From NCBI GenBank assembly GCA_035553715.1, contig DATMJX010000334.1:1-51326 (forward strand): DNA of 51,326 bases. The letters are read 5' to 3'. This stretch comes from Methylibium sp. Lineage in GTDB: Bacteria; Pseudomonadota; Gammaproteobacteria; Burkholderiales; Burkholderiaceae_C. Both the position numbers and the translations under genes were made by a program. Of the stretch, positions 1 to 51,326 are shown in pieces. Position 1 is the first letter of the stretch. Each line of letters opens with the position of its first letter. The notes beneath the pieces are model-generated. The model was not told where the DNA came from. It ran no database searches and saw only the letters and a program-made list of their open reading frames with translations.

Positions 1-283
1 CGATGCGACCGGGAATGCCGAGCAGCTTCATCAGCGCCTCGTTGACGCTGGTCGCGCCGATCTCGGCGATCTGGCGTGCCGTCACGACGCTGACGCCGAG
101 CGGCAGGGTGTCGGGATCCGCGCTGAAGCGGGTCGCCGTGACACTCACGGGCGACAGCTTGACGGCGGCGCCGGGATCGACGCCTTGCGCGGCGAGCGGC
201 AAGGAGGTGGACAGGGTGGCGGCGGCGATCGTGGCGATGGCCGAGGCCGGGCGCGCGCGGCGCCTGCAGGCAATGGAGTGCAT
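1..283 (-). CDS. TonB-dependent receptor, probably BtuB-like cobalamin transporter (5' part only; runs off the window; not in the ORF track)
   Basis: Manual translation from ATG 283: MHSIACRRRARPASAIATIAAATLSTSLPLAAQGVDPGAAVKLSPVSVTATRFSADPDTLPLGVSVVTARQIAEIGATSVNEALMKLLGIPG. This shows a signal peptide, a TonB-box-like VSVTATR and a plug-domain start. It lies directly downstream of a cobalamin riboswitch. Confidence 0.85.
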   Translation of the reverse strand, partial: MHSIACRRRARPASAIATIAAATLSTSLPLAAQGVDPGAAVKLSPVSVTATRFSADPDTLPLGVSVVTARQIAEIGATSVNEALMKLLGIPGRI

Positions 284-367
284 GGGACAAACGGAACTCG
301 AAGGCCGGCGCGAGCTTCCCCGCAAGCGCTGGCGACATGGCGTGCGCCTCGCGGCACGCGCCTCCCG

Positions 368-580
368 TTGGCCGGTATCCGGGCTGGCGGAGACGACCCG
401 TGTGACCTTCCCAGCCGCTTCTGGCGGCCAGTGGTTCGAGCACACGAGCGGAGGCCTGATGCAGCACCTCGTCCGCTTACCGTTGCGGGGGCAGCGCAGG
501 TTGGGCTCGACCCGGAGGGTCTTGCCGTCCTGCTTCCCGTTTGACTGTGTCGCCGTGAAGGGCGGCACGAGCACCAACGC
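368..580 (-). promoter_or_regulatory. Cobalamin (B12) riboswitch
   Basis: Minus strand carries the hallmark elements in order: AAACGGGAAGCAGG, CTGCCCCCGCAACGGTAA, CCACTGG, GGGAAGGTC, GCCAGCCCGGATACCGGC. Ends are approximate. Confidence 0.92.
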
Positions 581-647
581 TGATCAGTGTAAGCGAGCAT
601 GGGGCGACGCCTACAATCCCCGGCGGACAACGGCGGAGCCGCACACC

Positions 648-872
648 ATGGCGAGCATCGAGGAACTGGCCGAGCGGGTCGAGCGCCTGCTGCTGCGGCA
701 CGAGGAGCTGCAGCGGACGCACACGCTGACGGTGCAGCAGCTCGGCGCGGTCAGCGCCGAGCGCGACTCGTTGAAGTCCCGTCTCGCGGCGGCACGCCAG
801 CGCGTCGACGCCCTGCTCGACAGACTGCCGCAGAGCGACCCCACCGCCGAAGCCGAGGACACGCACTCATGA
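648..872 (+). CDS. ZapB-like / DUF904 coiled-coil cell division protein
   Basis: 74-aa heptad coiled coil (MASIEELAERVERLLLRHEEL...). ATGA overlap with zapA. TACAAT -10-like hexamer at 612-617. Confidence 0.8.
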   Translation: MASIEELAERVERLLLRHEELQRTHTLTVQQLGAVSAERDSLKSRLAAARQRVDALLDRLPQSDPTAEAEDTHS

Positions 873-1180
873 AGCAGGTCGAGGTCACGATCATGGGCCA
901 AAGCTACCGCCTCGTCTGTCCCGAGGGCGGTGAGCGTGCCTTGCACGAGGCCGTCGCCCATGTCGACCGCGAGATGTGCGGCATCCGTGACTCCGGCAAG
1001 GTCAAGGCGCGCGAGCGCATCGCGGTGCTCGCGGCGCTCAACCTGGCGTTCAGCCTCGCCGAACGCGATGCCCGCGCGCCGGCCGCAGCCCCCGGGTCAA
1101 CGCCGCACGACGAGCCGGCGATCGACGTGCTGATCGCTCGCATAGACGAGGCCCTCGGCTCCGACGGACGTTTGCTGTAA
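869..1180 (+). CDS. zapA: Cell division protein ZapA
   Basis: MKQVEVTIMGQSYRLVCP...ERIAVLAALNLA is a typical ZapA signature. It is followed by 6S RNA, the usual synteny. Confidence 0.92.
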   Translation: MKQVEVTIMGQSYRLVCPEGGERALHEAVAHVDREMCGIRDSGKVKARERIAVLAALNLAFSLAERDARAPAAAPGSTPHDEPAIDVLIARIDEALGSDGRLL

Positions 1181-1218
1181 CGCCGCTCCGGGGCCGCGCG
1201 CGCCGCGTACACTGGACC

Positions 1219-1396
1219 GGTCCGTTGCGTCCGCGGGGGCTTTGGTTTCCCTGTTCCGATGCTCGTATGAGCAAGGGCTTGGAACATCGCTCGGCTGGTG
1301 TGATCGTCTCGCGTCAGATGAACCCGAGGCCTTGCTGACCTCGCCCACCTGAACCCCACGGTTCGGGAATGTGGCTCCCGGTTCGCGGCGGACACC
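1219..1396 (+). ncRNA. ssrS: 6S RNA
   Basis: Position right after zapA. TACACT -10-like element at 1208-1213. Terminal pairing GTCCG...CGGAC. Internal TTCCCTG, CTTGGAAC and CCTGAACC...GGTTC motifs typical of 6S. Ends are approximate. Confidence 0.85.
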
Positions 1397-1420
1397 TTTT
1401 CCCCCGCCGCCCTTTTCCGC

Positions 1421-1884
<464 letters not shown>

Positions 1885-1891
<7 letters not shown>

Positions 1892-2694
1892 GCGCGACCC
1901 TGCTCGTGGCGCTGCTCGCGCTCGGCGCCTGCGGCGGCTTCCTCGCCGGGCTGCTGGGCATCGGCGGCGGCATGATCCTGGTGCCCTTCCTCGTCGCGCT
2001 GCTCGAGCACCAGGGCTTTCCGACGGCCCTGCTGGTGAAGATCGCCGTGGCGACCTCGCTGGCGACGATCCTGTTCACCTCGCTGTCCTCGGTGCGCGCC
2101 CACCACCGGCGCGGCGCGGTGCGCTGGCGGGTCGCGGCCGGGCTCGCACCCGGCATCGTGCTCGGCGCGCTGCTCGGCGCGCAGCTGGCCGGTGCGATGC
2201 CGGCGGCCCTGCTGACGCTGGCATTCGCCGGCTTCGTCGGCTACTCGGCGACGCAGATGCTGGTCGACCGCAAGCCGCGCCCGGGACGGCAGCTGCCCGG
2301 CGCCCCCGGGCTGGCGGGCGTTGGCGGCGTGATCGGCCTGGCCTCGGCGCTGGTCGGTGCCGGCGGCGCCTTCCTGTCGGTGCCCTTCATGAGCTGGTGC
2401 AATGTGCCGATGCACCAGGCGGTCGGCACGGCGGCCGCGCTCGGCTTTCCGATCGCGGCGGCGGGCACCGCCGGCTACATGCTCGCCGGCCGCCAGCTCG
2501 AGGGCCTGCCGCCGGGACTGCTGGGCTACGTCTACCTGCCGGCGCTGGCGGCCCTCGCGAGCGCGAGCGTGCTGACCGCACCGCTCGGCGCTCGCGTCTC
2601 GCACGCCCTGAATGTCGTGCAGCTCAAGCGCGTGTTCGCGCTGCTGCTGTACGCGCTCGCCGCCTGGATGCTGTGGCGTGCACTGCACGCCTGA
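1885..2694 (+). CDS. TauE/SafE (TSUP) family membrane transporter
   Basis: GFLAGLLGIGGG and repeated ALVGAGG motifs, multiple TM segments. Start ATG 1885 overlaps the EVE stop. Confidence 0.9.
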
Positions 2695-2748
2695 GGCTCA
2701 CGGCCCCCCGCTCACGCGGCGCATCGAACACCGCGGCGGGTCCAGGCT

Positions 2749-3753
2749 CTAGGCCGGGGCCTGCGCGCCGAAGGCGATGCTTGCCAGCGCGACGCGGTTG
2801 CCGCCCCGCTCGCGCGCCTGCACCAGCGCCGCCTCGGCCGCCTGCAGCAGGCCGGCCTGGGTCTGCGCCGTGTGAGGAAAGCTCGCGACACCCATCGACA
2901 CGGTGAAGCGCAGCGCCTCGCCATCGACCGGCACGAGCTGGGTCGCGCACTGGCGCCGCAGGCCCTCCATGCGTGCATGGGCCGTGGCCAGCCCCACGCC
3001 CGAGAGCAGCACGGCGAACCGCTCCTCGTCGATGCGGCAGGGGGCGTCCATCGCACGGGTGTTGCTGCGCAGCAGCTGCCCCAGAGCCAGGCGCACGCGT
3101 TCGCTTCTTGCCGGATCGCGCAGCGGGGCACCTGCGGAGGGCGGGTCCACGATGACACAGACCACCGCGAACTCGCGATGCTCCCGCAGGGACAGATCGA
3201 TCTCGCGCCGCAGGAAATCGTCGAACTGATCGCCCTGCACCAGACGCGACGCCGGTTCGCGCGTGCCCCGGCCTTCGACCTCGGCACGCAGCGCCTCGTT
3301 GGCCAGCTGCTGCTGCTCGAGCTGGGTCAGCGCCGCGCGCAACTCGGCACTGCGCTCGCGCTGCGGCCCGGTGTCCAGCCACAGGCCCAGCAGCGCCCGC
3401 CCGCCGTCGGCACGCGACGGCAGCGCGACACGCACCGCATCCAGGTCGCGCCGCAACCCGCCGATCTCGAGCTGATGTTCCGCCCGCAGCGCCCGTCCGG
3501 CCGCCGCGCGCGCCCCCTGATCCGCCGCGCGCAGCGTCGCGGCCTGCACGTGGGGCAAGAGATCGGCATCGCTGAGCCCGCGCGCCGTGTCCGGCGCCAG
3601 GCCGAACAGCGCGTGTCCGCTCCGGCTGAGCCGCAGGTAGCGGCCCTCGGCGTCCTTGATCCACCAGATGACGCCGAGCGCCTCCAGCGCATCGAGCAGC
3701 GCCGTGTCCACGCCGGCAGGCAGATCGACGTCGGGGGAGAGACTGGAGGTCAT
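2749..3753 (-). CDS. PAS + coiled-coil + GGDEF-family protein with degenerate active site
   Basis: PAS-like WIKDAEGRYL. C-terminal FTVSMGVASF...AEAALVQARERGGNRV is characteristic of GGDEF domains. The signature position reads RIDEERF. Start chosen at ATG 3753. Confidence 0.8.
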   Translation of the reverse strand: MTSSLSPDVDLPAGVDTALLDALEALGVIWWIKDAEGRYLRLSRSGHALFGLAPDTARGLSDADLLPHVQAATLRAADQGARAAAGRALRAEHQLEIGGLRRDLDAVRVALPSRADGGRALLGLWLDTGPQRERSAELRAALTQLEQQQLANEALRAEVEGRGTREPASRLVQGDQFDDFLRREIDLSLREHREFAVVCVIVDPPSAGAPLRDPARSERVRLALGQLLRSNTRAMDAPCRIDEERFAVLLSGVGLATAHARMEGLRRQCATQLVPVDGEALRFTVSMGVASFPHTAQTQAGLLQAAEAALVQARERGGNRVALASIAFGAQAPA

Positions 3754-3877
3754 GAGCGAGGCGGTGCCGCTGCTGCAGCGCGCAGCGAGCGCATCCAGAT
3801 CATGATAGCCCGCGGTCAGCGCGCCGCTCCCCCGAGCTTGGCAGCGACCCACCATGAATGAAGGGCCTCCAGGCCCT

Positions 3878-5152
3878 TCATCCGAGCAGCTGCTGCATGC
3901 TGCGCTCGACCTGCGTGGTCAGCGCCTCGAAGCGAGCCAGCAGCTGCTCGCTCGCCGCGGCGAGCCGGCGCCGGCCCGCCTCATCACCGGCGCGCGCCGC
4001 GGCCGCCAGCATCAGCGGCCATTCGGCCAGCGCGGCGTCGAGCGCCGCATGCAACTCGGCCCCGGCGATCGGTGCGGCCTGCAGTTCGGCCAGCGCCGCA
4101 TCGACCTCGGCCGCGGTGCGCGCGGCCGCCTCGCGCGCCCGGCCCGCGGCCGGCTCGGGCAGCAGCGCCGCGAACAGCGCCTCCTTCGCGAGCCGCTGGC
4201 TCAGCATGCGCTGCCGCCCGGCCAGGTTGATGATGCGCAGGCTGGGCGCGGCCCCGGCCTGCTCCAGCGCCGCGGTCAGCGTGTCGGCGGCCTGCAGCAG
4301 CGCCTCCGCGCGGCCGTCGAGCGCCAGCAGGCGCTCGGTGCGCGGCGCCTCCTCGAGCGCGGCGCGCAGTGCCGCCCAGGCACCGAGCACACCGTCGAGC
4401 AGGTCGCCGAAGGTCGGCCGTGACAGCAGCTTGCCGAGCTGCTCGATGCGCTCGTCGAGCCTCTCCACCGCACCCGCCTGCTGCGCCAGCGCCGCCTCGG
4501 CATCGCAGCCCCCGGTGCGCAGCGCGTACAGCGCCACCAGGCGCTGCGACAGCATGCGCAGCTGGCCGGCACGGTTGACGCCAGCGGCCTCCTGGGCCGC
4601 GTCGATCAGCTGCTGCGCGAACTGGCCGATGCGCAGCTTCGACTGCATCGCGCTCGTGCGCAGCAGGCGGAAGGCCTCGTCCTCGGGCAGCTGGCGCGCC
4701 AGCATCAGCAGGCCCTTGGCGCGGTCGACCAGCTTGCGTTCCTCGAAGCGGTGGCTGAGCTCGTCGAGCGCCTCGCGCAGGCTGCGCTCACGCTTGAAGC
4801 GCGCCAGCGCCAGCTGGACCAGCGGACGCAGCCGCGCAGGCGCATAGCCCTGCACGACCCAGGCCTGCACGCCGGCGTCGAGCGCGCGCTCGAGCGTCTC
4901 GGCGCTGCCGTCCTGCGCGAAGGCGAGCACCGGGGTCGGCTGGGCCGCCCGCAACAGCTCGAGCGCGCGGAACAGCGCCGCGTCGGCCGGCTGGGCCCAG
5001 CACACCAGCAGGTCGGGCGACTGGCGGACCGCCTCCTGCACCAGCTTGTCGCACGCCACTGCACCAAGGACGTGAATGCCGGCCGCGCCCAGATCGGTGG
5101 CAAGCGCCGGGGCCTGCGGATCGGCACCGACATACAGAAGAACGGAGGTCAC
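3878..5152 (-). CDS. ANTAR-domain regulator (NasT-like) fused to two NarX/PilJ-like sensor domains
   Basis: Pseudo-receiver N-terminus, ANTAR (ERKLVDRAKGLLM...EDEAFRLLRTSAM), then two P-box-like motifs VNRAGQLRMLSQRL and INLAGRQRMLSQRL. Start uncertain (GTG 5152 chosen). Confidence 0.85.
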   Translation of the reverse strand: MTSVLLYVGADPQAPALATDLGAAGIHVLGAVACDKLVQEAVRQSPDLLVCWAQPADAALFRALELLRAAQPTPVLAFAQDGSAETLERALDAGVQAWVVQGYAPARLRPLVQLALARFKRERSLREALDELSHRFEERKLVDRAKGLLMLARQLPEDEAFRLLRTSAMQSKLRIGQFAQQLIDAAQEAAGVNRAGQLRMLSQRLVALYALRTGGCDAEAALAQQAGAVERLDERIEQLGKLLSRPTFGDLLDGVLGAWAALRAALEEAPRTERLLALDGRAEALLQAADTLTAALEQAGAAPSLRIINLAGRQRMLSQRLAKEALFAALLPEPAAGRAREAAARTAAEVDAALAELQAAPIAGAELHAALDAALAEWPLMLAAAARAGDEAGRRRLAAASEQLLARFEALTTQVERSMQQLLG

Positions 5153-5234
5153 GCGTGCAGGCTCGCTCGACAGAGGGGAAACGGGATCAGGCGCGCAGCA
5201 TAGACCAGCCCCGCCCCGGGCCCCCACACGCCGA

Positions 5235-5250
5235 TGGCATGGATGCTGCT
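5235..5250 (+). promoter_or_regulatory. Sigma-54 (-24/-12) promoter for the nitrate transporter
   Basis: TGGCATGGATGCTGCT has GG-N10-GC spacing and is close to the TGGCAC-N5-TTGCW consensus. It lies upstream of a nitrogen-assimilation gene. Confidence 0.7.
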
Positions 5251-5285
5251 ATGCAACACCCGGGGCGCGATGCCGCGCCCGGACC

Positions 5286-5324
5286 GGCATGCACGCCCGG
5301 TCCTGCGCACATCGGCGTGCGCAG
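5286..5324 (+). promoter_or_regulatory. Candidate ANTAR target: tandem hexaloop hairpins in the 5' leader
   Basis: GGC-ATGCAC-GCC followed by CTGCGCAC-ATCGGC-GTGCGCAG. The second loop has the A1/G4 pattern of ANTAR substrates. An ANTAR gene is adjacent. Confidence 0.55.
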
Positions 5325-5384
5325 CTTCGTGCCTTCGGACCGTGTCGCCCCGTGTGGGCACGCGTCCCTCTGCCTGAAGCCGCT

Positions 5385-6686
5385 ATGCACGCCTCCGCCC
5401 GTTCCGGGACCTTCAAGACTTTCGCCGCCGCCGGCCACTGGCCGACGCTGCTGGCCGCCTTCCTCTATTTCGACTTCTGCTTCGCGATCTGGGTGCTGAA
5501 CGGCGCCATGGCGCCCTTCATCAGCGAGGCCTACGGCCTGAGCCCGGCGCAGAAGGGCTTCATGGTCTCGGTGCCGATCCTGGCCGGCGCGCTGATGCGC
5601 TTCCCGCTCGGCGTGCTGGCGCAGTACATCGGCCGCAAGAACGCGGCGATGGTCGAGATGTCGCTGATCGTCGCGGCGCTGGGCTTCGGCTACTTCTTCG
5701 TGAGCAGCTACGACGACGTGCTGGCGATGGGCGTGCTGCTGGGCATCGCCGGCGCGAGCTTCGGCGTCGCGCTGAGCCTGGGCAGCGGCTGGTACCCGCC
5801 GAAGTACAAGGGCCTGGCGATGGGCATCGCCGGTGCCGGCAACTCCGGCACCGTGCTCGCCGTGCTGCTGGCGCCGCCGCTGGCCCAGGCCTATGGCTGG
5901 CAGACCGTCTACGGCCTCGCCGCCTGCACGATGCTGCTGCCGATGGTGGTGATGTGGACCTGCGCCAAGGAGCCGCCGGACCGCGAGCACCAGACGCTGC
6001 GCGAGCATGTCTCCTGCCTGTTCGAGAAGGACGGCTGGGCCTTCAGCCTGATCTACGTCGTGACCTTCGGCGGCTTCATCGGACTGGCCAGCTTCCTGCC
6101 GACCTACTTCCACGACCAGTTCGGCGTCACCAAGGTGCAGGCCGGGCAGCTGACGATGCTGGCGACGCTGATGGGCTCGGCGGTGCGCGTGCTCGGCGGC
6201 TGGATCTCGGACCGCGTCGGCGGCATCTCGACGCTCTCCGGCGTGCTGGTGCTGGTCGCGTTGACGCTCGCGCTGTGCGGCTTCGCCGGCAGCTCGCTGC
6301 CGGTGACGACGCTGCTGTTCATGCTGTGCTTCGCGGCGCTGGGCGCCGGCAACGGCGCGCTGTTCCAGCTGGTGCCGCTGCGCTGGCCGCTGGCCACCGC
6401 GGTGGCCGGCTCGATGATCGGCGAGGTCGGCGCGCTCGGCGGCGGCTTTCTGCCCAACGCGATGGGCCTGTCCAAGCAGTACGGCGGCAGCTACCTGTGG
6501 GGCTTCCTGTCGTTCACCGTGCTCGCGCTGGCGATGCTCGCGATGCTGCGCGTGATGCAGATCCGCTGGACCCGGACCTGGGCCGAGAAGGGCGGCAAGG
6601 CCCGCAGCGCACCGGCGTCGCAGGACTTCGCCGGCGCCGCCGCCGTGCAGCGCGTCGCACGCCAGGAGCCCAAGGCGGCCTCATGA
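5385..6686 (+). CDS. NarK/NasA-family nitrate/nitrite MFS transporter
   Basis: GHWPTLLAAFLYFD, nitrate-signature GIAGASFG and GAGNGALFQLVP, about 12 TM segments. Confidence 0.92.
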   Translation: MHASARSGTFKTFAAAGHWPTLLAAFLYFDFCFAIWVLNGAMAPFISEAYGLSPAQKGFMVSVPILAGALMRFPLGVLAQYIGRKNAAMVEMSLIVAALGFGYFFVSSYDDVLAMGVLLGIAGASFGVALSLGSGWYPPKYKGLAMGIAGAGNSGTVLAVLLAPPLAQAYGWQTVYGLAACTMLLPMVVMWTCAKEPPDREHQTLREHVSCLFEKDGWAFSLIYVVTFGGFIGLASFLPTYFHDQFGVTKVQAGQLTMLATLMGSAVRVLGGWISDRVGGISTLSGVLVLVALTLALCGFAGSSLPVTTLLFMLCFAALGAGNGALFQLVPLRWPLATAVAGSMIGEVGALGGGFLPNAMGLSKQYGGSYLWGFLSFTVLALAMLAMLRVMQIRWTRTWAEKGGKARSAPASQDFAGAAAVQRVARQEPKAAS

Positions 6687-6697
6687 AGCGACGGCGG

Positions 6698-8413
6698 TCA
6701 GCGTGGCAGGAACAGCAGCCACACCACCAGCAAGGCGTTGAACAGCAGCGAGACGACCAGGCCCGCCTTCCACAGCGCGGCCGGGTCGCGCTGGATCAGC
6801 GGGGTGGCGGGCGGCGCGGCGAGCACGCGCGAGGCGCCGCGCTCGAGCGCGAGCAGCAGCTCCTCGGCGGTCTCGAAGCGGTGGCGCGCATCGCGCGCGA
6901 CCGCCTTGGCGAGCAGGTGGTCGAGCCAGATCGGCACGTCCGGACGCAGCCGCGAGGCGTGCGGCGGATCCTGCCGGTAGCGCCCGGTCTGGTAGGGCTC
7001 GATCTCGCCGTAGGGCAGCCGGCCGGTCAGCCAGCGGTAGAGCGTGACGCCGAGCGCGTACAGGTCACTCGCCGCGTCGGCCGGGGCGCCGTCCCACTGC
7101 TCGGGGTTGATGTAGCTCGGCGTGCCGGCGTGCAGCTCGCGCTGCGCGGCCGGCTCGCGGCCCGACAGCGCGACGCCGAGGTCGAGGATGCGCCAGCGGC
7201 CGTCGTCGCCGCGGTGCAGGTTGCCGGGCTTGATGTCACGGTGGATCACGCCCAGGCGGTGCATGCGGCCGAGCGCCTGGGCGACCTGGCTCGCCATCTC
7301 GACAACCTCGGCCACCGACGCACGCGGCTTCGCCTCGAGCATCTGCTCGAGCGTGCGGCCGCCGTGCCAGTCGAACACCGTGTACAGCGCGCTGGGCTCG
7401 GTCAGCTCATGCACGCGCACGAACCCGGCGTCGCCGGCCGCGCCCGGGCTCGCGCCGGCGTAACGCTCGCTCAGCCGCAGGCCCAGCCAGGCCTCGTGGG
7501 CGAGCATCGCGCGCTCCTGCGGATCGCTGGCGCGCGACTCGTGCAGCGTCTTCAGCGCCACCAGGCGGCGCTCGGCGTCGCGCGCCTGGTAGAGCCGGTG
7601 CACGCCGGTGTCGGCCACCCGCGCGGTGACCGTGTAGCCGTCGAGCACGTCGCCGACCTGCAGCGGTGGCGGCGGCGCGAGGCGGCGGCCGCGTGCGAGC
7701 TCGTCCTCGAGCCGGCCCGCATCGAGCGCGCGCACGCGGATCACCAGCGCGCTCGCGTTGTCGTGGCTGCCGGCGGCAAGCGCCGCGTCGACCAGTGCCT
7801 CGCTGGCGGCCTGGGCCCCGCCCTCGCGCAGCAGCGCGGCGAGTCGCTCGCCGCCGAGCACGCCATGCACCCCATCGGTGCTCAGCAGGAAGGTGTCGCC
7901 GACCTGCAGCTCGCCCTGCGCGTAGTCGATGCGCACCGCGTCGTCGAGACCGATCGCACGCGTCAGCCGGCTCGCGAAGTCGATCGACTCGAAGCGGTGG
8001 TCGTGGGTCAGCTGCAGCAGCTCGTCGCCGCGCAGCCGCCAGGCGCGCGTGTCGCCGACATGCGCGATCGTCACGCCATGGCCCTCGAGGGCCAGCGCGG
8101 TCAGCGTCGTCATCGCCACCTCGCCGCCCTTGCCGGCGCGGCCATTGTGCGCGGCCAGCCAGGCGTTCTGCGCGCCGACCAGGCGGTCGAACACGACCGT
8201 GGTCTCCCAGGTCGGTGGCGCGGCGAAGAAGTCCGCCAGCAGGCCCATCACCGTGGTCTGCGCGGCCTCGCGCCCGCGCCCGCCGCTGGACACACCGTCG
8301 GCGATCGCCGCCACCAGCCCGCGCCCCGGCTCGCGCAGCGCACCAGCGAAGTCCTCGTTGTGTTCGCGCGTCCCGCGCCGGCTCGCGTGGCCGATCTCGA
8401 CATCGAAACTCAT
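6698..8413 (-). CDS. Bifunctional PP2C-type phosphatase / Hanks-type Ser/Thr kinase with C-terminal TM
   Basis: PP2C motifs NEDF, IADGVS, HVGDTR, STDGVH, DNAS. Kinase motifs VALK, HRDIKPGN, DLG, GTPSY.NPE, DLYALG. C-terminal hydrophobic helix. Confidence 0.9.
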   Translation of the reverse strand: MSFDVEIGHASRRGTREHNEDFAGALREPGRGLVAAIADGVSSGGRGREAAQTTVMGLLADFFAAPPTWETTVVFDRLVGAQNAWLAAHNGRAGKGGEVAMTTLTALALEGHGVTIAHVGDTRAWRLRGDELLQLTHDHRFESIDFASRLTRAIGLDDAVRIDYAQGELQVGDTFLLSTDGVHGVLGGERLAALLREGGAQAASEALVDAALAAGSHDNASALVIRVRALDAGRLEDELARGRRLAPPPPLQVGDVLDGYTVTARVADTGVHRLYQARDAERRLVALKTLHESRASDPQERAMLAHEAWLGLRLSERYAGASPGAAGDAGFVRVHELTEPSALYTVFDWHGGRTLEQMLEAKPRASVAEVVEMASQVAQALGRMHRLGVIHRDIKPGNLHRGDDGRWRILDLGVALSGREPAAQRELHAGTPSYINPEQWDGAPADAASDLYALGVTLYRWLTGRLPYGEIEPYQTGRYRQDPPHASRLRPDVPIWLDHLLAKAVARDARHRFETAEELLLALERGASRVLAAPPATPLIQRDPAALWKAGLVVSLLFNALLVVWLLFLPR

Positions 8414-8445
8414 CGCGCCATTCTCACCGGCCCGACCGCCGTGCT

Positions 8446-8461
8446 TGGCACCCGCTTTGCT
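8446..8461 (+). promoter_or_regulatory. Sigma-54 (-24/-12) promoter for the nirB operon
   Basis: TGGCACCCGCTTTGCT is an exact match to TGGCAC-N5-TTGCW, ending 26 nt before the nirB ATG. AGGAG Shine-Dalgarno follows. Confidence 0.88.
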
Positions 8462-8487
8462 ATGAACCGCTCGACCAGGAGCCTCGG

Positions 8488-10929
8488 ATGAAGAAGATGA
8501 AACTCGTGATGGTGGGCAACGGCATGGCCGGCGTGCGCACGCTGGAAGAGCTGCTGAAGATCGCGCCCGATCTCTACGAGATCACCGTGTTCGGCGCCGA
8601 GCCGCACCCGAACTACAACCGCATCCTGCTGTCGCCGGTGCTGGCCGGCGAGCAGACGATCGACGAGATCATCCTCAACCCGCTCGAGTGGTATGCCGAG
8701 CACGGCATCACGCTGCACACCGGCAAGAAGGTGGTCGACATCGACCGCGTCAAGCGCATCGTGCGCGCCGAGGACGGCACCGAGGCCGAGTACGACCGCC
8801 TGCTGCTGGCCACCGGCTCCAACCCCTTCATGCTGCCGATCCCGGGCCGCGAGCTCGAGGGCGTGATCGGCTACCGCGACATCGCCGACACCCACACGAT
8901 GATCGAGGCGGCCACCAAGTACAAGCACGCGGTCGTCATCGGCGGCGGCCTGCTCGGCCTCGAGGCCGCCAACGGCCTGATGCTGCGCGGCATGCAGGTC
9001 ACCGTCGTGCACATCACGCCGACGCTGATGGACCGCCAGCTCGACGGCATCGCCGGCAAGCTGCTGCAGAAGTCGCTCGAGCAACGCGGCATCCGCTTCC
9101 TGATGGGCGCGAGCACCGAGGCGCTGATCGGCGGCAAGGACGGCCGCGTGATGGCGGTCAAGTTCAAGGACGGCCAGGAGATCCCGGCCGACCTGGTGGT
9201 GATGGCCGCCGGCATCCGCCCCAACACCGAGCTGGCCGAGAAGATCGGCATCCACTGCCACCGCGGCATCGTCGTCTCCGACACGATGCAGACCGTCACC
9301 GACCCGCGCGTCTACTCGGTCGGCGAGTGCGCGGCGCACCGCGGCATCGCCTATGGCCTGGTCGCGCCGCTGTTCGAGCAGGGCAAGGTCTGCGCGACCC
9401 ACCTCGCGCAGTTCGGCATCGGCCGCTACACCGGCAGCCAGGTTTCGACCAAGCTCAAGGTCACCGGCATCGACCTGTTCTCGGCCGGCAACTTCCAGGG
9501 CGGCGAGGGCTGCGAGGAGATCGTGATGAGCGATCCCTTCGGCGGTGTCTACAAGAAGCTCGTGATCAAGGACGACCAGCTGGTCGGTGCCTGCCTGTAC
9601 GGCGACACGGTCGACGGCAGCTGGTACTTCAAGATGCTGCGCGAGGGCCGCAAGATCGGCGACATCCGCGCCACGCTGCTGCACGGCGAGGCCGGCGCCA
9701 ACATCGGCGACACCGGCCACGAGGGCCACACCAAGGCCGCCAGCATGCCCGACGACGCCGAGGTCTGCGGCTGCAACGGCGTCAACAAGGGCACGATCTG
9801 CAAGGCCATCAAGGACAAGGGCCTGTTCACGCTGGAGGAGGTGAAGAAGCACACGAAGGCCAGCGCGTCCTGCGGTTCCTGCACCGGCCTGGTCGAGCAG
9901 ATCCTGATGTTCACCGCCGGCGGCGACTACTCGAAGGCACCGACCAAGAAGGCGATGTGCGGCTGCACCGACGCCAGCCACCAGGAGGCGCGCGAGGCCA
10001 TCAAGGCCGAGAAGCTGCTGACCATCGACAGCGTCTACAAGCGCCTGGGATGGCGCACGCCCAACGGCTGTTCCTCGTGCCGCCCGGCGATCAACTACTA
10101 CCTGATCAGCAGCTGGCCGAAGGAGGCCAAGGACGACCCGCAGTCGCGCTTCATCAACGAGCGCAGCCACGCCAACATCCAGAAGGACGGCACCTACTCG
10201 GTGATCCCGCGCATGTGGGCCGGCGAGACCACCGCCGACGAGCTGCGCCGCATCGCCGACGCGGTCGACAAGTACAAGATCCCGACGGTCAAGGTCACCG
10301 GCGGCCAGCGCATCGACCTGCTTGGCGTCAAGAAGGAAGACCTGGTCAATGTCTGGAAGGACATCGGCATGCCTTCGGGCCACGCCTACGCGAAGGCGCT
10401 GCGCACCGTGAAGACCTGCGTCGGCAGCGAGTGGTGCCGCTTCGGCACCCAGGACTCGACGCAGATGGGCAAGGACCTCGAGCGCGCGCTGTGGCGCATG
10501 TACGCGCCGCACAAGGTCAAGATCGCCGTGTCGGGCTGCCCGCGCAACTGCGCCGAGGCCGGCATCAAGGACGTCGGCGTGATCGGCGTCGACTCGGGCT
10601 GGGAGATCTACGTCGCCGGCAACGGCGGCATCAAGACCGAGGTCGCGCACTTCTTCTGCAAGCTCAAGACCGCCGAGGAGGTGCTCGAGTACAGCGGCGC
10701 CTTCCTGCAGCTCTACCGCGAGGAGGGCTGGTACCTCGAGCGCACCGTGCACTGGGTCGGCCGCGTCGGCCTCGATTACGTCAAGAAGAAGATCCTCGAC
10801 GACGCCGCGGGCCGCCAGGCGCTGTGGGAGAGGCTGAAGTTCAGCCTCGAGGGCGAGGCCGATCCGTGGTTCGAATTCGACAAGGCGGCGGTCGACACCC
10901 GCCAGTTCACGCCCGTGGGAGCGCTGTGA
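8488..10929 (+). CDS. nirB: Assimilatory NAD(P)H nitrite reductase large subunit
   Basis: GNGMAG FAD motif, YNRILLSPVLAGE, GGGLLGLEAA, BFD-type CGCN...CGSC, siroheme/4Fe-4S KTCVGSEWC and SGCPRNC. Confidence 0.96.
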   Translation: MKKMKLVMVGNGMAGVRTLEELLKIAPDLYEITVFGAEPHPNYNRILLSPVLAGEQTIDEIILNPLEWYAEHGITLHTGKKVVDIDRVKRIVRAEDGTEAEYDRLLLATGSNPFMLPIPGRELEGVIGYRDIADTHTMIEAATKYKHAVVIGGGLLGLEAANGLMLRGMQVTVVHITPTLMDRQLDGIAGKLLQKSLEQRGIRFLMGASTEALIGGKDGRVMAVKFKDGQEIPADLVVMAAGIRPNTELAEKIGIHCHRGIVVSDTMQTVTDPRVYSVGECAAHRGIAYGLVAPLFEQGKVCATHLAQFGIGRYTGSQVSTKLKVTGIDLFSAGNFQGGEGCEEIVMSDPFGGVYKKLVIKDDQLVGACLYGDTVDGSWYFKMLREGRKIGDIRATLLHGEAGANIGDTGHEGHTKAASMPDDAEVCGCNGVNKGTICKAIKDKGLFTLEEVKKHTKASASCGSCTGLVEQILMFTAGGDYSKAPTKKAMCGCTDASHQEAREAIKAEKLLTIDSVYKRLGWRTPNGCSSCRPAINYYLISSWPKEAKDDPQSRFINERSHANIQKDGTYSVIPRMWAGETTADELRRIADAVDKYKIPTVKVTGGQRIDLLGVKKEDLVNVWKDIGMPSGHAYAKALRTVKTCVGSEWCRFGTQDSTQMGKDLERALWRMYAPHKVKIAVSGCPRNCAEAGIKDVGVIGVDSGWEIYVAGNGGIKTEVAHFFCKLKTAEEVLEYSGAFLQLYREEGWYLERTVHWVGRVGLDYVKKKILDDAAGRQALWERLKFSLEGEADPWFEFDKAAVDTRQFTPVGAL

Positions 10930-11309
10930 TGAGCACCTGGAAGAAGATCTGTTTCGTCGCGGACATCCCCGCGCTCGGCTCGCGCCGCGTGCAGCGCCCG
11001 CAGGGCGTCGCGGTGGCGCTGTTCCGCACCGCCGAGGACCGCGTGTTCGCCGTGCTGGACCGCTGTCCGCACAAGGGCGGCCCGCTGAGCCAGGGCATCG
11101 TGTTCGGCAACAGCGTCGCCTGCCCGCTGCACAACTGGACCATCGGGCTGGACGACGGCTGCGCAGCGGCCCCCGACGAGGGTTGCACCCCCTCGTTCGC
11201 CTGCAAGGTCGAGGGCGACGAGGTCTATCTCGACGCCGACGAGCTCGCCACCAAGGCGCTGGACCTGCTCGCGCCGACCGCCGGCCCGAAGAGGCACTCC
11301 GCCGCCTGA
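10929..11309 (+). CDS. nirD: Nitrite reductase small (Rieske) subunit
   Basis: MSTWKKIC...DRCPHKGGPLSQG...VACPLHNW. TGATG overlap with nirB. Confidence 0.94.
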   Translation: MSTWKKICFVADIPALGSRRVQRPQGVAVALFRTAEDRVFAVLDRCPHKGGPLSQGIVFGNSVACPLHNWTIGLDDGCAAAPDEGCTPSFACKVEGDEVYLDADELATKALDLLAPTAGPKRHSAA

Positions 11310-11334
11310 TCGCTCGAGCCCTGGGAGGACGACC

Positions 11335-13581
11335 ATGCTGTTTGGCCGCAAGCACCGCAAGCCGATCAAGATCCCGGTCAAGGCGGTGAACGAGTGGAAG
11401 TACACGACCTGCAACTACTGCTCGACCGGCTGCGCGATCGAGATCGGCCTGAACGAGCAGGGCCGCATCGTCACCAGCCGCGGCCATGCCGGCGCCGACG
11501 TCAACCGCGGCAAGCTGTGCATCAAGGGCCTGCTCGAGCACGACCTGTTCGAGTCGCCCGGCCGCGGCAAGGTGCCGCTGATGCGCGAGAAGGCCCACCT
11601 GCCCTTCCAGCCGACCGGCTGGGACGGTGCGCTCGACAAGGTGGCATCGAAGATCAAGGAGATCCAGGCCCAGTACGGGCGCGACGCCTTCGCGGTGGTC
11701 TCGACAGGCCAGCTGCTGACCGAGGAGTTCTACACCCTCGGCAAGCTGGTGCGCGGGCAGATCGGCACCAACAACTACGACGGCAACACGACGCTGTGCA
11801 TGGCCTCGGCGGTGTCGGGCTACAAGCGCAGCTTCGGCTCCGACGGCCCGCCGGGCTGCTACGAGGACTTCGAGCACACCCACTGCCTGATGGCCTTCGG
11901 CTCGAACCTGCCGGAGCAGCACCCGATCATCTACTGGCGCCTGAAGGAGGCGCTGGAGAAGCGTAAGTTCCCGGTCATCGTGGTCGACCCGCGCGTGACG
12001 ATGCTCGCGCAGTTCGCCGACATCCACCTGCCGATCACGCCCGGCACCGACACGGTGCTGATCAACGCGATGATGCATGTGATCCTCAAGGAAGGCCTGG
12101 AGGACCGCGAGTACATCGACAAGTACACCCAGGGCATCGACGCGCTGCGCGCGCTGGTGGCCGACTACGACCCCAAGATCGCCCAGCACGAGTGCGGCAT
12201 CGACGAGGACCGCATCCGCCAGGTCGCGCGCCTGTACGCGAAGGCGCCGGCGGCAATGAGCATCTGGACCATGGGCATCAACCAGTCCACCCACGGCTCG
12301 GACGGCGTCGTCAACATCAACAACCTGAACCTGATCACCGGCAACATCGGCAAGCCGGGCGGCACCAGCCTGTCGATCACCGGCCAGTGCAACGCGATGG
12401 GCACGCGCGAGTGGTCCTCCTGCTCGGGCCTGCCGGGCTACCGCCTGCTCGAGAAGGAGAAGGACCGCCAGCAGATCGCCGACTTCTGGGGCATCGACGC
12501 GGGCTTCTTCCCGCCCAAGCGCGGTCTGTCGCAGACCGACATCTTCCCGGCCATCGAGACCGGCGAGATCAAGGGCCTGTGGCTGGTGGCCACCAACCCG
12601 ATGACCTCGATGCCCAACCAGCCGCGCATCCGCAAGGCGATGGAGAACCTCGAGTTCCTGGTGGTGCAGGACGTCTACGAGGACGTCGAGACCAACCAGT
12701 ACGCGCACGTCTACCTGCCGGCGGCGGTGTGGGCCGAGAAGGAAGGCTGCCACACCAACACCGAGCGCCGCGTCAACCTGACGCGCAACGCGCTGAAGCC
12801 CTTCGCCGATTCGAAGCCCGACTTCTGGATCTTCAAGGAGATGGCCAAGCGCTTCACCGACCGCAACGCCATCCACTACCCCGAGACGCCCGAGGGCGCC
12901 TTCGAGGAGATGAAGCAGCTGTCGGTGGGCGCGGGCCGCACGCTGGACATCTCGGGCATGAGCTACGAGCGCATCGAGGCGGCACGCGGCATCCAGTGGC
13001 CCTACAGCGCCGCGCAGGCCGCCGCCGACGAGGCGCGCCTGGGCGCCCCCGGCGCCTTCGACATGCAAAAGCGCGTCGACCTCAAGGGCGACCCGCGGCT
13101 CTACGCCGACGGTCGCTTCCAGACCGACAGCGGCCGCGCGAACCTGATCCCGGTGCGCTTCGTCAACAACAACGAGGTGCCCGATGCCGAGTACCCGTTC
13201 TGGTTCAACTCGGGCCGCGTGGTCGAGCATTTCCACACCCGCACCCGCACCGGGAAGATCGGCAACTGCAACAAGTTCAGCCCGACGCCCTACATGGAGA
13301 TGAACCCCGACGCGGCCGAGGAGCTGGGCGTCGAGCACCAGAGCTATGTGCGCGTGGTCAGCCGCCGCGGCGACGCGATCGTGATGGTGCAGCTGACCCA
13401 CCGCGTGCCGCGCAACATGGTCTTCGTGCCCTTCCACTACCACGACTGCGTCAACCGCATCTCGCTCGGCCTGCTCGACCCCTATTCGCGCCAGCCGGCC
13501 TTCAAGCAGTGCGCCGCGCGCATCGAAAAGGTCGACCAGCGCGAAGCCGCACGCCTGAACATGGAACGCCGCGCGTTCTGA
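11335..13581 (+). CDS. Molybdo-bis-PGD oxidoreductase, assimilatory nitrate reductase catalytic subunit (NasA/NasC/NarB type), no Tat signal
   Basis: CNYCSTGC...LCIKG 4Fe-4S motif, STGQLLTEE, NTTLCMASA with Cys Mo ligand, WTMGINQS, TGQCNAMG, TNTERR, C-terminal QPAFK. No C-terminal BFD domain. Confidence 0.88.
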   Translation: MLFGRKHRKPIKIPVKAVNEWKYTTCNYCSTGCAIEIGLNEQGRIVTSRGHAGADVNRGKLCIKGLLEHDLFESPGRGKVPLMREKAHLPFQPTGWDGALDKVASKIKEIQAQYGRDAFAVVSTGQLLTEEFYTLGKLVRGQIGTNNYDGNTTLCMASAVSGYKRSFGSDGPPGCYEDFEHTHCLMAFGSNLPEQHPIIYWRLKEALEKRKFPVIVVDPRVTMLAQFADIHLPITPGTDTVLINAMMHVILKEGLEDREYIDKYTQGIDALRALVADYDPKIAQHECGIDEDRIRQVARLYAKAPAAMSIWTMGINQSTHGSDGVVNINNLNLITGNIGKPGGTSLSITGQCNAMGTREWSSCSGLPGYRLLEKEKDRQQIADFWGIDAGFFPPKRGLSQTDIFPAIETGEIKGLWLVATNPMTSMPNQPRIRKAMENLEFLVVQDVYEDVETNQYAHVYLPAAVWAEKEGCHTNTERRVNLTRNALKPFADSKPDFWIFKEMAKRFTDRNAIHYPETPEGAFEEMKQLSVGAGRTLDISGMSYERIEAARGIQWPYSAAQAAADEARLGAPGAFDMQKRVDLKGDPRLYADGRFQTDSGRANLIPVRFVNNNEVPDAEYPFWFNSGRVVEHFHTRTRTGKIGNCNKFSPTPYMEMNPDAAEELGVEHQSYVRVVSRRGDAIVMVQLTHRVPRNMVFVPFHYHDCVNRISLGLLDPYSRQPAFKQCAARIEKVDQREAARLNMERRAF

Positions 13582-13597
13582 CCCCGAGGCCCCCGCG

Positions 13598-15571
13598 ATG
13601 CTGAACATCTCCGTGAACCCGCGCACCGGCGAAGCCTCGGTCGCCCCCCTGCCCCGCCCGGCGCCGGCGCCGCTCGAAGAGCGCCCGCTGTGGGAAGTGC
13701 GCACCGAAGAGCGCGACTACGCCTACCTGCCGAAGGTCGAGCTGCCCGACGTGAACCGCTACGGCCAGAAGATCGACCTGATCGAGCTGACCGGCGGCCA
13801 GGGGCCGATGCAGGCCCCGGGCCGCTCGATGTACATCAACGAGAACCCGCAGGTCGGCCCGAACCCGAACCGCAACAAGCAGCACGGCTTCTACTTCACC
13901 GCCGACAACTGCATCGGCTGCCATGCCTGCGAGGCCGCGTGCAGCGAGAAGAACGAGAACCCGCCGCACCTGGCCTTCCGCTCGGTCGGCTATGTCGAGG
14001 GCGGCAGCTTCCCCGACTACAAGCGCATGAACATCTCGATGGCCTGCAACCATTGCGATGACCCGGTGTGCCTGAAGGGCTGCCCGACCAAGGCCTACAC
14101 CAAGCACACCGAGTACGGCGCGGTGCTGCAGGACCCGGACACCTGCTTCGGCTGCGGCTACTGCACCTGGGTGTGCCCCTACAACGCGCCGCAGCTCGAC
14201 CCGGTCAAGGGCCAGGTCAGCAAGTGCAACATGTGCGTGGACCGGCTGGAGGTCGGCCTGAAGCCCGCCTGCGTCGCGGCCTGCGTCGGCAATGCGCTGG
14301 ACTTCGGCGTCATCGAGACCGTGCCGAAGAACCGCGAGCAGGCACGCGCCGAGATCCCCGGCTTCCCCTCGCCCGAGATCACGCACCCGAACATCCGCTT
14401 CCAGCAGATCAAGCAGCTGCCGGACGAGATGAAGCGCACCGACTCGATGCCGGTCAAGTACCACAAGGACGAGCAGGGCCGCTACCGCCCGTCGATCGAC
14501 CAGAAGGCGGGCCGGCAGGCGCACTGGAACCTCGCGCGCCTGTCCTCGCGCGAGAACCCGCTGGTGCTGTTCACGCTCGCCGCGCAGGGCGCGATGGGCG
14601 CCTTCGCGCTGCAGTTCCTCGGCGCCTGGGCCGGCCTGCCGGGCTTCGCCGAGTTCGCCGCCTCGCCGATGTACCTGCCGCTGGCCATGCTCGAGTTCGC
14701 GCTGGTCGCCTTCGCGCTGTTCATGTCGACGGTGCACCTGGGCAAGCCGCTGCGCTTCTACCGCGGCTTCAACAACCTGCGCTACTCGCCGGTCTCGCGC
14801 GAGGGGCTGGGCATCGCCCTCTTCATCGCCGGCCTCGGCGGCCACATCGTGCTGGGCCTGCCGGCGCATCCCTGGCTCGCCGGGCTGTTCGGCGGGCTGC
14901 CGCCGGCCCTCGCCGCGCTGGCGGCCCAGGGCGCGCGCGTCAGCGGCCTGCTCGGCCTGCTGGCCGGCGCCGTGGGCCTTTACTACATGACGCGCTGCTA
15001 CCGCATCAAGGCGCGGCCCTTCTGGGACCACTGGCAGGTCGCGACCGCCTTCGGCGGCAGCGCGCTCTCGCTCGGCAGCCTGCTGGCCGGCGCGGTCATG
15101 CTGCCGGCGCTGGCCTTCGCCGGCCAGGCCTACGCGAGCGTGGCGCTGGTCTGCGCCGCACTGCTGGCGGGCGGCTTGGCGATCGAGGGCCTCGGCCACA
15201 TCGCCCATGCCCGCGATCTCGGCCGCGCCGAGCACGAAGGGGGGGCGTCCTACTACGTGCAGACGACGACCTTCGGCAAGACCTACGCGCTGCGCAACGT
15301 GCTGCTGGGCACGAACCTGCTGCTGGTGCTGAGCAGCATCACGGCGCTGGCCAGCGGCCACGGCGGCCCCTGGGTGCTGGCGACGCTGGCGCTGGCCGGC
15401 GTACTGCTGCTCGCGACCAGCCTGATCGGCCGCGCACTGTTCTACGTGCTGGTGATCCCGACCACGATGCCCGGCGCCTTCTTCTGGAAGAACAAGGGCT
15501 TCGAGGAGCATGCGCGCGCGATCGGCCTGGCGCACCTGCCGCAGGTCGGCGTCGCGCCGTTGAAGCACTGA
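13598..15571 (+). CDS. Fused DmsB-like 4x[4Fe-4S] domain + DmsC/YnfH-like membrane anchor
   Basis: CIGCHACEAAC, CNHCDDPVCLKGCP, CFGCGYCTWVCP, KCNMC...ACVAAC, then ENPLVLFT and HLGKPLRFY...NNLRYSPVSRE (DmsC-like) with about eight hydrophobic segments. Confidence 0.88.
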   Translation: MLNISVNPRTGEASVAPLPRPAPAPLEERPLWEVRTEERDYAYLPKVELPDVNRYGQKIDLIELTGGQGPMQAPGRSMYINENPQVGPNPNRNKQHGFYFTADNCIGCHACEAACSEKNENPPHLAFRSVGYVEGGSFPDYKRMNISMACNHCDDPVCLKGCPTKAYTKHTEYGAVLQDPDTCFGCGYCTWVCPYNAPQLDPVKGQVSKCNMCVDRLEVGLKPACVAACVGNALDFGVIETVPKNREQARAEIPGFPSPEITHPNIRFQQIKQLPDEMKRTDSMPVKYHKDEQGRYRPSIDQKAGRQAHWNLARLSSRENPLVLFTLAAQGAMGAFALQFLGAWAGLPGFAEFAASPMYLPLAMLEFALVAFALFMSTVHLGKPLRFYRGFNNLRYSPVSREGLGIALFIAGLGGHIVLGLPAHPWLAGLFGGLPPALAALAAQGARVSGLLGLLAGAVGLYYMTRCYRIKARPFWDHWQVATAFGGSALSLGSLLAGAVMLPALAFAGQAYASVALVCAALLAGGLAIEGLGHIAHARDLGRAEHEGGASYYVQTTTFGKTYALRNVLLGTNLLLVLSSITALASGHGGPWVLATLALAGVLLLATSLIGRALFYVLVIPTTMPGAFFWKNKGFEEHARAIGLAHLPQVGVAPLKH

Positions 15572-15644
15572 ACACCATGCCGCCTGTAGAGCTTGACAGG
15601 GTGGATCGAGCGGGCTTTGGCCCGGGACTTGCGAAACTGCGGCC

Positions 15645-16598
15645 ATGGGCATCGCGCACTATCTGAAGGAAATCGGCCGCGGCAAGGAAGGCGCGCGGTC
15701 GCTCGATGCTGCGCAGGCGCAGGACCTGATGGCCCAGGTGCTCGACCGCCAGGTCAGCGAGGCCGAGCGTGGCGCCTTCGCGATCGCGATGCGCATCAAG
15801 GGCGAGAGCCTCGAGGAGCTGAGCGGCTTCACCGCCGCAGCGGCCGAGCGCAGCCTCGCGCTCGACGCCGGTGCGCTGCCGGTGCTGCTGCCGTCCTACA
15901 ACGGTGCGCGCAAGCTGCCCAACCTGACCGCGCTGCTGGCGCTGCTGCTCGCGCAGGAGGGCGTGCCGGTGCTGGTGCACGGGCCCGAGCGCGACCCGGG
16001 CCGCGTCACCACCCACGAGCTGTTCACCGCGCTCGGTCTGCCGGTCGCGCACGATGCCGAGGACGTGCACGCCGCGTGGCGGCGCCACGAACCGGTGTTC
16101 ATGCCGACCGGCGCGCTGTGCCCGCCGCTGCAGGCCCTGCTCGACCTGCGCTGGACACTCGGCCTGCGCAACCCCGCGCACACCGTCGCGAAGCTGCTGA
16201 CGCCGAGAGCGACGCCCTGCCTGCGCGTCGTCAACTACACCCACCCCGAGTACGGCCACGCCCACACCCGCTTCCTGCAGGCCAGCCGCGCCCACGCACT
16301 GCTGCTGCGCGGCACCGAGGGCGAGCCGGTGGCCGATCCGCGCCGCCTGCCCAGGCTCGAGGTCTACCTCGACGGCGTCGCCCGCCCCGACCTCGGCCGC
16401 GCGCCGCAGGAAGGCGTGCTGACCGGCCTGCCGCTGCTGCCGCGCTGCGACGCGGCCAGCACCGCGCTGTACGTGCAGGCCGCGGTCAGCGGCGAGCAGC
16501 CGGTGCCGGTGGCCCTGCTCGAGCAGGTCGAGGTGCTGGTCAAGGCGCGCAGCGCGCTGCAGCAACATCTGGAGAGAGCCCATGAACGCTCGGCCTGA
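15645..16598 (+). CDS. ybiB: YbiB-like (TrpD2 / glycosyltransferase family 3 fold) DNA-binding protein
   Basis: YLKEIGRGKEGARSL, AMRIKGE, PSYNGARKLPNLT, LRGTEGE motifs. Confidence 0.88.
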   Translation: MGIAHYLKEIGRGKEGARSLDAAQAQDLMAQVLDRQVSEAERGAFAIAMRIKGESLEELSGFTAAAAERSLALDAGALPVLLPSYNGARKLPNLTALLALLLAQEGVPVLVHGPERDPGRVTTHELFTALGLPVAHDAEDVHAAWRRHEPVFMPTGALCPPLQALLDLRWTLGLRNPAHTVAKLLTPRATPCLRVVNYTHPEYGHAHTRFLQASRAHALLLRGTEGEPVADPRRLPRLEVYLDGVARPDLGRAPQEGVLTGLPLLPRCDAASTALYVQAAVSGEQPVPVALLEQVEVLVKARSALQQHLERAHERSA

Positions 16599-17352
16599 GC
16601 CCCCCCGTGTCCAGCTCGTCGGCGCTGGCCCCGGCGACCCGGAGCTGCTGACCCTGAAGGCCGTGCGCGCGATCCGCGGCGCCACCGTGCTGCTGGTCGA
16701 CGACCTGGTCGGCGAGGGCGTGCTGAAGTACGCGCGCAAGTCGGCGCGCCTCGTCCACGTCGGCAAGCGCGGCGGCTGCCGCAGCACGCCGCAGGCCTTC
16801 ATCGAGCAGCTGATGCTGCGCGAGGCGCTGGCCGGCGAGCGCGTCGTGCGCCTCAAGGGCGGCGATCCCTTCGTCTTCGGCCGCGGCGGCGAGGAGGCCG
16901 AGACGCTGCGCGCGCATGGCGTCGAGGTCGAGATCGTCAACGGCATCACCGCAGGCCTGGCCGCGGCGACCTCGCTGGGCGCGCCGCTGACGCACCGCGA
17001 GCATGCGCATGGCGTGATGTTCGTGACCGGCCACGCGAAGGAAGGCGCCGACGGCCTCGACTGGGCGGTTCTCGGCGCCGCGGCTGCACAGGGGCTGACC
17101 CTGGTGATCTACATGGGCGTCGCGCAGGCCGCGACGCTGCAGGCCGGGCTGCGCGCGGCGCTGCCCGGCAGCACCCCGCTGGCCATCGTGCAGTCGGCCA
17201 GCCGGCCGGAGCAGCGGCACGCGGTGACCACGCTCGACGGGCTGCTCGACACGCTGGCGCGGGAGCGCCTCGGCAGCCCGGCCGTGCTGATCGTCGGCGA
17301 GGTGCTGCGCGGCTTGGGCGCGCTGACCCTGCCGCAGGCCGCGGCAGCCTGA
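16582..17352 (+). CDS. cobA: Uroporphyrinogen-III C-methyltransferase (siroheme supply)
   Basis: LVGAGPGDPELLTLKA, RLKGGDPFVFGRGGEE, LVIYMG. Confidence 0.93.
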   Translation: MNARPEPPRVQLVGAGPGDPELLTLKAVRAIRGATVLLVDDLVGEGVLKYARKSARLVHVGKRGGCRSTPQAFIEQLMLREALAGERVVRLKGGDPFVFGRGGEEAETLRAHGVEVEIVNGITAGLAAATSLGAPLTHREHAHGVMFVTGHAKEGADGLDWAVLGAAAAQGLTLVIYMGVAQAATLQAGLRAALPGSTPLAIVQSASRPEQRHAVTTLDGLLDTLARERLGSPAVLIVGEVLRGLGALTLPQAAAA

Positions 17353-17377
17353 GAGCAGCCGGGATAATCCCGGCCCC

Positions 17378-18607
17378 ATGCTTGCTCCCGAACGCTTCGA
17401 CGTCGTCGTCATCGGCGCCGGCGCCGCCGGCCTGTTCTGCGCCGGCGTCGCCGGCCAGCGCGGGCTGAAGGTGCTGCTGCTCGACCATGCCGAGAAGCTG
17501 GCCGAGAAGATCCGCATCTCCGGCGGCGGGCGCTGCAACTTCACGAACCGCGACGCCGGCCCGGCGAACTTCCTGTCCGAGAACCCGGCCTTCTGCCGCT
17601 CGGCGCTGACGCGCTACACGCCGCGCGACTTCCTCGCCCTGGTGCAGCGCCACCGCATCGCCTGGCATGAGAAGCACAAGGGCCAGCTGTTCTGCGACGA
17701 CAGCAGCGAGCAGATCATCGCGATGCTGCTGCGCGAATGCGAGGCCGGCGGCGTCGTGCGACGCCAGCCCTGCCGGGTGCAGGCGCTGCGCCAGGCCGAA
17801 GCCGGCTTCGAGCTCGACACTGACGCCGGGCCGGTGCGCGCCGCGCGCGTGGTCGTCGCGACCGGCGGACTCTCGATTCCGAAGATCGGCGCCAGCGACT
17901 TCGGCTACCGCATCGCCCGGCAGTTCGGCCACCGCATCGTCGAGCCGCGCCCGGCGCTGGTGCCGCTGACTTTCGATGCCGGCGCCTGGGCGCCGTTCGC
18001 GGCGCTGGCCGGGCTGTCGCTCGAGGTCGGCATCGCCACCGGCGCCGGCAAGGCGCGCGGCGCCTTCGTCGAGGACCTGCTGTTCACGCACCGGGGCTTG
18101 AGCGGCCCGGCCGTGCTGCAGATCTCGAGCTACTGGCAGCCGGACACGCCAATCACGGTGGACCTGGCGCCCGGCCAGGACCTGGCCGCCGCGCTGCGCG
18201 AGGCCAAGGCGGTGTCGAAACGCCAACTCGGCAACGAGCTGGCCACGCGGCTGCCGGCGCGGCTGGCCGAGGCCTGGTGCGTCCCGCTGGGCGCGCTGGC
18301 CGCGCGGCCGCTGCCGGAGTGCAAGGACAGGGACCTGGCCGCGCTGGCCGCCTCGCTGCAGGACTGGCGGCTCGTGCCCACCGGCACCGAGGGCTGGCGC
18401 AAGGCCGAGGTCACCGCCGGCGGCGTCGACACCCGGGAGTTGAGCTCGCAGACGCTGGAGAGCCGCCGCGTCCCCGGCCTGCACTTCATCGGCGAGGTGG
18501 TCGACGTGACCGGCTGGCTCGGTGGTTACAACTTCCAGTGGGCCTGGGCCAGCGCCCATGCCTGCGCCACCGCCTGCGCCGAGGCGCTGCGTCCCGCGTC
18601 GGCCTGA
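17378..18607 (+). CDS. HI0933/BaiN/YhiN-family flavoprotein
   Basis: IGAGAAG, KIRISGGGRCNFTN, ATGGLSIP, LFTHRGLSGP, GEVVDVTGWLGGYNFQWA. Confidence 0.92.
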   Translation: MLAPERFDVVVIGAGAAGLFCAGVAGQRGLKVLLLDHAEKLAEKIRISGGGRCNFTNRDAGPANFLSENPAFCRSALTRYTPRDFLALVQRHRIAWHEKHKGQLFCDDSSEQIIAMLLRECEAGGVVRRQPCRVQALRQAEAGFELDTDAGPVRAARVVVATGGLSIPKIGASDFGYRIARQFGHRIVEPRPALVPLTFDAGAWAPFAALAGLSLEVGIATGAGKARGAFVEDLLFTHRGLSGPAVLQISSYWQPDTPITVDLAPGQDLAAALREAKAVSKRQLGNELATRLPARLAEAWCVPLGALAARPLPECKDRDLAALAASLQDWRLVPTGTEGWRKAEVTAGGVDTRELSSQTLESRRVPGLHFIGEVVDVTGWLGGYNFQWAWASAHACATACAEALRPASA

Positions 18608-18636
18608 GGCGGGCTGGCGCGCCGGGCAAGTCTGCA

Positions 18637-18642
18637 TATAAT
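18637..18642 (+). promoter_or_regulatory. Sigma-70 -10 element upstream of rpsU
   Basis: Perfect TATAAT in a very GC-rich intergenic region about 100 nt before rpsU. Confidence 0.6.
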
Positions 18643-18740
18643 CGCCGTCTTTGCTGGCAAACCGCGTCCGAGCGAGCGCCATCGGCCATCCGGAAAGGCC
18701 GGCGACCGCCACCGGACGCACATCTAGGATCCACCGCTAC

Positions 18741-18953
18741 ATGACCACCATCCGTGTCAAAGAGAACGAGCCCTTCGACGTGGCTCTTCGTCGCTTCAAG
18801 CGCACCATCGAGAAGCTCGGCCTCCTGACCGACCTGCGTGCCCGCGAGTTCTACGAGAAGCCCACCGCCGAGCGTAAGCGCAAGAAGGCCGCCGCGGTCA
18901 AGCGCCACTTCAAGCGCGTGCGCAGCATGCAGCTGCCGAAGAAGCTCTACTGA
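18741..18953 (+). CDS. rpsU: 30S ribosomal protein S21
   Basis: [21 protein letters not shown]...EFYEKPT. Confidence 0.98.
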
Positions 18954-18977
18954 GCCCGGCGCGACACGCTTCCCACC

Positions 18978-19017
18978 AAGCCCGCCCGGGGACGCCCGCG
19001 CGGGCTTGCTCGTTTCT
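18978..19017 (+). terminator. Probable intrinsic terminator or stabilising hairpin after rpsU
   Basis: AAGCCCGC...GCGGGCTT stem followed by GCTCGTTTCT. The U-tract is weak. Confidence 0.5.
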
Positions 19018-19029
19018 GGAGACTAGCCC

Positions 19030-19476
19030 ATGAGCCTGAAAGACCGCATCACCGAGGACATGAAGGCCGCGATGCGCGCCAAGGAGGCCGAGCGCCTCGG
19101 CACCATCCGCCTGCTGCTGGCCGCGCTGAAGCAGAAGGAGGTCGACGAGCGCGTCACGCTCGACGACGCGATGGTGATCGCCATCGTCGACAAGCTGATC
19201 AAGCAGCGCAAGGACTCGATCGCGCAATTCACCACCGCCGGCCGCCAGGACCTGGTCGACAAGGAGAGCGCCGAGCTGCAGGTGCTCGAGGCCTACCTGC
19301 CGGCGCGGCTGAGCGCCGAGCAGGTAGCTGCCGAGGTCGCCAAGCTGGTGACCGAGCTCGGCGCCAGCGGCCCGGCCGACATGGGCAAGGTGATGGGCGC
19401 CGCCAAGCAGCGCCTCGCCGGCAACGCCGACATGGGCCTGGTCTCGGCCGCGGTGAAGCAGGCGCTGGCGAAGTAA
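19030..19476 (+). CDS. GatB/YqeY domain protein
   Basis: MSLKDRITEDMKAAMRAK...KQRKDSI...DMGKVMG. Usual position after rpsU. Confidence 0.93.
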   Translation: MSLKDRITEDMKAAMRAKEAERLGTIRLLLAALKQKEVDERVTLDDAMVIAIVDKLIKQRKDSIAQFTTAGRQDLVDKESAELQVLEAYLPARLSAEQVAAEVAKLVTELGASGPADMGKVMGAAKQRLAGNADMGLVSAAVKQALAK

Positions 19477-19502
19477 GCTCCGCCTGCAGACTCGAAGGAG
19501 AC

Positions 19503-19853
19503 ATGATGGATCTGCCCGTATCGCGCCTGAACGCCGAGATCGCCGTCGCCCCCCAGCTCGGCCCCGAGGCCATGACCGCCGCGGCCGCCGCCGGCTTCCG
19601 CAGCGTGATCAACAACCGCCCGGACTTCGAGGGCGGCCCCGAGCAGCCGACCAGCGCCGCGATCGAGGCGGCGGCCCGTGCCGCCGGCCTCGAGTACGTC
19701 CATCTGCCGGTGGCCAGCGCCTTCCAGTCGCCCGAGCAGGCCCAGGCGATGGCCGACGCGCTCGAGCGCCTGCCCAAGCCGGTGCTGGCCTTCTGCCGCA
19801 GCGGCGCGCGCAGCGGCCGCCTCTACCAGATGGCCTGCGCGCTGCGCGGCTAG
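19503..19853 (+). CDS. TIGR01244/DUF442 sulfurtransferase/phosphatase-like protein
   Basis: VAPQL, SVINNRPDFE and PVLAFCRSGARS active-site loop. Confidence 0.87.
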   Translation: MMDLPVSRLNAEIAVAPQLGPEAMTAAAAAGFRSVINNRPDFEGGPEQPTSAAIEAAARAAGLEYVHLPVASAFQSPEQAQAMADALERLPKPVLAFCRSGARSGRLYQMACALRG

Positions 19854-19923
19854 CGCGGTCCGCTCCCGGGCCGGACCGCGTCCCCCAGAGGACCGGTCGG
19901 CCGATCGCCGGACGAGGGTTCTC

Positions 19924-21114
19924 ATCCGCTATATCGCCCACCTCGACATGGACGCGTTCTACGCGTCCGTCGAGTTGCTGCGCTACCCGGAGCTGAAGGG
20001 CCGCCCGGTCGTGATCGGCGGTGGCCGCCGCCACCAGCCCGAAGTCCTGCCCGACGGCACACGCCGCTACGCGACGCTGCGCCACTACGCCGGCCGCGGC
20101 GTCATCACCACCGCGACCTACGCGGCACGCGCCTTCGGCCTGCACTCGGGCATGGGGCTGATGAAGGCAGCCGCGCTCGCCCCCGACGCGATCCTGCTGC
20201 CGACCGATTTCGACGCCTACCGGGCGCATTCGCGCGCCTTCAAGGCGGCGGTGGCCGAGGTGGTGGGCAGCGAGCCGCCGGTGATCGAGGACCGCGGCAT
20301 CGACGAGATCTACATCGACCTCAGCGCCCTGCCAGGGCTCGCGGCCGACGGCGGCGCGGCCGTCGCGCGCGCGATCAAGGCGCGCGTGCTCGAGCGCACC
20401 GGCCTGAGCTGCTCGATCGGCGTCACGCCGAACAAGCTGCTCTCCAAGCTCGCCTCCGACCTCGACAAGCCCGACGGCCTGACGATCCTGCGCGAAGCCG
20501 ACCTCGCGACACGCATCTGGCCGCTGCCGGCTGCGCGCATCAACGGCATCGGCCCGAAGGCCGCGGCCCGACTCGCAACACTGGGCATCCACACGATCGG
20601 GGAGCTCGCCGCGGCCGACCCGGACTGGCTCGTCGCGCAGTTCGGCCGCAGCCATGGCGCCTGGATGCACGAGGCCGCGCACGGCCGCGACGAGCGGCCG
20701 GTCGTGACCTACAGCGAGCCCAAGAGCCTGAGCCGCGAGACCACCTTCGAGCGCGACCTGCACGCGCAGCGCGACCGCGCCGAGCTGTCGGCGATCTTCA
20801 CGCGGCTGTGCGAGCAGCTCGCCGCCGACCTGCAGCGCAAGGGCCGGCTCGGCCGCACGATCGGGCTGAAGCTGCGCTACGACGACTTCCACACCGTCAC
20901 GCGCGACCTGACGCTGGAGCAGCCGGTCGACGACGCCGCGTCGATCCGCCGCGCCGCCGGCGCCTGCCTGAAGCGCGTGCCGCTGGAGCGCCGGCTGCGC
21001 CTGCTCGGCGTGCGCGCCGGCTCGCTCTCGCGCCCCGGCGAGGCGCCGGCGGCGCGCCGGCCGACGCCGCGCGCAACCGCCACGCCCTACACGCCCGAGC
21101 TGTTCGAGGACTGA
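19924..21114 (+). CDS. dinB: DNA polymerase IV (Y family); start codon unclear, possibly non-canonical ATC
   Basis: IAHLDMDAFYASVE, TYAARAFGLHSGM, GIDEIYIDL, SIGVTPNKLLSKLASDLDKPDG, GIGPK, KSLSRETTF, RLLGV. Confidence 0.92.
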   Translation: MRYIAHLDMDAFYASVELLRYPELKGRPVVIGGGRRHQPEVLPDGTRRYATLRHYAGRGVITTATYAARAFGLHSGMGLMKAAALAPDAILLPTDFDAYRAHSRAFKAAVAEVVGSEPPVIEDRGIDEIYIDLSALPGLAADGGAAVARAIKARVLERTGLSCSIGVTPNKLLSKLASDLDKPDGLTILREADLATRIWPLPAARINGIGPKAAARLATLGIHTIGELAAADPDWLVAQFGRSHGAWMHEAAHGRDERPVVTYSEPKSLSRETTFERDLHAQRDRAELSAIFTRLCEQLAADLQRKGRLGRTIGLKLRYDDFHTVTRDLTLEQPVDDAASIRRAAGACLKRVPLERRLRLLGVRAGSLSRPGEAPAARRPTPRATATPYTPELFED

Positions 21115-21126
21115 GCGCGCCGCGCC

Positions 21127-22020
21127 CTAGAGCGTGGCGACGTCGAAGGTGTCGCAGTCGCTCGGACGGCCGCCGTCGTGGCCGCGGCGGAACCAGCGCA
21201 TGCGCTGTGCGCTCGTGCCGTGGGTGAAGCTCTCGGGCACGACGCTGCCGCGCGCCTGGCGCTGCAGCGTGTCGTCGCCGATCTGCGCGGCCGCGTTCAG
21301 CGCCTCCTCGAGATCGCCCTGCTCCAGCCAGCCGCGCGCCTGCTGCGAATGGTGGGCCCAGACGCCGGCGAAGCAGTCGGCCTGCAGCTCCAGGCGCACG
21401 CTCAGCGCATTGCCCTCGGCCGCGTTGCTGCGCTGGCGGGCCGCCTGCACCCGGGCGCTGATGCCTAGCTGCTGCTGCACATGGTGGCCGACCTCGTGCG
21501 CGATCACATAGGCCTGCGCGAAGTCGCCGGGCGCGCCCAGGCGCTGCCGCAGCGTGTCGAAGAACTCGAGGTCGATGTAGACCTTGCGGTCACCGGGGCA
21601 GTAGAACGGCCCCATTGCGCTGTCGCCGCCCCCGCAGGCGGTCGGCGTCGCACCGCGGAACAGCACCAGCCGCGGCGGCGTGTACTCGGCGCGGCCGGCG
21701 CGGAAGATCTCGCCCCAGGTCTCCTCGGTGCTGCGCAGCACCACCGACACGAACTGGGCCGGCGCATCGCCGGCCGGCGGTGCCGGCGCCGGCCCGGGTG
21801 CGCTCTCGACCGAGGGAGGCGACCCGCCACCGAGCAGGCCGAGCACCGTCAGTGGGTTGACACCCAGGAGCCAGCTCGCGAGCAGCGCGACGACGATCGT
21901 GCCCAGCCCGATGCCGCGCCCGCCAGTCGGCAGGCCCGGCAGGCGGCCGCCGCCACGACGGTCCTCGACGTTGTCGCTGCGCTCCTGGTCTTCCCACTTC
22001 ATCGCCGTCTCCCGCGCCAT
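21127..22020 (-). CDS. YpfJ-like neutral zinc metallopeptidase
   Basis: SDNVEDRRG, GPFYCPGD, AHEVGHHVQ, ELQADC, FTHGTS. The start may be ATG 22002. Confidence 0.9.
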   Translation of the reverse strand: MARETAMKWEDQERSDNVEDRRGGGRLPGLPTGGRGIGLGTIVVALLASWLLGVNPLTVLGLLGGGSPPSVESAPGPAPAPPAGDAPAQFVSVVLRSTEETWGEIFRAGRAEYTPPRLVLFRGATPTACGGGDSAMGPFYCPGDRKVYIDLEFFDTLRQRLGAPGDFAQAYVIAHEVGHHVQQQLGISARVQAARQRSNAAEGNALSVRLELQADCFAGVWAHHSQQARGWLEQGDLEEALNAAAQIGDDTLQRQARGSVVPESFTHGTSAQRMRWFRRGHDGGRPSDCDTFDVATL

Positions 22021-22102
22021 GACCGACGCGTTCGATGGTAGGACGAACGAGGGATCGCCGCCGCCCGCACCGCCGTGGCCGCGCCCAGCGGCGGCGCCCG
22101 GC

Positions 22103-22672
22103 TCAGGTCTTCGGCAACGTCACGCCGCGCTGGCCCTGGTACTTGCCGCCGCGGTCCTTGTAGCTGGTCTCGCAGACCTCGTCGCTCTCGAAGAACAGCA
22201 CCTGCGCGCAACCCTCGCCGGCGTAGATCTTGGCCGGCAGCGGCGTGGTGTTGCTGAACTCCAACGTCACATAGCCTTCCCACTCGGGCTCGAAGGGCGT
22301 CACGTTGACGATGATCCCGCAGCGCGCGTAGGTGCTCTTGCCCAGGCAGATCGTCAGCACGTTGCGCGGGATGCGGAAGTACTCGACGGTGCGCGCGAGC
22401 GCGAAGCTGTTGGGTGGGATGATGCAGACGTCGGCCTCGATGTCGACGAAGCTCTTCTCGTCGAAGGCCTTCGGGTCGACGACCGTCGAATAGATGTTCG
22501 TGAAGACCTTGAATTCGGGCGCGCAGCGGATGTCGTAGCCGTAGCTCGAGGTGCCGTAGGAGACGATCTTGTGGCCGTCGGCCGCGTGGCGCACCTGACC
22601 CGGCTCGAAGGGCTCGATCATGCCGTGCTGCTCGGCCATGCGGCGGATCCACTTGTCGCTCTTGATGCTCAT
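22103..22672 (-). CDS. dcd: dCTP deaminase
   Basis: [38 protein letters not shown]. Confidence 0.97.
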
Positions 22673-22714
22673 CACGCGTCCTCGGAAGAAGCCCGGATTA
22701 TCCGGGCTGCCCGC

Positions 22715-23578
22715 TCAGGCGCGCGCCGGCTGGGCCAGCGACGGCTCGGCGTCGAAACGCTCGAAGCCGCTGTAGCAGAGGAAGTGCCGGTTCATCGCGC
22801 GGCCGAACAGCGCCAGGCCGAGCCGCGTCGCGAGCTCGTGGCCCATTTGCGTGATGCCCGAGCGCGACACGACGATCGGCACGCCCATCTGAGCCGACTT
22901 GATGACCATCTCGCTGGTCAGCCGGCCGGTCGTGTAGAAGGCCTTGTCGGCACCGCCCTGGCCCTGCAACCACATCCATCCGGCCAACGTGTCGATCGCG
23001 TTGTGGCGGCCGACGTCCTCGACGAAGCGCTCCAGGCGCGCATCGTCGCCATCGATCGTGAAGATCGCGCAGCCGTGCACCGAACCGGCCGACTTGTAGG
23101 TGCTCTCCTGCCGCCGCACCGCCTCCAGCAGCGCGTAGAGAGCGCGCTGGCTGATGCGTGCCTGCGCGGCCGACGGCAGCACGACCGCGTCGAGCTCGTC
23201 CATCAAGCCACCGAACACCGTGCCTTGCCCGCAGCCGGTGGTGACGACACGCCGGGCGGTCTTGCGCTCGAAGTCCTCGATGCCACGCCGGGTCCGGACC
23301 GCGGCGGCGCCGACGTCCCAGTCCACGGTGATCGACTCGATGTCGTGCACCGCGCCGACCAGCCGCTGGTTGCGCAGGTAGCCAAGTACCAGCAGCTCCG
23401 GCGCCGCGCCCAGCGTCATCAGCGTGACGAGCTCGCGCTTGTCGACGAAGACCGTCAGCGGCCGCTCCGCCGGGATCTGGATCGCCTGGCGCGCGCCAAG
23501 CTCGTCCAGCACCTCGACCGTGCGGGTCAACGGGACGCCGGCGGCGGTCAGCCTCGGCAGGGCGTCAGGAGACGTCAT
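22715..23578 (-). CDS. fdhD: Formate dehydrogenase accessory sulfurtransferase FdhD
   Basis: ERPLTVFV, TTGCGQG, GSVHGCA, EDVGRHNAID, TGRLTSEMVIK. Confidence 0.92.
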   Translation of the reverse strand: MTSPDALPRLTAAGVPLTRTVEVLDELGARQAIQIPAERPLTVFVDKRELVTLMTLGAAPELLVLGYLRNQRLVGAVHDIESITVDWDVGAAAVRTRRGIEDFERKTARRVVTTGCGQGTVFGGLMDELDAVVLPSAAQARISQRALYALLEAVRRQESTYKSAGSVHGCAIFTIDGDDARLERFVEDVGRHNAIDTLAGWMWLQGQGGADKAFYTTGRLTSEMVIKSAQMGVPIVVSRSGITQMGHELATRLGLALFGRAMNRHFLCYSGFERFDAEPSLAQPARA

Positions 23579-23659
23579 CGCGCGAGCATCGCACAAGCCG
23601 ACACCGCAGCGGCACGCAGGCGAAGACAGGGCGGTCGCGCCGGCGTCGGCGCAAGCGCC

Positions 23660-24013
23660 TCACTTGCGGGGCGGTGCCGCCGTGGCAGCCGGCGCCGCGG
23701 CCACCGGCGCAGCGGGCGCCGGTGCGACGCCATCGGGGTTGTAGACGAAGGGGCCCGGGTCGGCGCAGGCCGGCGTCGCGGTGGCCGAGCCCGGATCCTT
23801 GCCACTGCTCTTGAAGTAGTGCGCCGCGGTCCGGTCCATCGCCAGGCACAGCTTGTAGGCGCTGACCTTGTCGCCGTGCGCCGTCTTGGCCTTGGCCTCG
23901 TCGGCCTTGGCCTTGGCCTCGGGCGTCGGTGCCGGCAGCTTCGCCAGCGCGGCGACCGGGAGGGCGAGCAGCGCCGCGCACGACGCGGCGATCCAGGGGT
24001 GCATTCGGGTCAT
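23660..24013 (-). CDS. Small secreted hypothetical protein in the fdh cluster
   Basis: Sec-type signal (CAALLALPVAALA), Ala/Lys-rich helix, two Cys (YKLC, ACADPGPF). AGGAGG Shine-Dalgarno upstream. Confidence 0.7.
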   Translation of the reverse strand: MTRMHPWIAASCAALLALPVAALAKLPAPTPEAKAKADEAKAKTAHGDKVSAYKLCLAMDRTAAHYFKSSGKDPGSATATPACADPGPFVYNPDGVAPAPAAPVAAAPAATAAPPRK

Positions 24014-24033
24014 CGCGGGCCTCCTCGTGGGTC

Positions 24034-25134
24034 TCAAGCCGGCACGGTCGGGTTCGTGGGCGGCGCGCTCGCCGAACGCTGGGCGGGAATCTTGCCCGCC
24101 GCAACGTCCGCGGCCCACAGCTCATGGTGCTCGCGGGCCCAGGTCTCGTCGACGTAGCCGCTGCGCATCGCCTGGTAGGCCCCCTTCATGCCGATCGTGC
24201 CGAGGTAGATATGGCCGAGGAACATCGCCATCATCAGGATCGTCGCGACCGCGTGGATGATGTGCGCGATCTGCATGTCGCCACGCGTGTAGGCCAGGCC
24301 CGGGATCAGCTTGTCGAGCACCAGCCCCGAGGCGACCACCAGCGCGCCCAGCGCGAACACGCCGCCCCAGAAAACGATCTTCTCGCCGGCGTTGAAGCGG
24401 TGCGAGGGCACGTGCGCGCCATTGAACAGGCCGCCGCCCTTGGCGAGCCAGACGAGGTCGTCACGGCTCGGCAGGTTGTCACGCACGAAGGTCAGGAACA
24501 CGATCAGCAACGACACCGCGAACAGCGGCCCGGCGAAGTTGTGCGCGGTCTTCAGCGCGTAGGCAAGGCCGCCGAACAGCGTGCCGCCGATCACCGGCAG
24601 CAGGAAGAACTTGCCGAAGGCCATCACCACCCCCGACACCGCCAGCACGACGAAGGCGGCCGCGTTGCTCCAGTGCGCCGCGCGCTCGAAGTAGGTGAAG
24701 CGCTCGATCTTGCGGCCGGTCTCCGCCCCGTGCAGGCCGATGCTGCCGCGGGCCCGGTAGAACAGCGCGATCGCCAGCAGCGTGATCAGCAGCAGCCCGC
24801 CACCGTAGGGCAGGATCCAGCGGTTGCGCAGCTCGCGCCAGGCCTCGCCGGCGGTCGTCAGCCTGGTGCCCGGGTAGCGGACGAATTCCTGGATCAGCAC
24901 CCCCTTCTCGGCGCCCGGCAGGCTGGTGGTGCCGGCCTCGCCGCCGGAGCCGCGCACCGCGCGCCAGAACGGCGCGTTGTTGTAGGGCTGGGTCTGGCTG
25001 CGCTCCGCGTTGCTCTCGGCGGCCGAGGCCGCCGGCAGGGCCTCGGCCGGCGCCGGCTGAGCCCACGCGAGGGCACCCCACAGCGCCAGCAGGCTGGCGG
25101 CGCACCACGATCGAAGCTTGCAGCTCATGGCCAT
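24034..25134 (-). CDS. Formate dehydrogenase gamma subunit (cytochrome b556) with N-terminal periplasmic extension
   Basis: IERFTYFERAAHW, HNFAGPLF, RFNAGEK, H...HIYLG, WAREHHELW heme-b motifs. Signal-like N-terminus. Confidence 0.9.
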   Translation of the reverse strand: MAMSCKLRSWCAASLLALWGALAWAQPAPAEALPAASAAESNAERSQTQPYNNAPFWRAVRGSGGEAGTTSLPGAEKGVLIQEFVRYPGTRLTTAGEAWRELRNRWILPYGGGLLLITLLAIALFYRARGSIGLHGAETGRKIERFTYFERAAHWSNAAAFVVLAVSGVVMAFGKFFLLPVIGGTLFGGLAYALKTAHNFAGPLFAVSLLIVFLTFVRDNLPSRDDLVWLAKGGGLFNGAHVPSHRFNAGEKIVFWGGVFALGALVVASGLVLDKLIPGLAYTRGDMQIAHIIHAVATILMMAMFLGHIYLGTIGMKGAYQAMRSGYVDETWAREHHELWAADVAAGKIPAQRSASAPPTNPTVPA

Positions 25135-25156
25135 CCTCGCTTGCGGCTCGTACCGC

Positions 25157-25411
25157 TCACTGCGTGCGCTGGTACTCGTTCTGCTGCTGACCCCGCTGCC
25201 TGAGCTGCTGCTCCCAGCTCGCGCGGTCACCGGCCGTCCAGCCCTCGGCACGGAAGGCCGGGGACGGGCCTCCGTCCCAGGCCTTGGCATCGGCCTTCTT
25301 GGGCGCCTTCGCCCCCTCCTGCGGCGCATCCCCGCAAGCCGCGAGGCCCGCCAGCACCGCGGCGAGCACCGCCCGCACCGCGATGCGCCCGCGCACGAGC
25401 GGCGCGTTCAT
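25157..25411 (-). CDS. Small putative lipoprotein in the fdh operon
   Basis: Lipobox LAAC after a hydrophobic stretch. WTAGDRASWEQQLRQRGQQQNEY tail. ATGA overlap with the beta subunit. Confidence 0.75.
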   Translation of the reverse strand: MNAPLVRGRIAVRAVLAAVLAGLAACGDAPQEGAKAPKKADAKAWDGGPSPAFRAEGWTAGDRASWEQQLRQRGQQQNEYQRTQ

Positions 25412-26028
25412 GATTGCCCCGCCCCGGTCTTGGCCGCGCCGCCCGGCTTGCCGTAGGCCGTGCCCCAGCCCCAGACCTCGGAGCCCTTGCCGCGGTTGAG
25501 CACGCGGGTGCGGAAGATGTCGGCGACCACGTCGCCATCGCCACCGAGCAGGGCCTTGGTGGAGCACATCTCGGCGCAGGCCGGCAGCTTCCCCTCGGCG
25601 AGACGGTTGCTGCCGTACTTCTCGAACTCCTCGTGCGAGCCGTTGGCCTCCGGACCGCCGGCGCAGAAGGTGCACTTGTCCATCTTGCCGCGCAGGCCGA
25701 AGGTGCCGTTGGTCGGAAACTGCGGCGCGCCGAAGGGGCAGGCATAGCTGCAGTAGCCGCAGCCGATGCAGATGTCCTTGTCGTGCAGCACCACGCCCTC
25801 GTCGGTGCGGTAGAAGCAGTCGACCGGGCAGACCGCCATGCAGGGCGCGTCGCTGCAGTGCATGCAGGCCACCGAGATGCTGCGCTCGCCGGGCTGGCCG
25901 TCCCCCATCGTGACGACGCGCCGCCGGTTCACGCCCCAGGGCACCTCGTGCTCGGCCTTGCAGGCCGTGACGCAGCCATTGCACTCGATGCAACGCTCGG
26001 CATCGCAGATGAACTTCATTCGAGCCAT
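25408..26028 (-). CDS. Formate dehydrogenase iron-sulfur (beta) subunit, FDH3 type
   Basis: CIECNGCVTAC, CMHCSDAPCMAVCP, CIGCGYCSYACP, KCTFC...ACAEMC. Confidence 0.93.
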   Translation of the reverse strand: MARMKFICDAERCIECNGCVTACKAEHEVPWGVNRRRVVTMGDGQPGERSISVACMHCSDAPCMAVCPVDCFYRTDEGVVLHDKDICIGCGYCSYACPFGAPQFPTNGTFGLRGKMDKCTFCAGGPEANGSHEEFEKYGSNRLAEGKLPACAEMCSTKALLGGDGDVVADIFRTRVLNRGKGSEVWGWGTAYGKPGGAAKTGAGQS

Positions 26029-26038
26029 CGTCGTCTCC

Positions 26039-28993
26039 TTACGCGCGTTCGACCTGGCAGACGGTCGTCTTGGTCTCTTGCATCATCGTCACGCTGTCGT
26101 AGCCGTAGGTCGTCGCGGTGTTGACCGCCTCGCCGCGCACCACCGGCTTCGCGCCGTCCGGGTAGTAGCGCGCGAGGTCCGCGCCCTGCCAGCGTCCCGA
26201 GAAGTGGAAGGGCAGCCAGACCGTCTCGCGGTCGACGCGCTCGGTGACCAGGGCCTTGACCTTCAGCCGCGCGCCGGTCGGGGTCGAGACCCAGCAGTCC
26301 TCGCCGTTGCGGATGCCGCGGTCGTTGGCCGCCGCCGGGTTGATCTCGACGAACATCTCCTGCTGCAGCTCGGCAAGGTAGGGGTTGGAGCGCGTCTCCT
26401 CGCCGCCGCCCTCGTACTCGACCAGGCGGCCCGAACTCATGATCAGCGGGAACTGCTTGCCGATGTCCTTGTTGGCCTCCTGCACCGTCTTGTAGAGCGT
26501 CGGCAGGCGCCAGAAGGCCTTCTTGTCGTCGTGTGTCGGGTATTTGGCGACGAGGTCCGGCCGCGTCGAGTACAGCGGCTCGCGGTGCTTCGGGATCGGG
26601 TCGGGGAAGTTCCAGACCACCGCGCGCGCCTTCGCGTTGCCGAAGGGGTGGCAGCCATGGACCTTCATCGCCACGCGGATGATCCCGCCCGAGGCATCGG
26701 TCTTCCAGTTCTTGCCCTCGGCCTTCTTCTTCTCGTCGTCGCTGAGTTCGTCCCACCAGCCGAGCTTCTTCAGCAGCAGGTGGTCGAACTCGGGGTAGCC
26801 GGTGGTGAGGTCGGCGCCCCTGGAGTGCGAGCCGTCCTCGGCCAGCAGGTTGACGCCGTCCTTCTCGACACCGAAGTTCGCGCGGAAGTTGCCACCGCCC
26901 TCCATCACGTGCTTGGACGTGTCGTAGAGGTTGGGCGAGCCCGGATGCTTGAGCTCCGGCGTGCCGTAGCAAGGCCAGGGCAGGCCGAAATAGTCGCCGT
27001 CCAGGCTGTAGCCGGTCTCCTTGTCGACACCGCCCTTGGCCTTGAGCGTCTTGACGTCGAAGACGTTCATGTTGCGCATGTGCGCCTTCAGGCGCTCGGG
27101 GCTCTGGCCGGTGTAGCCGATGGTCCAGACGCTGCGGTTGATCTCGCGCAGGATGTCCTCGGGCACCGGCTCGTCCAGGCCCTTGACCTGCTGCATCTTG
27201 TAGTTTTTGACCAGCTCCTTGTCGAAGCCCAGCTTCTGCGCGAGCTGGTACATGATCATGTGGTCGCTGCGGCTCTCCCACAACGGCTCGATGACCTTCT
27301 CGCGCCACTGGATCGAGCGGTTCGACGCGGTGCACGAGCCGCTGGTCTCGAACTGCGTCGTCGCCGGCAGCAGGTAGACCGCGCGGTTGGGGTTCTGGTC
27401 CTCGGGCTTGCCGGGCATCGCGGCCATCGCCGCGGTCGCGCTCGGGAAGGGGTCGATGACGACCAGCAGGTCGAGCTTGTCCATCGCCCGCTTCATGTCG
27501 AGGCCGCGGGTCTGCGAGTTCGGCGCATGGCCCCAGAAGAACAGGCCGCGCAGGTTCGAGTCCTGGTCGATCAGCTCGTTCTTCTCGAGCACGCCGTCGA
27601 CCCAGCGCGACACCGTCATGCCCGGCTTGGTCATCATGCCCGGCGCGTACTGCTTCTTGATCCACTCGAAGTCGACGCCCCAGGCCGCCGCGAAGTGCTT
27701 GAACGCGCCCTCGGCGACGCCGTAGTAGCCCGGCAGCGAATCGGGGTTCGGGCCGACGTCGGTCGCACCCTGCACGTTGTCGTGGCCGCGGAAGATGTTC
27801 GCGCCGCCGCCGGAGACGCCGATGTTGCCGAGCGCCAGCTGCAGGATGCACGAGGCGCGCACCATCGCGTTGCCGATCGTGTGCTGGGTCTGGCCCATGC
27901 ACCAGACGATCGTGCTCGGGCGGTTCTTGGCCATCGTCTCGGCCACGCGAGCGACGGTCGCCTCGGGCACGCCGCAGGCCTCCTCAACCTTGTCGGGCGT
28001 CCAGTTCGCCATCACCTCCTCGCGCACCTTGTCCATGCCGTAGACGCGCGCGGCGATGTAGTCCTTGTCCTCCCAGCCGTTCTTGAACACGTGGTAGAGC
28101 ACGCCGAACAGGAAGGGGATGTCGGAGCCCGAGCGGATGCGCACGTGCTCGTCGGCCTTCGCCGCCGTGCGCGTGAAGCGCGGGTCGACGACGATCATCT
28201 TGCAGCCGGTCTCCTTGGCATGCAGCATGTGCAGCATCGACACCGGGTGCGCCTCGGCCGCGTTCGAGCCGATGTACAACGCGCACTTGCTGTTCTGCAT
28301 GTCGTTGTACGAATTGGTCATCGCGCCGTAGCCCCAGGTGTTCGCGACGCCCGCGACCGTGGTGCTGTGGCAGATGCGCGCCTGGTGGTCGCAGTTGTTG
28401 CTGCCCCAGAAGCTCATCCACTTGCGCAGCAGGTAGGCCTGCTCGTTGTTGTGCTTCGACGAGCCGACCACGAAGACCGAGTCAGGGCCGCTCTGCTTGC
28501 GCAGCTCGAGCATCCGGGCGGCGATCTCCTCGAGCGCCGTGTCCCAGCTGATGCGCTGGTACTTGCCGTCGACGAGCTTCATCGGGTACTTCAGCCGGTA
28601 CTCGCCACGGCCATGCTCGCGCAGCGCGGCGCCCTTGGCGCAGTGCGCGCCGAGGTTGATCGGCGAGTCGAACACCGGCTCCTGGCGCACCCACACGCCG
28701 TTCTCGACCACCGCATCGACCGCGCAGCCCACCGAGCAGTGGCCGCACACGGTGCGCTTGACGGTCACGGACTTCGCCGCCCCGTCGGCCATGGCATCGG
28801 CCGCCTGTGCCTTGCGCACCAGCGTCAGCTGGCCAGCGGCGAGGCCGGCACCGACGCCGAGGCCCGAGCGGCGCAGGAAGGCACGGCGGTCCATCGTCGG
28901 GATCGCGCGCGACACCCCCCGCGACAGGCTGCTGAGCAGCGACGAGGACGGCACGCCGATCCCCCCCGCGGACGACTTGCGAGTGAGCAACAT
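26039..28993 (-). CDS. Formate dehydrogenase alpha subunit (Mo/W-bis-PGD, Cys ligand, Tat-exported)
   Basis: MDRRAFLRRS Tat motif, CGHCSVGC...HCAKG, DHQARICHSTT, RGHDNVQGATD. Confidence 0.94.
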   Translation of the reverse strand: MLLTRKSSAGGIGVPSSSLLSSLSRGVSRAIPTMDRRAFLRRSGLGVGAGLAAGQLTLVRKAQAADAMADGAAKSVTVKRTVCGHCSVGCAVDAVVENGVWVRQEPVFDSPINLGAHCAKGAALREHGRGEYRLKYPMKLVDGKYQRISWDTALEEIAARMLELRKQSGPDSVFVVGSSKHNNEQAYLLRKWMSFWGSNNCDHQARICHSTTVAGVANTWGYGAMTNSYNDMQNSKCALYIGSNAAEAHPVSMLHMLHAKETGCKMIVVDPRFTRTAAKADEHVRIRSGSDIPFLFGVLYHVFKNGWEDKDYIAARVYGMDKVREEVMANWTPDKVEEACGVPEATVARVAETMAKNRPSTIVWCMGQTQHTIGNAMVRASCILQLALGNIGVSGGGANIFRGHDNVQGATDVGPNPDSLPGYYGVAEGAFKHFAAAWGVDFEWIKKQYAPGMMTKPGMTVSRWVDGVLEKNELIDQDSNLRGLFFWGHAPNSQTRGLDMKRAMDKLDLLVVIDPFPSATAAMAAMPGKPEDQNPNRAVYLLPATTQFETSGSCTASNRSIQWREKVIEPLWESRSDHMIMYQLAQKLGFDKELVKNYKMQQVKGLDEPVPEDILREINRSVWTIGYTGQSPERLKAHMRNMNVFDVKTLKAKGGVDKETGYSLDGDYFGLPWPCYGTPELKHPGSPNLYDTSKHVMEGGGNFRANFGVEKDGVNLLAEDGSHSRGADLTTGYPEFDHLLLKKLGWWDELSDDEKKKAEGKNWKTDASGGIIRVAMKVHGCHPFGNAKARAVVWNFPDPIPKHREPLYSTRPDLVAKYPTHDDKKAFWRLPTLYKTVQEANKDIGKQFPLIMSSGRLVEYEGGGEETRSNPYLAELQQEMFVEINPAAANDRGIRNGEDCWVSTPTGARLKVKALVTERVDRETVWLPFHFSGRWQGADLARYYPDGAKPVVRGEAVNTATTYGYDSVTMMQETKTTVCQVERA

Positions 28994-29006
28994 ACGGCCT
29001 CCGGGC

Positions 29007-29216
29007 TCAGACCTTGGCGGTCCGGTAGTAGCGCTGGACGTGTTCGCTGAGGCGGTAGCCGCCGTTCGGCTCGGCCTCGGCCACGCGCTTGTCGTCGACG
29101 CCCGGTGCGCCGTCCTGCGCCACCGGCAGCACGGCGGCCGCGGCGGCCAGCGCCCCGACCGTGCCGGCCCCGGCGAAGACGTGCCGGCGCGAGAGCTTGG
29201 ATTGCGGTTCCTTCAT
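29007..29216 (-). CDS. Small Tat-signal protein preceding FDH alpha
   Basis: LSRRHVF Tat motif and C-terminal GYRLSEHVQRYYRTA. GAGGAG Shine-Dalgarno. Confidence 0.82.
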   Translation of the reverse strand: MKEPQSKLSRRHVFAGAGTVGALAAAAAVLPVAQDGAPGVDDKRVAEAEPNGGYRLSEHVQRYYRTAKV

Positions 29217-29387
29217 CGCGGACTCCTCAGGGCGGTGGCGCCAGACATAGGCAACCCCGTCCCTATCGTAGTCCTACCCTCCAGCCCCACCAAGACCCGG
29301 GGGCACTCCACGTGCCCCCGGCGAGCGCCGGTCATGGCCCGCCCTCGCGGGCGCTCGCATCAGCTTGTGGGCATCACCTCCCGGGTG

Positions 29388-29422
29388 CGACACGGTGTCG
29401 GTCGCGTCACGACACGATGTCG
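29388..29422. promoter_or_regulatory. Tandem palindromic operator-like boxes upstream of the fdh operon
   Basis: CGACA-CGG-TGTCG (29388-29400) and CGACA-CGA-TGTCG (29410-29422), 22 bp apart. Confidence 0.5.
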
Positions 29423-29454
29423 CGCCGCGTCCGCCGACTGCCGACCGACCCAGG

Positions 29455-29483
29455 GAAAACACGGAGCGGCGGCGAGGCCGCTC
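29455..29483 (-). terminator. Probable intrinsic terminator after the transglutaminase-like gene
   Basis: Minus strand GAGCGGC-CTCGCC-GCCGCTC followed by CGTGTTTT. Confidence 0.5.
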
Positions 29484-30597
29484 AGGCCGCGAGCTCGCGC
29501 GCGCTGATCGCGTAGCGGAAGCTGTCCGGTGCGAGCGAGTCCAGCAGGCCGCTGGCGTTCTCGCCCTGCGGGTACATCAGGAAGGGCAGCGTGCCCTTGC
29601 CGCTGCCCCCGGGCAGGCGCACGTCGTGGGCGGCGTTGTAGGCCACCCAGTTGCCCTCCCAGCTGCCGAACAGGCCGCGGTTGACCGGTGCGACCAGCGG
29701 GTGCGCCGGGTCGCGGATCCACTCGGGCGTCTCCTGGCGCATGACCTTGAGCACGTCGGCCGGGTCCATCGCGACCCAGCCGTAATCGCGCAGGAAGACC
29801 TCGGCGCGGCAATGCTGCGCGCCCTTCAGGCTGGCCGGGTTGGCGCCGAGCTCGCGGTAGCCGAAGGCCGAGGGCGCAAGCCGCAGGCCGTAGACGTCAC
29901 GCGCCGGGATGCCGAGCGAGCGGCACAGGCCGACGAAGACCGCGTTCAGGTCGGCGCACTTGCCGCCGAGGTTGCCGGTCTCGAGCATGGTGCGGATGTC
30001 GCCGGTGCCGCAGCCGCGCACCTTGGGCTCGCGGTGCGCGTTCGCGACCACCCAGGCGTAGAGCGCCCGCACCTTCTCGAGCTCGCCGCGTGCGCCGCGG
30101 GTCGCGGCCAGCGCGGTCTCGCGCACGATGCCGTCGGTGGGCATCAGCTCGGTCGGCGCAATGGCGGCGCGCAGCACCGCCGGATCCTCGCGGTGGCGCC
30201 CCGGCTGCTCCCAGTCGACCGCGCGGCTGCGCGTCTGCACCCGGGTCACGCACTGCAGCGTCGGCACGCCGACTGCGGCCGGGAACTCGGCGTAGAGCAT
30301 GCGCACCCCGCGCTCGGCGTCGGCGACCAGGCGAACCGCGCTGGCGTTGCCTGACCAGTCATGCCCGAGCGTGCGCTGGTAGTCGGTGTCGAGGTCGGGC
30401 ACCGGCAGCCACAGGCGCGTCGTGCCCTGGTGGTCGGCGATCGTCACGGTGGTCGTCAGCTCGAAGCCGCGCCAGGGCCCGGGCCGCGGCTCGAAGCGGC
30501 GCTCCGGCACGGCGGCCTGCAGCGGTGACAGCGCCGCCGCGGCGAGTACGGCAGCGCCTTGCAGCAGCGAGCGGCGTGAAGGGGCATCGAAGGACAT
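29482..30597 (-). CDS. Tat-exported transglutaminase-like (Cys-His-Asp) protein
   Basis: SRRSLL Tat signal. GGKCADLN...GIPARDVYG, QHCRAE and DPAD triad motifs. Confidence 0.85.
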   Translation of the reverse strand: MSFDAPSRRSLLQGAAVLAAAALSPLQAAVPERRFEPRPGPWRGFELTTTVTIADHQGTTRLWLPVPDLDTDYQRTLGHDWSGNASAVRLVADAERGVRMLYAEFPAAVGVPTLQCVTRVQTRSRAVDWEQPGRHREDPAVLRAAIAPTELMPTDGIVRETALAATRGARGELEKVRALYAWVVANAHREPKVRGCGTGDIRTMLETGNLGGKCADLNAVFVGLCRSLGIPARDVYGLRLAPSAFGYRELGANPASLKGAQHCRAEVFLRDYGWVAMDPADVLKVMRQETPEWIRDPAHPLVAPVNRGLFGSWEGNWVAYNAAHDVRLPGGSGKGTLPFLMYPQGENASGLLDSLAPDSFRYAISARELAA

Positions 30598-30647
30598 CGG
30601 GGTCTCCAGAAATAAAAGGGGGATCGCGGGGGTGGACGGCGCGGCGT

Positions 30648-31199
30648 TCAGCCGCGCTGCAGCAGCGGCGCCAGCCAGGTCGCGGCCTCGGCGCCGCCCC
30701 AGTCGAGCTCGCCGAGCACCGTGAAGGCCGCGCGGCCATCGCGCCCGACCACGACGGTGGTCGGGAACACCCGCACGCCCCAGGCCTGGGCGGCGGCGCC
30801 GTCGGCATCCCGCACCACCTGCGTCAGCGTCAGGGGCATGAAATCCATGAAACGCCGGATCGCCGCGTCGGTCTCGCGGTGGTTGACCGCGACGACCCGC
30901 AGGCCGTCGGCGGCATGGCGCTGTGCCAGCAGCTCGAGCGAGGGCATCTCGTCGCGGCAGGGCTCGCACCAGCCGGCCCAGAAGTTCAGCAGCACGACGC
31001 CGCCGCGCACCGCACCCAGCTCGAAGGCGGGCCCGTCATAGCCGGGCAGCGCCAGCGACGGCGTGGCACGTCCGGCGGGCCAGGGCCGACGCAGCGCGCG
31101 GGCCTGGACGGCGCGCGGCAGCGCGAGGGGCAGCAGCGGCAGCGCGGCCAGCAGGCGGCGCCGGCGTGCGGAGGGGGTCACAACAGTGCGGTGGGACAT
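30648..31199 (-). CDS. TlpA-family thioredoxin-like disulfide reductase
   Basis: LNFWAGWCEPCRDEMPSL and VRVFPTT. RRRRLL Tat-like leader. Confidence 0.88.
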   Translation of the reverse strand: MSHRTVVTPSARRRRLLAALPLLPLALPRAVQARALRRPWPAGRATPSLALPGYDGPAFELGAVRGGVVLLNFWAGWCEPCRDEMPSLELLAQRHAADGLRVVAVNHRETDAAIRRFMDFMPLTLTQVVRDADGAAAQAWGVRVFPTTVVVGRDGRAAFTVLGELDWGGAEAATWLAPLLQRG

Positions 31200-31561
31200 G
31201 GCGAAAGGCGGGATTTTGCGCTCCCGCGGCCCACGGTGGCCGGCTGTGCGGCCGTCGGCGCCGATGTCGGGCGCCGCCGCGCGCCAGCAGGCTGCCGGCC
31301 GACGGTGGAGAAGGCCTGCGCCGCTCCCTGCCGAGGACACTCACCCCCGCGTCGGCGACGTGAGGCGCGCGGCCCGCGCCGCGGAGGCCGACGCGCGGCG
31401 CGCCGGCGCCGCTTCGACCTGCCGATCTCGACGTCGCACGGCCCGGCCCGGCCCGAGCCGCCTCGCCGGGCTGCGCGAGCAGGGCCACAGCGGCGAGGGG
31501 GTGCCACCACCGCCCACGCCGGCCTCGACCCCGCGATCAAGGCGCCGGCCGGGGCGCCGCG

Positions 31562-32165
31562 CTACTCGATCAGGTCGAAGCCCTGGGCCTCGACCTGGGC
31601 GAAGGCGCGCAGGAAGCCCGCCACCGCCGCGTAGAAGTCGGCGCGCGGATGGCCCTCGATCTCCCCGGCCAGGCCCTCGACCCAGGGCTGCAGGTGCACG
31701 CGGAAGAAGCGCCGTTGCTGCGTCAGGTTGCAGATCGAGGCGTCATCGCCGGCGATCAGGAAGCGCATCACCTCGCAGAGGCTGGCCAGGTGGTCCTCGG
31801 TCTCGATCACGCCCTCGGCGCGCTCCAGCCCGAGCCCCTGCAGGTCGCGGCGCAGCTCGACCAGCGGCTTGTCGTTGACCGCGCCGGCCAGGTGGTAGGA
31901 GCCGTAGAGGAAGATCTCCGGCTTGCCCAGGCCCTGGAACAGCGCGTCGTACTCGTCGACCACCTGCTGGCGCGTCAGCCGGCGGCTTCCTGGAGGAGCC
32001 CTGGCGCGGGCTGGTCGGCGCCTCGGTCGGTGCGACGCGCAGCTGCTCGTACAGCGCCTCGCCCGGCGCCGCGACGAACAGGTGCGCCAGCACGCCGTAG
32101 ACCTCGGCGCGGGCGAGTTCGTCGCCGTCGTCGCTCGCCGCGAAAGACATGGACTGCGGTGTCAT
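31562..32165 (-). pseudogene. TorD/DmsD-family molybdoenzyme chaperone, frameshifted by an internal inversion (real or assembly artefact)
   Basis: The N-part (ELARAEVYGVLAHLF...LRVAPTEAP) and the C-part (EYDALF.G...YGSYHL, ETEDHL, QRRFF..HL.PW) are in different frames. The linking peptide GGFLEEPWRGLV is encoded on the opposite strand at 31981-32016. Confidence 0.85.
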
Positions 32166-32318
32166 GGGCAACTCACGGTGGCGACGAACCGATCTGCCCA
32201 GCCGCCGCCACGGCCCGGCGCCGCCGGGCCGTCAGCGCGCCTCGCAGGCCACGGCGAGCCGGCCGCTCGCCCCATTGCCGGGCACGCAAGGTCCCCTGGA
32301 TCTTTCGCGTCCGGGACG

Positions 32319-32356
32319 CGGCCCCCTGGCAGGGGAGCGGCAAAGCCGCAACGGGG
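32319..32356. repeat. Palindromic intergenic repeat, copy A
   Basis: CGGCCCCCTGGCAGGGGAGCGGCAAAGCCGCAACGGGG is 35/38 identical to 35730-35767. Confidence 0.8.
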
Positions 32357-32364
32357 ATCGGTCA

Positions 32365-34557
32365 TCACAGATCGGTGATCCTCACTTCGTCGGGGTTGGT
32401 GTGGAGGTCGATCACGCGGCAGTCGGCGCACATCTTCAGGCGCTCCAGCGCCGCCCCCTGGAACATCGAATGGCCCGCCAACTTGCTCAGCATGCCCTCG
32501 ATCGCCTTGACGGTGCCGAAGGGCTTGCCGCACTTGATGCACTGCCAGGGCGGTACCTCGTGCAGCACGCGCGGCTGCTTGCGCGCCTTGCCGGCATCCT
32601 GCAGCCACAGGCGCGGCTCGAGCGCCAGCGCGCCCTCGGGGCAGGTGAGGACGCACAGGCCGCACTGCACGCAGTTCTTCTCGGTGAACCTGAGCTGCGG
32701 ACGCTCGGGGTTGTCGCCGAGCGCGCTCGCGGGGCAGGCGCCGACGCAGCTCAGGCACAGCGTGCACTTGGCCGTGTCGATCGCGAGGCTGCCGAAGGGC
32801 GCGGCCGACCCGCGCAGCGGGTTCGTCACGTTCGGCAGCGTGATCACCTCGGCGGCGCGCGGCGCCTGCGCGAGCAGGTGTTCGACCGCCAGCTCGAGCG
32901 TCGCACGCTTGTCGGCCTGGACCGCGAACGCCGCCGGCTGCGCCACGCCCTGCGCCGGCTCGGCCCGCAGCGCGGCATCGAGCGCCGCCGCGTCGCGCGC
33001 CTCGATCAGCCGCAGGTGGGTGCCGCCATAGCCCAGGCCTGCCAGGATCGCCTGGCCGACGGCCATCTGCGCCGCCACAGCGGCGCGGTATTCCGGCGCC
33101 TCCTCGCCGGTCATCAGCACCCAGACCTGCGACGCGCCGTGGGCGATCGCGGCCAGCCACAGGTCGAGCCCCACCGAGGCGGTGTGCCACAGGTCGACCG
33201 GCATCACGCGCGCCGGCAGCCCGCGCAGCGCCGGCGCGCCGGACGCGCGCGGTGCGAGGCCCGGAACCGCCTTGCCGCCCGTGCGCGCGGCGCGGCCGAG
33301 CGCGTCGATCAGCTGGCTGCCTTCGCCCTGGCTGTGCAGCAGCAAGGCGGCGTCGAGCCCGCCGGCCGCGCGGTGGGTCTGCAGCAGCGTGCGCAAGCGC
33401 CTGCCCTGGTGCGCCGGGCCGGGAGTGGCGTAGCCCAACGCGCCGCTCGGGCAGACCGTGGTGCAGGCGCCGCAGCCGACGCAGAGGTTCGGGTTGACCG
33501 CGATGCCGCCCTTCTCCGGGCCGTCCTCGGTCGCCAGGCTGCGGACCGCGTGCGCCGAGCAGACGTCGATGCAGGCGGTGCAGCCCTCGCGCTCGTTGCG
33601 GCTGTGCGCGCAGAGCTTGGGCCGGTACTGGAAGAACTTGGGCTTCTCGAACTCGCCGACCAGCTCGCGCAGCTTCAGCACCGCCTCGATCAGCGCCGCG
33701 TCGTCACGCGCGTGGAAATAGCCCTGCGGCGGCTGGTGCCAGGCGATCAGCGGCGCGTCCGAGAGGTCGAGCACCAGGTCGACGCGCTCGCTCGTGGCAA
33801 GCGGCGCGCGCTGGAAGTCGATCGCACCGGCGGCGTCGCAGACGCGCACGCAGTCGCGGTGGCCCTTGCAGCGCGTGAGATCGACCTGGTAGCTGAAGTC
33901 GATCGCGCCCTCGGGGCAGGCCGCGACGCAGGCGTTGCAGCGGGTGCACAGGTCGAGGTCGATCGGGTTGGCGCTCTCCCAGGTCACGTCGAAGGCGCCG
34001 AGCCAGCCTTCGATCCGCGTCACCCGTCCGGCCGACACCTGCAGCTCGCGCGCCTGCGCCAGCGTGCCGCCGGGCCGCGTGAGCAGCAGCACGACGTCGA
34101 GCTGGTCGGCGAGCATCGTCGCGGCGCGCTGCGCCACGTCGGCCGCGCCGATCACGAGGCAGCGGCCGGCCGAGCGGTAGGTGACGGTGGGCACCGGGTC
34201 GGCGTCGGGCAGCTGCGCCGCAGCGATCAGCGCGGCGAGCTTGGGCATGGCGGCGCCGGCCTCGGCGCCCCAGCCGGCGGTCTCGCGCAGGTTGACGAAG
34301 CGGATCGGCCGCTCCTGCACGCCGGGGGCGCCTTCGGTCGCCTCGTTGAGCTCGAGAAAGAGCCTTCGCTCCTGGGTACAGGCCACCAGCAGCGCGTCGC
34401 CGGCCTTGGCGGCGCGCTGGAAGGCGCCCGCCTCGCGCCGGCACAGCAGGCTGTGGACGGTGGCGAGTCCGTCAGACCCCGCCGGTCCCAGCGCCTTCTG
34501 CAGCGCCGGGCCGTCGATCGGCATCGTCTGGTTGCAGTTGCAGATCAGCGTCTTCAT
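32365..34557 (-). CDS. Multi-[4Fe-4S] (polyferredoxin) protein of fdh clusters
   Basis: N-terminal CNCN, LC, VACTQE and VNLRE (HdrA-like) motifs plus several CxxCxxCxxxCP motifs. C-terminal CIKC...CADC. Confidence 0.88.
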   Translation of the reverse strand: MKTLICNCNQTMPIDGPALQKALGPAGSDGLATVHSLLCRREAGAFQRAAKAGDALLVACTQERRLFLELNEATEGAPGVQERPIRFVNLRETAGWGAEAGAAMPKLAALIAAAQLPDADPVPTVTYRSAGRCLVIGAADVAQRAATMLADQLDVVLLLTRPGGTLAQARELQVSAGRVTRIEGWLGAFDVTWESANPIDLDLCTRCNACVAACPEGAIDFSYQVDLTRCKGHRDCVRVCDAAGAIDFQRAPLATSERVDLVLDLSDAPLIAWHQPPQGYFHARDDAALIEAVLKLRELVGEFEKPKFFQYRPKLCAHSRNEREGCTACIDVCSAHAVRSLATEDGPEKGGIAVNPNLCVGCGACTTVCPSGALGYATPGPAHQGRRLRTLLQTHRAAGGLDAALLLHSQGEGSQLIDALGRAARTGGKAVPGLAPRASGAPALRGLPARVMPVDLWHTASVGLDLWLAAIAHGASQVWVLMTGEEAPEYRAAVAAQMAVGQAILAGLGYGGTHLRLIEARDAAALDAALRAEPAQGVAQPAAFAVQADKRATLELAVEHLLAQAPRAAEVITLPNVTNPLRGSAAPFGSLAIDTAKCTLCLSCVGACPASALGDNPERPQLRFTEKNCVQCGLCVLTCPEGALALEPRLWLQDAGKARKQPRVLHEVPPWQCIKCGKPFGTVKAIEGMLSKLAGHSMFQGAALERLKMCADCRVIDLHTNPDEVRITDL

Positions 34558-35083
34558 CGTCGGTCTCGAACAGGGCCTCGGCCGCGGGGGCGGCCGCCGG
34601 TTCCGCGTCCTGGGCTGGGATGGTGCCGGCAGCGGGAGCAGCCGGGACCTGGGGCTTGTCCCCGTCGGCGTCCTCGTCGGCGAACAGGCCGAGCGCGCGC
34701 GACTGGTTCAGCTGGCGCAGCATCGCGGCCGGGATGGGGTCGGGCCGGCCGTAGTCGTCGATGTAGATGTCGAGCCCGTCCATCACGTTGAAGTGCGGGT
34801 CGGCGAAGAGCTTCTTCACCGCCGCGCGCTTGACCGCCTCGTCGACGCCGCGTGCCACGAAGCGCGACACCTCGTCGCCGGGCGCGAGGGTGGCGACGTC
34901 GTCGAGCGTCGGCGCGGGCACGGCCGGCGCCGGCGCCGGCGGCGCGACGACGGCCGGCGCGCTGGTCTCCGGCGTCTCCGGCGTCACTGGCGGCACCGGC
35001 GCCTCGGGGGACACCGCCGCACCGCGCTGCACATCGGCCTTGCGCCGTGCCCAGCGCGAGAAGAAGCCGTCGCCCTCGCTCAT
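34472..35083 (-). CDS. DUF3306-like protein
   Basis: FFSRWARRK, KRAAVKKLFADPHFNVMDGLDIYIDDY. The 3' end overlaps the next gene by 86 nt. Confidence 0.85.
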   Translation of the reverse strand: MSEGDGFFSRWARRKADVQRGAAVSPEAPVPPVTPETPETSAPAVVAPPAPAPAVPAPTLDDVATLAPGDEVSRFVARGVDEAVKRAAVKKLFADPHFNVMDGLDIYIDDYGRPDPIPAAMLRQLNQSRALGLFADEDADGDKPQVPAAPAAGTIPAQDAEPAAAPAAEALFETDDEDADLQLQPDDADRRPGAAEGAGTGGV

Positions 35084-35168
35084 GCCCGCTCCCCGGTCGG
35101 CGGAGACGCCGACCGCCCCCCCGGGGAGGGGCAGGCCGGCTGCGGGGCGGCCCGACGCCCGGCCTGCC
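35084..35168. repeat. Multi-hairpin palindromic intergenic element, probably related to copies A and B
   Basis: Nested hairpins (GGTCGGCG-GAGA-CGCCGACC; CCCC-CCG-GGGA) filling the junction between two otherwise coupled genes. Confidence 0.5.
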
Positions 35169-35657
35169 TCACCGCCGGTCCTCCGGCCGCTGGAACGAGG
35201 CCGGCCGCTTGCGCTGCTTCGCTTCGGGCTGGTAGTGCGCGTCGGTCCAGGCCTGCAGCCAGGCGGCCACGTCGGCGGGCAGCGGCAGGTTGTCGACGCG
35301 CTCCTGGGCGTCGAGCCAGCGCCCCGCCTCGTTGTAGGAGACGCTGACGATCTCCGGCCAGGCGCGCGACGGGTCCTCGTCATCGACGCGCCACATCACG
35401 AACCACACCGGCTGCCCCGACGTGAGGTTCAGGTGGTAGCCCTCGCCCTCGTCGCGGAACAGCTCGAGCGTCAGCCCCGGGTGCAGCCAGCGCGAGAACC
35501 TGCCATCGTCGCGCAGCAGGCGCGGCTCGGTGCCGAAGCCGCCCGCATCGGGCAGCACCTCGGCGATGCGAAAGCGCCAGTCTTCCCAGCGGTTGGGGTT
35601 CTTCTCGCGCTCGATCACGACCGCAAGGCTCAACGCTGGCCGGTCAGCGGAGCTCAA
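35169..35657 (-). CDS. DUF3305-like protein
   Basis: NRWEDWRF, LELFRDEGEGYHLNLTSGQP, SYNEAGRWLD, HYQPE.KQRKRP. TTG start with GGAGG Shine-Dalgarno. Confidence 0.82.
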   Translation of the reverse strand: MSSADRPALSLAVVIEREKNPNRWEDWRFRIAEVLPDAGGFGTEPRLLRDDGRFSRWLHPGLTLELFRDEGEGYHLNLTSGQPVWFVMWRVDDEDPSRAWPEIVSVSYNEAGRWLDAQERVDNLPLPADVAAWLQAWTDAHYQPEAKQRKRPASFQRPEDRR

Positions 35658-35729
35658 GTCGGCCTCCGTCGGCGCTAGGCCCGTTGCACGCGCCCCGATC
35701 CGCCGAGCCGCCGCAGCGGATCCGGGGCT

Positions 35730-35767
35730 CGGCCCCGTGGCGGGGGAGCGGCGAAGCCGCAACGGGG
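35730..35767. repeat. Palindromic intergenic repeat, copy B
   Basis: CGGCCCCGTGGCGGGGGAGCGGCGAAGCCGCAACGGGG is 35/38 identical to 32319-32356. Confidence 0.8.
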
Positions 35768-35777
35768 GTGGTCCATG

Positions 35778-36875
35778 TCAGGTCGTCTTGGAGATCGAGA
35801 TCGTCGGGAACTTGGACGAATAGTCCTTGGCCTTCTCGGCGATCTTGACCGCGACCTGGCGCGCGACGGTCTTGTAGATCGAGGCGATCTCGCCGTCGGG
35901 CTCGCTGACGACGCTCGGGCGGCCGGCGTCGGCCTGCTCGCGGATCGACAGGTTCAAGGGCAGCGCGCCGAGGTAGCCGACGCCGTACTCGGCGGCCATC
36001 TTCTTGCCCCCGTCGGCGCCGAAGATGTGCTCGGCATGGCCGCAGTTCGTGCACACGTGCACCGCCATGTTCTCGACCACGCCGAGGATGGGCACGCCGA
36101 CCTTCTCGAACATCTTCAGGCCCTTGCGGGCGTCGAGCAGCGCGATGTCCTGCGGCGTCGTGACGATCACCGCGCCCGTCAGCGGCACGCGCTGGCTGAG
36201 CGTCAGCTGGATGTCGCCGGTGCCCGGCGGCATGTCGACGATCAGGTAGTCGAGCGCGCGCCAGTTGGTCTGGTTGAGCAGCTGTTCGAGCGCCTGGGTG
36301 GCCATCGGGCCGCGCCAGATCATCGGGTTGTCGGCATCGACGAGGAAGCCGATCGACATCACCTGCACGCCGTAGTTCTCGAGCGGCTCCATGGTCTTGC
36401 CGTCGGCGCTGTCGGGGCGGGCCTGGATGCCCAGCATCATCGGCTGGCTGGGGCCGTAGATGTCGGCGTCGAGGACGCCGACCGAGGCGCCCTCGGCGGC
36501 CAGCGCCAGCGCGAGGTTGACCGCGGTCGTGCTCTTGCCCACGCCGCCCTTGCCCGAGGCGACCGCGACGATGTTCTTGACGTTCGGCAGCAGCTGCACG
36601 CCGCGCTGCACCGCGTGCGCGATCACCTTGCTCACGACATTGGCGCTGACGTTCTCGACCCCGGGCACGCCGCGCGCCGCGGCGATCAGCGCCCGGCGCA
36701 GCGCCGGGATCTGGCTCTTGGCCGGATAGCCGAGCTCGACGTCGAAGCTGACGTCACCGCCCTCGACCTTGAGGTTCTTCAGCTGCCGGGTGCTGACGAA
36801 GTCGCGGCCGGTGTTCGGGTCGACGACGGTCTTCAGCGCGTCGAGCAGCGCAACGTCGGTCAGGGTCGAGGACAT
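35778..36875 (-). CDS. apbC: Iron-sulfur cluster carrier ApbC (Mrp/NBP35 ATPase)
   Basis: SGKGGVGKST, DADIYGPS, WRGPM, DMPPGTGD, VENMAVHVCTNC. Confidence 0.95.
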   Translation of the reverse strand: MSSTLTDVALLDALKTVVDPNTGRDFVSTRQLKNLKVEGGDVSFDVELGYPAKSQIPALRRALIAAARGVPGVENVSANVVSKVIAHAVQRGVQLLPNVKNIVAVASGKGGVGKSTTAVNLALALAAEGASVGVLDADIYGPSQPMMLGIQARPDSADGKTMEPLENYGVQVMSIGFLVDADNPMIWRGPMATQALEQLLNQTNWRALDYLIVDMPPGTGDIQLTLSQRVPLTGAVIVTTPQDIALLDARKGLKMFEKVGVPILGVVENMAVHVCTNCGHAEHIFGADGGKKMAAEYGVGYLGALPLNLSIREQADAGRPSVVSEPDGEIASIYKTVARQVAVKIAEKAKDYSSKFPTISISKTT

Positions 36876-36916
36876 GGACAACCTATGAAGCGGATGACAG
36901 AAGGGAGCGGGGAAGT

Positions 36917-38698
36917 CTAGCCGAGCCCCTGTGCCACCACCGCCGCCGTGGGCAGCGCGATCCAGAACGTCGCCCCCTGCCCCGGCCGCGGCGGCTCGAG
37001 GCCGATGCGCCCGCCCATCTGCTCGGTCATCGCCCGGCTGATCGCCAGGCCCAGGCCGGTGCCGCCGCGCTTGCGCGTCTGCAGGTTGTCGGCCTGGGCG
37101 AAGGGCTCGAACAGCTGGTCGATGAAGGAGGAGGCGACCCCCGGGCCGCTGTCGAGCACCCACAGCCGCGACTCGCCGCCGCCCGCCTCGACCCGCACCT
37201 CGACCGTGCCGCCCTCGGGCGAGAACTTGATCGCGTTGCTCAGCAGGTTGGCCAGCACCTGCTGCAGCCGCCGCGCGTCGCCGATCACCGGCACCGGCAC
37301 GCCGGCGTCGAGCAGCACCTCGACGCGGTGCTGGTGCGCATAGCCCTCGCAGCCCTCGACCGCCTCGCGCGCGGCCTCGGCCAGGTCCAGCGGCGCGAGG
37401 TCCATGCGCACCTCGCCGGCGCGCAGCTTCTCGAAGTCGAGGATGTCGTTGACCAGCGCGACCAGGCGCTCGGAGTTGTCGTGCGCCAGCCCGACCAGGC
37501 GCTGCACCGGCCCGGACAGCTCGCCGGCCATGCCGTCGGCCAGCATCGACAGCGAGCCGCGGATGCTGGTCAGCGGCGTGCGCAGCTCGTGGCTGACCAT
37601 CGAGACGAACTCGTGCTTCATGCGCTCCATGCGCTCGAGCTGGCTGAGGTCGCGGCACACGCACACGCCGATGCGCTCGGCACCGACGCGCGTCTGCACC
37701 AGCGCGACCTCGATCGGGAACTCGCTGCCGTCGCCGCGCACGCCGTACATCGTCTCGCGGCGCGCGCGCCACGGCGTCTGTGCCGGCACGGCGTCGGGCG
37801 GTTCGGTGTCGGGCCACTGGGTGCGGTGATCGAGCTCGGGGATCAGCAGCGACACCGGCTGCGCCCGCATGCCAGCACGCGAACGGCCGAACATCGCCTC
37901 GGCGGCCGGGTTGATGCGCTGCACGCGCAGACCGGCGTCGAAGGCGATCACGCCGTCCGGGATGTGGTCCAGCGTCATCTCGAGGCGGCGCTGGGCATCG
38001 CGCGACTGCTCCTGGGCGATGCCCCGCTCGGTGGCCTCGCGGCGCAGGCGGCGGTTCGAGTCGGCCAGCCGCGCGGTGAAGGCCCGCAGCCCCACGGTGG
38101 CGACGACCGCCAGCAGCACCGTGGCCCCCGCGAACAGCATGAACAGCCGGTCCGCGTCGCTCGCGCCCGAGCGCAGCCGCTCCTCGCGCTCGGCCAGCCG
38201 CGCGGTCTCGACGCCGCGCAGGCGCTCGATCGACGCCTGGACACGGCCGCGTTCGACGACGCCGGCCGCCGAGACGGCGAGCGCCGCCGCCTCGCTCAGG
38301 CGCCGTCCCCCCGCGCAGGCGGCACCCAGCGGTTCGTCATAGCGCTGGCGCAGCGCCTCGAGCAGGCGCGCCAGCGCCTCGATCTCGGCGTGCCAGGCGG
38401 GCGTGTCGCGCAGCAGTGTGCCCAGCCGCTGCAGCGTCGGGTGCGGGTCGGGCGCCGGCGGCCGCCCGAGCAGCGCGCGCCCATGCGCCGCGCACAGCAG
38501 CAGCGCCGGCTGCGCCGCGGTGTCGCGCTCGAGCGCGTCGAGCGCCGCCAGCACGTCGCGGCTGCGGTCGCGCCAGGACTGCGCCGCCTGCAGCTCGTCG
38601 TAGGCCCGCCAGCTCATCGCCAGCAGCCCGAGCACGCACACCGCGAGCAGCGCGAACAGCAGCGGCACGCGCCGTTCGATGCCGCCCGCGCGCGTCAT
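36917..38698 (-). CDS. Membrane sensor histidine kinase (TM-periplasmic helical domain-TM-PAS-HisKA-HATPase)
   Basis: SHELRTPLTSI H-box, NLLSNAIKFS, DSGPG, GGTGLGL. PAS-like DGVIAFD...NPAAEAMFG...DGSEFPIE. Two TM helices. Confidence 0.92.
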   Translation of the reverse strand: MTRAGGIERRVPLLFALLAVCVLGLLAMSWRAYDELQAAQSWRDRSRDVLAALDALERDTAAQPALLLCAAHGRALLGRPPAPDPHPTLQRLGTLLRDTPAWHAEIEALARLLEALRQRYDEPLGAACAGGRRLSEAAALAVSAAGVVERGRVQASIERLRGVETARLAEREERLRSGASDADRLFMLFAGATVLLAVVATVGLRAFTARLADSNRRLRREATERGIAQEQSRDAQRRLEMTLDHIPDGVIAFDAGLRVQRINPAAEAMFGRSRAGMRAQPVSLLIPELDHRTQWPDTEPPDAVPAQTPWRARRETMYGVRGDGSEFPIEVALVQTRVGAERIGVCVCRDLSQLERMERMKHEFVSMVSHELRTPLTSIRGSLSMLADGMAGELSGPVQRLVGLAHDNSERLVALVNDILDFEKLRAGEVRMDLAPLDLAEAAREAVEGCEGYAHQHRVEVLLDAGVPVPVIGDARRLQQVLANLLSNAIKFSPEGGTVEVRVEAGGGESRLWVLDSGPGVASSFIDQLFEPFAQADNLQTRKRGGTGLGLAISRAMTEQMGGRIGLEPPRPGQGATFWIALPTAAVVAQGLG

Positions 38699-40167
38699 GG
38701 CGGCGGGCTGCCCGCCGCCGGGGTGCTGCCGCGTCGCGTCATCTCGCCCCAGACCTGCTTGCGGCCGCTGAGCCATTGCGCGATGCCGACCAGCCGCCAC
38801 CAGACGGTCAGCTGGCGGTAGCCGAAGTTCTCGGCCACGATCGCCCCGAGCAGCTGCAGCAGGTGGCGGGGCCGCGTGTAGGTGCGGAACGCCAGCTCCT
38901 CGAGCAGCAGCGCGTTGGCCGAGAGCATCATGCCGGCGCCCAGCGCCAGCAGCAGGAAGGCCACGAAGCTCTGCCAGGCCAGCAGGCCGCTGGCGGCCAG
39001 CACGCCGAGCACGACGTAGCCCAGGGCCTCGACGATCGGGGCCAGCGCCTCGAACAGCAGCGCGAAGGGCATCGCCATCCAGCCGACCGCGCCGGCACGC
39101 GGGTTCAGCATCATGCGCCGGTGCGTCCACAGGCACTCGAGCTGGCCGCGCTGCCAGCGCACCCGCTGGCTGCGCAGCACCTTGGTGGTCTCCGGGGCCT
39201 CGGTCCAGACGTTGGCGTCGGCGACGAAGGCGATGCGGTAGTCGCGCTGCTGCAGCCGGTGGATGCGGTGCAGGCGCATCGTCAGCTCCATGTCCTCGCC
39301 GATGGTGCGGGTCGACAGCCCGCCGGCCTCGATCAGCGCCGCGCGCCGGAACACCCCGAAGGCGCCGGAGATGATCAGCAGCGCGTTCATCGGCGCCCAG
39401 CCGAGGCGGCCGTAGAGGAAGCCGCGCAGGTACTCGACCACCTGGATGCGCGCCAGCCAGTTGTCCGGCACCTCGACGCGGCTCAGGTGGCCTTGGGCGA
39501 TGTCGCAGCCATTCGACAGCCGCACCGTGCCGCCGCAGGCGACCACGCGGCGGTCCTGCATGAAGGGACGCACGACGCGCTTGAGGCTGCTGCGCTCGAG
39601 CACCGAGTCGGCGTCGACCACGCACACCAGCCCGTGGTGGGAGGCGTTGAGCGCGGCGTTGATCGCATCCGAGCGGCCGCCGTTGACCTTGTCGACGACG
39701 ATCAGCTGCGGGTGCTGCGGGCTGCGCCACAGGCCGCGCACCTCGGCCACCGGCACCGAGCGGCGGTAGGCCTCGGGGAAGCGCTGCAGGCCGAACTCGC
39801 GCCGCAGCACCGCCAGCGTGTCATCCTTCGAGCCGTCGTTGCAGACGATGACCTCGAAGTCCGGGTAGTCGAGCTGCAGCATCGAGCGCACCGCGGCGGC
39901 GATCGTCGCGGCCTCGTTGTAGGCCGGCACCAGGATCGAGATGCCGGGCTCGAGGCCGGCGCTGTAATCGGCCAGCGCGGCGATCTCGTTCTCCGCCGCC
40001 TCGCGGCCGATCACCCGCAGCGCGATCAGGTTCAGCACGACGTTCGCCAGCGTCAGCAGGGCGAAGTAGCCGATGAAGAACCAGGACGTCAGCTGGATCC
40101 AGCGCGGGTCGACCCGTGCCGGATCGATCCAGGGCCAGGCCGGCAGCAGCGCCATCAGCTCACTCAT
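38695..40167 (-). CDS. Processive GT2 glycosyltransferase (PgaC/IcaA/NodC-like synthase)
   Basis: VPAYNE, NDGSKD, DADS, QVVEY, GAFGVFRR, GED and QRVRW motifs. One N-terminal and several C-terminal TM helices. Confidence 0.92.
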   Translation of the reverse strand: MSELMALLPAWPWIDPARVDPRWIQLTSWFFIGYFALLTLANVVLNLIALRVIGREAAENEIAALADYSAGLEPGISILVPAYNEAATIAAAVRSMLQLDYPDFEVIVCNDGSKDDTLAVLRREFGLQRFPEAYRRSVPVAEVRGLWRSPQHPQLIVVDKVNGGRSDAINAALNASHHGLVCVVDADSVLERSSLKRVVRPFMQDRRVVACGGTVRLSNGCDIAQGHLSRVEVPDNWLARIQVVEYLRGFLYGRLGWAPMNALLIISGAFGVFRRAALIEAGGLSTRTIGEDMELTMRLHRIHRLQQRDYRIAFVADANVWTEAPETTKVLRSQRVRWQRGQLECLWTHRRMMLNPRAGAVGWMAMPFALLFEALAPIVEALGYVVLGVLAASGLLAWQSFVAFLLLALGAGMMLSANALLLEELAFRTYTRPRHLLQLLGAIVAENFGYRQLTVWWRLVGIAQWLSGRKQVWGEMTRRGSTPAAGSPPP

Positions 40168-41315
40168 CGCGGCACCGCCATTTCCGCCGCCACCGGCTCC
40201 GCCAGCAGCGAAGCGGCCTGCGCCCCGCCGCCGTGCAGCGCCCGCTCGGCCCACGCATGCTCGAGCATGTCGCGCGCATAGCGGTCCGGGAGACCGGCGT
40301 GCAGCCGGCGCAGCGCCGCCTCGTCGAGCCCGGGCATCGTCACCAGCGCCTGCGCGGCGCGGTAGCGCACCCACCAGTCGCGATCGGACAGCAAGATCAC
40401 GAGCCGCACCCGGTCGATCGGCTCGCCGATGCGGCCCAGCGCGACCGCGGCGGCCGAGCGCACCAGCGCATCGCCGCTCTCGCACAGCTTGCGCACGCGC
40501 TCCAGCGCGTCCGGGCCGTGCAGCTGGCGCAATGCGATCGACAGCACCTGAGGATCCTCGCTGCCGGCCACCAGCTGCTCGAGCACGCTGCCGCTGCGCG
40601 GCGTCTCGGCGAAGCGCAGCAGCGGCAGCAGGCGGATCTGCTCGGCCGGCGCGGCCGCCAGCAGGCGCTCGAGCAGCGCCGGCGCCACCGCCTCAGCACC
40701 GGCGTCGCGCAGCAGCGTGCCCAGCCGCGCGGCCGGCCAGTCGGGCCGCCCGAGGTACTGGTCGAGCACCCGCGGCGCGTTCCCCGCCGCGTCGATCTGC
40801 AGCAGCGCGCGCGCGCCGGCCAGGCTGACCAGCGTGCGTGGGTCGTCGAGCGCAATGCGCAGCCGCTCGCGGTCCTCGGGCAGCCCGAGGTGGCCGAGCA
40901 CGACCAGCCCGATCACCCGCTGCGCCAGCCGCCCGCGCGCGGCCCAGTGGCGTGCCTGCTCGGCAAAACCGAGCTGCACCGCGAGCCGGTTCAGGCCCGC
41001 GTGGGCACTGCCGCGCAGGCCGTCCTGCATCTGCGTCCACAGCAGCAGCACGTCGGTCAGCTCGCGGTGCGCCAGCGCCGGCAGGCACGGCATTGCGGCG
41101 CCGTCCTCGCCCGATTCGACCGCGGCCTGCACCAGCACCGGGCGCCAGCGCGCCTGCACCGCCCGCCGCGCGTGTTCGCGCCGCTGCGCGCGCAGGCGCA
41201 TCGAGAGCACCTGCAGCACCAGCCCGACGCTGGCCACCAGCGTCACCAGGCCGAGGCCGAGCGCGAGCCGCAGCTCGAAATCAGAAGTCGTGTTGAACAC
41301 CGAGGCGGATCCCAT
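40164..41315 (-). CDS. Membrane-anchored HEAT-repeat protein
   Basis: N-terminal TM followed by a basic cluster. HEAT/PBS-lyase-like repeats (ALVRSAAAVALGRIG, DRDWWVRYRAAQAL). Start is ATG 41315 or GTG 41300, both overlapping the upstream gene. Confidence 0.85.
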   Translation of the reverse strand: MGSASVFNTTSDFELRLALGLGLVTLVASVGLVLQVLSMRLRAQRREHARRAVQARWRPVLVQAAVESGEDGAAMPCLPALAHRELTDVLLLWTQMQDGLRGSAHAGLNRLAVQLGFAEQARHWAARGRLAQRVIGLVVLGHLGLPEDRERLRIALDDPRTLVSLAGARALLQIDAAGNAPRVLDQYLGRPDWPAARLGTLLRDAGAEAVAPALLERLLAAAPAEQIRLLPLLRFAETPRSGSVLEQLVAGSEDPQVLSIALRQLHGPDALERVRKLCESGDALVRSAAAVALGRIGEPIDRVRLVILLSDRDWWVRYRAAQALVTMPGLDEAALRRLHAGLPDRYARDMLEHAWAERALHGGGAQAASLLAEPVAAEMAVPR

Positions 41316-42099
41316 CGCGGCGGTAGTCGGCGCCGGCCGCGCCGCCGGCGCCCGGTCCGGTGCGCAGCACCCGGTCGCTGTTGCGCGAGCGGCCGATCGA
41401 GCCGACCAGCGCCCAGTCCGTCGACAGCGGCCAGATCGTCAGCAGCCCGTAGGTGTCGACACGGGTCGAGACGACGCCGGCCAGCTCGGGCACATTCTCG
41501 AGCTCGCGCCCCCGCGCGTAGAAGACCCCGACGCGGCCGCGCTCGCCGACGTAGCGATCGACCTGCAGCAGCCCGCCGCCGTCGGTCTGCCCGCCATCGA
41601 GGCGGGTGCGCACCAGGCCGGCCATCAGCCGCCAGTCGCCAACATAGCGCTCGCCGCTGAGGCGCCAGCTGCTGCTGCCGCTCTTGCCGGTGCCGACACC
41701 GTCGAACAGGCTGCGCCCGACCCCGGCCGACAGCACCCAGCCGCCCTCGAAGGCACGCGCCAGGTCGACACGGCCGCTGGCGCGCGCCAGCACCCGGTGG
41801 CTCGGGCTGGCGGTGGCGCTGGCGGCCAGCGACCAGTCGCCGCCGAGCGGCAGCGCGAGGCCGGCGCCGATTTCTTGGTCATCGTAGCCGTGCCGGCGCG
41901 TGTGGCGCGTCGTCAGCTCGGCGACCGAGCGCGGCGCGAAGCGCGAGCGCAGCGCCAGATCGAACTGCTGCCAGTCGGAGCTGTCGTTGTCGGCATGCTC
42001 GACGCCGGCCCCGGCCTCGACCTGCCAGCCCTCCGCCGCGCCCGCCGTGTTCAGCAGCAGCGCGCCGAGCAGCGGCACCAGCGTGCGCAGGGCCCTCAT
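41281..42099 (-). CDS. YaiO-like outer-membrane beta-barrel protein
   Basis: Signal peptide ending AGA, alternating amphipathic beta strands, SPSHRVLAR motif, C-terminal Phe (GVQHDF). Confidence 0.75.
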   Translation of the reverse strand: MRALRTLVPLLGALLLNTAGAAEGWQVEAGAGVEHADNDSSDWQQFDLALRSRFAPRSVAELTTRHTRRHGYDDQEIGAGLALPLGGDWSLAASATASPSHRVLARASGRVDLARAFEGGWVLSAGVGRSLFDGVGTGKSGSSSWRLSGERYVGDWRLMAGLVRTRLDGGQTDGGGLLQVDRYVGERGRVGVFYARGRELENVPELAGVVSTRVDTYGLLTIWPLSTDWALVGSIGRSRNSDRVLRTGPGAGGAAGADYRRDGIRLGVQHDF

Positions 42100-42470
42100 G
42101 CGGCCCCCCGCACGTAGCGCCGCACCCGCGCCAGCAGCTCCTGCGGCTGGAAGGGCTTGACGACGTAGTCGCTCGCGCCGGCCTCGAGCGCGCGCACGAT
42201 GTCGCGCTCGAGCGACTTGGCGGTCAGCATGATCACCGGCACCCCGCCCCAGCCCGGCTGGGCGCGCATGTCGCCGAGCAGCGTCATGCCGTCGCGGTAG
42301 GGCAGCATCGAGTCGAGCAGCACCAGCGCCGGTGGGGCCTGCGCGGCGATGTGGCGGCGCGCCGCCTCGCCATCCGCGAGGATCTGCACGGCATGGCCCT
42401 CGCGGGCGAGCATGAATTCGAGCAGCTGGGCGATGTTGTCATCGTCTTCGATGACCAGGATGGAGGCCAT
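42096..42470 (-). CDS. Single-domain response regulator receiver
   Basis: ILVIEDD, LVLLD phosphoacceptor, IMLTA, DYVVKPF. No output domain. Confidence 0.92.
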
Positions 42471-42568
42471 GTGGGGGGTCCCGGAGCCGTTGCGGCGAGC
42501 GGCATTATCGGGGTCGGCCACCTACAATCCGGGCGCTGTTTCGTGAATTTCGGCACCTGCCGCACGCC

Positions 42569-44611
42569 ATGCCCCGCCAGCTGTTCGTCACCACCGCCCT
42601 GCCCTACGCGAATGCCCCGTTCCATGTCGGGCACATGATGGAGTACATCCAGGCCGACATCTGGGTGCGCTTCCAGCGCATGCAGGGGCACACGGTGCAC
42701 TTCGTCTGCGCCGACGACGCGCACGGCGCGCCGATCATGATCGCGGCGGAAAAGGCCGGCAAGACGCCGCAGGCCTTCGTCGCCGACATCGCCGCCGGCC
42801 GCAAGGCCTACCTCGACGGCTTCCACATCGGCTTCGACAACTGGCACTCGACCGACGGCCCCGAGAACCACCAGCTGGCCCAGGACACCTACCGCGCGCT
42901 GCGCCGGAACGGCTTGGTCTACACCCGCGACATCGAGCAGTTCTTCGACCCGGTCAAGGGCATGTTCCTGCCCGACCGCTACGTCAAGGGCGAGTGCCCG
43001 CGCTGCGGCGCGAAGGACCAGTACGGCGACAACTGCGAGGTCTGCGGCGCCGTCTACGCGCCCACCGAGCTGAAGAGCCCGTACTCGGCGCTGTCCGGCG
43101 CGACGCCGGTGATGAAGACCAGCGAGCACCACTTCTTCCAGCTCAGCGCGCAGCGCTGCGTCGACTTCCTGCAGGACTGGACCCAGACGCCCGGGCGGCT
43201 GCAGCCGGAGGTGCTCAACAAGATCAGCGAGTGGTTCGCCACCGACGAGAACGGCCGCAGCGGGCTGGCCGACTGGGACATCAGCCGCGACGCGCCCTAT
43301 TTCGGCATCGAGATCCCCGACGCGCCGGGCAAGTACTTCTACGTCTGGCTGGACGCGCCGGTCGGCTACCTAGCCTCGCTGAAGAACCACTTCACGAAGA
43401 TCGGCCAGGACTTCGACGCCTTCCTCGCCGACCCGGCCACCGAGCAGGTGCACTTCATCGGCAAGGACATCGTCTACTTCCACACGCTGTTCTGGCCGGC
43501 GATGCTGCACTTCAGCGGCCGCAAGACGCCCGACCACGTGTTCGTGCACGGCTTCATCACCGTCAGCGGCGAGAAGATGAGCAAGAGCCGCGGCACCGGC
43601 ATCTCGCCGCTGAAGTACCTGGAGCTCGGCATGAACGCCGAGTGGCTGCGCTACTACATCGCCGCCAAGCTCAACGGCCGCGTCGAGGACGTCGACTTCA
43701 ACCCCGAGGACTTCGTCGCGCGCGTCAACAGCGACCTGGTCGGCAAGTACATCAACATCGCCAGCCGCGCGGCCGGCTTCATCGCCAAGCGCTTCGAGGG
43801 CCGGCTCGCGGCCGAAGTCGGCGTCGAGGGCCGCACGCTGCTCGACGGCCTGGCCGCGCAATGCGAGGCGATCGCGCGGCTGTACGAGGAGCGCGAGTTC
43901 GGCAAGGCGCTGCGCGAGGTGATGCTGCTGGCCGACCGCGTCAACGAGTACGTCGACCGCCACAAGCCCTGGGAGTTGGCCAAGCAGGCCGGCCAGGAGG
44001 CCGTGCTGCACGATGTCTGCAGCACCTGCATCGAGGCCTTCCGGCTGCTGACGGTCTACCTGAAGCCGGTGCTGCCGGCGCTGGCCGCGCGCGTCGAGGC
44101 CTTCCTGAAGGTCGAGCCGCTGCGCTTCGCCGACGCGCAGCGCCTGCTCGGCGCGCACACGATCGGCGCCTACGAGCACCTGATGCAGCGCGTCGACCCG
44201 AAGCTGCTCGACGCGCTGTTCGAGCCGCCCGCGGTCGAGCTCCCGAAGCCGGGCGGCGAGGACCTCGCGCCGACGATCTCGATCGACGACTTCACCAAGG
44301 TCGACCTGCGGCTGGCGAAGATCGTCGACGCGAAGCGGGTCGAGGGCAGCACGAAACTGCTGCAGCTCACGCTCGACGTCGGCGAGGGGCGCACCCGCAA
44401 CGTCTTCAGCGGCATCCAGGCGGCCTTCGGTCCCGAGGACGTGATCGGCAAGATGACCGTGCTGGTGGCCAACCTGGCGCCGCGCAAGATGAAGTTCGGT
44501 CTCAGCGAGGGCATGGTGCTGGCCGCCTCGCACGCCGACGAGAAGGGCCACGCCGGTCTCTACCTGCTCGAACCCACGCCCGGCGCCGTGCCGGGGCTGC
44601 GGATCCGCTGA
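42569..44611 (+). CDS. metG: Methionine--tRNA ligase
   Basis: TALPYAN..HVGH, zinc-knuckle CPRC...CEVC, KMSKS, C-terminal tRNA-binding OB fold. TACAAT at 42523-42528. Confidence 0.98.
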
Positions 44612-44738
44612 TGCGGCGCGCCGCGCGCAGCCAGGTCTTCGGACCGACGCGCCGGCGCCGCTTCGTCGCCCAGCGCCACCACTGCGGACCTCCGGAGGCG
44701 CGCTTCTTGCGCGCGTCCCACCCGATACCGGAGGTTCC

Positions 44739-46415
44739 ATGGCCCTGCCCCGTCTTCACCCCTTCCGACCCCGCCTGCTCGAGGCGCTGAGCGGCTACCA
44801 GCGCCGCGACCTGCTGGCCGACATCTCGGCCGGCCTGACCGTCGGCATCGTCGCGCTGCCGCTCGCGATGGCCTTCGCGATCGCCTCGGGCCTCAAGCCC
44901 GAGCAGGGTCTCATCACCGCGATCGTCGCCGGCTTCCTGATCTCGGCGCTCGGCGGCTCGCACGTGCAGATCGGCGGGCCGGCCGGCGCCTTCATCGTCG
45001 TCGTCTACGGCATCGTCGAGCGCTACGGCCTGACCAACCTGCTGATCTCGACCGCGCTGGCCGGGGTGCTGCTGTTCGCGATGGGCGCGCTCAGGCTCGG
45101 CGCGCTGGTGCGCTATATCCCGGTGGCGATCGTGATCGGCTTCACCAACGGCATCGCGGTGCTGATCGCGCTGTCGCAGCTCAAGGACCTGCTCGGCCTG
45201 CCAATCGAGAAGCTGCCGGCCGACTTCCTGGCGCAGCTGGCCACGCTCGCGCGCCACCTCGACGGCCTGAACCCGGTCGCGCTCGCGATCGGCCTGGCCA
45301 GCCTCGCGCTGGTGGTCGTGTGGCCCAAGGCCTACGCGATGCCGGTGACGCCGAGCACGCCGGCCGCGCGCCTGCGGCGCGTGGTCGCGCACCTGCCCGG
45401 CACGATCGTCGCGCTCGCGCTCGCGACGCTGGCCACCGCGCTGTTCGAGCTGCCGGTCGAGACCATCGGCAGCCGCTTCGGCGGCATCCCGCAGGCGCTG
45501 CCGCAGCTCGAGCTGCCGGCCTTCAGCTGGGCCAGCGCGAAGCAGCTCGTGATCCCGACGATCACGATCGCGCTGCTGTGCGCGATCGAGTCGCTGCTGT
45601 GCGCACGGGTGGCCGACAACGCCACCGCGCTGCCGCGCCACGACCCGAACCAGGAGCTGATGGCCCAGGGCGTGGCCAACATGGTCGCGCCGGTGTTCGG
45701 CGGCCTGCCGGCCACCGGCACGATCGCACGCACCATCACCAACGTGCGCGCCGGCGCGCGCAGCCCGGTGGCCGGCATGGTGCATGCGTTCACGCTGCTG
45801 GCGGTGGTGCTGGTGGCCGCGCCGCTGGCGCTGCACGTGCCGCTCGCGTCGCTGGCCGGCATCCTGCTGTTCGTCGCCTGGAGCATGGGCGAGTGGCATG
45901 AGTTCGCGCGCCTGCGCCACCTGACCGTGCCCTACCGGGTCACGCTGCTCGGCACCTTCGTGCTGACGGTGGTGTTCGACCTGACGGTGGCGGTCGAGGT
46001 CGGCCTGGTGCTGGCCTGCGGCTTCTTCATCTGGCGCATGGCCGCGCTGTTCCGCATCGACGCGCCGGAGGGCGATGCGCCGCCGGCCGGCGTGGTGGTG
46101 CGGCGGCTCTACGGCGCGCTGTTCTTCGGCGCGGTCGACCGGCTCGAGGCGCTGGCGGACACGCTGCCCGAGGGCACGCGTGCGCTGGTGCTCGACGCGC
46201 GGCTGCTGGTGGCGCTGGACGTCAGTGGCGCCGAGGCGCTGCGCACACTGCACCGCGCGCTGCGGCGCCGCGGCATCGCGCTGTGCCTGGCCGGCCTGCA
46301 CGAGCAGCCGCGCTCCATCGTCGAGCGCAGCGGGCTGGACGCCGAGCTCGGCGCCGCCGGGCTGAGCCCGGACCTCGACAGCGCCCTGCAGCGCGCCGCC
46401 CCCGCCGAGCGCTGA
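44739..46415 (+). CDS. SulP-family anion transporter with STAS domain
   Basis: AGLTVGIVALPLAMAFAIASG, QIGGPAGAF, NQELMAQG, GALFFGA, LDVSG. Confidence 0.93.
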   Translation: MALPRLHPFRPRLLEALSGYQRRDLLADISAGLTVGIVALPLAMAFAIASGLKPEQGLITAIVAGFLISALGGSHVQIGGPAGAFIVVVYGIVERYGLTNLLISTALAGVLLFAMGALRLGALVRYIPVAIVIGFTNGIAVLIALSQLKDLLGLPIEKLPADFLAQLATLARHLDGLNPVALAIGLASLALVVVWPKAYAMPVTPSTPAARLRRVVAHLPGTIVALALATLATALFELPVETIGSRFGGIPQALPQLELPAFSWASAKQLVIPTITIALLCAIESLLCARVADNATALPRHDPNQELMAQGVANMVAPVFGGLPATGTIARTITNVRAGARSPVAGMVHAFTLLAVVLVAAPLALHVPLASLAGILLFVAWSMGEWHEFARLRHLTVPYRVTLLGTFVLTVVFDLTVAVEVGLVLACGFFIWRMAALFRIDAPEGDAPPAGVVVRRLYGALFFGAVDRLEALADTLPEGTRALVLDARLLVALDVSGAEALRTLHRALRRRGIALCLAGLHEQPRSIVERSGLDAELGAAGLSPDLDSALQRAAPAER

Positions 46416-46422
46416 GCCGCGC

Positions 46423-49083
46423 TCAGTCCAGCGGCAGGCGCAGCCGCACGATCTCGTGGTCCGAGGCCGCGGGGTCGGGCTCGAAGCCGCAGTGCGCGGC
46501 CAGCTCGAGCATCGCACGGTTGCCGCGCAGCACGTCGCCGACGAGGCGGCGCGTGCCGCGCCCGCGCGCGTAGTCGGTGATGCGCTGCATCAGCAGGCGG
46601 CCGAGACCGCCGCCCTTCAGGTCGCTGCGCACGATGATCGCGAACTCGGCCTCGACGTTGTCCGGGTCGGCCACCAGCCGCACCACGCCGAGCGTCTCGC
46701 CCTCGCGCCCGGTGGCGTCGAGCTCGACCGCGACCAGCGCCATCTCGCGCTCGTAGTCGATCTGCGTCAGCCGCGCCAGCTCGCTGTGCGGCAGCACGCG
46801 CCGCGTGTGGAAGATGCGCATGCGGATGTCCTCGGCAGCGAGCCGCTCGATGAAGCGCCGGTGCGCCGGCTCGTCCTCGGGGCGGATCGGCCGCACGACG
46901 AGGCGCCGGCCGCGCCAGTCGACCGGGGCGACCAGCTCGCTCGGGTAGGGCCGGATCGCGAAGCGCGCACCGCCGCCCGGGCACTCGGCCGCCACGCGCA
47001 CCCGCGCGTCGACCGCCAGCACGCCCTGCGCATCGGCCAGCAGCGGGTTGATGTCGAGCTCGGCCACCTCCGGCAAGTCGGCGAGCAGCCGCGCCACCGC
47101 GGCCAGCACGTCGTACAGCGCCGCCCGGTCCGCGGGTGGGCGGTTGCGGTAGCCGGCCAGCAGCCGCGCGACGCGGGTGCGCGCGACCAGCTCGGCCGCC
47201 AGCGCGCGGTTCAGCGGCGGCAGCGCGACGGCACGGTCGGCCAGCACCTCGACCGCGGTGCCGCCGGCGCCGAACAGCAGCACCGGCCCGAACAGCGCGT
47301 CCACGCTGGCGCCGACGATCAGCTCGTGGGCCTGGGGCCGCTCGGCCATGCGCTGCACCGTCAGGCCGTCGAGGCGCGCGCCGGGCTGGCGCGCGCGCAC
47401 GCGTGCCAGCAGCGTGTCGGCCGCGGCGCGCAGCGCGGCCTCGTCGCGCAGGTCGAGCACGACCCCGCCGACATCGGACTTGTGGAGGATGTCGCGCGAG
47501 GCGATCTTCAGCGCCACCGGGTAGCCGGTCTCGGCCGCCGCCGCGACGGCGGCCTCGGCCGTGGGCGCGGCCAGGCGGGTCGGGATCACCGGCACGCCGT
47601 AGGCGGCCAGCAGCGCCATCGCGTCGGCATCGCTCAGCCAGCCCCGGCCCTCGGCGAGCGCGCGATCGACCAGCGCGCGGGCGACGTCGAGCGCCGGCGC
47701 CGGCGCCTCGGCCGATGCCGGGGTCTCGAGCAGCGCCTCCTGGTTGACGCGCCAGGTGCGCAGCAGCGCGAGCGCATGCACCGCCTCCTCCGGCGTCGCG
47801 TAGTCGGCGATGCCCGCCTCGGTGAACAGGTGGCGCGCCCGCGCGACCGCCGACTCGCCGAGCCAGCAGCTCATCAGCCGCCCCGACGCGCCGCGCGCCA
47901 GCGGCAGCAGCGCCTGCGCGATCGCCTCGCTGCCCACCATCGCGGTCGGCGCGTGCAGCAGCAGCACGGTGCCGCTGTCCGGGTCGGCCAGCAGCTCGGC
48001 CAGTGCCGCGCCATAGCGCTCGACCGGGGCGTCGCCGATGATGTCGATCGGGTTCGCGTGCGACCAGGTCGGCGGCAGCAGCGCGTCGAGCCGCCCGAGC
48101 AGCGCCGCCCCCGGTACCGCCATCGGCACGCCCAGCCGCTCGGCCGCGTCGGCGGCCAGCACGCCGCCGCCGCCGCCGTTGGTCAGCACGGTCAGCGCCC
48201 CGGCCTGCGCCGGCTGCAGCCGCGCGAGCGTCTGCGCCGCGAGGAAGAGCTCCTGCAGCGTGTCCACCCTCAGCATGCCGGCGCGGCGGATCGCGGCGTC
48301 GAACACGATGTCGGCGCCCGCCAGCGCGCCGGTGTGCGAGGCCGCCGCCTGCGCACCGCTGCGGCTGCGGCCGGCCTTCACGACGATCACCGGCTTGTTG
48401 CGCGCCGCCGCGCGCGCCGCCGACATGAACTTGCGCGGCGACTCGATCGACTCGATGTAGAGCAGGATCGCGCGGGTGTGGGCGTCGCTGGCCAGCAGGT
48501 CGAGCAGGTCGCCGAAGTCGACGTCGAGCCGCTCGCCGATCGACACCAGGTGCGAGAAGCCGACGCCGCGCGCGCCGGCCCAGTCGAGCATCGCGGTCAG
48601 CAGCGCGCCGGACTGCGAGACGAAGGCGATCTCGCCCGGGCGCGCCGCGGCATGGGCGAAGCTGGCGTTCAGGCCCAGGCGCGGCGTCATCAGGCCGATG
48701 CAGTTGGGCCCGAGCAGGCGCAGGCAGTGCGGCCGCGCGGCGTCGAGCGCGGCCTGCTTGTGCTCGCGCGTCAGCCCGGCGGTCAGCACCACGACCGCGC
48801 GCGTGCCGAAGGCGCCGAGCTCGGCGACCAGCCCGGGCACGCTGGCCGGCGGCGTGCAGACCACCGCCAGGTCCGGCACCCGCGGCAGGTCGGCCACGCG
48901 CGCCACGCAAGGCTCGCCGTCGAGCGTGCGGTGCGCGGGGTTGACCGCCATCACCGGCCCGGCGAAGCCGCCGGCCCGCAGGTTGCGCCAGACCAGGTTG
49001 CCGACGCTGCCGGGCCGCGGCGTCGCGCCGATCAGGACGATCGAGGCAGGTTCGAGCAGGCGGTCGAGGTGGCGGATCGTCAT
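46423..49083 (-). CDS. pat: Protein lysine acetyltransferase (NDP-forming acyl-CoA synthetase domain + C-terminal GNAT)
   Basis: LLGPNCIG, SQSGA, SHTGALAG, NPIDIIGDA, HKSDVGGV, ELDINPL, then GNAT RPIRPED...QIDYERE...AEFAIIVRSDLKGGGLG. Confidence 0.88.
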   Translation of the reverse strand: MTIRHLDRLLEPASIVLIGATPRPGSVGNLVWRNLRAGGFAGPVMAVNPAHRTLDGEPCVARVADLPRVPDLAVVCTPPASVPGLVAELGAFGTRAVVVLTAGLTREHKQAALDAARPHCLRLLGPNCIGLMTPRLGLNASFAHAAARPGEIAFVSQSGALLTAMLDWAGARGVGFSHLVSIGERLDVDFGDLLDLLASDAHTRAILLYIESIESPRKFMSAARAAARNKPVIVVKAGRSRSGAQAAASHTGALAGADIVFDAAIRRAGMLRVDTLQELFLAAQTLARLQPAQAGALTVLTNGGGGGVLAADAAERLGVPMAVPGAALLGRLDALLPPTWSHANPIDIIGDAPVERYGAALAELLADPDSGTVLLLHAPTAMVGSEAIAQALLPLARGASGRLMSCWLGESAVARARHLFTEAGIADYATPEEAVHALALLRTWRVNQEALLETPASAEAPAPALDVARALVDRALAEGRGWLSDADAMALLAAYGVPVIPTRLAAPTAEAAVAAAAETGYPVALKIASRDILHKSDVGGVVLDLRDEAALRAAADTLLARVRARQPGARLDGLTVQRMAERPQAHELIVGASVDALFGPVLLFGAGGTAVEVLADRAVALPPLNRALAAELVARTRVARLLAGYRNRPPADRAALYDVLAAVARLLADLPEVAELDINPLLADAQGVLAVDARVRVAAECPGGGARFAIRPYPSELVAPVDWRGRRLVVRPIRPEDEPAHRRFIERLAAEDIRMRIFHTRRVLPHSELARLTQIDYEREMALVAVELDATGREGETLGVVRLVADPDNVEAEFAIIVRSDLKGGGLGRLLMQRITDYARGRGTRRLVGDVLRGNRAMLELAAHCGFEPDPAASDHEIVRLRLPLD

Positions 49084-49188
49084 GGCGGGGCCTCGGCGAG
49101 GGCGCACCGATTGTGCCCAGCCCGGGCGCGGCGGCGCGCCTCCGCGCAGAATCGCGCCCATGGGCGGCATCCGGCATGGCGCGTCACG

Positions 49189-50733
49189 ATGAACGACCAG
49201 ACCTCGCGTGCGCTGGTCGACGGGCTGCGCCGCTGGCTCGGCCGCGACGGCACGCCGGTGGAGCTGATCGAGACCCACATCTCCTGGGTGCTGCTGGCCG
49301 GCACGCTGGCCTACAAGCTCAAGAAGCCGGTGAAGCTGCCCTTCCTGGACTTCAGCGACGCCGGGCGGCGCCGGCACTTCTGCGAGGAGGAGCTGCGCGT
49401 CAACCGCCGTTTCGCGCCGCAGATCTACCTCGGCCTGAGCCGGGTCACCGGCAGCCTGGCCGAACCCCGCCTGGACGGGGACGGCCCGCTGCTCGACCAC
49501 GCGGTGCGGATGCGCCGCTTCCCCGCCGACGCGCTGCTCGCCACGCGGGCGCTGGGCGGGCCGCTCGATCCCGGCCTGCTCGAGCCGCTCGCCGCGCAGA
49601 TCGCCGGCTGGCAGGGCCGCGCCGAGCCGGCCCCGGCGGACGGGGCCTGGGGCGGCGCCGCCCTGCACGCGATGGCGCTGGCCACGCTCGACGGCGTCGC
49701 GGCGCAGTGGCCGCAGCGCCGCGCCGACATCGACGTCCTGCGCGGCTGGTTCGCCGCCCAGGGCGACGCGCTCGCGCCGCTGTGGGCCGCGCGCCGCGCG
49801 GCACGGCAGGTGCGCGAGGGCCATGGCGACCTGCACCTCGCGAACATCGTGCAGCTCGACGCGGGCTGGTTCCCCTTCGACGCGATCGAGTTCGACCCGG
49901 CGCTGCGCTTCATCGACGTCGTCGACGACGTGGCCTTCACCGCGATGGACCTGAAGGCGCATGGCCAGCCCGTCGCCGCGGCGCGCTTCGTCAACGCCTG
50001 GGTCGAGGCCAGCGGCGACCATGCCGGGCTGCCGCTGTGGCGCCACGCCCTCGTCTACCGGGCGCTGGTGCGCGCACTGGTCACCGGACTGCGCGCGCCG
50101 GCCCCGTGCCGGCCGTCGGCGCTTGACTACCTGACGCTGGCCCTGGCCGAGGCGCGCGCCGCGCCGGCACCGGCGCTGCTGATCACCCACGGCCTGCCGG
50201 GCTCGGGCAAGAGCCATGCGGCGCTGCAGCTGCTCGGCCCCACCGGCGCGCTGCGGCTGCGCTCGGACGTCGAGCGCAAGCGCCTGCTCGGCCTCGCGCC
50301 GCTGGCCGCCACGCCGCCCGGCGGCGCAGCCTACGACAGCGACACGACCCGCCGCACCTATGCGCGGCTGGCCGGCCTGGCGCGCACGGCGCTGAGCGCC
50401 GGCTGGCCGGTGGTGGTCGACGCGGCCTTCCTGCGGCGCGCCGAGCGCCTCGAGTTCGCCGCGCTGGCGGCCGAGTTGGGCTGCCCCTTCGCGCTGCTGC
50501 ACTGCGACGCGCCGATGGCGCTGCTGCGCGAACGCATCGTCGCGCGCCAGGCGCGCGGCGATGACCCCTCGGAGGCCGGTCTGGCCGTGCTCGAGCAGCT
50601 CGCGGCCCGGGCCGAGCCGCTGGACGCCGACGAGCAGCGCCACGCGCTCAGGGTGGACACGAGCGCGCCGCTGGCCGTGGCGGCGCTCGCCGAGCGCTGG
50701 CGGGCCGGGGCCGCGCCCGCACGCGGCGCCTGA
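49189..50733 (+). CDS. Bifunctional aminoglycoside-phosphotransferase-like kinase + P-loop (AAA_33/gluconate-kinase-like) protein
   Basis: IETHISWV, YKLKKPV, EGHGDLHLANI, FDAIEF, then GLPGSGKS and RSDVERK. Confidence 0.88.
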   Translation: MNDQTSRALVDGLRRWLGRDGTPVELIETHISWVLLAGTLAYKLKKPVKLPFLDFSDAGRRRHFCEEELRVNRRFAPQIYLGLSRVTGSLAEPRLDGDGPLLDHAVRMRRFPADALLATRALGGPLDPGLLEPLAAQIAGWQGRAEPAPADGAWGGAALHAMALATLDGVAAQWPQRRADIDVLRGWFAAQGDALAPLWAARRAARQVREGHGDLHLANIVQLDAGWFPFDAIEFDPALRFIDVVDDVAFTAMDLKAHGQPVAAARFVNAWVEASGDHAGLPLWRHALVYRALVRALVTGLRAPAPCRPSALDYLTLALAEARAAPAPALLITHGLPGSGKSHAALQLLGPTGALRLRSDVERKRLLGLAPLAATPPGGAAYDSDTTRRTYARLAGLARTALSAGWPVVVDAAFLRRAERLEFAALAAELGCPFALLHCDAPMALLRERIVARQARGDDPSEAGLAVLEQLAARAEPLDADEQRHALRVDTSAPLAVAALAERWRAGAAPARGA

Positions 50734-50758
50734 GCACCGCCCGGCCCCTCGCGGCCCT

Positions 50759-51326
50759 TCAGCGCCAGAACGGTTCGGCCTGGCGCCAGCGGGCCAGCGC
50801 CGCCGCGCCCTCGGCCAGCGCCGCCTCGCGGCGCGCCGCCAGCCAGCCGAGCGCGAACCAGGCGCGCGGCTCGGTGGCGGCGAGCGAGCGGCAGGCCGCC
50901 ATCGCCACGCACAGGTCGTTGAAATCGCCCAGCCGCTCCTGGGCCGCGCGCAGGCGCTCGAGAAAGGCCTCGACCGCCGCCTTCGGGAACAGCGGCGCGG
51001 CGAACTCGGCCGCGTAGCGCAGGCGCTTGGCGCGTCGGCGCACGCGGTGGCGGCCGTCGTCGTCGAGCGACGCATAGCGCCTGGCTTCCTTGCGCAGCCG
51101 CCGCTGCCAGTCCGACAGTCGCTCGGCGACGAGGCGCCGCAGCTCGGGCCCCGGCGCCGCGTCGGCCGGCGAAGGCGCGGGCGGGACCAGCAGCGCGGCC
51201 TGCAGCGCGATGAACAGCGCGCCGTGACGGGCACGCTCGGCGTCGCTCCAGGCACTCGCCTCGCCCACTGCCGGCCGCGCGAGCGGCGGCTCGCCGAGGG
51301 ACGCCAGCGCCGCGTCGACCGCGGCC
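50759..51326 (-). CDS. CHAD domain protein (3' part; start lies beyond the window)
   Basis: HRVRRRAKRLRYAAEF and QERLGDFNDL CHAD motifs. Confidence 0.8.
   Translation of the reverse strand, partial: AAVDAALASLGEPPLARPAVGEASAWSDAERARHGALFIALQAALLVPPAPSPADAAPGPELRRLVAERLSDWQRRLRKEARRYASLDDDGRHRVRRRAKRLRYAAEFAAPLFPKAAVEAFLERLRAAQERLGDFNDLCVAMAACRSLAATEPRAWFALGWLAARREAALAEGAAALARWRQAEPFWR

Follow-up and report, generated by a model that had tools for sequence, protein, structure and literature searches.

Two adjacent genes in the nirBD operon of a Methylibium sp. contig (GCA_035553715.1, DATMJX010000334.1; 51,326 nucleotides, called the window) probably code for a quinol:nitrate oxidoreductase of two subunits at the inner membrane face, which likely performs the first step of nitrate assimilation. 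One gene encodes a Mo-bisPGD catalytic subunit and the other a polypeptide in which an iron-sulfur domain is fused to a membrane anchor (Table 1). The gene slot of canonical NasA, an enzyme without export signal and an inward-facing FeS/anchor fusion together make nitrate reduction for growth with membrane quinol the likely reading. A literature search found no description of this enzyme-fusion module.

Table 1. Features of the window around the enzyme-fusion pair.
Feature	Position	Strand	Basis
ANTAR regulator carrying two PilJ/NarX-like domains (start uncertain)	3878..5227	-	Pfam domains
NarK-family nitrate/nitrite MFS transporter	5385..6686	+	TIGR00886, under cut-off
PP2C phosphatase / Ser-Thr kinase fusion, recurring neighbour of such clusters	6698..8413	-	domains
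sigma-54-type -24/-12 promoter match before nirB	8446..8461	+	promoter motif match
nirB, NAD(P)H nitrite reductase large subunit	8491..10929	+	TIGR02374, 933 bits (cut-off 578)
nirD, Rieske-type small subunit	10929..11309	+	TIGR02378, over cut-off
Mo-bisPGD catalytic subunit, 748 aa	11335..13581	+	Pfam domains, motif Cys, active-site residues
FeS/anchor fusion protein, 657 aa	13598..15571	+	Pfam, Cys motifs, fold comparison
ybiB-family gene; in this genus it comes after NasA or the pair	15645..16598	+	profile, neighbour comparison
cobA, uroporphyrinogen-III methyltransferase (siroheme precursor for NirB)	16582..17352	+	profile

The genes follow each other in the order nirB, nirD, enzyme and fusion pair, ybiB and cobA, and the two ORFs of the pair, on the same strand, are separated by 16 nt. 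A weaker sigma-54-like match was found at 5235, ahead of the narK-type transporter. In related loci, the first gene was preceded within 300 nt by a sigma-54 match in 23 of 54 cases versus 1 of 378 control windows. Gene models and promoter match confirmed that the pair is located inside a sigma-54 nirBD...cobA operon, as the original prediction had it. The cytoplasmic setting, the co-encoded nirBD, the transporter and the nitrogen-type regulation are features that the pair shares with the assimilatory class. An assembly or frameshift artefact was rejected: positions 11127-15806 are covered without a gap by a single 4680-nt contig from another run, which differs in 10 letters. The GC3 of the pair (0.97) resembles that of nirB, i.e. 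it carries no composition signal of recent transfer, and none of 72,556 plasmid records covers 80% of the fusion. A look at expression returned only contigs; those from RNA libraries were short and of low depth and are no evidence of transcription.

In the enzyme, Pfam recognized Molybdop_Fe4S4, Molybdopterin and Molydop_binding only, and the C-terminus follows directly after the pterin-binding domain. The C-terminal [2Fe-2S] domain Fer2_BFD, present in canonical NasA, was not found by Pfam in the enzyme and is absent from its homologues (0/62). The cysteines of the FS0 cluster are residues 26, 29, 33 and 62, and the Mo ligand is Cys155, followed by Met156. D. desulfuricans NapA has Cys140-Met141, Asp155 and Arg354/Asp355 at the positions of Cys155-Met156, Asp170 and Arg358/Glu359, and the nitrate-reductase-type ligand and funnel residues are invariant in 36/36 aligned members, which are kin and not independent cases. 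The four-Cys FS0 motif, the ligand Cys followed by Met and the funnel Asp and Arg are features of Cys-ligated Nas/Nap enzymes. All NCBIfam nitrate-reductase models scored under their cut-offs and the top score, likewise under cut-off, was obtained with Fdh-alpha; canonical NasA behaved alike. Formate dehydrogenase, which also scored highest in the PDB, was ruled out because it has Cys-His where the enzyme has Cys-Met; the best nitrate-reductase match in the PDB was 2jim (NapA, E 3e-126). Based on these residues and the gene context we infer that the enzyme would convert nitrate to nitrite, and the NapA-aligned positions thus back the substrate originally proposed. The Arg located two residues before the Mo ligand is near-universal in NasA, NapA and FDH rows; its place is taken by Thr in all enzyme members (62/62 and 119/119), a family-wide active-site change.

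Placement of the enzyme in a wide NasA/NarB-type clade was rejected (AU p 0.0008, far lower for proteobacterial NasA alone), as was a grouping with NapA (AU p 0.003), in quick trees of 31 rows that lacked characterised NarB and Bacillus NasC. A second, acidobacterial-type subfamily is 45% identical and has a similar fusion upstream in 65/65 loci with room; monophyly with the proteobacterial enzymes was compatible with the trees but not demonstrated (AU p 0.37). On these trees the enzyme is a separate lineage and not a trimmed NasA/NarB. The label 'assimilatory-type, Nas/NarB-like' given to it earlier consequently stands as to the nitrate-reductase type and, by Pfam and Tat pattern search, the missing Tat motif and BFD domain, and fails as to the clade.

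The partner combines in one frame a Fer4_11 domain (residues 146-238) and a DmsC domain (PF04976, 319-618, 54.8 bits, cut-off 22.3), and its N-terminal arm is conserved. Sixteen Cys in four cluster motifs (residues 105-229) predict four [4Fe-4S] clusters, in agreement with the early description of a single polypeptide, directly downstream and without signal peptide, made of a four-cluster DmsB-like part and a DmsC-like anchor. The anchor (320-617) consists of eight helices of the DmsC/NrfD family arranged in two four-helix bundles; it matched the folds of ActC (Z 24.4, rmsd 3.0, 294 aligned) and PsrC (Z 19.6, rmsd 3.4, 245 aligned), the latter tied by bd oxidase. Foldseek gave nothing at E <= 0.001, and the single-chain model has low confidence in its Fe-S part. 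A search for unfused forms of the anchor yielded mostly partial proteins on short contigs and thereby did not demonstrate a stand-alone form. In an anchor tree the fusion lay closer to DmsC than to SoeC; identities were about 20% and the rooting was by midpoint, and no inference was drawn.

Prediction of the complex of enzyme and fusion, a check suggested at the outset, gave a score of 0.93, whereas the best of three controls reached 0.00; the mark applied is attained by 116 of 157 solved pairs and 2 of 215 mismatched pairs, and the score may reflect likeness, because like complexes have already been solved. The runs agreed in at least 94% of contacts, the pLDDT of the partner was at least 86, and the FS0 ligand Cys62 was placed against the first cluster motif (108-114) of the fusion.

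Ser377, His380 and Glu402 of the anchor, the equivalents of DmsC Ser62, His65 and Glu87, are present in 76/76 members and Arg612 in TM8 (DmsC Arg271) in 75/76, which reproduces the quinone-site layout of Ser/His in TM2, Glu at TM3 and Arg in TM8. His65 is required for quinol oxidation by DmsC (PMC8076601, in part) and Glu87 for menaquinol binding, going by the title of a cited reference. The invariant residues suggest that the anchor would bind and turn over quinol and, together with the anatomy of the partner, that the donor would be quinol rather than NADH or ferredoxin. Cyanobacterial NarB depends on donors of low potential; quinol would be enough here only if the enzyme is tuned like NapA. 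The anchor could also serve as a tether only, with electrons entering the four-cluster domain from NADH via NirBD or from ferredoxin. NirB is present in 16/16 carriers, and in Paracoccus NasC is known to receive its electrons by this route (PMC6618116, in part); however, the enzyme lacks the BFD domain of canonical NasA, and an invariant quinol-site Ser, His and Glu would be needless for a mere tether, which makes this arrangement improbable.

A twin-arginine motif was detected in neither window protein and in 0/62 enzyme and 0/75 partner homologues by a pattern search that recovered 9/9 known or expected Tat substrates. A hidden upstream Tat signal was rejected as well: the stretch upstream in frame has no such signal, and 36 members share the start. 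The mean K+R count on the N-terminal versus the other side was 17.0/1.4 for the fusion anchor (N-in in 76/76), 17.6/1.8 for the acidobacterial-type anchor (N-in in 64/64) and 15.8/1.6 for SoeC-like anchors (N-in in 16/16), whereas DmsC showed 4.8/8.3 (opposite way in 12/13, one tie). The 16 anchors are putatively SoeC-like: 9/16 go with a Tat-less A subunit of 940-1050 aa, and no Soe model matched. The anchor is thus predicted to face the cell interior, inverted relative to DmsC; Tat absence and charge bias support the cytoplasmic location and the reversed anchor that had been proposed. Such an inversion is not unprecedented, as it was already proposed for SoeABC (PMC8076601, in part). A complex facing the periplasm like DmsABC would agree with the orientation of most NrfD-family anchors (PMC8076601, in part) and with Tat signals in several of the nearest other clusters, but given no Tat motif in any homologue and a charge bias contrary to DmsC in every member we consider it extremely unlikely.

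The pair occupies the nirD-ybiB slot, which is the canonical NasA slot of related species. Ten loci of the window's genus were fetched: two contain the pair and eight, from eight other species, canonical NasA directly after nirD, followed by ybiB in seven and cut by the contig end in one. Canonical NasA was not found in the window's own genome (87% complete), which carries its own narG. Among 16 carrier genomes, canonical NasA was present in 2, i.e. 14/16 have NirB without it. This and the slot replacement back the assimilatory role first suggested. Canonical NasA is kept in the same cluster at 13/80 loci, and a long NasA-type gene occurs in 14 of 50 carrier genomes, where one fragment was found besides; in some carriers the pair is therefore not the sole candidate. 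An oxyanion or N-oxide other than nitrate, used as nitrogen source or detoxified, would fit this coexistence, the separate lineage and the Arg-to-Thr change; it is very unlikely in view of the retained NapA-type funnel and ligand residues and of the 14/16 carriers in which the enzyme is the sole candidate beside NirB. A mainly dissimilatory job, as nitrogen-regulated electron sink or proton-moving respiratory nitrate reductase with assimilation secondary, appears unlikely. It would account for the loci with NasA alongside, for NarG being found in only 14/50 carrier genomes and for the conserved TM8 Arg, a proposed proton gate (PMC8076601, in part), but in the window's genus NasA is replaced in place, the sigma-54 sites and the ANTAR regulator point to nitrogen control and the genome has narG. 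Methylotenera Mmol_1648, a candidate member of this family, is described as serving assimilation as well as denitrification (PMC7240106, in part). The enzyme lies immediately upstream in 75 of 80 fusion loci; contig ends truncate 4, and one (L078) has no enzyme gene upstream; nirB/nirD were not within the flank in 8/41 full-flank loci.

In the favoured assimilatory scheme, a NarK-type carrier would import nitrate, quinol would bind close to the cytoplasmic face, at the site formed by Ser377, His380 and Glu402, and two electrons would run through the [4Fe-4S] clusters of the fusion, four in number, on to FS0 and then Mo, where nitrate would be converted to nitrite; NirBD would take nitrite to ammonium with NADH. 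Because the quinol and catalytic sites would share one side of the membrane, no net charge would be moved in the simplest version.

The module shares features with several known systems. Like NasA/NasC/NarB (e.g. Paracoccus NasC with NasG/NasB), the enzyme is predicted to be a cytoplasmic, Cys-ligated Mo-bisPGD protein in the slot beside nirBD, narK and cobA, and it is 36-40% identical to canonical NasA, but it has a membrane partner, no BFD or flavin module and its own clade. Ferredoxin is one donor of known Nas. The other is NADH (PMC6618116, in part). With SoeABC, for which a reversed DmsC-family anchor of eight helices has been hypothesised (PMC8076601, in part), it would share this anchor, a cytoplasmic Mo subunit and a four-cluster subunit, and the N-in charge bias is common to both; SoeABC differs in catalytic lineage, substrate, reverse electron flow and unfused B and C, the anchors are only about 20% identical, and SoeA-type subunits matched the enzyme partially (about 28-31%, N-terminal third only). 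E. coli DmsABC has a DmsB domain similar to that of the fusion, which scored 162 bits on TIGR02951 (under the cut-off of 214), and a PF04976 anchor, but is Tat-exported, periplasm-facing, N-out biased and encoded by three separate genes. In NarGHI, likewise a quinol:nitrate oxidoreductase with cytoplasmic active site, NarG is Asp-ligated and about 1,240 aa long, and NarI is a dihaem protein releasing protons on the P side (PMC6303296, in part); here the subunit is Cys-ligated (TIGR01580 43 bits versus a cut-off of 1084) and the cofactor-less anchor belongs to PF04976, not NarI. The short Desulfovibrio-type NapA has the same ligand and funnel residues, whereas the enzyme lacks Tat and napBCDGH.

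The new evidence consists of the NasA-slot swap, NirB without NasA, the N-in bias with the invariant quinol-site residues, the predicted complex and a lineage of its own with a second subfamily. Textbooks assign quinol to Nar and NADH or ferredoxin to Nas (PMC6618116, in part), a split that a quinol-fed assimilatory enzyme would break. Heterotrophs could then still pump protons at complex I before the electrons go to nitrate, and NADH, whose formation takes reverse electron transport, would be saved in lithotrophs and methanotrophs. More speculatively, and in our view doubtful, the pair would represent a fourth bacterial nitrate-reductase architecture beside Nas, Nap and Nar, with a Thr-marked catalytic lineage, a B-C fusion and an inverted haem-free quinol site, in its boldest form translocating protons via the anchor, so that one enzyme would both assimilate nitrate and conserve energy in species scored without Nar and Nap. 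Cultured carriers exist, which makes the reading directly testable. One is Roseateles paludis DJS-2-20, in which canonical NasA and narG were both not found, whereas Pseudomonas fluvialis S00202 and Rhodoferax ferrireducens have the pair as well as canonical NasA. The fusion partner is annotated as 'DMSO reductase anchor subunit' in its sources, and the GTDB species set is estimated to contain it in about 1,100 stretches, where nitrogen and sulfur pathway calls are likely wrong.

The 748-residue molybdoenzyme is followed after 16 nt by a 657-residue protein joining a DmsB-like four-cluster domain to a DmsC-family membrane anchor (called the fusion; together, the pair). ORF and domain analysis agreed with the original prediction on this gap, the one-frame FeS/DmsC fusion, the missing C-terminal BFD domain of the enzyme and the sigma-54 nirBD...cobA setting. 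The strict sigma-54 consensus occurs five times genome-wide; with a relaxed pattern, 23 of 54 related units have a match ahead of them, versus 1 of 378 control windows. A contig from a separate run (probably DNA) spans both pair genes without a gap.

Features of the window and of related loci (L handles: loci from other genomes with a related fusion gene)
Sequence	Feature	Position	Strand	Detail
Window	ANTAR regulator	3878-5227	-	domain scan: receiver-like region, ANTAR, two PilJ/NarX-like domains
Window	transporter leader	5260-5390	+	series of hairpins, z -2.4; two with six-base loops
Window	NarK-type transporter	5385-6686	+	domain scan
Window	PP2C phosphatase / Ser-Thr kinase fusion	6698-8413	-	domain scan
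Window	sigma-54 consensus	8446
Window	nirB, then nirD		+	next after phosphatase-kinase gene
Window	molybdoenzyme	11335-13581	+	three molybdopterin domains, nothing else
Window	fusion	13598-15571	+	16 Cys in four motifs, DmsC-family domain, single frame
Window	ybiB-family gene	15645-16598	+	TrpD-like
Window	cobA		+	after ybiB
Window	formate dehydrogenase operon	22715-28993	-	Tat-type: alpha, FDH3 beta, gamma, fdhD
L001	protein between nirB and nirD	4414-5178		signal-peptide-like N-terminus, two PilJ/NarX-like domains
L078	fusion gene	4756-6789		4.7 kb upstream: unrelated genes, no enzyme gene
L007	insert between enzyme and fusion genes	~5460-7960		~2.5 kb: small toxin-antitoxin-like and HNH-like ORFs, short repeat of enzyme's end
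L002	conserved gene 3' of fusion	9996-10379
L024	conserved gene 3' of fusion	9899-10315
L027	conserved gene 3' of fusion	9943-10389
L028	conserved gene 3' of fusion	10077-10496

In an alignment with D. desulfuricans NapA (numbered by counting along the alignment as printed), Cys155-Met156, Asp170 and Arg358 of the enzyme correspond to Cys140-Met141, Asp155 and Arg354, ligand and funnel residues of NapA. This match settles the enzyme's type as that of a Nas/Nap-type nitrate reductase homologue. The two proteins differ where NapA has Arg138 and the enzyme Thr153, a threonine found in 62/62 proteobacterial and 119/119 acidobacterial-type members (a second subfamily with a similar fusion). NCBIfam leaves the enzyme under every cut-off with Fdh-alpha on top, and canonical NasA behaves likewise; with the NapA residues in place, a substrate other than nitrate is very unlikely. 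In quick maximum-likelihood trees (78 and 31 rows, without any characterised NarB or NasC), the family is a branch of its own with 100% support and belongs neither to the NasA/NarB-type clade nor to NapA; it lies next to short enzymes of which part carry Tat signals. Constraining it with NasA/NarB-type (AU p 0.0008) or NapA (AU p 0.003) was rejected. The enzyme predicted to be Nas/NarB-like has NapA-matching ligand and funnel residues and stands outside the NasA/NarB-type clade.

The family occurs in 4 of 16 genomes of the Methylibium genus. At two of the ten genus loci fetched, nirD is followed by the pair and ybiB, and at eight by canonical NasA, with ybiB next in seven; both kinds of locus have the same genes on their flanks as far as contigs extend. 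Among 16 carrier genomes (15 counted at least 90% complete) NirB is present in 16 and canonical NasA in 2, and canonical NasA was not found in the Methylibium source genome (87% complete). Therefore, the pair stands in for NasA. The swap is not clean, however, as 13/80 loci hold both, and 50 carrier genomes searched (from 50 of the 80 loci) include 14 with a long NasA-type gene and one more with a fragment. narG was present in 14 of these 50 and lies on a different contig in the Methylibium source genome. A mainly dissimilatory role of the pair appears unlikely.

K+R counts per side were 17.0/1.4 in fusion anchors (n=76), 17.6/1.8 in second-subfamily anchors (n=64) and, with the same bias, 15.8/1.6 in SoeC-like anchors (n=16), whereas DmsC is biased in the opposite direction (4.8/8.3, n=13). 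The K/R-rich side of a membrane protein is cytoplasmic (positive-inside rule), and by this rule the N-terminus of the fusion, its Fe-S domain and the predicted quinol site would face the cytoplasm, in line with the anticipated reversal relative to DmsC. No twin-arginine motif was detected in the enzyme, the fusion or 62 enzyme and 75 fusion homologues by a search that finds 9/9 controls, in agreement with the original prediction. Set against the Tat signals among the tree neighbours, these results make a periplasmic complex highly improbable. Residues of DmsC recur in the fusion anchors: Ser62, His65 and Glu87 are retained in 76/76 and Arg271 in 75/76. That quinol is the electron donor we infer from anatomy only; given the retained residues, an anchor that merely tethers the enzyme has a low probability.

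The AlphaFold model of the fusion shows eight helices at good confidence, whereas its Fe-S part is poor. In structure the anchor resembles ActC and PsrC, with bd oxidase level with PsrC; ActC and PsrC also rank on top in Foldseek, yet with no match at E <= 0.001. The suggested complex prediction (enzyme with fusion residues 31-280) scored 0.93 versus 0.00 for controls, which shows likeness to known A-B pairs and does not demonstrate binding, because similar pairs are already solved. In the model, FS0, the enzyme's own Fe-S cluster, adjoins the first cluster motif of the fusion. Residues 1-18 of P0001, a protein of this complex, form a conserved basic arm without a hydrophobic region that touches the partner; as in NarG, the arm may be what is left of a signal peptide, an idea from PMC10609526.

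Taken together, the pair is probably a quinol-fed cytoplasmic nitrate reductase that passes nitrite to NirBD. Quinol would be oxidized in the fusion anchor at the inner membrane face, electrons would run through the four clusters of the fusion and FS0 to Mo, nitrate would be reduced to nitrite there, and NirBD would complete assimilation. Ubiquinol has a potential of about +0.1 V. The nitrate/nitrite couple lies far higher, at +0.42 V (table in PMC12300631).

The pair is real and widespread: 705/716 matched stretches encode a fusion relative, and about 1,100 are estimated for the whole GTDB species collection. Its distribution is patchy (10/400 genomes of the taxonomic family, at least 3/300 of the phylum). 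Among the best 80 fusion loci the enzyme gene is directly upstream in 75, four are cut by a contig end and L078 lacks it, being an orphan, a rearrangement or a misassembly. In the second subfamily ("Acidobacteria" per source labels) a similar fusion lies upstream in all 65 loci whose contig reaches far enough; 64/80 have nirB, nirD or narK nearby. The pair is assembled from known parts, with SoeABC as architectural precedent: SoeC is proposed in PMC8076601 to be an inverted DmsC-family anchor, and no complex named in the relevant part of that paper is nitrate-linked. Consistent with the original statement that no characterisation was known, no description was found in open-licence full text, a scope mostly outside subscription journals, and supplements could mention the pair; it is apparently undescribed so far. 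PMC2607301 reports an atypical narB-nirBD cluster in A. thiooxidans including a conserved gene without assignment, which may or may not be the same system.

The ANTAR regulator, with a motif resembling the nitrate-sensing P-box, is likely a one-protein nitrate sensor and antiterminator, and the leader hairpins are possibly its target. A stand-alone PilJ/NarX-like protein between nirB and nirD, absent from the window, occurs in L001, L002, L013, L017, L025, L067 and L074. The conserved genes immediately 3' of the fusion encode 127-148 residues, with no Pfam match in the three of four scanned. ybiB follows NasA or the pair in the Methylibium genus and many Burkholderiales, and at many of the 80 loci, from beta- as well as gammaproteobacteria, the phosphatase-kinase fusion again neighbours genes for nitrate assimilation. 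The formate dehydrogenase operon is a possible ordinary source of quinol.
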